A DNA stretch of 64,000 bases. Source: Trichinella spiralis (lineage: Eukaryota). Positions 1 through 64,000 of this stretch are shown here, piece after piece (positions within the stretch are counted from its first letter, which is position 1; every line of letters starts with the position of its first letter). The stretch lies in the NCBI RefSeq assembly GCF_000181795.1, contig NW_003526940.1, positions 903,527 to 967,526 of the forward strand, in the 5' to 3' direction. The notes under the pieces are model-generated. The model was given only the letters and a program-made list of their open reading frames with translations. It searched no databases and was not told where the DNA came from. A program made the translations under genes and the position numbers.

Positions 1-1157
1 TTGTTTTTTCGTCCCCTCCCCGGGGGGTTCCGAGGGGAGGGAAATAGCGGGGGTCCGGCCCTTTTTTGAAAAAAGGATATGTCCGAAGGGATATTACAAA
101 GTTATTTGGGGGGTATATTCCCATGTGGACCTATTTTGATTTTTCCGGTGTAGGGGATTGGGTTGAAAAAAAGGGATCCCGGGGGTGGGTTGGGGATTAA
201 CAAACCCTATAGTGTTTTTGTTTACTTTCCCCACCCCCATTTTTTTATTTTGAATAAGGGAATTTCCCTTTTGCAGTTTCCACTTAAATTCATATTAGTT
301 ATTATAAAGCCACCTTTTTAAAGAATTCGAAGAACTATAATAGACAAAACCGTCCGAAACGATGAACTTGTAATTACTTTTTGAAAATCAACTGCATAAA
401 ATCAAAAATTTAAATAATTATACAGGATACATTTTATAAAATAATATAGAGTATGATAAAAACAATGAAAATGTACAGGATATTCTTTTTAGTAAACTCC
501 AAACTGCGTCGCCACCTAGCGATTGCTATTGCTGGATGTTTGACTGCAAAATTGATTTTTGAATATAAATAAATAAATTCACTAAAGAAACAAAGCTACT
601 GACTAGTTCGTTTCAACAACTAATGATCATTCTTGCCATTTTACAGTATTATAGTTCCCAAGTATTAAATTACAGAATATTACACTGTAAATGAGGAATA
701 CTGTTTAATATTAATTTCCTGATAAAAATTTTTTTAATTTTTTAAGCAACGCAAAAATATGGCAAATAATGTATGACATGCAAACTGTCAGAGAGGAACT
801 GAAAAAGATTACATAAATCTAATGTAGTATACGGTATTGAAAACAAAAGTTTCCTTATTTGTGAAGAAGTACGCAGTGCTTCCTTTTTTTGTATACTACT
901 TTTATATTTGTGCATTTCTTATAATTTTATTATTATAATGCGAACTCAGGGTGTGGAGACTGTTTTATTTTGAATTGCATATGTAAAATAATTTTAAAAC
1001 GTAAAAACGAGTGCTGATGAACATTTCGTTCAATTATGTATTTTGCATAAACGTTTTTCAGCTATTTTACAAATTTATACATTTTAAGAAATTTACTTTA
1101 GCAAATCTGTTGTGAAAAGTGATAACGATAGATATCTTGATTATCCCGAATTCCTAC

Positions 1158-1672
1158 TGTAATATTACTGTATGATAAATATAGATTGATTGATTGACGA
1201 AAAATGGGAGGATAATGAAGATTTGGTTCCATCGATTATTGCTCACTCAGTGCAATCGTTATTGTCGCTACAGTCACCGTGTAAGAAACGATGGGACAGT
1301 TGTACATTCATTTGTGATCACTGTTGCGTAATAAACTACGTAAACAAAGACGATCATATACTTCTTGCTTGAAGCAAGGAGTTCGCGTAAAGACGGAACT
1401 TGTTTGATTCCTGTATACAGTGTTGATATTGTGTGTGAAGACAGGAACCACAAAAAAACCGAGAAAATGATTTGATCAGTATCAGTGGAAGGAAAGACGC
1501 TGATACCCGATACGGACGTTGAAGTAGTACGAATTGAAACTACTTGATTTACCACCCAAGGTAGTGAACGATTTCGAGCGCATCTGAATTCTGAATTGCC
1601 GTTCTGATACTAGACGATACTAGAAGAACGTGACGATCGATTATTCAACCCGATTTTGGAACCCGTTTTACA
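1158..1672 (+). repeat. Putative 5' LTR of a BEL/Pao retrotransposon
   Basis: Ends ...TTTTACA at 1672, three bases before a TGG-initiated PBS-like sequence and the gag region. Candidate start TGTAA at 1158 is complementary to the TTACA end; AATAAA near 1330. The left boundary is uncertain and no second LTR is visible (gap). Confidence 0.5.
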
Positions 1673-2865
1673 TTTTGGTGCCACAAGCCGGGAGCAAAAC
1701 CGAGTGCTCCAAGACGATCAATGCAAAGATGCTGTGAACTGGTAATTGCAGAGAATGAAAGAGGAAATGACCAAAAAGATTGAAGAACTTACGAAGAAGT
1801 TGGATTGCACGAAATAACGTGTGAATGATTTGATGATAGAAATCCAGCATCATTGTGCTGAGAATGCCGAGATTGAGAGAATTGAAGTCATGGTGGCAGA
1901 AATGGATAGAAGATTCTGCCTCGCTGAAGACCTGCAGTCGTCATATGAAGACCTTTTGAACGAAGATGACTTAGCCACAAAAGTGCAAGAATGGAATGCC
2001 TTTCACTTCACCGTGATGGATGCTCGAGCTACTTTCCACGGTTATAAATAAAAGATCATGAAGCCATCTGTTACAGAAACTACTTAACGGAAGGCAGCAG
2101 GTGGAGAAGGAAAGGAGCTTTGCAATTTGAGAATTCCAAAGTGGCAATTAACTCCCTTTGACGGTGTCACAATGCAGTTCGGTGGATTCTGGTATCAGTT
2201 CCAATCCAGCGTCCATTCTCAAACTGACTTAAATGACATCGAGAAATTTATGTGTTTACGATCGAGCTTGAAGGGACCAGCTTTGGATGTAATCAGTGGA
2301 TCCTCCACAACTGCAACGAATTATCCCGAAGCAGTGAAGACTTTACGAGAACGATTTGATAGAGCGGACTTGATCATCCAGCATCACATCATCCAAATAG
2401 CAGATATAAAGAAAGTAACTGAATCGTCCGCACCGGGATTACGAAGACTATGACAAGATAATGCTGCACTTGAGAGCGTTGAGAGCAATGGGCAAAGATC
2501 ATCACCAGCCAACTGACAACAACCGAGATTTTCTTAGCTTTGTTTCAAAAGGCCATGCCATCAGAAGTGAATAGAAAATGGGAAGAGTTGATCGAATCAA
2601 ACACCGGCATATCAGCGAATCTGGAGAGTTTTTTAGAATTTGTTCGCAGACAGATTGACATAGACGAGAAGGTAACCTTTACGAAAGGAATCAAGTCTAC
2701 CGGTGTGGAGAAGTGCTCAACAACAACAACAACCATCCACGGAAATCGATCTAAAGGAATGCCCCAGTAAGTATACGACATCAGCGTTACCTGGTTTAGC
2801 ACCAGAGAAGACTTAGCTGTCAACTCCTGCATATTTCCATGAGATTTCTGACTGCACACAGTTTT
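1673..2865 (+). mobile_element. Degenerate BEL/Pao LTR retrotransposon gag region (DUF1759-like), cut off by gap
   Basis: ORF pieces 1821-2051, 2127-2453 and 2540-2770. LRIPKWQLTPFDG...FWYQFQSSVHSQTDLNDIEKFMCLRSSLKGPALDVISG...NYPEAVKTLRERF is the typical BEL gag motif. Interrupted by stops and frameshifts. Confidence 0.85.
1676..1693 (+). promoter_or_regulatory. Primer-binding site of the LTR element (TGGTGCCACAAGCCGGGA)
   Basis: Begins with TGG (complement of tRNA CCA) just after the LTR-terminal CA. TGGTGCC resembles the complement of tRNA-Phe or tRNA-His 3' ends. Confidence 0.55.
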
Positions 2866-5800
2866 NNNNNNNNNNNNNNNNNNNNNNNNNNNNNNNNNNN
2901 NNNNNNNNNNNNNNNNNNNNNNNNNNNNNNNNNNNNNNNNNNNNNNNNNNNNNNNNNNNNNNNNNNNNNNNNNNNNNNNNNNNNNNNNNNNNNNNNNNNN
3001 NNNNNNNNNNNNNNNNNNNNNNNNNNNNNNNNNNNNNNNNNNNNNNNNNNNNNNNNNNNNNNNNNNNNNNNNNNNNNNNNNNNNNNNNNNNNNNNNNNNN
3101 NNNNNNNNNNNNNNNNNNNNNNNNNNNNNNNNNNNNNNNNNNNNNNNNNNNNNNNNNNNNNNNNNNNNNNNNNNNNNNNNNNNNNNNNNNNNNNNNNNNN
3201 NNNNNNNNNNNNNNNNNNNNNNNNNNNNNNNNNNNNNNNNNNNNNNNNNNNNNNNNNNNNNNNNNNNNNNNNNNNNNNNNNNNNNNNNNNNNNNNNNNNN
3301 NNNNNNNNNNNNNNNNNNNNNNNNNNNNNNNNNNNNNNNNNNNAAAATCATCCTGTCTTTGACGTTAATTATCAGCCATCAATAATTATCAACCTCACTA
3401 CTGATCTAATTGTTTCTGTGAAAAAGTAGCTCAATAAATAAATCATTGGGTCAACACACATTATTTGACTTACACATTCATTGTATATATCTTCAATATT
3501 TGCAATATATAAATTTAATATACAAATAATCATAGCTGAAACCAACCCATGTGCCCGTGGAAAAAATATCATATCCAATGGATTCAGCATGACGCATATG
3601 TTGAAGAGAAACTGCTACCACATTAATATGAGAAATATTTTAAACAAAGTAACCGCTCATTTGAAAATGATTTAAATAAATTAATAAATGCATCCAGTTT
3701 TTGAATAATATTGTTTGGATATTTAAATTTTTTACAACTATTTTAAAATTTCATCATTTACTGTACAACTGACAACATGAATATCTTCAGTTTTAAAGGT
3801 ATACTTTTTATTAATTACTTTATTGTTTATCAGTTACTAAAAAGTCAAACTTTGTGCTGAACACTTGCCATTACAAAATCATTCATCCCATTGATGCGTG
3901 TTTATTACCAATTCTATTCAGAAAAGTTAACAAATACATTGCTTTTGTTATCATTCATTTTGTAAGTAAGACTTCCTTTCAGTTTATCGATCTATAAAAT
4001 TTTAAGGAAGGTAATTTTACAACGTTTTCATATAATCATTTCCTGTTGTATTAAACAAACTTTTAAATACTTATTATTTGATTTTCATATAAACCTTTCA
4101 ATGAGAAAACATTTGTTACTGGAAACTTTTATTCAATACAAATAAACAGAGGTTAGGCAAAGAATGAAAAAAATAGTTCATCTGAAAAAATCACTTCAGT
4201 TAATTCTACTTGTTTGAAAAATGAATTACGTCAGTTTTAGAAAACAAATTTTTTCTACTTTTTTGAAGAGAAAATTTGTTTTACATTGTACATGCTAAGT
4301 TCAGAAAAGCAGCAAACGAACTCGTTGGATTGTACAGTACATTCGGACATAAGAAGCAAAACTCGTAATCTTTGTCTAACATAAAACGTAGTTTACGGAG
4401 AATCAAAAAGAATTGCAAACTGATAAGATACTGTAGAATGTTGTAATATATGTGTATTACTTATTATTAATTTAAAAACAAATTTAATTTAAGCAATAAA
4501 CAAATTCAAAGTATTAAATGCATTAACCGTGTCCATACGAATAATTTATTTCTGTATTTTGACTGGGATAGAGTAGCTTCTCAGAAGTAATCATTTGCAT
4601 TTCCATTTCTCAGATTTTATGTACGATTTTGCTTCTTTAAAAAATTTTCCTTTCTCACTTTTCCGTCTTGGTTTCAATGAAATCCACAGATCATGCGGAA
4701 TAACATCACTGTGTAATTATTATTCACTTATTAGCTAGTCCAGATTATCAGCTACAGTATAGATAATAGGCAGTTTAAATCATTTAAAACATAAATAAAT
4801 GCATTAAATGCTACAAAAAAACTTAAATTTTTCTACAAATACAAATTCGTTTTAAAAATGAAACTGCTTCTTATTTTCAACATACTTAAAGCGATGTAGA
4901 ACAAAATGCATTGTGCCCCAATATATTATTTAAAAAGTAAAATAAATACTACAAAATAATAAAATTAAAATAAAATATAGTAAAAAGTTAACATTAAATA
5001 TTATTACTTTACTTTTCCGAAAAAAATACAATCAGTTCGATTTACGCATGATACATGTTTACAAGAATACTGTATAAAATTAACTTGATAATCATTAGAG
5101 TATAACAAATGCATTAGTAAGTAAATTTAATTTTGAAACTTACGCCTTTGCTGGTTTTCCACTCCGTCAACAGATATTCTTGAAGGGAATGGAAAAAAAA
5201 ATAAAGTATAAAAACTGCGCGCAAACGTTTAGATTCCCAAGGCAACATTACCATTTGGATACCTTGCTAAGAATGCGCTATAACGCTATATAATCAACAC
5301 TGATACTAAACACAGAAGTTGCCCCCCCTTTATTACTTATTTTGGTGCGCTAACGGTTACGTTATTAACAGTGATATGGGGCACGGATGATACGAAAGAA
5401 AAACGAGAGTGTTGCGACGTGGGTGTTATACCCGACTCATTCCGTTTTTTGGAGACGGGCTGGCGAGCTTTGATTTCGCGTCGTCTTCTNNNNNNNNNNT
5501 TTTCCTGTTCAGACTGTTTTTTGCTCGTTCGTTTAGTTTTTCCGTCCGCAAATGAGAGCGGGGTGTGGGGGAAATCAAATTAGACGGCAGCGACAAATTA
5601 TTCACTTGACTTTCTCAACATTTGTGTTGCCGTATGTTATTTTCATCCATTTATCATATTCGCCTGCTTTTTTTACTCAAATCACAATGCTGTGCAGTCA
5701 TTGTTGCTTCAAACTTTTCTTTATGACTTTCATTTTTATTTGTTCCAAGCGCCTTTTCTTTTTTCAAAGAAAAAAAAACAATAATTTTGAAAAGTGCCGT

Positions 5801-8800
5801 CTTTTATAACGTTGTTGTTACTGCAGTTGTTGTTGTTGTTGATTTTATTCTTTATTGACTTTTATGCTTTTCATCTTCTGCTGCTGGATAATTTTGCCTC
5901 GGTGCTTTATCACTTTTTGTTTTGTTCTCTTTGAAACAAATATATGACAGCTTCTTTTCTATTCAGATTGATTGTCTGTTTTAGCACAAATCTGTATACT
6001 GTGTAGCACATTCTACGTTGAAGTTGCAGACACTTTTTTGTGCATGCAAAATACAACAGACAACACGACTTTTTGTCAGAAATGATGTTTTTTTATTCAT
6101 TGCTTATATACATATATATTTTTTTATTAGTTTTTGTCTCTCCAGTGTTGAAAATAATAAACTGCCATTAATTGAAAATATTCTTTTTTTCATTATTTAT
6201 CTATCACATTGCTAGCAAATCAATCATTCATTGTTCAGTAAACAAATTCAAAAATCCGAATTACTAATACAAATGCTCGCATCAAATTTGCTGTTGCAAA
6301 ACAACTTTTCAACTAGATAACAACAGTTAATATCGAATATGAAGATCATTGGCATGGATGTACAAAACATAATAAAATGTACTTTTATTCACATTTCAGT
6401 TCACTTTATTTTCATTATAATTAATAATAATTCAACGATGAATAAAAAAAAGAAGAGCACAAAATATGATAAATTTGGCATTCAATTAAACTTATCATGT
6501 TTATCAAATTTCTGCTATTTGATTTAAAGAAAAAACAACATAATTTTGGCACTTGTTATATGAATAATAATAATATACTATATAGGTTCATAGGTTGTTT
6601 TTTTTTTAATGAATAAACTGAGAAAATGCATGCAAATTGTATAAAGAAAATGTAGCTTATTATTTTCAGAATTTCTTCAGCACACAGTTAAAGTTCAGTT
6701 GGACAGATTTTATCTTCGAAAAGTGTTCAGGAGGGAACTGGCAAATTTCCTTTATTTTATTATAAGCCAGCACCTCCCAACCACTGTTGTCGTTCTCTTA
6801 TTAAACTTTATTTAAAGGCATTATTATTTTCTACTGCACCACTTGGGTTTTTAAGAAATAAATAAACTCATTTAATCTGGTCATGAAAAGCATTTTCATA
6901 TAAAAAAAGTAATTGAAAAGCTAATTTTCTAATTTTAAATTATAATATTTTGGAAATTTTGTCATAAGAAGAAAAAACTACTTGGGATAAAGAGTAGTAG
7001 GAACAAAATAAGCATTGTATCTGTACAACAAATTCTGAACCGACGAAAGTTTCAAAATTTTTATTGATCTCCATTGTAACTGTAGTTGTACAATTTTTTT
7101 ACTACAGCTTCGAAAAAACTTGTCATTCTAAAAATGAATAACTTCTTTGCTAGCTTTGCTTTGCAGGATCGTAAATGCAATATGCCAAATGCTATAACTA
7201 ACGAACAGAAAGCCGCAGCAGCGTCTGACACTTGTTGCATTTATCTCAGATTTTATCTCTCTTCCTTTGTTAACTTTACCATGCAATGCTTTTGAATATT
7301 TGCATATTCACGAATTACCATTTCAGTTGCTGAAAAATGAAATTTACAACACCAAAGTGAACATGGCTTGCTTTGGCAATGCAAAATAATTCAACAGTAT
7401 TCAACATTTGTCTGTTTTTTCTTTGATTTTGGTGGGAGGTGGGTTTGGTTTTTATTATATGTATTTCTTTTTTGCGTTTTACATTACTATTGGAAAAATG
7501 AAACTGTGTTCTCTGTGTGTTGATATTTTCCATTTGAAAAGTTGTTTCTGTGTTAATGTTTGATTTTGATTTGATTTGATTTTATAAAATTGTTTATTAT
7601 GCTTTAGCAATTCATTTTATTTGATTAATCATTACGATCGACAAATTATTCCACCAGTACAGTCAGCAGCTGTGAGTAAAAAGAATAAAAATGAATATTT
7701 GGCTAAAGCTAAAGTGTGATTGGTTGATTTCAATGAAAGGGAATTCTTCGTTCGTGATGGAAGTACTGTACGTCATTCACTTCTAGAAAGACCATTGCAA
7801 ATTAACCTCAAACTGGGGTCAGAATTTAAAAAATATATTAAAATCAGATTAATTCAAGCAGTTGGAGATGAAAATGAGCGAAAAAATTGTGCAACAAAAA
7901 AAAGAAGAGGAGGAGGAGGAGGAAGAGGTGGTGAAGGCCCGCTAGGCTTCAATTCAATGGTAAAATCAAAATTTTGCATATTCGCTTTATGATTAATGGT
8001 AGATTTGAATTTAGTTTTCACATAGTGTTTCACGCTAATGCGCTTACTCTTCTCCAAACTCCAACGCAACATTCAGCAGTTGATTTTTTCTTATTTTCTC
8101 AACTTTTTTAATTTAAACATTTACGTTTTAATTTTATTCAGTTTCAAAAAATATTTATAAAATAGATTGCTATCTGAAAATGTATATTTCACTTCAAGCT
8201 GACGTTTCTCTTCGAAAAGTATATATGCATTTTTATTGATCAACGGTTATTTTCCAACCTTTTGTAAAAACATGCTTATCAACCGGATTTTACTATTTAT
8301 CAAACTGGTGTTATATTTATCAAGTTTACAAGTAAGCCGTTCATGTGTTCAAATTTAATACATCAATCGATCGATAAGCATAAACAAAAATAAACAAAAC
8401 AATATTTCTCTTTTATTCTATTTTGAAATTTACGCCCCCAAATAATGATGACAATCAGCTTCAACATTGTCAGCTTTGAATAAAGCGTCTGATTAGTAAA
8501 AACACTATGACAAACAGTGTCAGAATTCAAATAAATGGCGTAAAAATAAAGCACAAAAATTGACAGATCTGAAATATTATCAATCAGATTAAGATATATA
8601 TATATATACATGTGTTAGTTGGGTCCCTCATAAAATCACTTGATGAATGCACAGAGCTTACTTGTGGAAATAAATTTACATTATTTTACATTTAAAAATA
8701 AGCAGTATTAATTTTAATTTTTTAAATTTTAAAATTATAATTTAACTTTTACACATCTTCACGGTGTAGCACTATGTATAAAATGTCAGCAACAATCAAA

Positions 8801-8917
8801 GTAAAAAAATGCTCTTGCTGCAAACAAAGATGATTTAACAAGCTAATAATAACTTTAACATTATTAATTTACAGTAATTATGAAAGGGATGCTAAGGGAA
8901 AAACAAAAATTACCTTT

Positions 8918-8990
8918 TGCTCTTGCCTGGGCTCGAACCAGGGACCTTCTGCGTGTGAAGCAGACGTGATAACCACTACACTACAAGAGC
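8918..8990 (-). tRNA. tRNA-Val (anticodon CAC)
   Basis: Minus strand GCTCTTGTAGTGTAGTGGTTATCACGTCTGCTTCACACGCAGAAGGTCCCTGGTTCGAGCCCAGGCAAGAGCA: perfect 7-bp acceptor stem, anticodon arm TCTGC-TTCACAC-GCAGA, GTTCGA T-loop, and T5 Pol III terminator runs just downstream (about 8899-8909). Confidence 0.97.
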
Positions 8991-9938
8991 ACGGTGAGTT
9001 TCTTCAATATTTATTATATGATAATTCTTAATAATAAATCATTATTAAAAAAATAAATTGAAGTATAAATTTTTGAAAATAATCTTATTTTCAACAATGA
9101 CTATCAAAAAGGGCAAAATTTTGATTCATTATATTTACTACACAACTAGGAACAGCACCTTTACAAAACATTAATAAGAAAACAATCGATTTTTTGAGGC
9201 TCAGGTCCATGGATAGAAATTGCAATGCAATATTATTCCAATAATGCTGTATGTGAGAAAGAAAAGCAATAACAAACGACCTCTGAAATTGCTACCTTTC
9301 CATAGTTGGCAAATGTCATCGACCATGAATGTACCATAAAAATGCATTCTTTTTCTGGACGACACTTTGGGAAAAATTGTCTGCCAGAATCAGTGCCGCT
9401 TGCCAATACAAGAATGNNNNNNNNNNNNNNNNNNNNNNNNNNNNNNNNNNNNNNNNNNNNNNNNNNNNNNNNNNNNNNNNNNNNNNNNNNNNNNNNNNNN
9501 NNNNNNNNNNNNNNNNNNNNNNNNNNNNNNNNNNNNNNNNNNNNNNNNNNNNNNNNNNNNNNNNNNNNNNNNNNNNNNNNNNNNNNNNNNNNNNNNNNNN
9601 NNNNNNNNNNNNNNNNNNNNNNNNNNNNNNNNNNNNNNNNNNNNNNNNNNNNNNNNNNNNNNNNNNNNNNNNNNNNNNNNNNNNNNNNNNNNNNNNNNNN
9701 NNNNNNNNNNNNNNNNNNNNNNNNNNNNNNNNNNNNNNNNNNNNNNNNNNNNNNNNNNNNNNNNNNNNNNNNNNNNNNNNNNNNNNNNNNNNNNNNNNNN
9801 NNNNNNNNNNNNNNNNNNNNNNNNNNNNNNNNNNNNNNNNNNNNNNNNNNNNNNNNNNNNNNNNNNNNNNNNNNNNNNNNNNNNNNNNNNNNNNNNNNNN
9901 NNNNNNNNNNNNNNNNNNNNNNNNNNNNNNNNNNNNNN

Positions 9939-11209
9939 TTTTGTCAAAGGAGAGAAGGGGGTTATTTTGTTGTTCTTGTTGATGATTGTTGCACATGTTT
10001 TGAAGCTTGGCGTGCGGCAACTGTTGAAATTATTTTACAAAGTGCTCAGTGCAGAGTTGCTGAAGCTGCACAATGTGCAACGGGATCCAAAATAGAATCG
10101 CATGGCGCAAATTCAGGTACCCATTGGGCCATTGCGTGTTTGTGCCAAACAGTTTCGCCGGGTGAATGGGAAGAAAAATTTACTTTCCATTCATTATAGC
10201 TGTTGTTCAAAATTTCAATATTGTTTCAGTTTGAGCAAATTTTAGGCTGCGCATATTTTGAAGTGAAAATTAATAATAACACAGACAGACGGACACACCG
10301 ATTATGATTCGAATCAGAGATTCTCAATTTTAGCTGAGCGAAAATAATCAGTAATAATAATTTCATTTCAATTTCCTCATTTCTGTGTACATCCAATTCT
10401 GACCAGTGAACTTATTTATGCAGAAGGAAGATTTTCTTTCCGGCTTCAAATGTCTCTTTCCGACTCTCTGTGCATACACCCGCCTGGCACACACGCACAT
10501 ATCATTTTACATTTATTATTACTTATTTATATCATTGATGCAATGATGATATTTATTATTAGTAGAAGATGAGATCTTTGGAAAAGGCTTTAGGTTTTGA
10601 ATGTAAAAATTTTTGAAAATTTTCGAAAAGTTTACAAAACGCAATTGCAAAACTTGCAAGCTTGCTAAACTGGTTGGATGTAAGCATTCATTCAGTTTTG
10701 CAGCACAACAAGAGAAAACGAGGATGCTTTTTCTTCACTTCAAATGAAGCGTTTATTTATTTATTTGTTTAATTTTTCATTCATTTATCAAACATTCGCA
10801 CGAACAAGCGGATTGTTTTTCACTTGGAAAATTGAAAAATTAAATACTTTGACAAACATACGTCCGTCTTTGCGCATATTTTTCAATGTAAATTCTCTTT
10901 TGCGTTTCAAATACAGCCAGAGGCGCATTATTTATTCTGCAGTGAAAAATGATGCTTTCGCTTCTTCAATTTTTGATCATTTCTAATTTTAATACCGCAG
11001 ATGCAGTTTTTGTCTTGAAGCAACAAAATTTGACGAGAAGAATGATGTTTTCATTTTTTGGGGGAAAATTTTCGAAATATTTTTCTCTTACACTGCTCGC
11101 AAATTAATCGTTTACTGCACTTTGTGCGTTGTGCTTCAGCGAAAAATATAATCTACCATTAGAATTTGATTGGACATCTGTGAACTTTTCACTGCAGCAG
11201 AGATATATA
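9939..11209 (+). repeat. Near-identical copy of 14069-15320 (intron of the Ig gene), probably a redundant contig
   Basis: Sequence matches 14069-15320; identical ORFs at 10744 and 14855. Bounded on both sides by N-gaps, with differences concentrated at the ends as small indels. Confidence 0.9.
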
Positions 11210-12420
11210 NNNNNNNNNNTTCTGTTCATTTCTTATCATAATTGAAAATCTTGTTCATCCGCATTATTTGGACAAGTTATCTATGATGTAGATGATGATG
11301 ATGATGGTTATTTGGATACTTTTTCGGTTGATTCAAGTCGAGCTTTGTACAAGGTGAATATTTTCCATCCAGTCCATGTAAAGTTGACAGTCGATGACAA
11401 AATTGGGACGACTAGTTACAATTGAAGAAAGTGCAATTTATTTTACGAATTTATTCTTGCCAATATCCCGACGACGCTGTTTCCACTGACAGTCTGTCTG
11501 TCGATTTTGGACAAATTGAATTTTATTAATTTTTCAAAACAGAGAATGTATTTTTATTCAAATTATCATTTTAAATCAATCTTTTCTTTTTCTGCTTGAA
11601 TAATGATCATGTGAAACGTGAAGCGAATGTGTCTGTGCTTCGCTTGCTTGCAGTAGCGTCGTTGTTGATCGATTGTTGGTTGTACATTAGTGTGTGTGGA
11701 CGAAAAATTCTCCCCCCCCCCCCCCACCCCCGTTATTTAGTTTTGCTTGGTATCGTTGCTAAGTAGCAAATTGGTGTTGAAAGCTTTTCTGATATTTCTC
11801 TGTTGATCAATTGAAATTTATTTGTTGTACAAATTTCACGTGTATTTAAATATGAAGGGAAAATTTTTTTAATTAAATTCACTAAATATTGGAAAGAATA
11901 TTTTTCGCAAAGTATATACAATATTATTTATTTGTTTCTCAAGTACCTCATACAACGGTGAGGTCATGTTGCTCGTTTGTTAGTGCGAATTGCTTCAATT
12001 GACCGACCTTGACGTTCTACCAACTATTATTCGGTGCATTTTGCTGAGAAATAAATGTCAGAAATTAAGGAATCCAGTAGCTTCACAGCAATCCCAATGG
12101 GGCAGCTGTTTTGGGGGCGAATCCTGTTTGTCATTTTATATTTTACAATAATTTTCTATAAGCATTCCCAAAAATACCAGTTGGGGTTCGATTTCTTGCA
12201 TAAATTGTTCATCAATTTTCTCCACTTTGGAACATTTTTCCACCATCTGTTGAATGAACACGAACAAACATTTGTCGAATAATTCAGTTTTATTGACTTT
12301 CTGGTGCATAATTTACTGCAATTGAAAAGCAAATTATTTTTACAATTACAAAACATTTACCTTAGACAATACAGATAGACCAATTTTTCTGTACTTTAAT
12401 TTAATCTTGGCTTTCTGTAG

Positions 12421-15400
12421 GCATTTCTGCCGGCTTGGATGAATTTGTCAAACAACCACAAGGTGAACCGTATTACGTGACTGTTGGAAGTCCGGGTTTG
12501 GTTTTGCCTTGTGTGGTGCAATCGAAATACGCGTCGGCTCCGTATTCGGTTTACTGGATGCGTCTGGTGGACAATACCCCCTATTTGGTGCAGGCGGACA
12601 GCAAATATGAAATTGACCGACACTCTTGCGACAGTTGTTTCAATTTGCGCATCAAAACAGTCGACTACAGTCGGGATAATGGGAAATTTTATTGCCAAAT
12701 TGCCGGACCGGACGGCTTTGCGAGCACGTCGGTCGTGGCCGAGGTGGTGGTGTTGGTGCACCCGCAGAAGCCGACCCTGACCAAGGACCGGGTCGAAACC
12801 AGGGAGGGGCAGTTGGAGCGTTTGCAGTGCGAGTCGATCGGTGGCAACCCGCCGCCCGAGATGCGCTGGTTCTTCGACAACGGTACCGAAGTGACACGCC
12901 TGGCCACTGTGCACAACGCCACTTCCAAAGACAAGCCCACCGTCAGCACTCTGACCTGGCACGTCTCGGCTGACGAGAACGGTCTCCGGCTCGGCTGCAA
13001 AGTTTGGAACTTGGCCATGGGCAAGACCGCGCCCGCCCAGGAGATCTGGAGCCAGCGGTTGCTGGTGCGCTACCCGCCGAAAGTGACCGTCGGGCCGGAT
13101 GCTAGGTACGGAATCGAAGTTGGCCAAGAGGCGAAACTGACTTGCTCGGCTCGGGCCAATCCCCCGCCCACCAGATACAGCTGGCGACGCACCGGCGGCG
13201 CCAGGGACAGCACTTGGACCGAGCAGAACATCTCGCTGACGGTGGAACGCGACGACAGCGGCAGCTACGTCTGCAAGGCGGAAAATGCCGACGGTTCCGG
13301 AGAAGCGACCCTCGACTTGGACGTCCAATACGGACCGGAGTTGGTTGTCGCGGACGAGGTGGTGGTCCAGCAGGGGGAGACGTTGGTGTTGAAATGCGTG
13401 GCCAACGCCAACCCGCCCGCGAAATCCGTACTGTGGACCACGCCCGCCGGCGACACGCATCCCACTCCCACCCTCCACTTGCCCAACGTACGTCGCCAGC
13501 AGGCTGGCAATTACACCTGCACTGCCAGCAACGAGCTGCGTCTGTACGGCGCCGGTTCGCCGACGAGCCGCACCGCCTCGAAACGTACCCGCGTGCTGGT
13601 CAGCCACGCCCCGGGTGAGGCGAGAATTACGGTCGCCGAGCCGGTGTTGGTCGGCAGCACGGTTGTGTTGAACTGTTCCGCCTCGGATCCCGGATATCCC
13701 GCTGCTCGGTTTCGCTGGAAAGCGCCCGGCCAACGCGACTACGAATACGGTGCCAGGTTCTCGTATCCAATATCCGACGTCCAGCTGACCCACGCCGGCG
13801 ATTACTGGTGTCAGCCGTTCAACGACGTTGGCGATGGTCAAGCCAGCAAATACAAGCTCATCGTTCGAGGTAATTGTTTATTTATTTTTAATTACATTTT
13901 TTGGTCTATCAAATCCGCTGTTTTTCTTCAACATTCAAGTGTTGAATTTGTCAACTGGAGCAATACTAATTTTACATAGAATAATGTTGACAATTTTCCC
14001 GGTGAAATTTGATCCACATTTTCAGTAAGATGAGATCTTTTGCTTGTGTTGTCGAATTTTCTTCCATATTTTGTCAAAGAGAGAGGGCTATTTGTTGTTC
14101 TGTTGATGATGTTGCACAGTTTTGAAGCTTGCGTGCGGCAACTGTTGAAATTATTTACAAAGTGCTCAGTGCAGAGTGCTGAAGCTGCACAATGTGCAAC
14201 TGGATCCAAATAGATCGCATGGCGCAATTCAGGTACCATTGGGCCATTGCGTGTTTGTGCAAACAGTTTCGCCGGTGAATGGAAGAAAAATTTACTTTCC
14301 ATTCATTATAGCTGTTTGTTCAAATTTCAATATTGTTCAGTTTGAGCAAATTTTAGGCTGCGCATATTTTGAAGTGAAAATTAATAATAACACAGACAGA
14401 CGGACACACCGATTATGATTCGAATCAGAGATTCTCAATTTTAGCTGAGCGAAAATAATCAGTAATAATAATTTCATTTCAATTTCCTCATTTCTGTGTA
14501 CATCCAATTCTGACCAGTGAACTTATTTATGCAGAAGGAAGATTTTCTTTCCGGCTTCAAATGTCTCTTTCCGACTCTCTGTGCATACACCCGCCTGGCA
14601 CACACGCACATATCATTTTACATTTATTATTACTTATTTATATCATTGATGCAATGATGATATTTATTATTAGTAGAAGATGAGATCTTTGGAAAAGGCT
14701 TTAGGTTTTGAATGTAAAAATTTTTGAAAATTTTCGAAAAGTTTACAAAACGCAATTGCAAAACTTGCAAGCTTGCTAAACTGGTTGGATGTAAGCATTC
14801 ATTCAGTTTTTCAGCACAACAAGAGAAAACGAGGATGCTTTTTCTTCACTTCAAATGAAGCGTTTATTTATTTATTTGTTTAATTTTTCATTCATTTATC
14901 AAACATTCGCACGAACAAGCGGATTGTTTTTCACTTGGAAAATTGAAAAATTAAATACTTTGACAAACATACGTCCGTCTTTGCGCATATTTTTCAATGT
15001 AAATTCTCTTTTGCGTTTCAAATACAGCCAGAGGCGCATTATTTATTCTGCAGTGAAAAATGATGCTTTCGCTTCTTCAATTTTTGATCATTTCTAATTT
15101 TAATACCGCAGATGCAGTTTTTGTCTTGAAGCAACAAAATTTGACGAGAAGAATGATGTTTTCATTTTTTGGGGGAAAATTTTCGAAATATTTTTCTCTT
15201 ACACTGCTCGCAAATTAATCGTTTACTGCACTTTGTGCGTTGTGCTTCAGGCGAAAAATATAATCTACCATTAAAATTTGTTTGGACATCTGTGAATTTT
15301 CTCTGCAGTAGAGATATATATATATATTTTTTTTTGAAACACTTTTATTCCACGTCAAAGTAGAAAATTTCTTTTTATTCTCGCATTTTATTAATAAGAT

Positions 15401-16200
15401 TTATTATATTCTGTTTATTTTTTTTCTCTTCAGAACCTGCTCGTTTGGTGAAAACGTTAAAAAGCGAAGATACGGTGCGAGAGAAGGAAACAAATTACAG
15501 ATTAATTTGTTCAGCTCAAGGGAATCCTGTTCCAAATATCACTTGGTATTTTAACGATCAGCCAGTGAACAGTGAACGTTTTCTCAGCATTTTGGAGCCA
15601 GAGGCCCAGAACTGCGATGTACCGGAGCGCTGTTCGTACAAGGTAAATTTAATAGCACACCAATATTCGATATATTATTATTTCCCACGGTCAAGTGACC
15701 ATTATTGTATTTCGACGTAAACGGTTCCTATTGTACTTGACAACGGGGGTCAAGTTGCAATGTATTTTTACAGGTCAGTAGCAGTTTACAATGGCTGACC
15801 GGCATGCGTTGGAATGACAAAGGCTATTACACGTGCCAGGCTTACAACGGCGCCGGGCGTGCTTCGGAAAGTCGCATGCTGTTGAAAGTGCAACACCGAC
15901 CGGTGGTGGTGAACGATCCCGATCGACCGACCGTTGCAGCACAGCTCGGCCACCGGGCCCGGATTTCGTGCCGTGCCAGCGCCTCTCCGGAGCCGGTGTT
16001 CCGTTGGTACCGCAATGGTCAAGAGTTGAGTCAGTCGAATGTCGACTTCGGATCCACCCAGCAACGAAATCACTCTTTCGACGTATACGAGAACACGTTG
16101 CTTCTGTCCGACGTCCACCAGACCGACCTCGGAGCTTATACGTGCAAAGTGGCTAATCTGTTTGGCGAAGATTCTTTCGTTTTCACCTTGCAACCGAAAA
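12421..16200 (+). CDS. Multi-Ig-domain cell-adhesion protein (nephrin/echinoid-like), partial; exons 12421-13869, 15434-15642, 15774-16200
   Basis: About seven tandem Ig domains with C...W...DxGxYxC signatures (DNGKFYC, DSGSYVC, QAGNYTC, HAGDYWC, DKGYYTC, DLGAYTC) and CESIGGNPPPEMRWF. GT-AG sites are phase compatible. The signal-peptide exon and the 3' (FN3/TM) exons were not located; gap at 16859. Confidence 0.88.
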
Positions 16201-18363
16201 GTAAGTAATTTCTCCTCCACAGTTAGTTGAAGGGTGAAAAAATATTTCTCTCCTCTTTCTTATATTTTATATTTTGCATGCGTACTTTTTTCTTGATGAT
16301 ACAATAATAAAATTAGTCAGCTTGATAACTGGCAACAGCTGGTCAGTTTTGTAGCCATACAATTGGAATTAATTAGCTTGCCCCAAAGCACGTTGTATTA
16401 ATGTGTAGTGTAATTGGGAAATTTTCCACTTTCATCTTGAGAAGATTCGCTGAAACAAGAACTGAGTGGACGGGGAAAAATTGGCCGATGAGAACATTTT
16501 CTTCAACAATCACTATTTTCCATTTTGCAACAAACACAATTGCCTTTAATTATTGTCTTCATTTTGAAAATCTGTTGCGCTTTAATATTTTTATCAATAG
16601 AAATATTTCATGGGAGAGAAGAGTTTTATAGTTGAGATCCAGCAAGAAACATCTTCCAACAATTAGTCTTGAACAATCTCTTGAACTCTGCTTGAAGCAA
16701 TTAATCGATAATTGTTTGTTTCATCATATAAAATTCTATTTATGCGCAATGAGTGACAACATGTTTGAATAGAATTATTATAAATTGAATTTGAAATGAA
16801 AATGGTAAATGAAAAAATTTTCTTTTTTTTATTCCAGGTAACCCATCGACCTGCTTCANNNNNNNNNNACTGAAAAATTACCACCCCAAAGGATGTGATC
16901 CTTTTCGCCTATGCGAGCTTTATTTCAATTTACGATAATTTCCAATTTTATTGACAATCACGTCTTATTGATTTTTATAATATATCTGTTGCAGGCCAAG
17001 TCCATCGCAATTGGTGTACACACAGGCGGCCATTCAGTTACTCTGTTAATTTTTGATTTATAATTTTGCTTTTTAAATAAAATTTTACTTCTGTACTGTT
17101 TGTTGTTACTAATATACTTTTAATTTCTACTTTAAAATTTTTTATATTCTGAAAAATAACTTTTATTGGTTTATACTTTATTCCACTATAATGCATAAGT
17201 GTTGTTCTTTTTGTTTTACTGGTGTATTTCAACTTGTATACGTTGCCACTATAAATAAGTTACTCAGTATGACAACAAGTTTTGCACAATCTGGTAGCAT
17301 CACCCATTTAGAATAAATCAGATACAAAAGTAGAAAAAACAAAGCAGATGAAACAAAATTTTTTTCTTTCGTAACTTTAAATAGTGAAAATGCAAATTTG
17401 ACCTTTTCATCACTTGTTTCTCAACATGAATTTGGCCTTTTCATCGATTGTAAATGAATTATATCTTTTGCCGGCATACTGCTAATTGTTCAGGTAAATT
17501 CTTAATTTTCCCACATTTCAACATAATATTTAAAAGTGAGTTCAACAATTGGCTGAAAGGCTGCATGAATATTGTACGGTTGGCAAAGCTTTTATTTGGA
17601 AATGGCGATGTCATGGAGACTTCGCATAGCCTGTCACTTCTGCCATAAAATTTGTTTTTTCACCGATTGCCAAACCTATGTAATAAAATGGACTAAAAGA
17701 ATGGAGCTTGAATTATCAGGAACCACTAAAATATGGCGTTTTTATATAATAATATATTTTAAATTGCTTTTAAACTATTGTTGTGGTATAAAATTGTCTA
17801 TTCAGACGGAAAACACACGAAAATTGACTAATAGTACAGTAATAGTAACAGATAATCAAGTTGAATAACACACGTATTCGCTGTCGGCAGAATTTTTTCA
17901 TCAGATACATCGCGTAGATTATTTGTTCAATAAAAGTCAAGTGATGTGGATATTTTATGCTAAACAATTGGAACAAGCAAAAGATAGAACTGAAAACCGT
18001 GGGAACTGCATGACATTTGAGATATAAAACCCAGTTTGAAGCAGTTAAGTCTGGCAAATATTTCCTGTTTTATCAAGATACAAACTCACTTACTAATTTA
18101 CCATTTTTTGTGTTCTATTTGTTAATTTTTTATTACCACATTTTATATAGTGTTTCACTTTGGTACAATAAAATACACAACAGCAATTGAAATTGTTCTT
18201 AAAAATGCTACTAATTAAAAAGCATAGAATGCGCAAGTTTATTGTATGCAAAAATTGAAATGCAATGTTTATTTGTACAAAATGATGAGAATATTTGAGC
18301 AATACGATACCTATTCATGATGTTGTGTAATTATCATGTGACCATTTGTTCAACAAGTGTTTG

Positions 18364-19946
18364 TCAAAGTCGTCCGCTGTGCTTCAATAAAATACTCCAA
18401 TATAAAAGGTTGAATACCAAAAAAATAGAAGGAAATATTATTCTTGCGTATTTATCAATGTCGCTAGAAGAGCAGCAATGATGGTTTCGGAATTTTTTTG
18501 TTGACAGTTTTTTAAATGAATTCAAAGAATGCCGTTGAAATCTCGGATATTTCGGTATCGTTGTAGTGGACTGTGGAATTGCAAACGGATCTACCGGATG
18601 CATCCATGTTGATGCATTTAACGACTGAAGAGAAACAAAATTATTATTTTATTTTCTAACCGAATAAATTGAATAAATAAATTTTACTCACCGTCGTGCT
18701 AGTCAGCTTGTCGCATTCACATGGCAGTTCCTCAGTTGTATTCAGTTGGCAAGATGTACTACCTAATTGCCATGGATTCGGAGATGTTTCATGCATTGGA
18801 GGTGGTAGACGATTCAGAGGTGTGAGCAATGAAGGACCTGCAGACATTTGAGCGTCTTCTTGTGCGACTTTTGCAAAAGCGTCTTCAATTTTTTTCTGTT
18901 TCTTTCTTTTGTCTTTGTAAGTGACAAAAGCATATTCAATAAGTGCACAAAATACCATTACGTAGCAGAAACCAAGATATATGTCTACAGCTTTGACGTA
19001 GCTTACTTTCGGCAACTGCCCATTAGTTGTGGTCATCAGTGTCGTCATAGTCAAAACTGTCATAATTCCTAATGTAACTCTAGCCGGAGCTGATTCACGA
19101 CTTATCCAAAATGAAACCCATGAGATCATTACTACCATAAGAGCTGGTTGATAAATCTGTACCCAGTAGAAACTTAAATTTCGAGAAAATGTCAAATGAC
19201 AGGTTAACCTGGAATAATCACCTAAAAATGAAATGATTACTTTATAACATTTAATATTTAAAAAATCGTTACTTTTAGTTAAGCATATTTTAATATACAC
19301 TGCATAATGCACAATTTTTAGGTTATTGCTTCCAACAGGACTAATATTTAAACACATCACAATGAAAGCGTATTGATTATACAACATTACAAATAATGTT
19401 ATCTTTAATACTGAATCAGAAATGGCAAATGAAATACGAATTATTAATCATGACACATTTGATAATTTAAGCCTGTTGATAAATGTCATATTGATGAACT
19501 TCATTTCTTATTAGTAGTTGTTATTAGTTTCATAATATTTCTGTTGGTGATGGTGTCGCTTTCCATTCAAAAAACTACCAATAAATTGTTATTAAAAAAG
19601 AAAAGCAAAGATATAAATGAAAATGCTTCATTTCTTCAGAAACAAAATTGATTTAAATAGCAAAATTTCATTAAACTACTATTAAATTTTTTAACGTTAC
19701 AAATAGATAAAATTAGCACCAATTTTTTAGCAGTAGTAAATTTTACGTGGTTAGCATTACATTAAGACTAAGCTATTTTTTCTTATTTTTGAATGTGTGA
19801 ATTACCTGTACTGAGCGTAATTTTTCGTTCAACTATGAATAAATCCTGTAGCTCAAACGTCGGTAGCTTACGAATTTCAGCATCAAATGTAACAGACTGG
19901 AATCCTTTCAGCCAAAACAATCTTATATCAGCATCAGAGTAACCAT
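18364..19946 (-). CDS. GABA-gated chloride channel, distal alternative C-terminal cassette B (exons 19946-19806, 19221-18692, 18624-18364)
   Basis: Encodes YGYSDADI...TLSTGDYSRL, M1, M2 [21 protein letters not shown]3 and M4 IDKYARIIFP, then a stop. It has no N-terminal exons of its own; its phase-1 acceptor fits shared exon 5, giving a 496-aa product. Confidence 0.9.
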
Positions 19947-20430
19947 CTATGAAAAAACTATTTTTTATACGCAATACAAAAAATCGTAACTTTTTGTGAG
20001 CACCAGTTGAAAAAAGTATCTCTTTGGCATTTTATCAAATTATTATATATTCAAGAAAGATGTGACAGTTTACATTATAGAATATGAAATGCAACTTGAT
20101 TGCCTTGTTAAATAATAAAATGGGCACCTCGAATATTCGAATTCTATTTTTAAATTCTATTATGCCAGTAATGATAGTATTCAAGCTTTCTTTTTAAATA
20201 ATTCAATGGAGTAAATTTTATAAAGAGGAATAATAGATTCATATTCTACGGATTTAATCCCAATTTAGCACTTTTTCATAATATATAATACAGAAAAGTA
20301 AAACTTAGGCAATGAAGATGATTGTTCTTCGCAATGACAATAAGCTCGATAATAAGGATGAATTTTTCACAATTTTTAACGTCCTGAAATATGTTGAAAA
20401 AGACATAATCGGTGGTGAAAAACTTCTGCT

Positions 20431-23430
20431 CTAAACTCTAGAAACTTTTTCATTAATTTCTTGTCGACTAATGAAAAAACATGAAATCCAGTAAACGGCG
20501 TTGAAAAACAAAAAAAATAAAGGAAACATTATTCTTGAATATTTGTCGATGGATGACGGAGTGACGTGATGTAGCATGTGACGACGCAGTTTTGGTCGAG
20601 AGACAATTCGCATAGGCACTGGGCGAATTTGATTCATGTCACAATCACATTCAAGCTGTGACATAGAGAGAGAAGGGCTCATATCGGCATTCGCAAAACG
20701 CTTAGCATTGGGTCGATATTGAGCTCTATTTTTTGCTGAAGAGGTATAAGGGTAATATGATGATCGGGGTGCAGATCCCTGTAAAGTGAAAAGGATTTAT
20801 TAAAAAAAATCAAATTAGTTATATTCATCAAGGAATAATCATGCGTGACACTTTCATATTAAAACATTTTGCTAATTCATAAGATTCATCATTTTATACT
20901 TTATTTGATTCATTAAGAAACAGATTTTTTTTCTGCTTGCTAGCTGATAAGATACGCTAAGCTTATATTAAGTGGACAATAAAAAACAAATTTATTTTAT
21001 AAAATGTTGAAGTTTCTGCTTTTCATAAATCAAAATTACACATTTTCAAAAGTTATAAAAATATTTTATAAACAATTTTTTTTCATTAAAAAGCAGCCAA
21101 TTGCTTAAACGTTAATTAAGCAGTAACTATATATCGATTATTGATAATTGTGAAAATAATAATAATAATAATATTTGAAGCAAATTATAAGAAGAAATAG
21201 ATGAAGCAGCAACTTACAGAAGATACGAAAGATGCCATCATTGGATCGGCAGATGATAAAATCCCAGAAGAAGACAAAGGTGGAGGCATATGTTGAACAG
21301 TTTGTTGCTGCTTTCGGCGTTCTTGTTTCATTTTAACTTTTTTGTTCAAGTAACTAACGGCAGCATATTCAATCAATGAAGCAAAGACCATAACAAAACA
21401 TGTCCCCAAATATATATCTATAGCTTTTATGTAAGATACTTTTGGCAAGCTTGCATTAGTAGTGGTCATTAGTGTAGTCATTGTTAACACTGTTGTAACA
21501 CCAAGAGCGACACGAGCAGGTGATGCATCACGATGAATCCAAAATGAGACCCAAGAAATTATGACAATCAGCATTGAAGGAATGTATATTTGCATCATAT
21601 AAAATCCAATGTTACGCACGAAAACAAATTTTACATGGAGTCGGGAATAATTGCCTTAAATTAAAATTTTTGAAACAAACAAATTCACTATTTTATTGCT
21701 TTACATGATAAGTTTGTGCTATTTTAAAGAAAGCTGTTACTATAATCTACATTTATTATTCATAGATGAATAAGTTAAAAGAAAAACATTTTACCTGTAC
21801 TTAATGTTATTGTTCTATTCTTCATTGTAAAATGTGCCACATAAAATTGTGGTAAAAATACTTCGTCCATTGTTACAGTTTTGTTTTCAAGCCATCTATA
21901 TTTTGTGTCTGCTTCAGAATAACCGTCTATAAAATGAGAACAGAAGTGTGTCACTGAAAAAATCTGATGCTACTTTGTTGCCAGCTTTTTTTGTGCTTCA
22001 ACAATGTACAAAGCGAGCAGGGTGGAGGTAAACAAAAGTGAATACCGCGTTCAGCGGTTTACGAGCATTAAAAATGGGAAAAATATCATCACCAAAACTA
22101 CCGTCTTACTGTAAACAGCGCTGAAACAGAACTAATTTTCTTATTCTCAGGATTTGACGTTACTGTGCAATATTCAACTGGTGCACCACAAAGTGATAAA
22201 ATAAAAACGAAATCTACAATGCATGTGTCTAATTGTTTCTACTTACAGCTTTCAATTTCCAAGGTGCATTCTTGGGAATCCAAAGGAAACAAATGTAGCA
22301 ACATTGGACAAGATGCAGTTACAGTTAATCTTAAATATTAAATTGTAGTGTTGTTGATTTCACATAAAAATAAGAACAGATAAAAAAAAATTCAATATTA
22401 CTTACCTCTGACTTGTGAGAACTTCACCACTGCCTTTTATTCGAAGAAAACTGTTATGAGTAGTAGCCGTGTGCATGTAGGATTTCTTTTCATTGGGAAA
22501 AAATGTATCTGGCACCCAAATATCTTTTGTGTATTCCCAACCTACGGTTAGTTCCTCCTTTGCACCGAGTCTTTTTATATTTAATCTGGGATCCATCCAA
22601 TTTTGTCGAAGATAAAAATCAAGTGTGTAATCCTAAAAATAAATTATAATATATACAAATTGAAATACATAAAAAGCACTTAACAATACAAGTGATGAAA
22701 TATGCAGGTAAAATAAATTTGATTCATTCATATAACTTGAAAAGTAATTGTATTATCTGTTTGTTGAAAATGTTATTTATATCAATAAAACTGCCAATCA
22801 TGGAGTTTGATAATTTAATTTTCAGAGAAAATAAAACTTTTTCATACAATTTACATGGTGTTCATGAAAGTACAACTCACCATTTCTACCTCTGATACAG
22901 CACTTATACTGGACACATGCATCGTTATGCCAACATCAACAGTTCGTCCTTAAAATTATGAGTTCGTATTTTTTAAGAAAACGTAAAAAATACAGAAATT
23001 ATACCTCCATAATTTGGTCGTAATCTTTTGTCATAGTAAGTTTTATTGACAAGGATGTTCAAAATGTGAGTAATATTTCTTGATAGCTCACTTACCCTGA
23101 AAAATGTCCACTTGAATAAATTCAAATTTAATTCTTGCATAATTAGGGCAATTCTTAGAAATTCTTGTAAGCAGCATTTTAAAAAATATATACAGTTTTC
23201 AATAAATTTCGTTATAAAAAGGGTTAAATTTATATTTAATATTATTAAAATAGTATATTATTACTCTAAATAAATTTGAATTCATTCCTAAAATATTTGA
23301 ATTCAATTCATTTTCATTGATAAGCCAATAATTAAACTTACCCGTGAATTTCGGATGATGTATAACAATTAGAAACGTCTGAGAAAACAAAACAAAAAAT
23401 TATGGTTAATAAAATTCGTTTTTTCTTCAT
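20431..23430 (-). CDS. unc-49: Cys-loop GABA-gated chloride channel subunit, UNC-49/RDL family. Shared exons 23430-23342, 23096-23005, 22948-22881, 22632-22406, 22329-22247, plus proximal cassette A 21926-21795, 21654-21218, 20778-20431
   Basis: Signal peptide [49 protein letters not shown], Cys-loop [20 protein letters not shown], and anion-selective [16 protein letters not shown]. All splice phases are consistent, giving 491 aa. The symbol rests on family motifs and the shared-N/alternative-C layout. Confidence 0.9.
22173..22192 (-). promoter_or_regulatory. Candidate intronic RNA docking site complementary to 19993-20011
   Basis: Pre-mRNA UUUGUGGUGCACCAGUUGAA pairs with UUCAACUGGUGCUCACAAA: 12 contiguous Watson-Crick pairs, a 1-nt bulge, one G-U pair and 6 further pairs. 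Confidence 0.65.
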
Positions 23431-26400
23431 TTAAAATTGCTTCCAAGATGCAAGAACTTGCGAAACTGCTCGTGGTAACAGCCGACGGTGATGTTCATAA
23501 TAGAAATGTAAGCATTGTAATCAATCAAGACCCTTCTGATGCCAGCGTTGCTTTTCTTTATTGACAACATAAAAACCTAAAACAACAAATTAATCCTGCT
23601 CAGCTTCCTTATGAAAAGAATCAAGCGAACGACAATATGATTGAGAATTAGTGCATTAAAGTTTTATGCGACAGGTGTAGCATATCTCTGAAATGTAATA
23701 TTCAATTTTTCACAAATCGCACGAATATGAACACGAATAAATTAGAACAAACAAAGCAAGAAAAACATGAAATTATTTCACATGAAATGATCAACTGCCA
23801 TAATTATCAGTTTCAGGAAGTTTCCTCAACTGCTACAGTTAATACAATAACACTGACAAACAGTAACTGTTAGTATTATTTAATAAAGGGCAAATAGATT
23901 AGTGAGCAACTGATATAAGTATACGAAAGCAAAAGTGCATATCTGCTGGTAAAAATATATCATGCTCATGAGGTGGATAATTCTTTCAATAAGCTACACT
24001 AAGCTCTTGCCAATTTCAAAAAGGATATCACAGATATTCCAGTAGACGGATCATTTCATATGGGTAATTTCAGCTCATTTGGAAAATGACAAATAAATCT
24101 ATGAATACATTTCTCATTATTAAACCGGAAACCATTAGTTGAAAAATTAGTAAAACTTGAAGCGGTAAACAAGAGCTTTTGAAACAGATGAAGGCGTTGC
24201 AAAATCACAACTATCTTCCGATTTATATTGAACGATTGATTCAGCAAAGCGCAAATAATTGAAATGAGTAAGCAACGCCGGCCGGCAGAGGTGGATTTAT
24301 TCATTCTAGCCAATTTCCAAGAAAGAGAATGTCAAATCAAATTTATGCAGCATTTAAGTAGTGCTTGATTCTTTCTTTCCACAAGCGCACTCTGGCGACC
24401 AAAGCCGTTCACCAGACCTCTCTAACCGCTTAGCATATTATTATGGGGGACAAGATGTATTCTCCCTTTCTCTCTTTTCTCCCTCTCTTGCTTTCATTCT
24501 TTTTTTATCACTTTTTTCTTAAATTAAATTTTCCATGCACAAATTACGCTGTCATCGCTTTGGCAATTTTTAAGAACAATTCTTTGAATTGACTGATAGC
24601 ACGGCATTTGCATTTTGCCAATAATAATTTCAGAAAATAATACCCCATCAGTCATGGCAGAGGTTCGTGAAAAATGTTCTTCAATGCTTGTGGATCAATC
24701 ATTGATTTGAGCCGAAAAGAAAATTGGACAAAACGTCAGTTGGACAAAATTACAGAATTGATTTTCGGTATAAGAAGAAGTGATGTTTTCATAATTAATA
24801 ACCTCTTCCAAAGGCAAAAAACATTTCATTATACAGTCCATCTTTTTGGTATTAATACTACTTTGAAATTATTGATAATGCTTTTCAATTAAACACAACA
24901 TGCAACAAAATCAAAAAAGGAAGATTACATCGATTAAAGTTTAAAATCTTTTATGCACTAGCATTTTTTGCATTTATTATCAATTTCTTGAGTTTTGACA
25001 AGAATGTTATATTAAAATTTGTTCATGATGATTTTTTGTGCATGCATAACAGTATGCATGTTGTGCAGTTTTCTTCGCTTGATATTAAAAGTTCAGAATA
25101 CATGAACAATATTAAAGAAAACCTATGGGAATTAATATTAATATAAAAGTAAATTCAATTTTAAAATTATTTATTGCTGCATAAGATAAATTTGTTGATT
25201 ATATACATCAATGAAACGATGCAAATATGAAAAACTGCCCTCCTCCAAAGCAAAGTTGAGTATATAGACAGTTGTTTAAATGAACACATGACAGCTTTGC
25301 CATATACCTGACTATCGTGTTCAGTGAGAAACAGCTGCTAATTATTTAGAAACAATGACAAAGTATTCATTCACTGGCTATTGCAAAAGCGGCGAAACCA
25401 AGTTGCGCATTTCAAAGCTATATTGACAAATAGATAATTCCAACACCAACAATCTGAACATGAAACACTTTACCATGTTGTCATATAAGCTGAAGATAAA
25501 TGCTTTGATTTTTCAGATATTTTCTTTGTAAACATGATTGACTATGTAACTGATATTAAATAACCAACTGCATATGCTTTGTTGTTTATTATTAAACTAT
25601 ACTTTGTTAAGTTCGTTTTTTTCTGCAAAATTTGAAAAGTGAATTAACAGAAGAACCTCTTGATTTTTTTCCATTATAACAAATTTACTTCTCCTAGTAT
25701 AAAATTGCATTTCTTCTTTTCGCATTTTTCTACTTTATTGCATATGATGAATAATTTGTAAATTATTTTACTTGCAATAATTACATTGCTTCATTAAATT
25801 TCATATGACATGGTTCAGCAATCAACTGATAAATTGGTAATAATTGAGCAAGATTTTATTGTGATGATTATTATTAAATGGCGCTTTAGAAAATTCAATT
25901 TTTCAAATTTTATTAAATTCTTGTTCTAATATAAAATTTTAATTTCATCCAATGCACATCAATTGATTCAAATTGTCCTTTTACACGCCAATTCACTTTT
26001 TTTCAAAGATTATTGATTACCACTTTAGATTATTTTTTTGGTATTTTTATTTTATCAGGGTAAAGAAGTTTTTATTAACAGATTTCAGTTTCAAAAAAAA
26101 TGCGTTAAAATAATTCAAAATTAAATTTCGCTCAATTTCTTGTCTTATATTTAATATTTGTAATTGTTTCAAAAATATCAAACAGAGAAAAAGATATTTT
26201 TAAATGGAATTTATTTAGAAAAAACTTTAGTTGTTGAAATAGCAATTTTAAAAAGTATCAATGAAGGGTAAAATTTAAAGCCAAAAATTTGCTTCCATTT
26301 TACATAACATTAAATTACATGGACATTCAATTATTGATTGATTACTGACTAAATTATTTGCACAAATGTAAGCCAACAATGAAAATATTTTCTGAAAAAA

Positions 26401-28580
26401 AAAAGAAAAACAAAGAAACTCAACAACTGTCGAACAAAGTGTTCTATTGGAAAATTGATAATTCTTTGTTTAAATAATTAAATAAAGTTACATTGTAATA
26501 TATATAGTAGGGGTACTAAAAAATCACAACTTGCAGTTGTAGATTATTATTATTATTAAATTGATTATGAATCTCGATTGTTTTCTTAAAATTTAAAATG
26601 GAAGATTTCAGCAAAGATTCATCTGAGAAAAGGAGAAATCTTTCCTATATTTGACATCGACTCATTTTCAAAATGACATTAGCTGTCGCCAAGTTCAGAC
26701 ACTTGAAGTAGTGGTGAAATTTTCACAAAATTCGATCATTTCCTTCAGCTTAAGTGGAAAATAACCATATATCATAGTTATGAATATATTTCTTGGAACT
26801 CCCCTCGGGGAAATGTAGAAAGAAGTGTTGAACGACACCGATGACTTTCACTCTCTTATTCTCAGAGGAAATGAAATGCAAAATTCCGAATCATTTAGCA
26901 CATTTTCAAAGTACATGATATAAAAACAGAAATATTAGAAACTTCTTCAAAAAAACAATAGAAATATCAGGGAACAAATATAATCTGCATAAATCATTTT
27001 TATGTGTCCAGTTTATGTCTTCATAAATATCCGAAAAATGCTTTCATCGAACTCTTTACTGCATTTTTAATCAAATAATTTTAAAACTATTTATTATTTC
27101 AAAATTAAAATTGTACTTCTTTATCTTATTGCTCATTAAAATACACATAAATCAAACTTTAAAAAATGCGTGAATTTAAAACTTAACAAAAATAAAAGCT
27201 TTTGTAAAAATGCTAATTCCACAAATTAATACTACTTCATTTGTTTTATTATCAAAAATTGTATTATTAAACTATTTTTCATTAATTTGTACTGTAATTT
27301 AAATTAATATTTTACAAAAAACAAAACAATGCTTGATAGAGGAGACTTACAAAAATTGGACAATTTCGAAATTGACGTTTCTATAACTGCTTGAAGGAAA
27401 CGAAATTTAGTGAAAGAACAAATTTGCAAATTTAATTTTTGCCAAACTAAACCTCGTCTGTCAGTGATTCCCGACAAGTGGCAAAGTGAACAATTGACTG
27501 ATGCAAAGTGTGAAAGCAGTTTCAAGCAGTGAAGAAACAAATAATTGAAAGCAAATGCTCCAAGCATAAAAAGCCCCACTGGTAACGCACAAATTATATA
27601 TATACTGCGGTATTACATTTGTTTTAAATAGCTAAGAATTTCAGATGAATGATGCTTGCTTAGCAAATTTTGACTAAACAAACTGGCCATTTGATTGAAT
27701 TTGTTTAAAACTAATTGCACGTAGGTTGAATTAAATTTGATAAATTAATCATACTGAACTCATGAAATTGATGAAATCTCATCAATTTCATGTCATACGT
27801 TCGTCACAAGATGTTTCAAACAAATTTTATGTGAAAATCACATTTTTCTAATCAACAACACTTGTTGATCAGTTGACAATTATTTAAAATTTCATTATAT
27901 TTCTTACAAAAATCTGCATAAAAAACATGTCTCTTGCACTGCTTTACTTTATGAAAATCTGTACAGCATTGAATATTGAACATTATTGTTCAGTATTATA
28001 ATACACATTACCAATATATGGATAATACGTGAAAAGTAATACAATTTTTATTTATTATACTTGTATGTTTAAATTTCATCGTTATTTAAAGTTTTAAATT
28101 CTTCTAAATTTGTGCTTAAAGTTTTATAACAATTGCGTTTTAATTTAATTCATTTACAAATATCAGAAAATTATTCCAAGACTGTTCAGTTTCAAAAATC
28201 TTTCAACACCCTTAAAATTCGTGTAGCAAGAGATGAGTAAAACATAGTCCTGTAGTTACGTCGAAACTGCAGATCAGTTATTAATAATCAGTTAATCATA
28301 CGTTTTTTGCATACTTATTTATATTTTTTATATTTCAGAATTATATTACAAATAAATGAACAATTGTATAAAAGATGAATTTGCATTAGTAGAAAATAAC
28401 ATATTAATAAATTATATTTAAATTCAGTCGTGTTTTATATATTTTTTCTTGATATATTTTTCATAAATGTAATATGAACCTTTTCAGATACTGTATCATT
28501 ACAGTATTCTATAGTAAGCTAGTGAGCCGTTGGTTTATAGCCAGCTTACTAAATTCTGGTTATATACTTATTGCTTAAAA

Positions 28581-30176
28581 ATGTCGAACGTCTCGTGCCC
28601 AGCTCATCCAGATGCTGAATTAATTGAAGATCATAGAGCCGGTGACATGATTTGTATGGAGTGTGGTTTAGTAGTTGGCGATCGGTATTAACTTATTTTG
28701 GACGAAATTTTTGAACATTTTCCATTGTGATAAAAATATTGTTCATTTAAATAAATATTATATAGTTTTTATTTCAAGTGTAGTTTTTTAGATTTTATTT
28801 GAATTTAATATAGAATAAAGATGAGTAAATGAAGAAACAATTAGGTAAAATCTAGTGAATAAAATCATAGAAGCATAAAATTGCTGAGAAGAGTTTTTTT
28901 AAAGTGAACGCAATATGGTAAGATAATGTAAAATATATTGGTACAATAGCGTAGCATCTGTTTTGCTTTTTTATGATGAAACTTTTAGAATTGTGGATGT
29001 TAGCAGTGAATGGCGATCATTTAGCAGTGATTCTAATTCTAAAGATCCGAGTCGTGTCGGATCACCGGAAAATAATCTCATGTCCGGTGGTGGTTTGGCG
29101 ACTAGCATTGCTGGAGGAGGAAGTGATGAAAGCAGATCTTTGTCGAATCTGCAAAAACGACAGGCAGTATGATCATTTTTATTAAAATTTTATATATAAT
29201 TAAAATTTGTGTTTTGTAATGTTTGTTTTTAAGTCAAATAATCAAGATCGCGCATTGATTCACGCCTTTGGAGTCATTCGAGAAATGGCCGATCGTATTC
29301 ATCTGACAAAATCCATTCAAGTACAATTCGCTAGTTTATATGATGTTTTTTGTTTAACAATAATTTATTTTTAGGATCAAGCGAATTTGCTTTTCAAACA
29401 AGTACAAGAAACAAAAGCATTGAAAGGGAAGAACAACGATGCCGTAGCATCCGCTTGTCTTTACATTGCTTGTAGAAAAGATGGTGTTCCGAGAACTTTC
29501 AAAGGTTCATTATGAAATTTAAATGTTTAAAGGAATAATTTTGTCCATTTTAGAAATATGTGCTGTGTCTAAGCTTAGCAAGAAGGAGGTTGGTCGTTGT
29601 TTTAAGTTGATATTGCGTGCTTTGGAAACGAACTTAAATTTAATAACAACATCAGACTTTATGGTATGCGTTTCAAATTGTTAGTTTTGCAGCATTTTCT
29701 TTATTCTGCGTTTGTAGTCTCGTTTCTGTGGTAATCTAAATTTGCCTCAGTACGTACAGACGGCAGCGACTCACATCGCACGTGCAGCCGTGGAAAACGA
29801 TTTAGTTTCTGGGTATATTTTTTTAAAATTCACATGATGTTTCTTTGTGTACTTGTTTTTTTTTCAAAATCACTAATTTCGTGATGATGAAATTTAGCCG
29901 CAGTCCAGTTTCAATTGCAGCAGCGGCCATTTATATGGCCAGTCAAGCATCTTTGGAAAAACGGTGTGCGAAAGGTAAATTTCTTTATATTTTCTAAAGC
30001 TTGCTTTATTAAATTGAAAAAAGTTTTTTTAATTTTTTTCAGATATTGGTGATGTAGCAGGCGTTGCTGAGGTGACCATACGTCAGTCGTACAAGTTGAT
30101 GCTGGGCTCTGCGGCGAAGTTGTTCCCTGCGGATTTCAAATTTACTACACCAATTTCTGAATTGCCACCCGCTTAA
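28581..30176 (+). CDS. GTF2B: Transcription initiation factor IIB (8 exons)
   Basis: [35 protein letters not shown] zinc ribbon, [13 protein letters not shown]-reader, cyclin repeats [19 protein letters not shown] and [16 protein letters not shown], and [12 protein letters not shown]. Stop at 30174-30176. Confidence 0.96.
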
Positions 30177-32113
30177 ATGGAAAAATTGAAACAAATATTT
30201 TATTGCAAGAAAATATTATTTCTTCAAGCAAATTTTTTTGAATTTTTTTTATAGATTTTTAAGGAAATCTTAGTCAAAGAATAGAATCTACGTCGTAATT
30301 GAAATTTGCAAAGTGAGTGTTGTATTGCAGTTGGAAAAATGCATGGAAAGTTTTTGATTTTGTAGTTGTTTTTGAATAAATTTTATTTTCCTTTTTGTTT
30401 TGCATATGAAATTCCAAAAATTAATTCAGCTGGATGGAGAAGACTGATTCACGACAACCAACCCATTGATAATTATAATTTAATTTATTTATGGAAAGTT
30501 GAAATCTTTACTGCACAATAACGAGTAGAATGTACAGTAAAGAAAACAAATAATTTCAGTTTTCTGTCAAGTATTTCGTTTAATAAGATAAAATAAGTTG
30601 TGAAAATTTCAATAATTTCATAAATATTCAATGAAAAAAACGACAACAAATAAATTACTTGGTTAATAATAAGTCGTACTTGATTTTCGTTTTAGTGAAA
30701 TGTTTTTTGAATATATTTGAAAATTTAGGTTGATGAAGAAAATTTTACGAAAAGATGTTCAATTTGCATAAATGCAGGTGCTGTTGATGAATGGAAAATT
30801 TGTGTAAAAATGTCACCGAGTGATCTATCAATGTTGGAACGGAATTTGATGGTAAACAGAATTTGTCGTCCGACATACGTTATGTGTTGGTTATCTGATG
30901 ATGGCAGTGTTCAAAAATATTGTCGGTTGAAAACTTTTGAAAGATATACAATATATATATATGTATCTATGTATGTAAGAACAATTGGTGAGATAAAAGT
31001 TTGAGTTGTTTCTGAACCGAAAACCAACTCTAACCTTTATTCACACCGACGGTTCAAACGGCAAAATTCGATTTGAATACATTATCAGCGAATTTTTAAA
31101 TTTCAACTTCAAGTATTGACAGTGTGAAAGCAAAACCGGCTCGCATTCAGGTTATTGTTCAATGTTTAAAATCAACGCAATCAAAAAAATCCCTCCAGCA
31201 ATATTCATGGTTAATTTACCCAAGTATGGACAAGAATACATTAGCAGTTTTTTTTTAATTAATTTTCTCTTCCTCATCATCATATATTTGTACATATATA
31301 TTGGTTAATTTCGTTGATTTTGGTATATTTTCAAAAATCTACTAGGCACGTTACAAACCAAAGTTTGGAACGCGCCCTTTTTTGTTTATCAGCTCGCGGC
31401 TACAGTTCATCGATGAATAATCGATTTTTACAGCTCGTAAAATGTGCTGGGCTTGTCGAGCTTGATGATTCGACGTAAAGCATCGATGACGTTGTTCACG
31501 TTCCACGTGAACAATTACATTTTTCATTTTATAACACACGTTATTTAAAGATTACTTTGAATGAACTTGCTTGACTTTTTATTTGAACTTATTACTGTAT
31601 AATTGTTATTTTTTTTCCTTCCTTGTTATTGTTGTTATTATTGTTATTGTTGTCGTGGGTTGGAAAATTTTCAGGTCGCCAGATGTGCACTTTTGGTGTC
31701 GTATCGGCTGCCCATCTCCGCCTTTGACCGTTGCGTTGGCAGTACGACCTGCTGAACCATTTTCCCAGACGGTAGCCGGGCAGTGTGGCGCCATCTGGCG
31801 GAAACCTGCTTCTCGTTCCTTGCCGGTTGATTGACTACAGACAAACCGGACGAGTGTTTGCCGGTAAAAATTATTACTTCTTCTTCTTATTATTCTGCTT
31901 CTTCTTCTTCTTCTTATTCTTGTTGTATTCTCACGTCTTCCATCGACTGCAGCTTGTGATCCTCAGTTTCGAGGATAATAAATACCATTATTGTGCATGA
32001 AAATCAGTTTAATCGAGCAAATGTTATGACCAGCACCAGTTCGGATGTGGAATTGAGTTTCCGCTCTTTGGTAAGCTGATCGATCGATCCGTCTTGGACG
32101 TTTGCGGCAAAAG

Positions 32114-35100
32114 ATGGAGATGTCATCGTCAGGCGGTGGTGCAACGTGGCGTCGTTGTCGGCCCCGTTTCGACTGTCTGGAAAAATACCTGAACCGCGGC
32201 TTCCGGCTCTACGCGGCCTGGGTGTGCCAACACCCGTGGCCGTTCATCGTGGTTCCGGTGCTGCTGAGCGTGGTGTTGTCGGCCGGTATCCCGTACCGGC
32301 ACGTCTTGTACAGCGCCTTGTACTTGTACACACCCCAAGATGGTACCTCGAAATACGAGCAGCGGGTTTTCGAGCAGACCTGGCCCCAGACCAATACTAC
32401 CTTCCAGCCGAGCAGATCCGTGATCGACTTGCGCCAGTGTCAAGTGATCGTCTCGGCCAGGGATCATGGAAATGTCCTCAGGCCGGCACTGAGCAAAGCT
32501 GTACTCAGGCTGAACGACTTCATCGTCAACGACATTGTGGTGAGTTGTCAACTTTTTTCCTCTATATAATTCAATATCCGAAGAAATATTCATTCTTCCA
32601 CTGGTATCTAGTGCATCTAGAGTGGGGGATAGGCGTGTAAAAAAGTAGAAACAATAATCTCTTTGAACTTTTCATTCAAATCAATTGTAATTTTTTGGGA
32701 TAATTCTCCTTTTGAACTTGTCAATTTTTGTCGATTTCTTTTCAATTTTCATCAAATTATTAATTTACAAAAATTTTGTGGCCGACTGATAATTTTAATA
32801 TTTAAATATTTCAATTTGTATTTTACATTTCGACGAACATTTCTCGTTTCCTTGCACAATACACAAAACGGGTCCATTCATTTGAACATGATTAACTGAA
32901 GCGTGAATAAAAACAGCTTGAATTGGACGAATTGTTGTTTATTTCCTATTTTTTTTTCGTCGTCGTCGTCGTTGTAGTGGTGGTGGTTGTGGAAAAATTC
33001 AAAAGTCCAGTCTGCGGTATATCAAATTTTTTGCCATTTCAATTCAGACGGTAAAATTATTCGACAACTAAATTACCGGTTGAATTTGGTCTTTGCTTTA
33101 ATTTTTTCCTAATTGATTTTCAAGAAAGTTTCATGCTGTAGTTGGTTGGTTGGAAAAATTTTATGAAAAACATCAAAAATATACATATACCCCATCCCAT
33201 TGATTGATTGGAAATGTTTTGCATATTTGAAATTTTACAAAAAAAAAATAGGACGAAAATAGAATTGCAATGAATCATTATTTTCTTATTTCTTTCAAAC
33301 AAATGAATTACTGTAATTTTTGTTTTTTTTTTCTTTCTCTTATTTTCTTAATTTAACAATTCAAATCAAAACAGATCACATTTTGACATGCTTGAAAATG
33401 AATCAGTCGTTTGTCAAATTTATTTACAATATTACCAACTTGTCAAGCGATCGTTTATTTGCTTCGTTTGAAAGTTGTTTTCTTGTCACGGTTGTTGCTA
33501 ATGCTAATGACCATTTTGCACATCCATCCACATGTGGATGCATTTCAAAATTTTCCCCTCCTCCGCTGACTTCTCTTCTTTTTCGTACAATCAATTCACA
33601 AAAGTGGACAACTTTTTTTTTCTTCTTCCAATATATATTTTATATATTCAAATATTTTATATTAAAATGTGTCAAAGAGTATCTGGGTCGCATTTTGCAC
33701 ACCAATAGCTGAAAATGTTGCACTAGTGCACTTTTGACACTGAAACTCATTCTCCATTTCCGTTTGACACTAATACTTTATCGAAGAAAATGCCATCAAA
33801 TAATAATAGTTTTGTTTTGAATAAAATTGAATTAAAAATATATATAATAAAATGATATATTACATCATATAATAAATATACTTTATTATTTTTTTTAAAG
33901 GTTGATCTTAGATCTGATAATTTTCTTTTGCTTTTTCCTGTTTTATTAAAATGAACAGAGGTTGTTGCTATTCTGTTTGTTGTCAGTCATCTTTTTCTTC
34001 TTCTCTGGTTGTAAATTTCATTCTAATTCGGTTAATGGACAATAGAGAGAGGCAGGCAGGGGGAGGGGTACTTGACAATTTTCATTTGAACAGAAAAATT
34101 TTCCCAATTTCCCCCGATTGTAATTTTCCTGAAATTGCACAAAACGGACGATTATTATTCAAAGTGTTAACGTGTAATTTATTACATTGAAGAACAAAAT
34201 ATTAAAAATATATTCTTCTTTCAAATCAGATCAATAGAACAGGTTCCTCCAATCCAACAATTAATTTCAAATTTAATCATTTTCTTCTAAGGATAATTTT
34301 TATTTTTCCAATATTATTTGTTAAATTTGGTTGAAAATTGACTGATTAATTAATTAGTACATACAAACAAACAAGTAAAGTCTTTTTCATCTTCTAAGAT
34401 TGAAAATGATGGTATTACATATGGGTACAAAGATTTGTGCTTGAATACGAACAATTTTTGTTACACCAATCCACAAGTGGCCATAATTAGTCAAATGTTC
34501 GCCGAACCGAATCCGTACGGCAATTTGAGCTATCCGACAGCCACATTTGCCAACAGTCGTATATATTTGGGTTTGACATTGGGCGGCGTCGAATTGGATC
34601 CTATCAGTGGTCAAATTGAACAAGCCAAAGCTTGGTTTTTGATTTATCAGCTTCGTTTTGACGGTGAATTCGACAATTGGCTCAGTTCCAAGTGGGAATT
34701 GGAATTCGAACGTGCACTGCTCCATTACAAGGACGAGATGTTGCAGTTGACCGTATTCCATTCGCAGACGTTGGATTTGGAATTGTCGAAAAATAGCGAC
34801 TACATGATGCCGAAAATGTCGTTGATGTTCATGTCGTTGATTATATTCGCCACGTTGTGCGCGGTAACGTTCATCTGGGACCAGGACGGTCTACCGTGGG
34901 TCGACTGGACCCGAAGTACGCCGCTTCTCGCTTTTGCCGGTATTGTCGGAGCTGGCATGGGTGTGGCCAGTTCTATCGGCTTGCTCAGCATTTTGGGAGT
35001 TTCTTTTTGCGAAGTGATCGGTGTTATGCCCTTTTTGGTTATATGTAAGTTTTCGGAATTTAGAATTGAAAATTTTTTACCAATCATTATTCTTGTTACA

Positions 35101-37127
35101 TGCAATTCACGTCGTTCACATTTTTTCACACAGCTGTCAGATTGGACAACACATTTTTGATGACGTCGTCGTTGTTTCATACTAAACGATCGGCACCGGT
35201 TGCCGAGAGAATTTCCGAAGCGATGGGCGATGCGGCCGTCTCCATCACCATCACCGTACTGACCGATGTGCTCAGTTTCGGCGTCGGATATTTCACCAGC
35301 TTCCCGGCCGTGCAGCTTTTCTGCACGTATACTTGCGTGGCGATGATCGTCACGTTCATCTACCAGCTGACATTTTTGCTCGGCTTGCTCGTACTGCATG
35401 CTCGCAACGAAGCTCGAGCCAAGCACTGCTTGATGCCCGTGATCAAAACCTACACCGTCAAAGAGACGAAAAGTAGAAATATACTGGTGCGGTTGTTTTG
35501 CACCGGATCGTCGAGCAGCAACGTCAAAGAATCCTGTTCGACGACAGCCACGAACTGCGACAACGGTTACATTCACAGGCTCAGTGCCGAGAAGCCAACT
35601 GGGGTCGGGGTCGGCGTTGAATGGGACCATTGTCACGGGCCGGTGGCCGAGTTCAAAGCCAACGCCCAAGAAGGCACTTGGATCAGTCGAGGTTTCCGCA
35701 ACTATTTCGCCCCGTTCCTGATGAAACCGTGGACCAAAGCCGGCATTGTTCTACTCTATTTGATCTATTTGGGCACGTCGATTTACGGCTGCATCGGTTT
35801 GAAAGAAGGTCTCGAACCGGTCAACTTGCTGGTCAGCGATTCGTACGCCATCAATTTCTACCGCGATTTGGAACGCTACTTTTGGCACATCGGAGTCCAA
35901 GTCCAGGCCAGTTTCAACAGGCCGGGCAATTTGAGCGATCCGTCGAATCGGCTCCAAATTTACAACATCGTCCAAGAGTTCGCCAACAGCCCGCACGGTA
36001 TGGGCGAAGAGGGATTGGAATTTTGGCTTTACGAATTTCAACAATTTTTGCCCAAATACAACGGCCTTCATGTGGACGATTTGGACGAGAGGCGATTTTA
36101 TGAAAATTTGGAAGCATTTTTGCAATTTACCGAAAATCGACGATTTGCCAACGACGTTCTTCTCGACTACGACTACGACTACGACGAAGAATCTCCACCG
36201 TCACCATCGGTGGACAATGTCCAATTGCAAAGCTTGAATCGGTCGTCGCGCTCGACCATTCTTAACCCGGATGTGAAGAAGACGACCACGAGGAGGAGGA
36301 GAAGGAGGAGGAGGATCGTCGGCGTCAAGGCGTTTCGACTGATGATCGGCATCAAGAAGTTCGCCACCGCCCTCGACCAGACCGAAACTACCACCATGTT
36401 CCGCCAGTTGGCCGAAAAACATTCCAACTACAACATTACCACTTTCCATTACATTTGGCCGTTCGTCGACCAGTACATCGAAGTGTTGCCCAACGTGCTG
36501 CAAGAAGTCTACTCAGGAATGGCTTGCATGGTTCTGATCGCGCTGCTGTTGATCCCCCAGCCGCTCTGCTCAGTTTGGGTGACGCTGATGATCGCCTCGA
36601 TCGACATCGGCGTCGTCGGCTACATGACACTGTGGAATTTGTCCATGGATTGCGTGTCGATGATCACGTTGATCATGTCGATCGGCTTTTCGGTCGACTT
36701 TTCCGCCCACATCGCCTACGCGTACACGGTCAGCCAGGACAACGCCCCGTTGGATCGGATTCGCTTCGCACTCGGCAGTCTAGCCTGGCCAATCATCCAA
36801 GGTGGTCTGGCGACCATACTCGGCGTGCTCGTACTGTCCGACGTCAATTCGTACATGGTCAAGGCGTTCTTCAAAACTGTACTCTTGGTCATCCTGATCG
36901 GCGTCGTCCACGGCATCGTCTTCTTGCCGGTCTTGCTCAGCATAACCGATTTCAAAATTTGGCGCACTCTGATAACGCCGAAAGTGTCCACCGACCACCA
37001 CCACCACCACCACGACCATACGACCAACAAACGACACTCGAATCCCGGGCTCGAATTGCCCCAAGAGTCGGCGTTGCCGAAGACGAGCAGCAAAAATTGC
37101 TCCATATTCACCGTCACTGAACGATGA
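32114..37127 (+). CDS. Patched-related (PTR/PTCHD) sterol-sensing RND-family membrane protein; exons about 32114-32539, 34399-35044, 35134-37127
   Basis: HPWPFIVVPVLLS N-terminal TM, LYTP, sterol-sensing domain (VMPFLVI...DNTFLM...AAVSITITVLTDVLSFGVG...FPAVQLFC), second half SIGFSVDFSAHIAY and FFKTVLLVILIGVVHGIVFLPVLL. The start may extend by a short exon at 32026-32070. Confidence 0.93.
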
Positions 37128-37369
37128 TGACAAATGTTTTTTCCATTTCAAATCTTATTTCTTTTCAATTTTTGTACAATTCATAATCACTTACATGCCA
37201 TGTCACACACACACACACATCAACAAACTATTTTTTTCGACAATTATATTAAAAATTTCTCTCTGTTTTGATAAATGAATAATGATTTTCTTATTTTTAT
37301 TTTTTATAAGAAAAACATGAAAAAAAACTATAAAGACAATGATGCATCATCACTATCATGCATGCAATT

Positions 37370-38798
37370 TTAATGTACCACATTCCTGGATGTCGAAGGT
37401 ATTTCTTCTTCATATTCGACTTCGACACGAGGTTTGCGGATTAAATATTTCACTCGTTTCTTCCGAAGTTTGCCGGTTCGTTTCTTTCTCTTATCCACAC
37501 GTTGTTCATCATCACTGGAATCGGATTCATAAGAAGACGAAGAAACAAGCTTCTCGGCAAAATCCTAAAAATAAAAAAAAACAAATGCAATTTATTTCCA
37601 ATTTTTCAAACTTGAATCTCTCCACTCACTTCCATATCGGATACTTCGCTTTCTTCAAAATCTTCAACGTACTGCACATTCTCTTCCACTTCTTTTCCTT
37701 CAGTTGCATTTTTTTCACCAACCACCTGTCTCTCTTTTTCCAACGTTTCTTCGTTGAAATCATATAAATCACCGTACTGAAACATTCACAATTCGTACAA
37801 TTGCCATCCTTACAATATACAACTTGATCATCATTGTAGAGTACTGTGGGTAAAAAAAAATTTTTTTCTCAACTCTCAGTTTGTGATTCAAAAATTCTTT
37901 GCACTTCAATTAAATGAAAGTGAAGGCAAAAGTAGTTTGTTAGATAAAAAGCTGCGAAAGCTAGAATTCAAATTGAACACAAGTAAAAAATAATATCCGC
38001 AAATATATGTAGTGAAATTATACAGAATAAACAATAAAATTTGATTTTAAACGTAGAATAATGCTGATATAGACTAGTTCAATTTCGGGCAATGAATGTA
38101 TACAATGAAATAAAAACACGTACTGTTCCTTGTTGAAGTCTTTCTAAAAGCTCTCGTTCTATTGCTTTGTCAATCCGGGCAGCAGCTAATGCTTTCGTTT
38201 CTCGCCTCAGTTCACGTTTCTCAATTTTCCTTGAAATTGGAATAATCTTTTTCCTAAAATATAATTCAATTAATATTCAAAATGTTTGATTTAATTAAAT
38301 ATAACTGACTTGGATTTTAACATCAGTTTTCGCATTCGAACTAAAACTTGTTGATAACGTATCAAACGCTGCTTGCATTTAAAACGGATAAACTTTGGCC
38401 AATAGAGCAAACGTTCATCAATAACAGCCATGGCATTTTCCAAATTTTGTGGCAATCTAACCTTCTCCCACAAACGTCCTGGAAAATGGCTTCGTTCCAC
38501 CTCTTTCATGTATAAATAAATTCTTCCTTAAATGATTCATTACAACAAATAAAATGTTCAACAAATGAATAACAATTACCTTTTTCCTCTCGAACAGTTG
38601 CATATTGACTGTTAGCCATTGGACAAGCTTGTCGTGTACACAAACCTGTTAAATTCCATTCACTCCGACAAAATTTCTGCGTTTTTGTTCTGTAAAATAG
38701 TAATTGTAATAGGAAATCAAATATGCAAATGCTTACTGAGTTTTATATGAGCAGAATCCATTTGACAACAGTTGCCAAACCACATCATCAGTTTGCAT
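37370..38798 (-). CDS. MAK16: MAK16 60S ribosome biogenesis protein
   Basis: [78 protein letters not shown], acidic tail ending [10 protein letters not shown]...H then stop. Confidence 0.95.
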
Positions 38799-39491
38799 TT
38801 CGACTGAAAAATGTGCGTCCAAACTTCTGAAAAAAAAACTACTTTAATATATTTATTCATCATTATCAAGAAATTAATTTTGCATCACTGCTAAATAAAA
38901 CTATTTTCATTTCTAAGATCAAAGTGATGATACACTTAATTATATCCAAATTAAGAAGAGCAATAACAAATGGCACATAAAACGTAGAGATGATTTATTG
39001 TAATTTATCTGAAATAACTGTAGATCAAACAGAATCTAGAATCAAGAACATTCAACTCTGAAAATCAAACATTGTCAAAATCCATTCCAAATTTTTATTT
39101 ACAGTACATCTATCAACTAATTGCAGCAAGAATAATAATTCAAGTTTTTTTAATACTACGTTTCTGAAAATATAAAGTGTTGAAACTGTCAAATAAAAAA
39201 AGTTACGCTAAAAGCACAGCACTGCTTTTTTCAGTTTACTGTATCAGTTACAGTAACCAAGTTAGTTGTTGCAAAGCAGTTTAAAAAATATTTCATCATT
39301 ACAATTATTATAGCGTTTTTTAAATTTATAAATGATTGATTAGTTATTTACTTTGAATAAAATTAAAACATGAATTTGCTGTTATTTCTTATTTAGTTCT
39401 TTGAAAAATTGTTTTTCCGCCACAGTATAATTTGTTATATTTTTAAGCATTTTTATCAAGCCAGTAGCTTCATACTGGTGGAATAGTGAAT

Positions 39492-41633
39492 ATGCGCGTT
39501 AAAGTTATATCACGAAATCCTGATGAGTATATGCGAGAAACTAAAAGCGACATTTTTAAAGGTAGGTATTGTACAGTTTTGTATTGTTATTTATTTTAGT
39601 GTTGTTATTTTTTAACAAGTGTATGATTTTGACTTATTTAGTTCCAAGAAATTATGACTCGTCATTGCATCCATTTCAAGCCCAAAGAGAATATGTACGG
39701 GCTTTAAATGCTGTGAAACTAGAACGCGTGTTTGCTAAACCTTTTCTTGGCAGCTTGGATGGACATTTCGATGGTGTGCATTGCTTAGCGAAACATCCAA
39801 CTAGTTTAACCACTTTATTATCTGGTGCTTATGATGGCGAAGTTAAATTTGTTTTTTTTTGAAAATTTGACATGTTAAACAGTTTTGGGTTTATAGATTC
39901 GATTATGGAATCTTGCATCGAGAAAGTGTATTACAAGTATCAAAGCCCACACTGGCTTTGTACGTGGAATGTGTGTAGATCCGTCTGGTGAAACATTCTT
40001 TTCAGTAGGCGACGACAAATCTATCAAGAGATGGCCTTTTGTAATTGATGATTCTAAATCTCCATTAGAGCCGATTTCGACATTTTTAAGTTCAGTATGT
40101 GTAATTGTTGAATTGGAATATAAATTCATATTTTTTGTTGTTGTTATTGTTGGATGTTTAGGATTGTATTCTTGATGTTACTCATCATTGGAAAGAAAAT
40201 AAAATAGCAACTTGTGGAAATGGCGTTCAGGTTTGGGAACACACAAGAGCGTCACCGATTAGAATTTTTGAATGGGGAGTTGACAGTGTTTACAAAGTTC
40301 GATTCAATCCTATTGAGGTATGTTCATTTATTAAAGTATATTTAACATTTAAATATTCGTTGAATAATAACACTGAAAAGTGGACAACTTTAAAAATTTC
40401 TTTTTTAGGTAGATTTATTTGCTGCTCTTTCAAATGATAGAAGTATAATGTTGTACGATTGCCGTGCTCATGACCCGCTACACAAGGTGACTATGATTAA
40501 ATTTTTTCATCATATTTGCACGCGTAAAAGATACTTTTGAATAATAAGATAATATTATGAAAAATTAAATTTGTTGTTTCACGCAATAATATTTTTAACG
40601 TTTAGTTACAGTATTAGTAATTTTCAGGTAAATGAAAATTCAAGATTTATTCTGTGAATAAATATTTCTGTTTAGGTCGTTATGAAATTAAAGAGCAATG
40701 CAATTTCGTGGAACCCAATGGAAGCTTTTGTGTTTACTGTTGCAAATGAAGATTACAAGTAATTTTGAAAAAAAACATGAAAAAAAGAATTTTGACAAAT
40801 GTATATGCTTGTGTTAACGTATGCTTTTTCTAGTCTCTATTCATTTGATTTGAGAAAGATGTCTTCACCATTCATTGTTCATATGGATCATATTTCAGCT
40901 GGTATGGTAAAGTTAAAGTGTATTTTTTTTAAATAAAATTATATTCAAATTAGTAATGGATGTGGACTATTCTCCAACTGGTCGAGAATTTGTTTCCGGA
41001 AGTTATGATAAAACCATTCGAATATTCAATCAGGGTGATGGAAAGAGTCGGTAATATAGTTCAGTTTTTGCCAATTTATTATTATTTTTATTATTTTTTA
41101 AAAATAAAATTAAGTGAAATATATCATACGAAACGTATGCAAAGAGTGATGTGCGTTGCTTGGTCGTTGGATAATAAATATATTGTCAGTGGTTCAGATG
41201 AAATGAATTTGCGTGTATGGAAAGCAAAAGCTTGGGAGAAACTTGGACCAGTAAAATTTTATTAATCAATTTGTAAATAATTTGAAAAATAATAATTTTA
41301 TTTTTTTTCAGATGGCAGTACGCGAGCGAAATTCGCAAAAGTATGCAGAAAAGTTGAAAGAAAAGTACAAGTATTTTCCTGAAATTAAACGCATTGCTCA
41401 GCATCGTCACGTACCCAAGCACGTATACAATGCGAGAGCTGAACTGAATGCAATGAGAAAATCCCAGAAGAGAAAGTTTGTCTCATTTTGGCTTGTATTT
41501 TGCATTGCCATTCCATGCATTACATTGGTCTTGATTTATTTTAAGAGAGAAAAATCGTCGTGCTCACAGCAAGCCTGGAACTGTACCGTTTGTGGCAGAA
41601 AAGAAAAAGCATGTCGTTGGAGAAGAGGATTGA
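39492..41633 (+). CDS. DCAF13: DCAF13/SOF1 WD40 SSU-processome protein
   Basis: MRVKVISRNPDEYMRETKSD, HPFQAQREYVRALNAVKLERVFAKPF, WNPMEAFVFTVANED, YHTKRMQRV, PEIKRIAQHRHVPK, RRAHSKPG. Multi-exon; stop at 41631-41633. Confidence 0.95.
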
Positions 41634-42183
41634 TTATTATTGTGTACATTTTTGTTCATTAGCTGTTCGTCGCTTTGTTGCAGTTTCAGCTTTATAAAAA
41701 TTATTGCACATTACGAAACAATGACTTTTTTGTCTTCATCATAGTGTTGCTATTAACAATTAAGCTTCATTTCACACGAGTCAATATTGAATTAGAATCA
41801 AGGCACCCGGGCGAAAATTGAATTTCAGGCACCGCCCGCCTTGAATGAACATGTTTGAAAAATGTCTGTAATGAGACAATTTATACTAATAGCCTCTTGG
41901 CGACCATTTGTTACGGTTCATTTTACTGAAAAATCCATCAATGTGACAGTGGTGGTTGGTGGACGGCTAATTTATCTTCAAGTTGCAATAGAAAAATATG
42001 GAATTGGGCCGATGTTGAGATTTTGACAATTTTCCATCATCAACCAGATGTCCATTGTTTCACGTGTGATAGCAGTGTGCATATACGGATCTTGAGTTAA
42101 CGACCGTTTTGCTCTGCGGGCAGTGTCCGGTCGACGAAGCCAAAAATCGATCGCACCGTCGGAAGCTGGCTAACAACAGTTGC

Positions 42184-42193
42184 TTATATAAAA
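42184..42193 (+). promoter_or_regulatory. Candidate TATA box upstream of the kinase gene
   Basis: TTATATAAAAG inside a locally GC-richer non-coding island about 1.2 kb upstream of the kinase ATG. Confidence 0.3.
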
Positions 42194-43362
42194 GCCGACT
42201 GAACGAACATTTCACGATGTGCTTTCATTTTGGCATCTGATGACGACGACAACTGTTCTCTGGGAATCGACTGACAATCATCAATACTCGTGTGTGTATG
42301 TGTGTGTCTTGGTGTATCAAGTTCAAAAATTCGATCGCATGCTTTGCTGAGAAAGCTGAGCAAAAGCTTCTCAGCTAGCTATTCACAACTTTCAGATCAC
42401 TTCAGCTCGTTTTAACTAGAAAATGATGCTCATCCATTACAAGCTTTAATTTCAGGTTGTTGTTTATTTGTTTGTTATTTATTCATTCATTTCATTGTTG
42501 CTAGTTTCGTTGTTCAAAATAATTGCTCAATTAAAAGTGGAAATAAGTAGTTAAGTAAAATGCAATTTATTTCAAATTGTGGAAATTTTATTTTAGAAAT
42601 TCGTTCGAACAGATGATCTATTTCAATGTCATTCATTAATTATTTAAATTGTTTGCTTTTATTTACAGTATAACTCAAGGTTTTTTTCACTCTTATCATA
42701 ATTTGAAAAATGATATACAGTATGATAAATATTCATATGCATAGTCGCAAAATTTTTGGCGAAATTAGTAACTTCATCAAAGTAGATGTCTTGCGCCAAC
42801 TTTGCATTTTCGAAATTTGCAAAAATTTTTGTCAAGTGTTTATTTTGAAAGTTTAAACTCTTCGTTTTGACGCAACTATTGATTTTAAATGCTTTTCTCA
42901 ACAAAGAACAGTTGTTGTAATTTTCTTGAAAAAAATATTCAACATCAGTGCATAATTGAAATTCAACGAGGCATAATTTATTTTATTAGCTCAACTCTGA
43001 AGCCGTCAGTTTGTAATGAGCTTGTTGCAAATTCCAGTTCATACATGAGAATAACAAACAAGTGAAAAGTAAAATTACATTATAAAACTATGCTACATTT
43101 AAACTCTTAATGACAAAGTATCAAGTTTATTGTTTTCTTGAACTGTAATTTGAAAAAAAATATGCACCGTTTTTTTATTTTTTAAGCATTTTTAAATTGG
43201 ATCTTTTGACACCTCAGCATATTGATTAGCATATAGGTTGCATATTACATTTTGGGCTTCAATCTTATTTGATTAAAGAGCAATTATGAGCTGTTTAAAA
43301 TTTGAGCTTCATAGTAAGGTTTTAATGTTTAAGATGTTTTTCCTATTTTTAGATTTGCATTC

Positions 43363-46300
43363 ATGGGAAATCAGAGCAGTGTATCCGATTGCAAGTAAAC
43401 TTTCTTTTTTCACTTTCTCACTCCACAGTTGATATATTTTAAGATGCTTAATTATTTAAATTTTTTCAACATTTTTAATGCAAATTTTTATAAATTATGC
43501 TTCTTTATTTTCTCTTATTAAGAACTTGTCCATTGTTTGATCAATCGAAATGCCACTTTTTGGATGGAATTTCGTCAAATCGACGATATTACACTTGCAA
43601 AGAGAAAAAGCAGCAACATTTGAATAAGCTGTTTTTGGAAAAATGCGCACTGCTCATTGCGGACAGTCCGTGCACCACCAGTGCAAGTGATGAATCATTA
43701 AAAATGGAATGCTGCTCTAAATTCGAAGACGATTCACTGCAGACATATAATATGATGCTTGTTGACAAGCTTCCACTTGATATACCAGAATGCGTTGCAA
43801 ATGGTGAACAAGTGAATGCAAAGTTTTCAAAGAAAACAAAAAACTCTGAGATTATGAGCTGTGATGATGAACAATGTGCAGCAGCTGCACAAGTAAATAA
43901 AAAATTGAATCTCATTTCCTATCTACAACAGTGGAATGCAAGCAAAGTGAGTTTTTCTACATACATACTGTATGAAAAATATATGAATATTTTGTTTTGA
44001 GAAATCAAAGAAAAAGCCTGCAATGCAAGCGTCTTCTTTGCCAGGACTTTTCATTTCTGGAAGGCCCGCCAGTTTGAATGTGAAATGCCTTTCCGATTCA
44101 AAGTTACAATCGTCGTTTAGATCATTTTGGTCATTTCGCAGTCCTCGAACTGCTAGATCCTTGCCAAACACTGGTAATTTATTAAAATTTTTAAAAAATT
44201 ATTAAAAATTGTTTTTCTTTTATCAGAAAGTGCAACAAGTTTAAATTCACTAACAGATGGCAGGACACCTTGGCCAATTCCTTGGTTAGAAGCAATTTTT
44301 CTACCAGAATTTCCAAATAAAGGACAATTGAACGAAAAATTATTTCAAGTAATTTTGTAATTACGTGCATTTTTCAATGACAAATTGAACTAACTGATCA
44401 GGTTCTTACTTTTATTATAATCGCCTTTAGGTTTTTTCTTTTTTATAAAATTCAAAAGATGCTCTTAATAAGGATGTTTTTCAAACTTTTTAACAGATTC
44501 TTCTGATATTGATCTTTTATGGGGATAATTAACATTTCAGATGTGCATGGATATATCAGTGACGTTATTTCAATTTAATTCAATAATGTGAAAAATAAGC
44601 TTATGATTAAATTAAATTAAAGACATCCCTTGTAAAAATGTTATTTAAAGTAAAGGATGTTGTGCATGGATCATTATTCGTTATTAAAAATTTAACATCA
44701 TTTATAAGTATAAAATTAGCTTTTATTGAAAATTAAAATGCCTCTTTGTTTATAATGATACATTTAGGAAAATGGAATATTATCACGTGGAAAATTTAGT
44801 ACTGTTTACAAGGCTACTTTGAAAGCATATCCACAGACATTGTTCGCTCTGAAGGTTATTTTTGAACATTTTAAATTAAACACATCAAATGAATAATTGC
44901 TGCTTATTTCTTAGGTGCAAAGAAAATCAACTATTATTTCAGAAAATGCAGTTCGACAAGTTAAAGATGAATTAAAAAATCACGTAAATATTCCTTGATT
45001 ATGGCACAATATTTCTATTATTAAAAATGAACTATTTCCAATTAATTTAAAATTTTCAATTTAATATATTATTTTAATAAATTATGATATTTAAACAAAT
45101 TGCATTTAATGTAAACATTTTTAATTTTAGCAGACGTTAAGCTGTCATCCTTTCATTGCTCAACTTTATGGCAGTTGGCAAAGCAGAACTAAAATTTATA
45201 TGGGTATAGGAATTGAAAAGATTTTATTATTACTTCACCATCTAATAAATGAAAATTTCATTTTTATGTTAAACTATTATTAGCTGTTAATTTTTTTAAT
45301 CTACTCTTTTAGTAATGAATTATGTTTCGGGCTTTGGCGATCTTTATGAATATTGGCGATATGAAAATTTATTACCACCTAGAGTTATAAAACTTTGGGC
45401 AGCAGAGCTTGGAATTGTTCTTGGTAAAAATTTCCAATGAAATTCATCATCTCATTTGAAACAGCTTGTTTAATTCTGCAGATTACATGCACAGTAAAAA
45501 TATTGTATATCGAGATTTGAAAATGGAAAATATTCTTCTAAATGAACAAGGTAAAAAGAATTTGCTTGCATTCAAAAAAATTTTAAATATTGCAGAAAAA
45601 AAAAACTGTTGCAGCTCACATTCGACTTGTTGATTTTGGATTTTCCAAACAGTTGGATGGAAGTCGAAGAACGAACACAATTTGTGGAACTTTGAATTAT
45701 ATGGGTAAATTTTAATTTTATGTAATTTTGCATTTTTTAAATTTAAAATTTGCATAAATTTTCAGCACCTGAAATATTTTCCGGATTTGGTTATGATTGC
45801 AGTGTCGATTGGTGGAGTTTGGGTGTTTTGTTGCATACACTTGCCGTTGGTGAGTTTCCATTTCAAGTGTCAAGGGAAAAAATTCACATTGCTCCGGGTT
45901 ATCGACCACCTCGAAATTTGGATCAATCTTTACAGCGCCTTTTGTTGAAAGTAAAAAATTTTTTGAATTCAATTTGCAATTTTACAATTTTTGCTTTAAA
46001 TGTAAAATTTGTTCTTCAAAATTTGTTTCAAATATTGATTATTGAATTAATCAGTTGGAGAAGAATATAATTTGATTGTTGATCAATTTCAGCTGTTGAG
46101 AATAAATTCTGCAGAACGAATTCAAAGTCTATCTGCTTACCAGAAGGAAGCTTATTTTGCAGATGTTAGCTTTGAAGCAATAATTGAACAGAAGGTAATT
46201 TATTCAAATAAAGAAAAGCAGAAGAAAAATACTTGTATTTTTTATTTTAGTTATCTCCACTGGAAGAAATAAATATTTACAAGAATCGTCTTATAAGAAA

Positions 46301-46950
46301 AAGAAAGAAAGAGCTGGAAAACTTGGCGTAAGTGCTGTTGGTATTTATTGTTTAAAAATTATTTTGAATTAATTCTCTTAAGAAAGAACATTTCAATTAA
46401 TTTTAATGAACACCTTGTTTCTATTTTTATACATATATATATATATGGCATTATTTAATTATTAATTCAGTTATATAAAATATAATGTATTTATTTCCTA
46501 ATTATTTAACATTATATAATGGTATTCGTAGTTTGGTGGTTATATAATTTACACAATAAAGAAGATTGTATTTATTATTAAAAGTAATAATTTGTTTTTT
46601 ATATTAAATTCACAAAAATCAAAATATATTTATGAAAGGTTTTTTTCATGAAATATATATTTCCGTCTTGAAATTTCATCGCAAGAATAGTTTTTTTTCT
46701 TGTTTCATGAGATTTGTTCAATTTAAATAAACAGTATTTCATTATTCAATTATTAATTTTGAAATTTTGATAATAATGCAAAAAATTATTATTTCCAACG
46801 TGATTTTGTTTTCAGTGAGGAAGAAGAAAATCTTGAAGATTATGATGAAGAATATTGCAAGGTATTGAATAAAAGTACGTTATTCTTCTTTATTGTTTTA
46901 CTATAAATTAGCATTCGTTTCAGTTCCTGAAATTTGACTACGTCTCTTGA
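43363..46950 (+). CDS. AGC-group Ser/Thr kinase, RSKR/SGK494-like
   Basis: MGNQSS start; pre-kinase WPIPWLEAIFLPEFP motif; ISRGKFSTV, FALK, HPFI, YRDLKMENILL, DFGFS, TICGTLNYMAPE, VDWWSLG; C-terminal FLKFDY hydrophobic-motif-like end. Many small exons. Confidence 0.85.
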
Positions 46951-48243
46951 ACATTTGTGAAGCTTGCTAATTTTGGATGCTTGTTTTATACTATTGTTGA
47001 GCAATAAACAGTTTCTTCTTATTCAAAGGAAACGATCGATTCATTTGAATTGAACTGTTTAAAAATTGTTGCATTGATGCTGAATTGTTTTGTGATTCTT
47101 TTATATAAAAACAAGAGTAATAACGCAAAAATTGTTTAAGCATCAAGGTTAACGAACTTTGAAGATACTTTCTTTATCGAATGCTTAATAAAAGTTTGAA
47201 AGTTTGTTTAATTGTTAGTGTAATAATTAAATTTGAAACTTTTCGTCCAATAGAAACAATGCAAAACAAAATTTTCTCATTTTATTCTATCATAAAATAC
47301 TATAAAGAATTTGTGTAATTTTATTGTAGAAATAAAGCGCAGCACTTTTGTTAATTAACAAAAGTAGAGAAATAGTTGATTGTTAAGCTTCTGTTCAATG
47401 AATTGCACAAACGCAGTTCACAATGGTCAGTTGGAAAATGCTTGGTAATAAATTAAATAGAAGCTACAAGGCTAGAGATAGAGAAGCTTTTATTGCATGT
47501 ATTGATTTTTCATTCTTGGCCAATTTCTTTCATTGACAATATACATTTTCATTGGTATAGAAAATGCACGCAAGGCAGAGTTCAGTGAAAAGTTGACTCT
47601 GCGCAATCTCAACACTGTCAATGTTTTTGATCTCTTTTTATTTTTCATTTGAAAGATTTCATTGAATATTTTATTTATTAAAATTTCAACGGACGCAAAA
47701 GCAATGTTGCATATTTTATTATCTCAGTGAATAAAAAAGTTTTTCACATGATTCATTACTGTAATTCAAAAGGATGCATAGGAGCAATTTCCTGTTTGTT
47801 ATAATTAAGCTTCAGTTTTGTGGATGACAGTCAAGAGAGTTGCGGCGTTCAATTTGTGCGAGACGATGCGACCAATCAATTTTGTATATACGATAATCAT
47901 TCTTTCTGTTGTACTGATCGATACTTTTTGAATGAATACGAATCAAAGATACACAGATACACACACACACACACACATACGTACACAAACATATTTATCC
48001 ATTCATCCATCCATAATCTGAGCATGCTATTGCGTTATTCAATGCAGTTTGAACAAAGTTTGCCTGACTGATTGGGCTAAATCATGTTTTCCAAGTCATA
48101 CCATTGTTCGCAATAATAATTGCGCTATTTTTATTGCTATTTTTCATCAACAATTTCAAAGAGAGTAACATAGTCTGCTCAAAGTTCGTTTATTTGTTAA
48201 AATTGATAATCAAATAATTTTTAGATCATGATTCAATTTCTCC

Positions 48244-51200
48244 ATGTCTGACCAGCGTGAAGCGTTGTTAATGGAACTGAAGAAGCAGGTACATTGAGCT
48301 GGTTCATTTTCATAACACAACACTGTATTATTATTTTATCAACAAAATAAATAATAATAATTTTGAAATTATTTTGAAATATCCATGACAAAATGAGAAA
48401 ATATTTTTAAACCACTAAGGTGAAGCACATCGTGGAAGAAGCAGTGCTGAAGAAAGTGATCAGCGAAAGTGACAGTTGCCTGTTGTCACTTTGCCTTGCT
48501 GTGGAGCACTGCCTTTTGCATGGTCTTCGAAAGCGTGTTTTTGGCTTATTCGGCCGTGCGACGACGTTCGCGTTGCTGCACAAAATTGCAGTCTCATTTC
48601 CACCCGCAGAGCAAATATTCCGCAAAGCTGTATCCTTAGAAAAGTTATCCCTCACTCGAAAACGGTAAAACAAATAAATAAATCAACTTTAATAAATTTT
48701 TAAAAATATTTTGTCATTATTCATTGTTTAAATGCAAAATAAAATTCAAATTGTTCTTGTTGAAATAATAGTTTCTTTTTTTGTTTTTTTTGCTAAAATG
48801 CATTATCTTACTTGAGAGATTTTGTTTATTTCAGCTATACTGAATTTCGTGCTAAATTATAGTAATGTAATGTAATGTAATAATTAATTTTTAATTTATA
48901 AATAAATCAATAACTTTAAGACACCAAAGCGTATTAGTTCAACATGAAATTGTGTGGATACGTTTGGCAATAACTGAAAAAGTGTTGGACATTATTATAA
49001 AGTATATTTCAGAAAATGCAAGGTATAATATTTATTCATTTTATTTTATGTGCACAGAATAAAGTACAAGTTTAGTAGTATTAATTATTATGGTCATTTT
49101 TAAGAAAATATTATGATGAAAATGCCCTTATGCGGGATTCTGTTTCTAGCAGTATGGTAGCTGGCCTTCTAGGTATTGCTTTTATTTTTATATTTAATTT
49201 TTTCATATATATACTGTTTTAAATTAATTAATCATGAAACTGATTTTTTCAAAGAATTTTAGTTGGGATATGTGCACTGGAATACACCCAATTAGAAGTG
49301 AGCAAAGATGACTCTCTAGAATTAAATCCATGCGCAGCAGTTTTTCAACAGGAAGATAGTTATTCAGATTTTCATAAAAAAAGCATCACGTCACCAAAAC
49401 CAACTCTCGAAGTAGGTTTATAATTATATTTTATTTGAAAAAAATATTGCTTCATATTAAAGTAATTTACCATTGAAAAATCAGACCACTTGCTTATAAT
49501 ATCGATAGAATATTAACATTATTTGACTGCTCTTTGAAATAATGAAGCAAAAATTTATTGATGCATTAAATTGAAATGTCTCTCCATTGGTTATTATGTG
49601 TTTATTGATTAAATTTTTACAGTAAATTTAAATGATAAGCAAATTTATAAAATAACAGCTCACCGTCGCGAAATTAATTGTAATTAAATTTTGAAAACGA
49701 ATTGATTAATGCTACTTTGATTAACTTTTCGTATCTTTTCCAGATAATTAAGTTTACATTATTTTATAAAGAAAATTTTAAACATTAAATGTACATCGAT
49801 TTTCAAATTACTTGTTATTATAATAATTATGTTCTACATAAGTTTTCACGTTTCTTTTTTAATACTCATTTTCTCATTTCAGAAATGAATTATCCTTATC
49901 ATACAAGCATCTATACAGATATATTTATATGTATAGCTATTTATTTCCTTTTATACCAGTTGCAATAATAACTGATAAATTCTTCATTAAGGTGAAACAA
50001 GGCAACAGTTAAAAATAAATAACTTTTACTTTAATATGTACATCAAACTGTAATCGTAATCGCAATTTTTCAGGTAAAACGAACAAGTAGCTTCGGTGCA
50101 GACATTTTAAATAGCTGCCCATTATCTCTACGAGATTATTTTATTTCTTTACGTCAAAGTTCTAAAGTGCAGTTTTTATATGGAAAAAATAATGTGTCAG
50201 TGCAACATGTAAGTTTGGATTTAATTATTTTAGTTAAAATTGATTTATTTTACATTAATTTCATCAGGGTGTTACATCTGACTATTCCAAAGGATATTTA
50301 TCCGTTCAACTGATCGACAACTCAGCGTTGTATGTAAAGTGGATTCCAAATGAGCTGATGCAAGAAAGAAATGTTTCTGTAAACCGGTAAGAATATTACT
50401 GCTTATAAATTCACACTGGAATATATACTATGAAAAGAAAATTATTTTATTCATTTCAGCAATGTATGGCAGTCTATTATTTCGTTTGATATGGCAGAAA
50501 TAAACAGTGTGCATTGTCACATTAACAGTAACAGAAACTTTTTGCAGTTTATGATTACTGTAATGAAAATAATTTCAGGTAGCAACAGTTTCTGTATGTT
50601 GTTTGTCAGAAATGATGGGGTTCCTTATTCACTTATTCAATTCGAAGCTGCTCAGAATATGATTGACTTTCTCTCTGTCATTAACAGTGCAATTCAACCT
50701 GAAAGACGACTGGAATCTTCACCTCTGCTTCAAGCAGGAGGAGGTGATGCTACTGAATAATATAATGATAATAATAATAATAAATTTATTAAAAATATAG
50801 ACGATATTCTTAAATTGATGAGCAACAAATCCGCAGGGAATAAAGAGCAACAGTTCTGCACTTCAGTAGAGTTGGAAAAGCAACTCGGAAGTAAAGAATA
50901 TGTTCTCATGATAGTGGACAATACAACGGGCACATATGAAAGTAAATTTTTATTATTTATCAAAAAAAGATCTATTTTAATTTTCTAATTTCTGAATTTA
51001 AATTATTTAATTTACATTTAAATAAATAAATTTCAAAAATTGATAACATTATTTTATACTAAACTTATTATTTATGCATATTGAACATTATATTTCAGAT
51101 TAATAATCAAATAACAGTTATTCAGAATAATAAAGCTTAATATTTAAAATTGACCATTAACCACAATCTGTCTGGTTAAAATATACGAATACTACAAAAA

Positions 51201-54200
51201 TATGAAAAATAATATAGCTAATTAACAATCTAATCTAATGAATACATGTATTACGTTATTTCGATTTCATTAATTAATCCTATTTATATTATCTTTGACA
51301 CAATGTATGTATTTGATCCTTTGAGATATTTTTATTCTGAACTTAAAATGCTTGTTTCTCTTGTTATGTATTATGAAGTTTCTTGTAATTCTACTTTCAG
51401 CTTTTGATGAACTTTATTAATTAATATAATAATTGTTAACGTGCACATACTCACTGAACATCAAACGAGACGTGCTGAGGTGTTTGGTCTATCATGGCAG
51501 GAAGTGCTCTGTGCAGCACTACACCTGGCATAAATCACAGCATATGAGTGGCTGTTTCTGGTTGTCTAACAACACAAAAATTACCTGATAAGGGATAGGA
51601 CGTTTCATTGTAAAAACACTGAAGGATCTTTATCCTGCATTTTCCTGGTTCAGCAGAAATGTACTGCCACAGTTTGCTTTGTTCACTTCTTCGTATTTAC
51701 GTTGTTCATCGACAGTAAAATAAATACCAAGCCTGTGCATTCGTTTCAAATTTGACTTAAAAATTGGCCACAAATCTCTAAACGCTGCCAATTTATCACG
51801 TTGAAGCCGAAATTCACCGAAGGACTTATGAGCACCTACTGTTATCAGAATAAATGCATAGATTCTTGTTTCATTCGTCAATTTTCACTAGTCAGTGCAA
51901 TCAGCTAATTAGCTGCTCACAAATGTGCTTTTTTGTTAGCTTCTCTTAACTATTATGTCAACTATTTCTGAATATCTAATTTTAATAATCAGTGATTGTT
52001 TCGTTTTCAAAAATATTTAAATATATTCAGTAATTGTAAAAAATTACTTTAAAATTTATGTAACGAAGTTTATTGAATGAAATTAATTTAATCGCTGCAT
52101 TTTTAATCATTAATGGTTGTAATTTTAGCGTCTTTAGCGTATTTAAATGTTGTCCATATTCTAGTACCTGACTTGGCTGAAGAAGAAGAAGAAACTGAAA
52201 ACTATGAATGTGCAGAAACTTGTCAGTCCAGTGATAATGTAAAAGCTGATCAGAATAAAATAAATTTACGTGAAAAGAATCAAACAAGGTGAATGTGATT
52301 TGAAAATCATAAATCAAGCTAAAATTGACTTGAAATTTAACATTTCTTTCAAGGGATTGCGTGCAGATTGCTTATGATTCCATGAAGCATCAAATTTTAT
52401 GCAGAGCCTTCTATGGTTGTAAGTGTTGTTATGTTTGTTGTTGTCATTTTGAAAATAAGTTTGAAAAATGAAAATTTTTTAGGGCTGGCGTTTTGTAGAC
52501 ACATGAAAACATTACGAATTGATTTGTCTTCGATAATAAAAAAAAGCAGCATTCTCTTAGATAATGAAAATATCAACCAATACAATCTTCTAACAGAAGA
52601 TGATTGGATGAATTTCAAGCAGAATCGAAATGTAATAATGCAGTGTTGATAAGGCAAACATCGTTTTCAGACATATAAATATACATATATATATGTATAT
52701 ATAAGTGAATTTTAGGAAAGTAATGAAAATGAGTTTTTGATGCAAGTTTTCTTTGCTGGTTGTGATCCTTCAATAAGGAAAGAAGTGTGGCTTTATATTC
52801 TTGAAATTTACAATTGGAATGAGTCGGACAAAGAAACTGAAATGAAAATTGCCAATCTAAAATGTCAGTATCAAGATTTGGTCACCCAATGGACTGCGGT
52901 TGAGTCGATCGTACGTGAAAAAGACAAAGAAATGCTCGAATTGAGTATGTGGCATTTTCAAATGATACTTTTAAAATAATTATACGAAAAGCGGGAACGT
53001 CAGCAACGTTTGCAAGAAAAAGATTCCCTTATTGCAATTTTAAATATATTGTTAATCAATTTCAATTTTAGCTCGAAAATTTAACAAAAATAAACTAAGC
53101 TCGTATTCGGAAATTCCACTGGTATATTCAGAGTTCAGTCTCTCAAATGAAGTTTTCACCGAATCATTGGAAGAAAGCGGCAATCTGCAACCAAATTCTC
53201 AAAAATCTGACAGTCCCGTAGTCTGGTTGAGAAACATGAGTAGTGTTGCAAGTCAATTCAAAAAAACAAGCACTGATGAAGAAAGTGGCTATATTGGCAG
53301 TGGAGATTCGTCAAAGGCGTTTACATTTGATCATCCGCTGCCGGAGTCGCCTTCATCTCAACTAGATGATGCTGTACTGGCAAAAGCAAAAGAACCTGAA
53401 ATATACTATTCAGTAAGTTGGTGCAGTCGTTTGAAACTAGAAATCCAGTACAGTAGATATGCACAGTGCGGTGAAGTTTTTAAAAAATAAGAAACTGTTT
53501 TAATAATTTCAAAATAATGGAACTGAAGAAAATACTTTTGCATTACTATATTTCGCATAAATCAAAATTTGTTTGCTTAAAGTAGCAGTGTATTTTTTAA
53601 TTTAGAAAAATTTGATCGATTTGTTTACGCTGAATTTTCATCGAATTGAAAAAGATGTCCGACGTTGCGACAGAAATCATCCATACTTCAGTGAGGCTAA
53701 TTTGGAAAAGTTGAAAAACGTTTTGTGCAGGTTGAATGAATATTTTTGAAATTTTCCACAACACAAACTTCGAAATTCTTGTTTCAGTTATGTCTGGCAA
53801 CACCTTGAAGATGGATATGTTCAAGGAATGTGCGATTTGGCTGCACCGCTTTTAGTTGCATACGATGATGGTAATGATGTTTCTTTCGCTGGGATTGTTA
53901 ATTATAATTAGAATAAAAGTTTTTTGTTGTCGACAGAATTTTTGACATATTGTTGTTTCACCAAAATTATGCAAAGAATGGGTGACTTTTTTCATGGATT
54001 CGATCAAGCGATGGATTCGTGTCTTTCGTACGTTTCAAAACTGTTGCAGGTACGCCAAGGATATGACACATCAGGATGTTGAATTAATGAAACTTTCTTT
54101 AGATTATGGATCAGGAGCTGTTTGAAATGATGCGCTTGAATGATGATTTTACGCACTGCTACTTCTGCTATCGATGGTTTCTACTAGATTTCAAGAGAGG

Positions 54201-54605
54201 TATTTGTTGAAAAACAAAAAAAACAAAGATTTTCACCCTATGCTATTAGTTTGCAAAAACAAAAAATTACTGATAAAACAATTCGTTTAGAATTTACCTA
54301 CGAACATACGTTCAAAGTGTGGGAAGTGATCTGGACTGGCAATCGTCTGTTCACAAGCAATTTTTCCATCTTTGTAGCACTGGCGCTCATAGAAATGCAC
54401 CGAGACGTGTTGATAAAAAATTCCATGGATTTCCCAGGCGTAATTCGATTCTTCTCTGGTAGGAAAATTTAAAAAGCAAAACTTCCAATCCTATAAAATG
54501 ACGCTTTCTGTTTCCACAGATACGGCTGGTCAGCACAACGCGTCAGTTGTGCTAAATATAGCCAGAAAGTTGATAACTCGACTTGAAACACTACTTTATA
54601 CTTAA
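48244..54605 (+). CDS. Small G protein signalling modulator (SGSM1/2, TBC-8-like; RUN plus TBC Rab-GAP)
   Basis: [24 protein letters not shown]...[11 protein letters not shown] (RUN domain), [71 protein letters not shown]. Stop at 54603-54605. Confidence 0.92.
51575..51881 (-). mobile_element. piggyBac (PGBD-like) transposase relic in an SGSM intron
   Basis: [32 protein letters not shown], then after a frameshift [29 protein letters not shown]. This matches the piggyBac pattern ...VDE...QYxPxKPxKYGIK; the copy is internally deleted. Confidence 0.8.
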
Positions 54606-54772
54606 ACTTGATTGACAAAGCAAATCACCACCTCTCATCACCGTAGGTACCATATCAAATGTGCAGAAAATAAAATTACACAATGAATGAATTACATTTT
54701 TTCTGAATGCGTAAAATGTAATAAAGCAATTGAAAAAATAAAATGCTTCATTAAAGGAAAAAAATGAATGCT

Positions 54773-57700
54773 TCAAGACATCATTTCAGAATTACTGGAC
54801 ACCCCGTTGTTTGTTACCGGAAGGCGTGATTTCACATTTTCCAACATGTTCACCCGGAATACATTTACATTTGCCGTAAATCTATAAAACAGAAGCAACA
54901 TAACCAAGATGTTAAAAGAAAACACGGAAAACTACACAATTTACCTATCTTTGTTTCCTGAGGTCAAACTGTGCTCCACACCAATCATCAAGTCTTCGAA
55001 AAAATTCACCAAATGTACCTGCTCTTCCAAAGGGAAAGAACTGATCGTCTGCACTTTCCACTGGTTGAAAAATTGCTCTTGCAAAAGAATCAATCCCAAC
55101 AATGGACGAGACAATGACCACTGGCATCTGGAATCGTCGAACAAAACTTTATTCAATATGCTGACCATAATCTGAAAATATCCGTTTCGAGAATGATGGG
55201 AATTTTCAATTGCAATTTACATAATAAAACTTCCACACTTCCTGAATAACATCGGGATGTTGGCGGACCAATTTCAGGCAGTTGTCGTTTTCTGCTGGCA
55301 ATGTGGTTTGAGTTGTTGTCCATCCGATCTGCTGCTGAACACGGCGCAAACGTTGGTGGAGATAATCGACAAAATTGTCCAAAGAACTACAGCAGCAAGT
55401 TGCCACGTTCGTATCTTAAAATTATCAGTTAAAAAATTATCAAAAATTATGCAACCATTAATATACCAAAAGAACCGATGCCGTCGAGAAGTCTTCGTAG
55501 CAGGAAAATTTGCAATTCCACCTCCAAATTTGCAAAACAGACAATAATATTCTGTGTAGAACTTTCAATTACCATGTAAAAAGCTTCGGCAAGTTTCGGA
55601 TACTCCTGAATGCATGCATCGTTATCAAACTCGTTACAAAATTGAACAACGACAATGAGAATACACGTACAGACAAATTTGTTTGTGAAATGCAAATGGC
55701 CATTTGAACAAACTTTTGATACAGCACATCTACACTTGAATCACCGAAAAGATAAAACACTCCAAAATTCAAATATTGGCCGACGAAAAGTTTTCTGAGC
55801 ATTCGAAAGCACAGCAAAAATCCTTTCAAACGCATTTCATAAACGTGCTGTTCAAGAATATCCTGAATATTGAGGATATTTTCGACTAGAAGAGAATAAA
55901 AATATGGTGCAAAATTGATGCAAAAATTTCCACATACAACATTGTATTACCATAAGTTTTCACTATATTTGTAATTTCTTTAAAAATCAAATAACCATAC
56001 GGACAGCTGACTTTGAAATTCATACGAGCACTTCGATTATCACACAATTCTATGCAAAATCGAAAAATTGGAGATACCAAATCGTGGTCAGTAGACCAAA
56101 ACTGCAAAATGATTTTTCAATAATTATTTTTTAAACTGAAATTAAGAATGTTCAGCATACTTTGATCGCTTTGTTGAAAATGAAAAACACAGTGGGATAT
56201 CTAAATTGTTTTGTAAAAATAATTGAAATTCAAAATAAAATTATAAAGTTTATTACATTTGTTGAAAAACTCTAGTGAATGCTAAATTGCTACTGCAGGC
56301 CAATAGAATACCTCGCAAATCTCGTCCAAGGCCAATCACAGAACGCTGGAAAACACACACGCACACATAAAGATACGAACAGAGAGAGAGTATAAAATTT
56401 TCATTTACCTTTGATCGTTCTTCCTGCAAAGCAGAACTGTCGCTCACTTTAAAAATTTCTTCAAGTCCAGCGATCACGTCTACAAAAATAAAAAATCAAA
56501 TTCTTCATCCGCCCTTCATAAAGAAGGTAATTTATTGAAAAAAAAACATAAATTTTTATCTCTGTGGTATTTTACCTTTAAATGGTGCCAAAAGTCGATT
56601 AAATTCTTCTTCAACATTTTCACCACAAGTAAGGTTGACCAAACGACTGAGCGTGAAATAAAATTGCGTTCTCAGTTTCATTGTTTTAATGTCCACATCA
56701 AGTCCCAAAAGTGGAAAATGCTGAGCCTGAAAAATTTTTCAAAGCATCCTTCGTTATATATTTATTAAATTTTAATATCCAAACAATAAATTGCTTTTCA
56801 GTCACCGTGTGGTTGTTCATGAGAAAGTTGACATCTTGGAGTGTTGAAACAATTTTGGCGGCCGAATAGCCGTCAGAAAGATTATCTATAAGTTTCATCG
56901 AATCCGAAAGAAGCGTCTGATTTCCGGTAAAGTTTTTCAAATTTTGAATTCTAAAAATTCATAACATCACTGCCAATAACAAGCAAAGCATGGAAAAGTT
57001 CCTCACGTACGCTTTGCGAACAAGTATTGTCAGCAGTGCGGTTTCATCCGTAACGCCCAAAACATTGCTCAACTTTTGAAATACCTAAAAATGAACAATT
57101 TTTATAAAATTTGAATGAAAAATATTAATTAATTCAAAATAACCTTTGACATCCTACGAGAAGTGTCACTAACGTAAACTTTACGAAAACATTCCAAAAA
57201 CCACAAATAGCTGGATTCCAATCTAGCAGAGCCCCGCCGTTGAGCAAGAACAGCATCGGTCAATCGCATCAATTGCAAAACTCTGAAATGGATGGAACAA
57301 AATGTTCAAAAATTGTACAAATACAATATAAAATACCGGCAAATCAAGTCAGCTTCTATCTGTTCCACCTCGTCCAACGTTGTACCACCACTACGTTCAG
57401 TCAACAATCCCCCAATTATGTAAATAAGCCAAGTCAATTTGTCTGAAAATTATTGAATTGATCAATTATTTAAAAAAATAATACATTCTATTATTATAAA
57501 AGTGCAACTACTTTCGAGAATAGTGGCTTGTATCCCGATTGATAAATTCTGAGAAACGGCAATATTGTAAGCACTAGCCTGTTCATCAAACAAACGAATA
57601 ATCACAGCATACGACTTTCTATACTGATATCGACAAATCTTTGACAACTGCTCCACATGATCGATAACAGTTATTACACTATCCAATGGATCTTCTTCAA

Positions 57701-60652
57701 TAGTTGAGCTAAAAAAGCGTACAAAAAAAGGAACAAAATGATAATTAACACTTCATTACAAAATCATATTAAAAAATTAATTATTATTCATACTTTGCTA
57801 CGGCATCAACAATTAACATTCGTGATTCCAGGTATGCCTCTGCTATCACTGGAGCATAATTTTCAATTTCACTTCTTTCACCCATTCTGACATACGAAAT
57901 GCTGTCGACCACTCTTTTCCAAAACATCAACAAATAATATATACTGTTCTGACGTATGTTCACCATCTGATAAAAAACGTTTAAACATACATATTTTATC
58001 ACAAAAATTAACAATTTTACCCTCAAACTGTTAATTGTAAATTGAGTCACTTTAGAAATGAAATCACCATAGTTTTCACTTTTCACTATTTCGTTAAGCT
58101 GATGGCAACTTTTCAAGCGGCAAATCAAAAGACACACTTCGTGATAAAATTCTTGATCAGAAAATATCTATTCACAAAAAATTATAATATTAAGTGACAA
58201 AAAAATGTGCAACAAATATGCGGCCTACTTGAGAACTGGACAGCACATGCCTTATGACATCGATTATATGCTGCAAAAATTGCGTACGTTCTGGCGACAT
58301 GAGAAAAGCTCTTCGCAAACATGCCAGTTGAGTGAGGCAAGCAATGATCTGAAATTTCATCACGTACAAAAACGGAGAATAAATTTAAATATTACTAAAA
58401 GCGTCGTTGAACGCTTTTCAACGAAGTTTTACAGCACAAATTTATTTCAACTATTCATACAACAAAATTTACAAATCTATTATTACTGTGTAAAAATTAT
58501 CGAGAAATTTTTTTCACATGAAAAATATCATCAAAAGAATAAAAAATAACTTGTCAATCAAAAACATACTGTAGAACCGAACTGTGGAAAGCGAACAAGC
58601 ATCGTCTTATATAGTGGAACAACCTCCAGTTGAATAAACGCTAAAAAAATATTAGATCAATTTACTTGAAATGAATGGTAAAATTATTCGTGAAAATCAC
58701 TTACTTGACCGCCAAGAATCTGGGATTGCTATGATTAAATTGTCATCAGATGCCTCTTCACCGGAAGAATTGTTAAAATCATAGTTGAGGCAATTCATAG
58801 AAAGTTGAAGTAAATTTTTAAGCAATCCCTCCTAAATTAAAATCAAAAAAATCTTAAAATCCATTTGATATAGAATGTCTTAGTATTGAACTTCAAAATA
58901 TTCAAAAAAGAAAGCAAACGAAAATCTACAATATAATTGTTCCAACAATGTAAAATTTCTAACGGATATTTAAGAAAAATTATTTAATAAAAGGCAAGAA
59001 ATACCTGATTCACATCGATAGGACTTCCAGTCGGGATATTTATCAAAACTCTGCGTAGTAAAGTTATGCTGAGCTTGTAAATATCGAAAAGAAATGTGTC
59101 GCGAAAAGAAAACATAGTTTTCCTTCTCTTTCGCATTAAAGTCACGCCAGTACGCTATAATATGAATAAATTATGCAAAACAGCTCTGGTACAATATTGC
59201 ATTTTTCAAAAAATTACACAAACATACTTCGCACATTTCAACTACTAAGTTACTGAGTAGTTGAATTGCTTTCGGACACATGTCAGATAATTCCTGAAAC
59301 ATAGGCAAGACAAAAATATCAGCTTTCACATTTGAATAAATAAACAAACAACTACCTCTGCTATTTTCATTATTTCTTTAACTGCTGTTTGAAAAACCAA
59401 TTCTCCATTAGCGTCTTCATCAAACCAAGATATGCGAATAATTCGACTAATTAGCTGAAAACAGAGCTGAAAATAATATCACCTTATAGTAATTGATAAT
59501 GAACAATCAATACAGTGCAAAACGATGGAATCACGACAGATTCTAAATCTTTATGTGAAAACATGAAATTCAATAAGTAAGTTCCTGAAATGCAAATTAA
59601 AAAAACAAATCAAAACATTGTTACAATTCAAAAAAAATTTTTTACGAAGTTTTAGACGTTGTTCATTAGTAAGACTGCCGTTTCGACCAAGCAGATTCAG
59701 TAAGGTTGCCACCGCAACAAATCGGCAACATTCATCCTTAAAAAGCTTTCAAATTAAAAAAATTACAATCAGCATATAAATTACAATAATAAAAATCAAA
59801 TATACACTCTCCATCAACATGATGCATTTCTCAAAGCAATCATTGCTAAGAGCAAATTCAAACAACATTTTGTCGGCTACATTACGCCGAGCAGGATCGG
59901 GAGACTGATACAATTCATGGCAAGCAACTCGTAAATGCTAAATAAAAAAAGAAACTCCCAATCATGTAGGAATAATAGTTAAATTTTACTATAAATATTT
60001 ATTTAAATGGATTAACATCTAAACTGAAACATTTTTTAGAGCTTTGAAGAAATAATTCATTAACCCTCGAATTAGCAGTGGGAGGGGGGGGGGGTAAACC
60101 CCTCTCTCATTTAAACCGGATCAACTTAATGTCGACGCTATGAACTCGCTTGACATTTTCAGTAGCTTCCTTTTGAACAATTTAATTTTATAAAAAAAAT
60201 AATGAAAGCTTCTTTCGAGTGACTCAACAAGAAATATTTGGCCCATAGTCAGCTGCAAGCAATAGAACAAGCATGTGCTAATAATATTTCTGAAAATCCA
60301 CTTTAGCATTTCTTCAAGTTTTAACTTAAATTTTGACCGATAAGCCAACTAAACTCATAACCAATCATCTCATCAAACCATCATAAAATAATAAAAATCT
60401 ACAACAAATCCAAATTAAACTTGATTATCAATTAGCTACAAGCTAAAATGAGCCATATTTTTGGAAAAAAGGCTCAACCATTTCATTTTAATTTTTAATA
60501 GCTATCCCAAAGAAAAGACAGAACAGTCAAAACTACCAGATTCACATGTTTCTTTTGAATTTCAAAAAAAACATTTAAACCAAAAAAACTAAAATTTTCC
60601 GACTATAATTATTCATAAAACTTACTTCAATTTCGTAAACCGAACCAGCCAT
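54773..60652 (-). CDS. XPO7: Exportin-7 / RanBP16-17 family (multi-exon)
   Basis: MAGSVYEIE|HLRVACHELYQSPDPARR N-terminus, FSFRDTFL, CLNYDF...IPDSWR, HEVCLLICRLK, FRKVYV, GLGRDLRGI, YLNFGVFYLFGD, CCSSLD, CQWSLSRPLLGLIL. Stop at 54773-54775. Confidence 0.93.
60060..60110 (+). mobile_element. Possible piggyBac-type terminus in XPO7 intron 1
   Basis: TTAA followed by CCCTCGAATTAGCAGTGGG and a G-run, with an abrupt composition change. No partner end found. Confidence 0.3.
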
Positions 60653-63600
60653 GTCAACAAGCCTAAAAAAACATTGTCTCTTTATAAGCTGAAATTTCAA
60701 AAATCGTTAGAAATCTCTATTTATTAGCCAAAATTTGAGTACCAATGCTATTGCATATTTTTTTAAGAAATCGATGTAAATAGATGTTGAAAAAATTTTG
60801 TGGTAACACGTTGAAACGCTTGAAAAACTTGCCAAAAATATGAAAGTAAAAAAATGATATATTTGCATTAAAAGGCAAAATAAAGTTGAGGTAAAAGTAA
60901 AAATTTCAAAAAACATATTTCCAGAAATATATAATATAATCTAAGTATACGCTACATGAGATAATCAAAAATCGTATGTAATAAAATCAGAGTAATATGA
61001 TGAACAATTACATTTATTCATTTAAACAATAATAATAAAAGTATAAAAAGTGCATAAATTATGTAAAAAGGTAGCATAATATAAATTAACCTTTAATTTT
61101 TTTTCTAAAACAGAAAATGTAATGCTGACTTCCGTTTTAACTACTATCAGAAGAATACAGTTCTACGATTAAACATACTTTTCACGAAAATAACATAATC
61201 AAGCATCTTACTAAAAAAATTATCTATAACATTTTAGAAAATTACATATAAAAGTGATGACTAAAAATAAAAACTTACAGCTTGTGAACAAGTGAAAGTA
61301 GTTGATTTTTTTTGAGTATTACTGTAACTATCAGGTACAATTTATATTGCTAATACAAATCGGAATCTTACCAAATTTACATGTTTAACTGCATGAACAT
61401 TACTTGAAAAATTTAAGAAAAATGCAATTAAAAAAAATAATTTAATTTTTAAATGCATATATTGTCAGACATATTTTAAAATGTATGCTGAAAACTTTCA
61501 GCAGTGCATTATTACAAATTTAAAAAATAATTTTCAGTAATTAATTTAAAATATTAAAAAAAATAAACTATTTCCAAAAATAGTTTCAATTTTGAACAAA
61601 TTTTTCATAAAAATATGTCAATATTTTAAAATCGTTGTTGAATGTTAATGGTGAAAAATAAACCGAATACTAAACTTCCTTTTATAATTGAAAAAAGATT
61701 TTTGAAATTAAAAAGTAAAAAAGGGAAATTTTGTGTGTAATTTATTTTTGGTAAAATACTTATTGATTATTTTATATTTTAGCAGTTTTGATGAGCAATG
61801 GTTGAAAAAAGTTTTTTAATAAATAGATGATTGATGAGTGAGGAGGATATTCAAATTGAAATTATTTTCACATTAATTTCAGGTGTTTTTCAGTTCAAAT
61901 AAACTTCATTATCTAATCAACGTCACTGCTGATGTAAATTTGCTTGTGTTGATGTAGCTGGAAAAGATTTTCTTTCTGACAAAATAGTATTGGTGATCAA
62001 CAAAGCGATATCTCTACTTTTTAGTGAGCGTGATTAAATTGATTTTCTAATGCGCTATACTTTTGATGGAAATTTTCAAAAGTTGAAATCTAAATCCTAT
62101 TATCGGTGAAAAGCTATAATAAATTGTTTGCTAATATGTCACTTTCCACTTACTGCAGCATCAAGTAATCATATATTACTAATCTTTCACCCCGTGCTTG
62201 TAATTAATTGATTTACTGAAAATATTATTGTTTTAAGCGAGAACGTTTCTATTTTTTTAAAATAAAATTTTAATAAATAAATATATATATAATTTAAAGA
62301 TAATACAACATTAATTTTTTCCCATTCAGTGCAATTTCTACAAGATGAATTATCTTGTAACTAAATCTTATTATAATTGCTGCTGTATCATTTTGCATGC
62401 ATATTTGATTTATGTAAAAAAATTATTTTTTTCTATCCACTGAAGATGAATAAAATTGATTTAAAATTTTCATTTCTATAACTGATTTAAGTTAGATTAA
62501 AACGTTCCTTTCAGTGAGTTCATGACTCTTTGCATATGTGATAAATGCTCATTAATAACAGAGATTTTTGTTCAACAGGAAATAAACTTAGCAACTGGAC
62601 CTAGTCTTGCCCATGCGGTAACAGAAGGTAAAATGGTTTTGATTTTGTATTGCAAAATAATTGCAGCCATAATAGACTTTAGAAATTTTAAAGTAAGTAT
62701 TTAGATAATATTTGCAAATTTTTATTTTGTTTTTTTTAATTAAAATTGAACTAAAAATTTATCTAATGTTAATATTTGAAAATCTATGCAATTTTAATAT
62801 TGCAGAACGTTTACTGATTTCATTTGATGTTTCACTTTAAATTTATTCAATGAATAAATGAATAGATTGAGAAATTTACTTTTATTCTTGCTTATAACTT
62901 TTGCAAAATACACTTTGTTTAAATTTAAAATTTATAAAATTACATTAAAAGCAAATTGTTCAACATTCTAAACAATGATACTTTGTTCAAATGTCGAAAA
63001 GCTTTTGTTTATCCAATTATAAATAAAATAGCTGCCGTCCGTATCATGTTAGAATTTGTGTTTCTTCTTTTTTGTTAATTTTCAATTGCAAAATGTGAAA
63101 TGTAAGAAGGTTGTTTTTGAAAATTTTGATCAATTTTGAACAGACATTTGATTTGAAAAGGATGAATGTTAAAATTAATTAAATATGTAAATTTCCGAGT
63201 TTAATTATACTCTTTATTGAATAACTGAGATGTTTCACTAACCAGCTGAATGATGATGACAAGCAGTGTGCCATTTTCCATTGCAACTGAAACTAAACAA
63301 TTGTCCAGTCAATCTGAATCACATAAGGCTGATTTGGCAAAAATCAAATCAATCCTATCAATTTGATTTCAATGGAATCTGGCGTTTATGACATTTTCTC
63401 TCATATCATGTTTTATTTTTCAAGGTGTTGTTTTATTTTCCTTTCAAAGATGTTCGATTAGGAATTAAATTGCAAAGTCCAGCTGATGAACAAAATGGTC
63501 ATCCGATCTATGTTGTATTGTGTTGAGATTTATTTCTGGAAATTAGTTTTCAGCATTTTTCGTTAAAGTTGTGAATGGCATTAAATTACCACTTGGGATG

Positions 63601-64000
63601 ATTCATATTGTTCAACCGCTGCCAACATTTCATCATAAGTCATTTTTATTTTTATCATCGCGAACAAGCGTTTCAATATAGCTTGTATAGCCTGCTGGAA
63701 ATGTAATTTCCATATTTGAAGCATTATTGGCAATTTGAAACACTGGAATGAATTAATAACCATTTTAGTTAGCAATTCACCAATGTTAACCTGAGGAAGA
63801 AACCCATATTGGCGTATTATCCGGCTTGCTGTTCAGTTTTATCGATTGGAAAAGCTGACAACAGTTTAATTGTTATAAAGAAGCGGTGTAGTGTGACTTA
63901 ACCGCTAATTTCTGATCTTGATTTGAATTTCAACAATTGATTGCAACTGCATGATGACTTCTGAAAAGTAAGAAGCTTTTAAGCAGGTGTCTGTTTGATG

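What the first reader, a model, noticed from the sequence alone, without database searches (positions are those of the whole stretch)
18364..23430. One N-terminus, two complete alternative C-terminal halves (unc-49-type compound locus)
Seen: exon 5 ends ...GAA AGC T|gt. Both 21926 (AC GGT TAT) and 19946 (AT GGT TAC) complete the Tyr of ESYGY in the same phase. Each cassette has three exons with matching phases and its own stop. Only about 480 bp separate the A stop from the B acceptor, so B has no room for its own 5' exons. Established: C. elegans unc-49 splices a common N-terminus to three C-terminal repeats. Inference: a two-cassette version here is either the ancestral state or an independent duplication. 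Automated annotation would probably fuse or split it.
Basis: partly seen in the sequence, partly recalled or inferred. Interest (0 to 1): 0.72.

Follow-up and report, generated by a model that had tools for sequence, protein, structure and literature searches.

The report
Trichinella two-tailed unc-49 GABA receptor
One GABA-receptor gene of the parasitic worm Trichinella splices a shared front half onto either of two complete back halves, and the second is likely the counterpart of the worm-model subunit UNC-49C, so this gene layout is probably far older than the species where it was described.

Summary
The window holds the Trichinella spiralis unc-49 locus on the minus strand. Five shared coding exons (186 codons plus one base) splice to cassette A (491-aa product) or cassette B (496 aa). 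The 22247→19946 join is in spliced contigs of 3 of 4 runs laid; 22247→21926 is in all 4. No third cassette was found. Public gene models mostly fuse A and B (22 of 33 retrieved); none gives the correct N+A form.

The architecture is known (C. elegans unc-49), and a T. spiralis unc-49 has been reported. What this adds is which cassette is which. B groups with UNC-49C (99/97 in two trees, 87/93 without M2), shares its 6′ methionine and is likewise the last cassette. A is RDL-like and cannot be assigned to 49A or 49B. The same two-cassette order appears in Trichuris and Soboliphyme models. So the compound locus likely predates the split of clade I from Chromadorea (about 0.8); one AU test does not exclude independent origins (p=0.11). 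B keeps channel motifs that UNC-49C lost, so it may gate on its own (untested). Verdict: real, a new variant of a known kind, moderate interest.

The parts
27351..27540 (-). Non-coding first exon (5' end approximate)
   Evidence: Loose ends of X7/X8 contigs at 23576 (169 and 191 nt) match 27356-27376; GT donor at 27350.
23342..23576 (-). Exon with 5' UTR and start codon (ATG 23430), signal-peptide-like N-terminus
   Evidence: Contigs cover 23341-23576; the frame gives a basic-then-hydrophobic N-terminus also used in 8 deposited models
23005..23096 (-). Shared coding exon 2
   Evidence: Joints; tblastn to UNC-49
22881..22948 (-). Shared coding exon 3
   Evidence: Joints
22406..22632 (-). Shared coding exon 4 (binding loops D, A, E)
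   Evidence: Pfam PF02931 E=2e-13; joints
22247..22329 (-). Shared coding exon 5 (Cys-loop, loop B Glu); its donor at 22247 is the switch point
21795..21926 (-). Cassette A exon 1 (rest of loop B, loops F and C)
   Evidence: Joint 22247->21926 in 4 of 4 runs
21218..21654 (-). Cassette A exon 2 (M1-M3; PAR motif, 2' Ala, 6' Thr, RDL-like)
   Evidence: PF02932 E=3e-39
20431..20778 (-). Cassette A exon 3 (intracellular loop, M4, TAG)
   Evidence: contig 3' ends at 20323 (X7) and 20268 (X8)
19947..20430 (-). 484-bp spacer: 3' UTR of A and acceptor region of B; no N-terminal exon copy
   Evidence: one X1 contig runs through it to 19917
19806..19946 (-). Cassette B exon 1 (rest of loop B, loops F and C)
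   Evidence: Joint 22247->19946 in contigs of 3 of 4 runs
18692..19221 (-). Cassette B exon 2 (M1-M3; PAR motif, 2' Thr, 6' Met as in UNC-49C)
   Evidence: PF02932 E=3e-36
18364..18624 (-). Cassette B exon 3 (M4, TGA); AATAAA at 18273 and 18243
   Evidence: B2-B3 joint in 5 raw reads and 3 contig sets

Best explanation
This is the Trichinella spiralis unc-49 gene: one donor at 22247 is spliced to either of two tandem three-exon cassettes, giving two GABA-receptor-type subunits with the same N-terminus, and the downstream cassette is likely the orthologue of the UNC-49C repeat. Shown: both splices, separate stops, separate 3' ends for A in two runs, and the same cassette order in Trichuris and Soboliphyme models. 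Inferred (mechanism): choosing the near acceptor, with cleavage in the spacer, gives A; skipping 2.3 kb gives B. The two subunits share loops D, A, E and the loop B Glu, and differ in loops F and C and the whole pore, so mixing them in a pentamer would tune GABA potency and pore block, as UNC-49B/C do. Inferred (history): the partial duplication happened before Dorylaimia and Chromadorea split, and UNC-49C diverged strongly later. Predicted: A forms a picrotoxin-sensitive, RDL-like chloride channel; B lowers picrotoxin block through its 6' Met.
For: Splicing. Family: N-terminal tree; same break as C. elegans isoforms; five shared exons as reported for D. immitis (10.1101/2025.10.30.685166). 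B with 49C: IQ-TREE LG+C20 99/97 with far outgroups (48 rows) and without them (33 rows); 87/93 with M2 removed and the longest 49C row left out; FastTree 0.95 on 81 rows. 8 exclusively shared residues against at most 3 for any other pair of the 7 groups, and 1 for A with B. 6' Met in 6 of 6 clade I second cassettes and 7 of 9 UNC-49C, in 0 of 54 rows of the other five groups. AU rejects clade I A+B as one clade: p=0.043 and 0.019. A and B are only 59% identical over loop B to M3, and 15 of 23 fourfold sites differ. Both B and 49C are the last cassette.
Against: Forcing 49A+49B+49C into one clade (independent triplication) is not rejected, p=0.109. The 49C stem is long (1.1-1.95 changes per site), so attraction to B is possible. 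The AU p-values are borderline. The alignment has only 179 columns. A's position is unresolved: A+49A+49B p=0.031 versus 0.26; A+49A 0.077, A+49B 0.33. The B junction was not seen in raw reads (0 of 41 laid), only in contigs, with 29 letters on the short side. Contigs do not show full-length molecules. Trichuris and Soboliphyme order comes from automated protein models, not DNA. No Enoplia sequence was identified. No channel function was tested.
Confidence: 0.8

Rival explanations
1. Same splicing, but an independent duplication in clade I: B resembles UNC-49C by convergence (a relaxed, modulatory last cassette) or by long-branch attraction.
For: Independent chromadorean triplication is not rejected (p=0.109). 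49C is a long branch. A 6' Met also occurs in a few unrelated subunits (P0131, P0362, P0448, P0470). Duplication at this interval has happened separately in insect Rdl exon 6.
Against: Clade I A+B monophyly is rejected twice. B+49C survives removal of M2. The equally long 49B stem is not attracted. 8 exclusive shared residues versus 1 for A+B. Identical break point.
Confidence: 0.15
2. B is a separate or decaying gene fragment, or is translated only as part of a fused N+A+B protein as most database models have it.
For: 22 of 33 retrieved Trichinella-type models fuse A and B. One X1 contig reads through from A into B exon 1.
Against: The exon-5-to-B joint is in three runs at word depths similar to the A joint (70.5/82.4, 25.1/19.5, 45.1/20.3). 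No joint from the cryptic donor near 20481 that several fused models use was listed in any of 4 runs. B is intact and 73-82% identical to its Trichuris and Soboliphyme counterparts.
Confidence: 0.03
3. The ancestor had three cassettes (or two full tandem genes) and clade I lost one, so the two-cassette state is derived rather than ancestral. This is compatible with B being the 49C orthologue.
For: 49A and 49B are not sisters with support in any tree. In Romanomermis a C-type cassette follows its own distinct exon 4-5 type, and a second model holds two exon-4 copies, hinting at a longer original duplication.
Against: A+49A+49B is not rejected in the 33-row set (p=0.26). The Romanomermis models are fragments from automated annotation and their DNA was not seen.
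Confidence: 0.3

Closest known systems
C. elegans unc-49 (UNC-49A/B/C; also H. contortus, D. immitis)
   Same: Common N-terminus spliced to tandem C-terminal copies (review PMC8841521, passage read). Same break after LEIES-Y. Five shared coding exons as in D. immitis. Last cassette has the 6' Met. ERRS agonist residues of PMC6287672 are present by inspection.
   Different: Two cassettes, not three. A is not assignable to 49A or 49B. B keeps PAR, YGY and TTLMT where UNC-49C has PSR, YAY and THLMT, so it is much less derived.
Nematode avr-14 (GluCl alpha3, AVR-14A/B)
   Same: One gene with two alternative C-terminal channel regions (PMC8841521); also gives fused models (P0358 looks like one; the avr-14 label for it is my recall).
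   Different: Glutamate-gated family; in P0358 the repeat begins later, at the pre-M1 segment; not orthologous.
Insect Rdl (alternative exons 6a/6b)
   Same: The alternative exon covers loops F and C (PMC4019635). In Tribolium isoforms 9 of 10 differences fall in the interval matching A1/B1. Cassette A is 62-63% identical to RDL over the aligned cassette.
   Different: Only one exon is duplicated and the pore is shared. RDL exon-6 variants show no one-to-one match to A1 and B1, so this looks like a separate event at the same place.
Nematode LGC-38
   Same: RDL-like GABA subunit, 60% identical to cassette A over the aligned region.
   Different: Single C-terminus in the retrieved proteins; its N-terminus forms a separate clade (100/99).

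Membership tests
unc-49 compound locus | One N-terminal exon set spliced to alternative tandem C-terminal repeats | tested here: met
   Both joints from donor 22247
unc-49 compound locus | Break inside loop B, at the Tyr after LEIES | tested here: met
   D. immitis description
unc-49 compound locus | Shared N-terminus orthologous to UNC-49, not LGC-38 or RDL | tested here: met
   Tree, moderate support 90/73
unc-49 compound locus | Each repeat complete (loop C, M1-M4, own stop) | tested here: met
unc-49 compound locus | Three repeats (A, B, C) as in C. elegans | tested here: not met
   Two only: tblastn over the window; no third acceptor or loose end at 22247; no clade I model with three. A 10-N gap at 16859-16868 remains unseen.
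UNC-49C subtype (cassette B) | Groups with UNC-49C repeats | tested here: met
   99/97, 87/93 without M2; one AU alternative not rejected
UNC-49C subtype (cassette B) | 6' Met in M2 | tested here: met
   linked to picrotoxin resistance in the passage read
UNC-49C subtype (cassette B) | Derived PSR / YAY / THLMT motifs of rhabditid UNC-49C | tested here: not met
   B has PAR, YGY, TTLMT
UNC-49C subtype (cassette B) | No homomeric GABA response; modulates the heteromer | not testable with these tools
   Needs oocyte expression
UNC-49A or UNC-49B subtype (cassette A) | Groups with 49A or with 49B | tested here: inconclusive
   Unresolved in all trees; AU p=0.077 and 0.33
GABA-gated chloride channel (RDL-like) | Cys-loop, ERRS agonist residues, PAR anion motif | tested here: met
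   Sequence inspection against the table in PMC6287672
GABA-gated chloride channel (RDL-like) | GABA-evoked chloride current; neuromuscular location | not testable with these tools
   No functional data

The most novel reading that the evidence does not exclude
The shared-N-terminus unc-49 locus with a dedicated C-type modulatory tail is as old as the split between clade I and chromadorean nematodes. Trichinella, Trichuris and Soboliphyme keep a two-cassette, near-ancestral form whose C-type subunit still has intact gating motifs and would form a picrotoxin-resistant channel by itself, a living intermediate on the way to the non-gating UNC-49C.
Probability: 0.3. Interest if true: 0.62.

Novelty: new variant of a known kind. 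Interest (0 to 1): 0.43.

Why it matters
It dates a textbook compound gene to near the root of nematodes and identifies the UNC-49C-type tail as an ancient part. It offers a natural, less-derived C subunit for asking how a gating subunit became a purely modulatory one. In practice it gives the correct subunit models for the likely muscle GABA receptor (the piperazine target in other nematodes, per PMC8841521) of Trichinella and whipworms. Database models there are mostly fused and often lack the signal peptide, so cloning from them would fail.

Tried and rejected
No whole genome is held, so the N gap at 16859-16868 and other loci could not be searched. No run is on record as an RNA holder; the spliced contigs were judged from the lay itself.

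Ideas tested and dropped:
- A1/B1 correspond to Rdl exons 6a/6b: not supported.
- A fused N+A+B protein: no supporting joint.
- A third cassette in the window: none by tblastn; the six-frame HMM part of that script failed and was not repeated.
- B has its own 5' exons: none in the spacer.

Computation limits: a full 81-row IQ-TREE run timed out; reduced sets of 48, 48 and 33 rows were used, chosen by me to cover groups. The A+49B test on the 48-row set did not finish and was run on the 33-row set. No fold or complex prediction was run, because a pass would follow from likeness to solved pentamers.

Literature: Bamber 1999, Bamber 2005 and Williamson 2007 are not held. Williamson 2007 may already describe the T. 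spiralis splice forms. Seven library searches showed no paper on the clade I cassette structure; passages were read in eight papers, and only PMC3990606 states that T. spiralis has unc-49. Supplements of the bioRxiv preprint were not seen. Earlier scan findings: none.

Full report
What is there. The window is AT-rich nematode DNA. The exon translations match Trichinella spiralis database proteins letter for letter over the cassettes (P0320 = XP_003381645, P0325 = KRY32773). On the minus strand, five shared coding exons run from ATG 23430 to a donor at 22247 (559 nt, 186 codons plus one base). Cassette A is 21926-21795, 21654-21218, 20778-20431. Cassette B is 19946-19806, 19221-18692, 18624-18364. 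All introns are GT-AG. The joined frames give 491 and 496 residues with one terminal stop each. Pfam finds the ligand-binding domain in exon 4 and M1-M3 plus M4 in each cassette. A and B are 129/333 identical overall and 85/144 from loop B to M3; 15 of 23 fourfold sites differ, so the duplication is old. The spacer from A's stop to B's acceptor is 484 bp and holds no N-terminal exon copy; tblastn with 10 homologues finds no third cassette in the window. The next gene downstream is a convergent Ig-domain gene beyond a 10-N gap.

Expression. Four runs were laid on 17000-26000. The joint 22247->19946 is in contigs of X1, X7 and X8 (word depth 70.5, 25.1, 45.1); X8 carries a different organism label. 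The joint 22247->21926 is in the same three (82.4, 19.5, 20.3) and in 4 raw reads of X18. X18 gave only 41 reads from 18% of the run: none spans the B junction, but 5 span B2-B3 and 2 span A2-A3, nearly all oriented as a minus-strand transcript. All internal introns of both cassettes are spliced. A's contigs end at 20323 (X7) and 20268 (X8), which suggests its own 3' end; in X1 the A contig continues to 19917. The intron before A1 is retained in contigs of all three runs (32, 5.9, 30.8). No joint supports the cryptic donor near 20481 that several fused models use, and no loose end at 22247 points to a third acceptor. Contigs show presence, not whole molecules or levels.

Annotation. Of 33 Trichinella-type models retrieved (only 15 of 22 members of one cluster were listed), 20 are N+A+B fusions, 2 are A+B fusions, 6 are N+B, none is N+A and 5 are fragments. 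Many start at an upstream ATG and lose the signal peptide. Models from Trichuris suis, T. trichiura and Soboliphyme baturini show the same order of two cassettes.

Family. C. elegans unc-49 splices a common N-terminus to three tandem C-termini (PMC8841521, passages). Its isoforms diverge at the same Tyr. D. immitis has five shared exons (10.1101/2025.10.30.685166, first part and passages). The window's N-terminus groups with UNC-49 N-termini (90/73), apart from LGC-38 and RDL. PMC3990606 (passage) states that T. spiralis has unc-49, citing Williamson 2007, which I could not read. So the gene and its architecture are of a known kind.

Which cassette is which. Cassettes were cut out of retrieved proteins with a profile and aligned (179 columns). 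Clade I second cassettes, with Romanomermis P0079, group with UNC-49C repeats at 99/97 in a 48-row tree with vertebrate outgroups and in a 33-row tree without them. With M2 deleted, other outgroups added and the longest 49C row left out, support is 87/93. They share 8 exclusive residues; the next best pair of groups shares 3, and A with B shares 1. The 6' Met is in 6 of 6 clade I second cassettes and 7 of 9 UNC-49C, and in none of the other 54 rows. Holding clade I A and B together is rejected at p=0.043 and 0.019. Against this reading: holding 49A+49B+49C together is not rejected (p=0.109), the 49C stem is long, and a 6' Met occurs sporadically elsewhere. Cassette A is slow-evolving and unplaced: A+49A p=0.077, A+49B p=0.33, A+49A+49B p=0.031 or 0.26 depending on the set. 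I put B = 49C at about 0.8. The ancestral number of cassettes (two or three) stays open.

How it likely works. Shown: alternative acceptor choice from one donor gives two subunits. Inferred: the choice is coupled to cleavage in the spacer, and the two subunits co-assemble as UNC-49B/C do. Both carry the ERRS agonist residues tabulated in PMC6287672 (passages) and the PAR anion motif, so both are predicted GABA-gated chloride channel subunits. A has an RDL-like pore (2' Ala, 6' Thr) and is the likely principal subunit. B has the 6' Met, which has been suggested to give UNC-49C its picrotoxin resistance. Unlike rhabditid UNC-49C, B keeps PAR, YGY and TTLMT, so it may still gate alone. That last step is a prediction from sequence only.

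Related systems. avr-14 has two alternative C-terminal regions. Insect Rdl swaps exon 6, covering loops F and C (PMC2064938 and PMC4019635, passages), in the interval matching A1/B1, but its variants do not map one-to-one on A1 and B1. Passages of PMC4945070 and PMC9306661 added nothing on clade I.

Verdict. The finding is real and confirmed by spliced sequence. It is a two-cassette variant of a known compound locus. The added value is the likely deep orthology of B to UNC-49C, its less-derived state, and corrected gene models. Interest 0.43.

Noticed in passing
window 23570-23427 (minus strand), 5' UTR of the gene: A 47-codon upstream ORF ends in a TGA that overlaps the main ATG at 23430. Its translation is unchanged in deposited models from T. 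zimbabwensis, T. pseudospiralis and T. papuae over the 14-40 residues they include, and annotators often mistook it for the N-terminus. It may be a conserved uORF or a relic signal exon.
   Followed up: partly
window 22246-21927: The intron between the switch donor and cassette A is retained in contigs of all three contig runs (depth 32, 5.9, 30.8), which may reflect slow splicing at the choice point.
   Followed up: no
window 23341-24347 and 20430-19917: Run X1 has an unspliced 5' extension to 24347 (possible second start) and read-through of A's 3' UTR into B exon 1.
   Followed up: no
Proteins P0001, P0079 (Romanomermis culicivorax) and P0385: P0001 holds two tandem copies of exon 4. One groups with the Trichinella shared exon (97/84); the other groups with the N-part of P0079, which precedes a C-type cassette. 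P0385 is a further C-type cassette-only model. The duplication unit may be longer in this lineage.
   Followed up: partly
Proteins P0357, P0198 (Ixodes), P0199 (Rhipicephalus), P0200 (Amblyomma): Tick RDL-like models contain two or three tandem copies of the M1-M3 segment: possibly alternative pore exons or fused neighbouring genes.
   Followed up: no
Protein P0132 (Ridgeia piscesae): An annelid glycine-receptor-like model with two M1-M3 modules.
   Followed up: no
window 12405-16259 (+): Multi-Ig-domain gene, GC-rich, convergent with unc-49 across the N gap.
   Followed up: no
window 32075-37124 (+), 41255-41659 (+), 2088-2450 (+): Patched/sterol-sensing-domain gene upstream on the other strand; a Sof1-like exon; a DUF1759 (likely retroelement-derived, from recall) fragment next to an N run.
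   Followed up: no
49A-type cassettes in the alignment: 7 of 15 UNC-49A-type cassettes have Leu rather than Thr at M2 6', so pore-block variation is not limited to the C type.
   Followed up: no

Follow-up and report, generated by a model that had tools for sequence, protein, structure and literature searches.

A candidate long-range intronic stem that may loop out the proximal cassette of an unc-49-type GABA receptor gene in Trichinella

On the minus strand of the window, by which we mean the whole 64-kb stretch of DNA that was analysed, lies a Trichinella Cys-loop GABA receptor gene of the unc-49 type. Five common coding exons run to a donor at 22246 and are followed by two full three-exon C-terminal cassettes; tblastn and Pfam searches detected one PF02931 set and two PF02932 cassettes, and no third cassette in the 64-kb window. 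Shared coding exon 1 (23342–23430; this and all following features are on the minus strand) encodes a hydrophobic N-terminus whose translation matches the N-termini of models P0002 and P0004, and ends at a GT donor. Exons 2 (23005–23096) and 3 (22881–22948) were placed by tblastn and have GT/AG boundaries, while exon 4 (22406–22632), encoding the ligand-binding domain, was identified by its PF02931 match and an RNA joint at 22329/22406. Exon 5 (22247–22329) carries the Cys-loop, and its donor serves both cassettes, as seen from the joints 22247–21926 and 22247–19946.

The proximal cassette, A, consists of exon 1 (21795–21926, from RNA joints), exon 2 (21218–21654; TM1–TM3, from PF02932, RNA joints and tblastn) and a last exon (20268–20778) with TM4, a stop codon at 20434–20436 and a 3′ UTR to ∼20268, where a cassette-A contig of the X20 dataset stops. 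Hexamers resembling poly(A) signals are found close by, at 20280 and 20258, and the contig end at 20268 is not a mapped cleavage site. The distal cassette, B, begins with exon 1 (19806–19946), which is joined to exon 5 over 2300 nt and has a loose end matching the next exon. Its exon 2 (18692–19221; TM1–TM3, UNC-49C-like) was delimited by PF02932, tblastn, a tree and GT/AG boundaries, and its last coding exon (18364–18624; TM4 and stop), placed by tblastn with P0015 and an AG boundary, is outside RNA coverage. The 6′ residue of TM2, which governs picrotoxin block, is Thr in the proximal and Met in the distal cassette. This anatomy, in which exon 5 is common to both forms, the three A exons have a separate 3′ end and a distal cassette follows, had been correctly recognized in the initial annotation, as judged from the sequence, the RNA joints and tblastn.

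Cassettes A and B are ∼52% identical over TM1–TM3 and have the same exon layout, as alternatives that arose by tandem duplication do. The distal TM exon is 96–98% identical to Trichinella models and 63–64% identical to Trichuris models. In a 34-row TM tree, where a T. zimbabwensis row stands in for the window's own cassette B row, the distal cassette joined UNC-49C and a Romanomermis row (89/91, not starred) and thus leans to UNC-49C on sequence grounds; the proximal cassette was assigned to none of UNC-49A, B or C. Fused models from Trichuris and Soboliphyme contain two cassettes as well. Numerous public models of Trichinella and Trichuris genes (among proteins P0001–P0111) likewise fuse A and B into one protein of 640–795 aa with two TM bundles. 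The RNA joints indicate separate A and B isoforms, and the fused public models of this locus are misannotations. A scan of metagenomes, in which 80 of 246 loci were kept, revealed no tandem cassettes after a single N-half among the 45 loci of at least 3 kb, and a scan of genome contigs found no relative. One metagenome contig (L049:2156–7693) carries a tandem array of two Cys-loop receptor genes, both complete and both equipped with an N-half.

Both ways of splicing exon 5 were observed in a close relative. None of the X20, X11 and X22 datasets is on record as RNA, and it is their spliced joints that reveal RNA content. In the X20 contigs (organism E), the shared donor is joined both to A (22247–21926) and to B (22247–19946), the latter joint skipping 2300 nt with CT..AC at its ends; both internal joints of cassette A are present as well. 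The loop-out geometry over cassette A that had been claimed for this gene is real. Among the X22 raw reads, which carry the window's own species label, we found four A joints and a depth of ∼1 over exon B1, and neither a B joint nor intron-5 retention is listed for the 18 reads placed from ∼18% of the run. Intron 5 up to acceptor A (21927–22246, 320 nt) was seen unspliced in 380-nt contigs that extend from exon 5 into it, over its whole length in X20 and over 22060–22276 in X11 (organism B). The retained contigs have depths of 30.8 (X20) and 27.2 (X11), both rough values, and the other short introns covered in these two datasets have no depth. Seeing intron 5 unspliced in both suggests that splicing to acceptor A is slow. 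Its retention places a stop directly after exon 5. Relative to organism D, there are 5 changes in the 320 nt of intron 5, fewer than in the neighbouring 140-nt intron with its 8 changes plus one indel.

Two introns of the gene contain complementary arms. The upstream arm, E1 (22173–22192), starts 54 nt past the donor G at 22246 within intron 5, and the downstream arm, E2 (19993–20011), ends 46 nt ahead of the G of the distal acceptor at 19947; re-reading the sequence reproduced the positions, letters and approximate distances to donor and cassette-B acceptor on which the initial annotation had built its proposal. The arms are 2.2 kb apart, and E2 lies ∼260 nt past the point where the RNA contig of cassette A stops. 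Duplex calculation confirmed the ∼19 bp, one bulge and one G-U reported earlier, namely 19 pairs including the G-U and a single bulged U, with an energy of −26.8 kcal/mol for the bare arms and −28.4 kcal/mol with flanks. The stem has the layout of a single loop-out stem, in which boxes of at least 9 nt flank the proximal acceptor and lie near the donor and the distal acceptor. Only on the sense strand does the G-U pair form, a slight difference in energy (−26.8 versus −24.7 kcal/mol). The description of the arms as GC-rich was overstated, with 45% and 42% GC in the arms against 37% and 27% in their respective introns.

When 19803–22329 (2527 nt) was folded, E1–E2 was part of the minimum free energy structure, with 17 of its 19 pairs at a probability of at least 0.85, and was the dominant long-range helix. 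Opening local structure costs 6.6 and 5.3 kcal/mol, leaving about −15 kcal/mol for the helix. Nothing else within 17.8–26 kb pairs as well with either arm as the opposite arm does; the next candidates reach −18.5 and −16.5 kcal/mol, a margin of at least 10 kcal/mol. Intron 5 by itself folds no better than its shuffles (z 0.93), and no Rfam covariance model matched 17500–26000 at E up to 1. A local hairpin of 5 bp (22165–22169 with 22182–22186) covers half of E1 before E2 is transcribed, and differences at 22165 and 22166 in relatives C and D turn two of its pairs into G-U. A candidate helix over the pyrimidine tract of acceptor A was rejected as weak (−10.6 kcal/mol).

How rare such a helix is depends on where one looks. 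Dinucleotide shuffles of the two introns never reached the strength of E1–E2 in 200 trials and did so in 2 of 8595 in a larger set; the energy thus stands out in the comparison with shuffled introns that had been named as a check. E1–E2 was also the best of the gene's 55 intron/UTR pairs, a comparison in which some intron limits are off by 1–3 nt, with the next pair at −18.1 kcal/mol. Across the whole 8.5-kb gene region, the best helix was this strong in 132 of 2043 block shuffles, and in AT-rich parts of the window in 13 of 213. Because helix strength is less rare gene-wide, the position of the arms carries much of the case. Within the GC-rich region at 13–16 kb, three helices outscore E1–E2. 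The GC-rich islands at 12000–16300 and 34000–38000 (43–53% in places, versus ∼30%) hold several inverted repeats with energies between −24 and −34 kcal/mol, and a frame at 15789–16259 in one of them has no Pfam match. A second long-range helix is present in the 5′ region of the gene (24269–24281 with 23540–23552, minus strand; 13 bp + 4, −29.0 kcal/mol), its downstream arm lying in a stretch whose translation agrees with a T. zimbabwensis model at 40 of 40 positions. A pair of helices of such strength came up in 3 of 2043 shuffles.

Conservation of the arms, named as a check in the initial annotation together with compensatory changes, was followed at the nucleotide level in close relatives. 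No X21 sequence (organism F, share 0.03) aligned to the region, which does not count as absence of the arms there. E1 is identical in X11, X15 and X18, and in X20 by tally, with four of five differences listed and the fifth inferred to be 22166, a site that differs in X15 and X18. E1 is thus unchanged in four of four covering relatives and E2 in one of one, all of them close; for E2 this means no change among the X18 differences listed (40 of 43 rows; one X18 row has no assigned position, and the tally lacks 4 of the 46 letters that differ). Given a background of 2.7% in X18 (39 events in 1465 nt), the probability of zero changes in 39 nt is 0.35, so that this invariance has little power. No compensatory change, and no arm difference of any kind, was seen in the covering close relatives. 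In T. pseudospiralis, model P0013 opens with a peptide derived from the intron, in which 7 of 7 residues over E2 equal the window translation, whereas two of the six residues upstream of E2 differ (Fisher p 0.24; third codon positions are unseen in such a comparison). Protein searches for intron-derived open frames returned nothing beyond P0013, only short matches without an E2-like stretch. Conservation just as high was found in another non-coding/5′ stretch (23457–23576), where the T. zimbabwensis model agrees at 40 of 40 residues. The pattern fits the pairing model weakly and falls short of proof.

Judging from sequence and calculation, it is likely that E1 and E2 pair in the pre-mRNA and promote splicing of exon 5 to the distant second cassette; the complementary arms are real and well placed, and the stem they would form is probably functional. 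Among the considerations that favour this role are the distances of 54 and 46 nt that separate the arms from the very sites found spliced together, and the proof of the same architecture by compensatory mutation in Drosophila Nmnat (PMC2724269) and CG42235 (PMC6191721). Once exon 5 and E1 had been transcribed, the near acceptor A would splice slowly. A transcript completed at the 3′ end of cassette A would yield the A message; if the polymerase reached E2 first, the helix would close and loop out the A acceptor, exons and 3′ end. After closure, only ∼100 single-stranded nt of the 2300-nt intron would remain besides the helix, close to the length of other, short introns in this gene (56–76 nt). 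The stem would in this way determine how much of a typical subunit (6′ Thr) is made relative to a UNC-49C-like subunit (6′ Met), and would do so as one stem racing proximal splicing and 3′ processing, with no pair of selectors contesting one docking site.

Several other accounts of the complementarity have to be set against a loop-out stem. The complementarity could be fortuitous, B being reached via the ordinary competition of weak acceptors, poly(A) read-through and splicing proteins, and the inverted repeat being inert. Helices this strong arise in 132 of 2043 gene-wide and 13 of 213 window shuffles, the case was picked from a scan of many windows, and covariation was not seen in the covering relatives. 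Against a need for the stem, Pan et al. (2018, PMC6191721) note that the choice of a 3′ cassette need not involve pairing. We regard chance as unlikely, given that among 8595 shuffles limited to the intron pair in question just 2 match the helix, that each joined site has an arm less than 55 nt away, and that two such helices per gene occur in only 3 of 2043 shuffles. The helix could instead act mainly on 3′-end processing, suppressing or outlasting cleavage at A and maybe holding the cleaved precursor for the splice from exon 5 to B. With E2 ∼260 nt past the A contig end, the poly(A) region falls within the loop, unlike in Nmnat, and rescue of premature cleavage by such structures has been proposed as a hypothesis in the part of Kalmykova 2021 available to us (PMC8052449). 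This role is very unlikely in our assessment: a contig end does not by itself mark a cleavage site, and simple approximation of the splice sites accounts equally well for the geometry. A wider version, which treats intron 5 as a checkpoint where splicing is held and has the helix bridge a precursor already cut at the A poly(A) site, carrying exon 5 to B across the break in nematode unc-49 loci generally, appears distinctly doubtful.

Two further explanations assign the arms a role other than pairing with each other in RNA. As DNA elements, they could represent an enhancer-like motif present twice in opposite orientation, or what is left of the ends of an old mobile element; a 10-nt palindrome lies within E1, and both arms contain the E-box-like CAACTG, a hexamer linked to muscle bHLH factors. 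The 19-bp match is, however, much longer than an E-box, cassette duplication would yield direct and not inverted copies, the 12-nt core has only these two exact copies in 64 kb, no target-site duplication is visible, and no further X18 contig spans either whole arm, all of which makes such an origin highly improbable. Alternatively, E2 could be preserved because a transcript containing B alone begins with a short first exon that includes it, as drawn in P0013. An ATG-led frame of 13 codons, followed by a GT and in phase with exon B1, is available and is used by that model, and C. elegans unc-49 has a short C-only transcript. Such an exon is extremely improbable here, since RNA depth over 19958–20224 is absent from both X20 and X22, the resulting intron would measure 44 nt and have a poor donor, the exon is used by only 1 of the 42 Trichinellida models examined, and E1 would be left unexplained.

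UNC-49 is a target of piperazine. The choice of cassette matters because the C. elegans B/C heteromer and B homomer differ ∼180-fold in picrotoxin IC50 (166 versus 0.9 μM), according to the available part of PMC8841521. If the loop-out reading is true, long-range control of 3′ cassettes extends from flies to an ion channel of a clade I nematode, and similar bridges are predicted in other unc-49 loci; if the doubtful reading of a bridged, cleaved precursor were true, such bridges would set the unc-49 subunit ratio, and hence receptor pharmacology, in nematodes generally. A single 19-bp stem offers a cheap and direct handle on a cis mechanism.

Complementary elements around a distal splice choice are reportedly found in nematodes too: Mathews et al. 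are said to have described, in 2015, conserved elements that flank a nested gene at C. elegans unc-17/cha-1 and favour the distal splice. That locus comprises two different genes with a common non-coding exon, whereas here the alternatives are duplicated channel halves of one receptor. At C. elegans unc-49, a common N-terminus is spliced to tandem C-terminal copies, with three cassettes instead of the two in Trichinella, and the accessible portions of PMC8841521 and PMC11296113 give no cis mechanism for the choice. Our literature search, thin on subscription papers, found no report of pairing-based cassette choice for unc-49. The initial annotation likewise knew of no such mechanism for unc-49-type loci; loop-out stems as such have tested precedents in the single stems of Nmnat and CG42235, which promote a distal 3′ acceptor, and in the 3′ cassettes of PGRP-LC.

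The initial annotation had read the duplex as part of a competing docking-site/selector system of the Dscam kind. As far as the available text of PMC6071210 describes it, Dscam resembles the present gene in that long-range intron pairing draws the chosen acceptor near the donor; unlike in Dscam, there is no array of competing selectors here, and the alternatives are terminal cassettes coupled to polyadenylation, whereas Dscam exons are internal. Of the top 12 partners of E1, none is located in intron 5, ahead of acceptor A, and the next best anywhere reaches −18.5 against −28.4 kcal/mol. Lacking a partner before acceptor A, the docking/selector reading fails its defining test, and with no selector for cassette A found where one was sought, competition of the Dscam or PGRP-LC type was rejected.

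Closer parallels come from Drosophila genes with duplicated 3′ ends. Pan et al. (2018, PMC6191721), in the sections available, report pairing for the duplicated 3′ cassettes of PGRP-LC, CG42235 and Pip, which share with this locus a common 5′ part, tandem multi-exon 3′ cassettes and an intronic element before a cassette that is complementary to one near the shared donor. For CG42235, the same sections describe activation of the second cassette by pairing. In PGRP-LC, as described there, two similar selectors vie for a single docking site, which itself overlaps with a donor; unlike PGRP-LC, the present gene has a partner for the distal cassette only, and its helix masks no splice site. A close likeness is also seen in Drosophila Nmnat, where a stem is needed for the distal acceptor, as established by compensatory mutation by Raker et al. 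(2009, PMC2724269). In Nmnat as in the gene studied here, one long-range intronic stem encloses the acceptor through which a proximal alternative terminal exon is spliced in, and distinct C-termini are produced. The Nmnat stem spans ∼350 nt of intron 4, against 2.2 kb in Trichinella, its box 2 precedes the poly(A) signal whereas E2 follows the cassette A 3′ end, and the part looped out here is, unlike in Nmnat, a duplicated three-exon cassette. The Nmnat stem is conserved in 12 species and tested, whereas E1–E2 is a candidate stem covered in close relatives only; as such, and as far as its sequence indicates, it would add one case to the known loop-out stems of fly genes.
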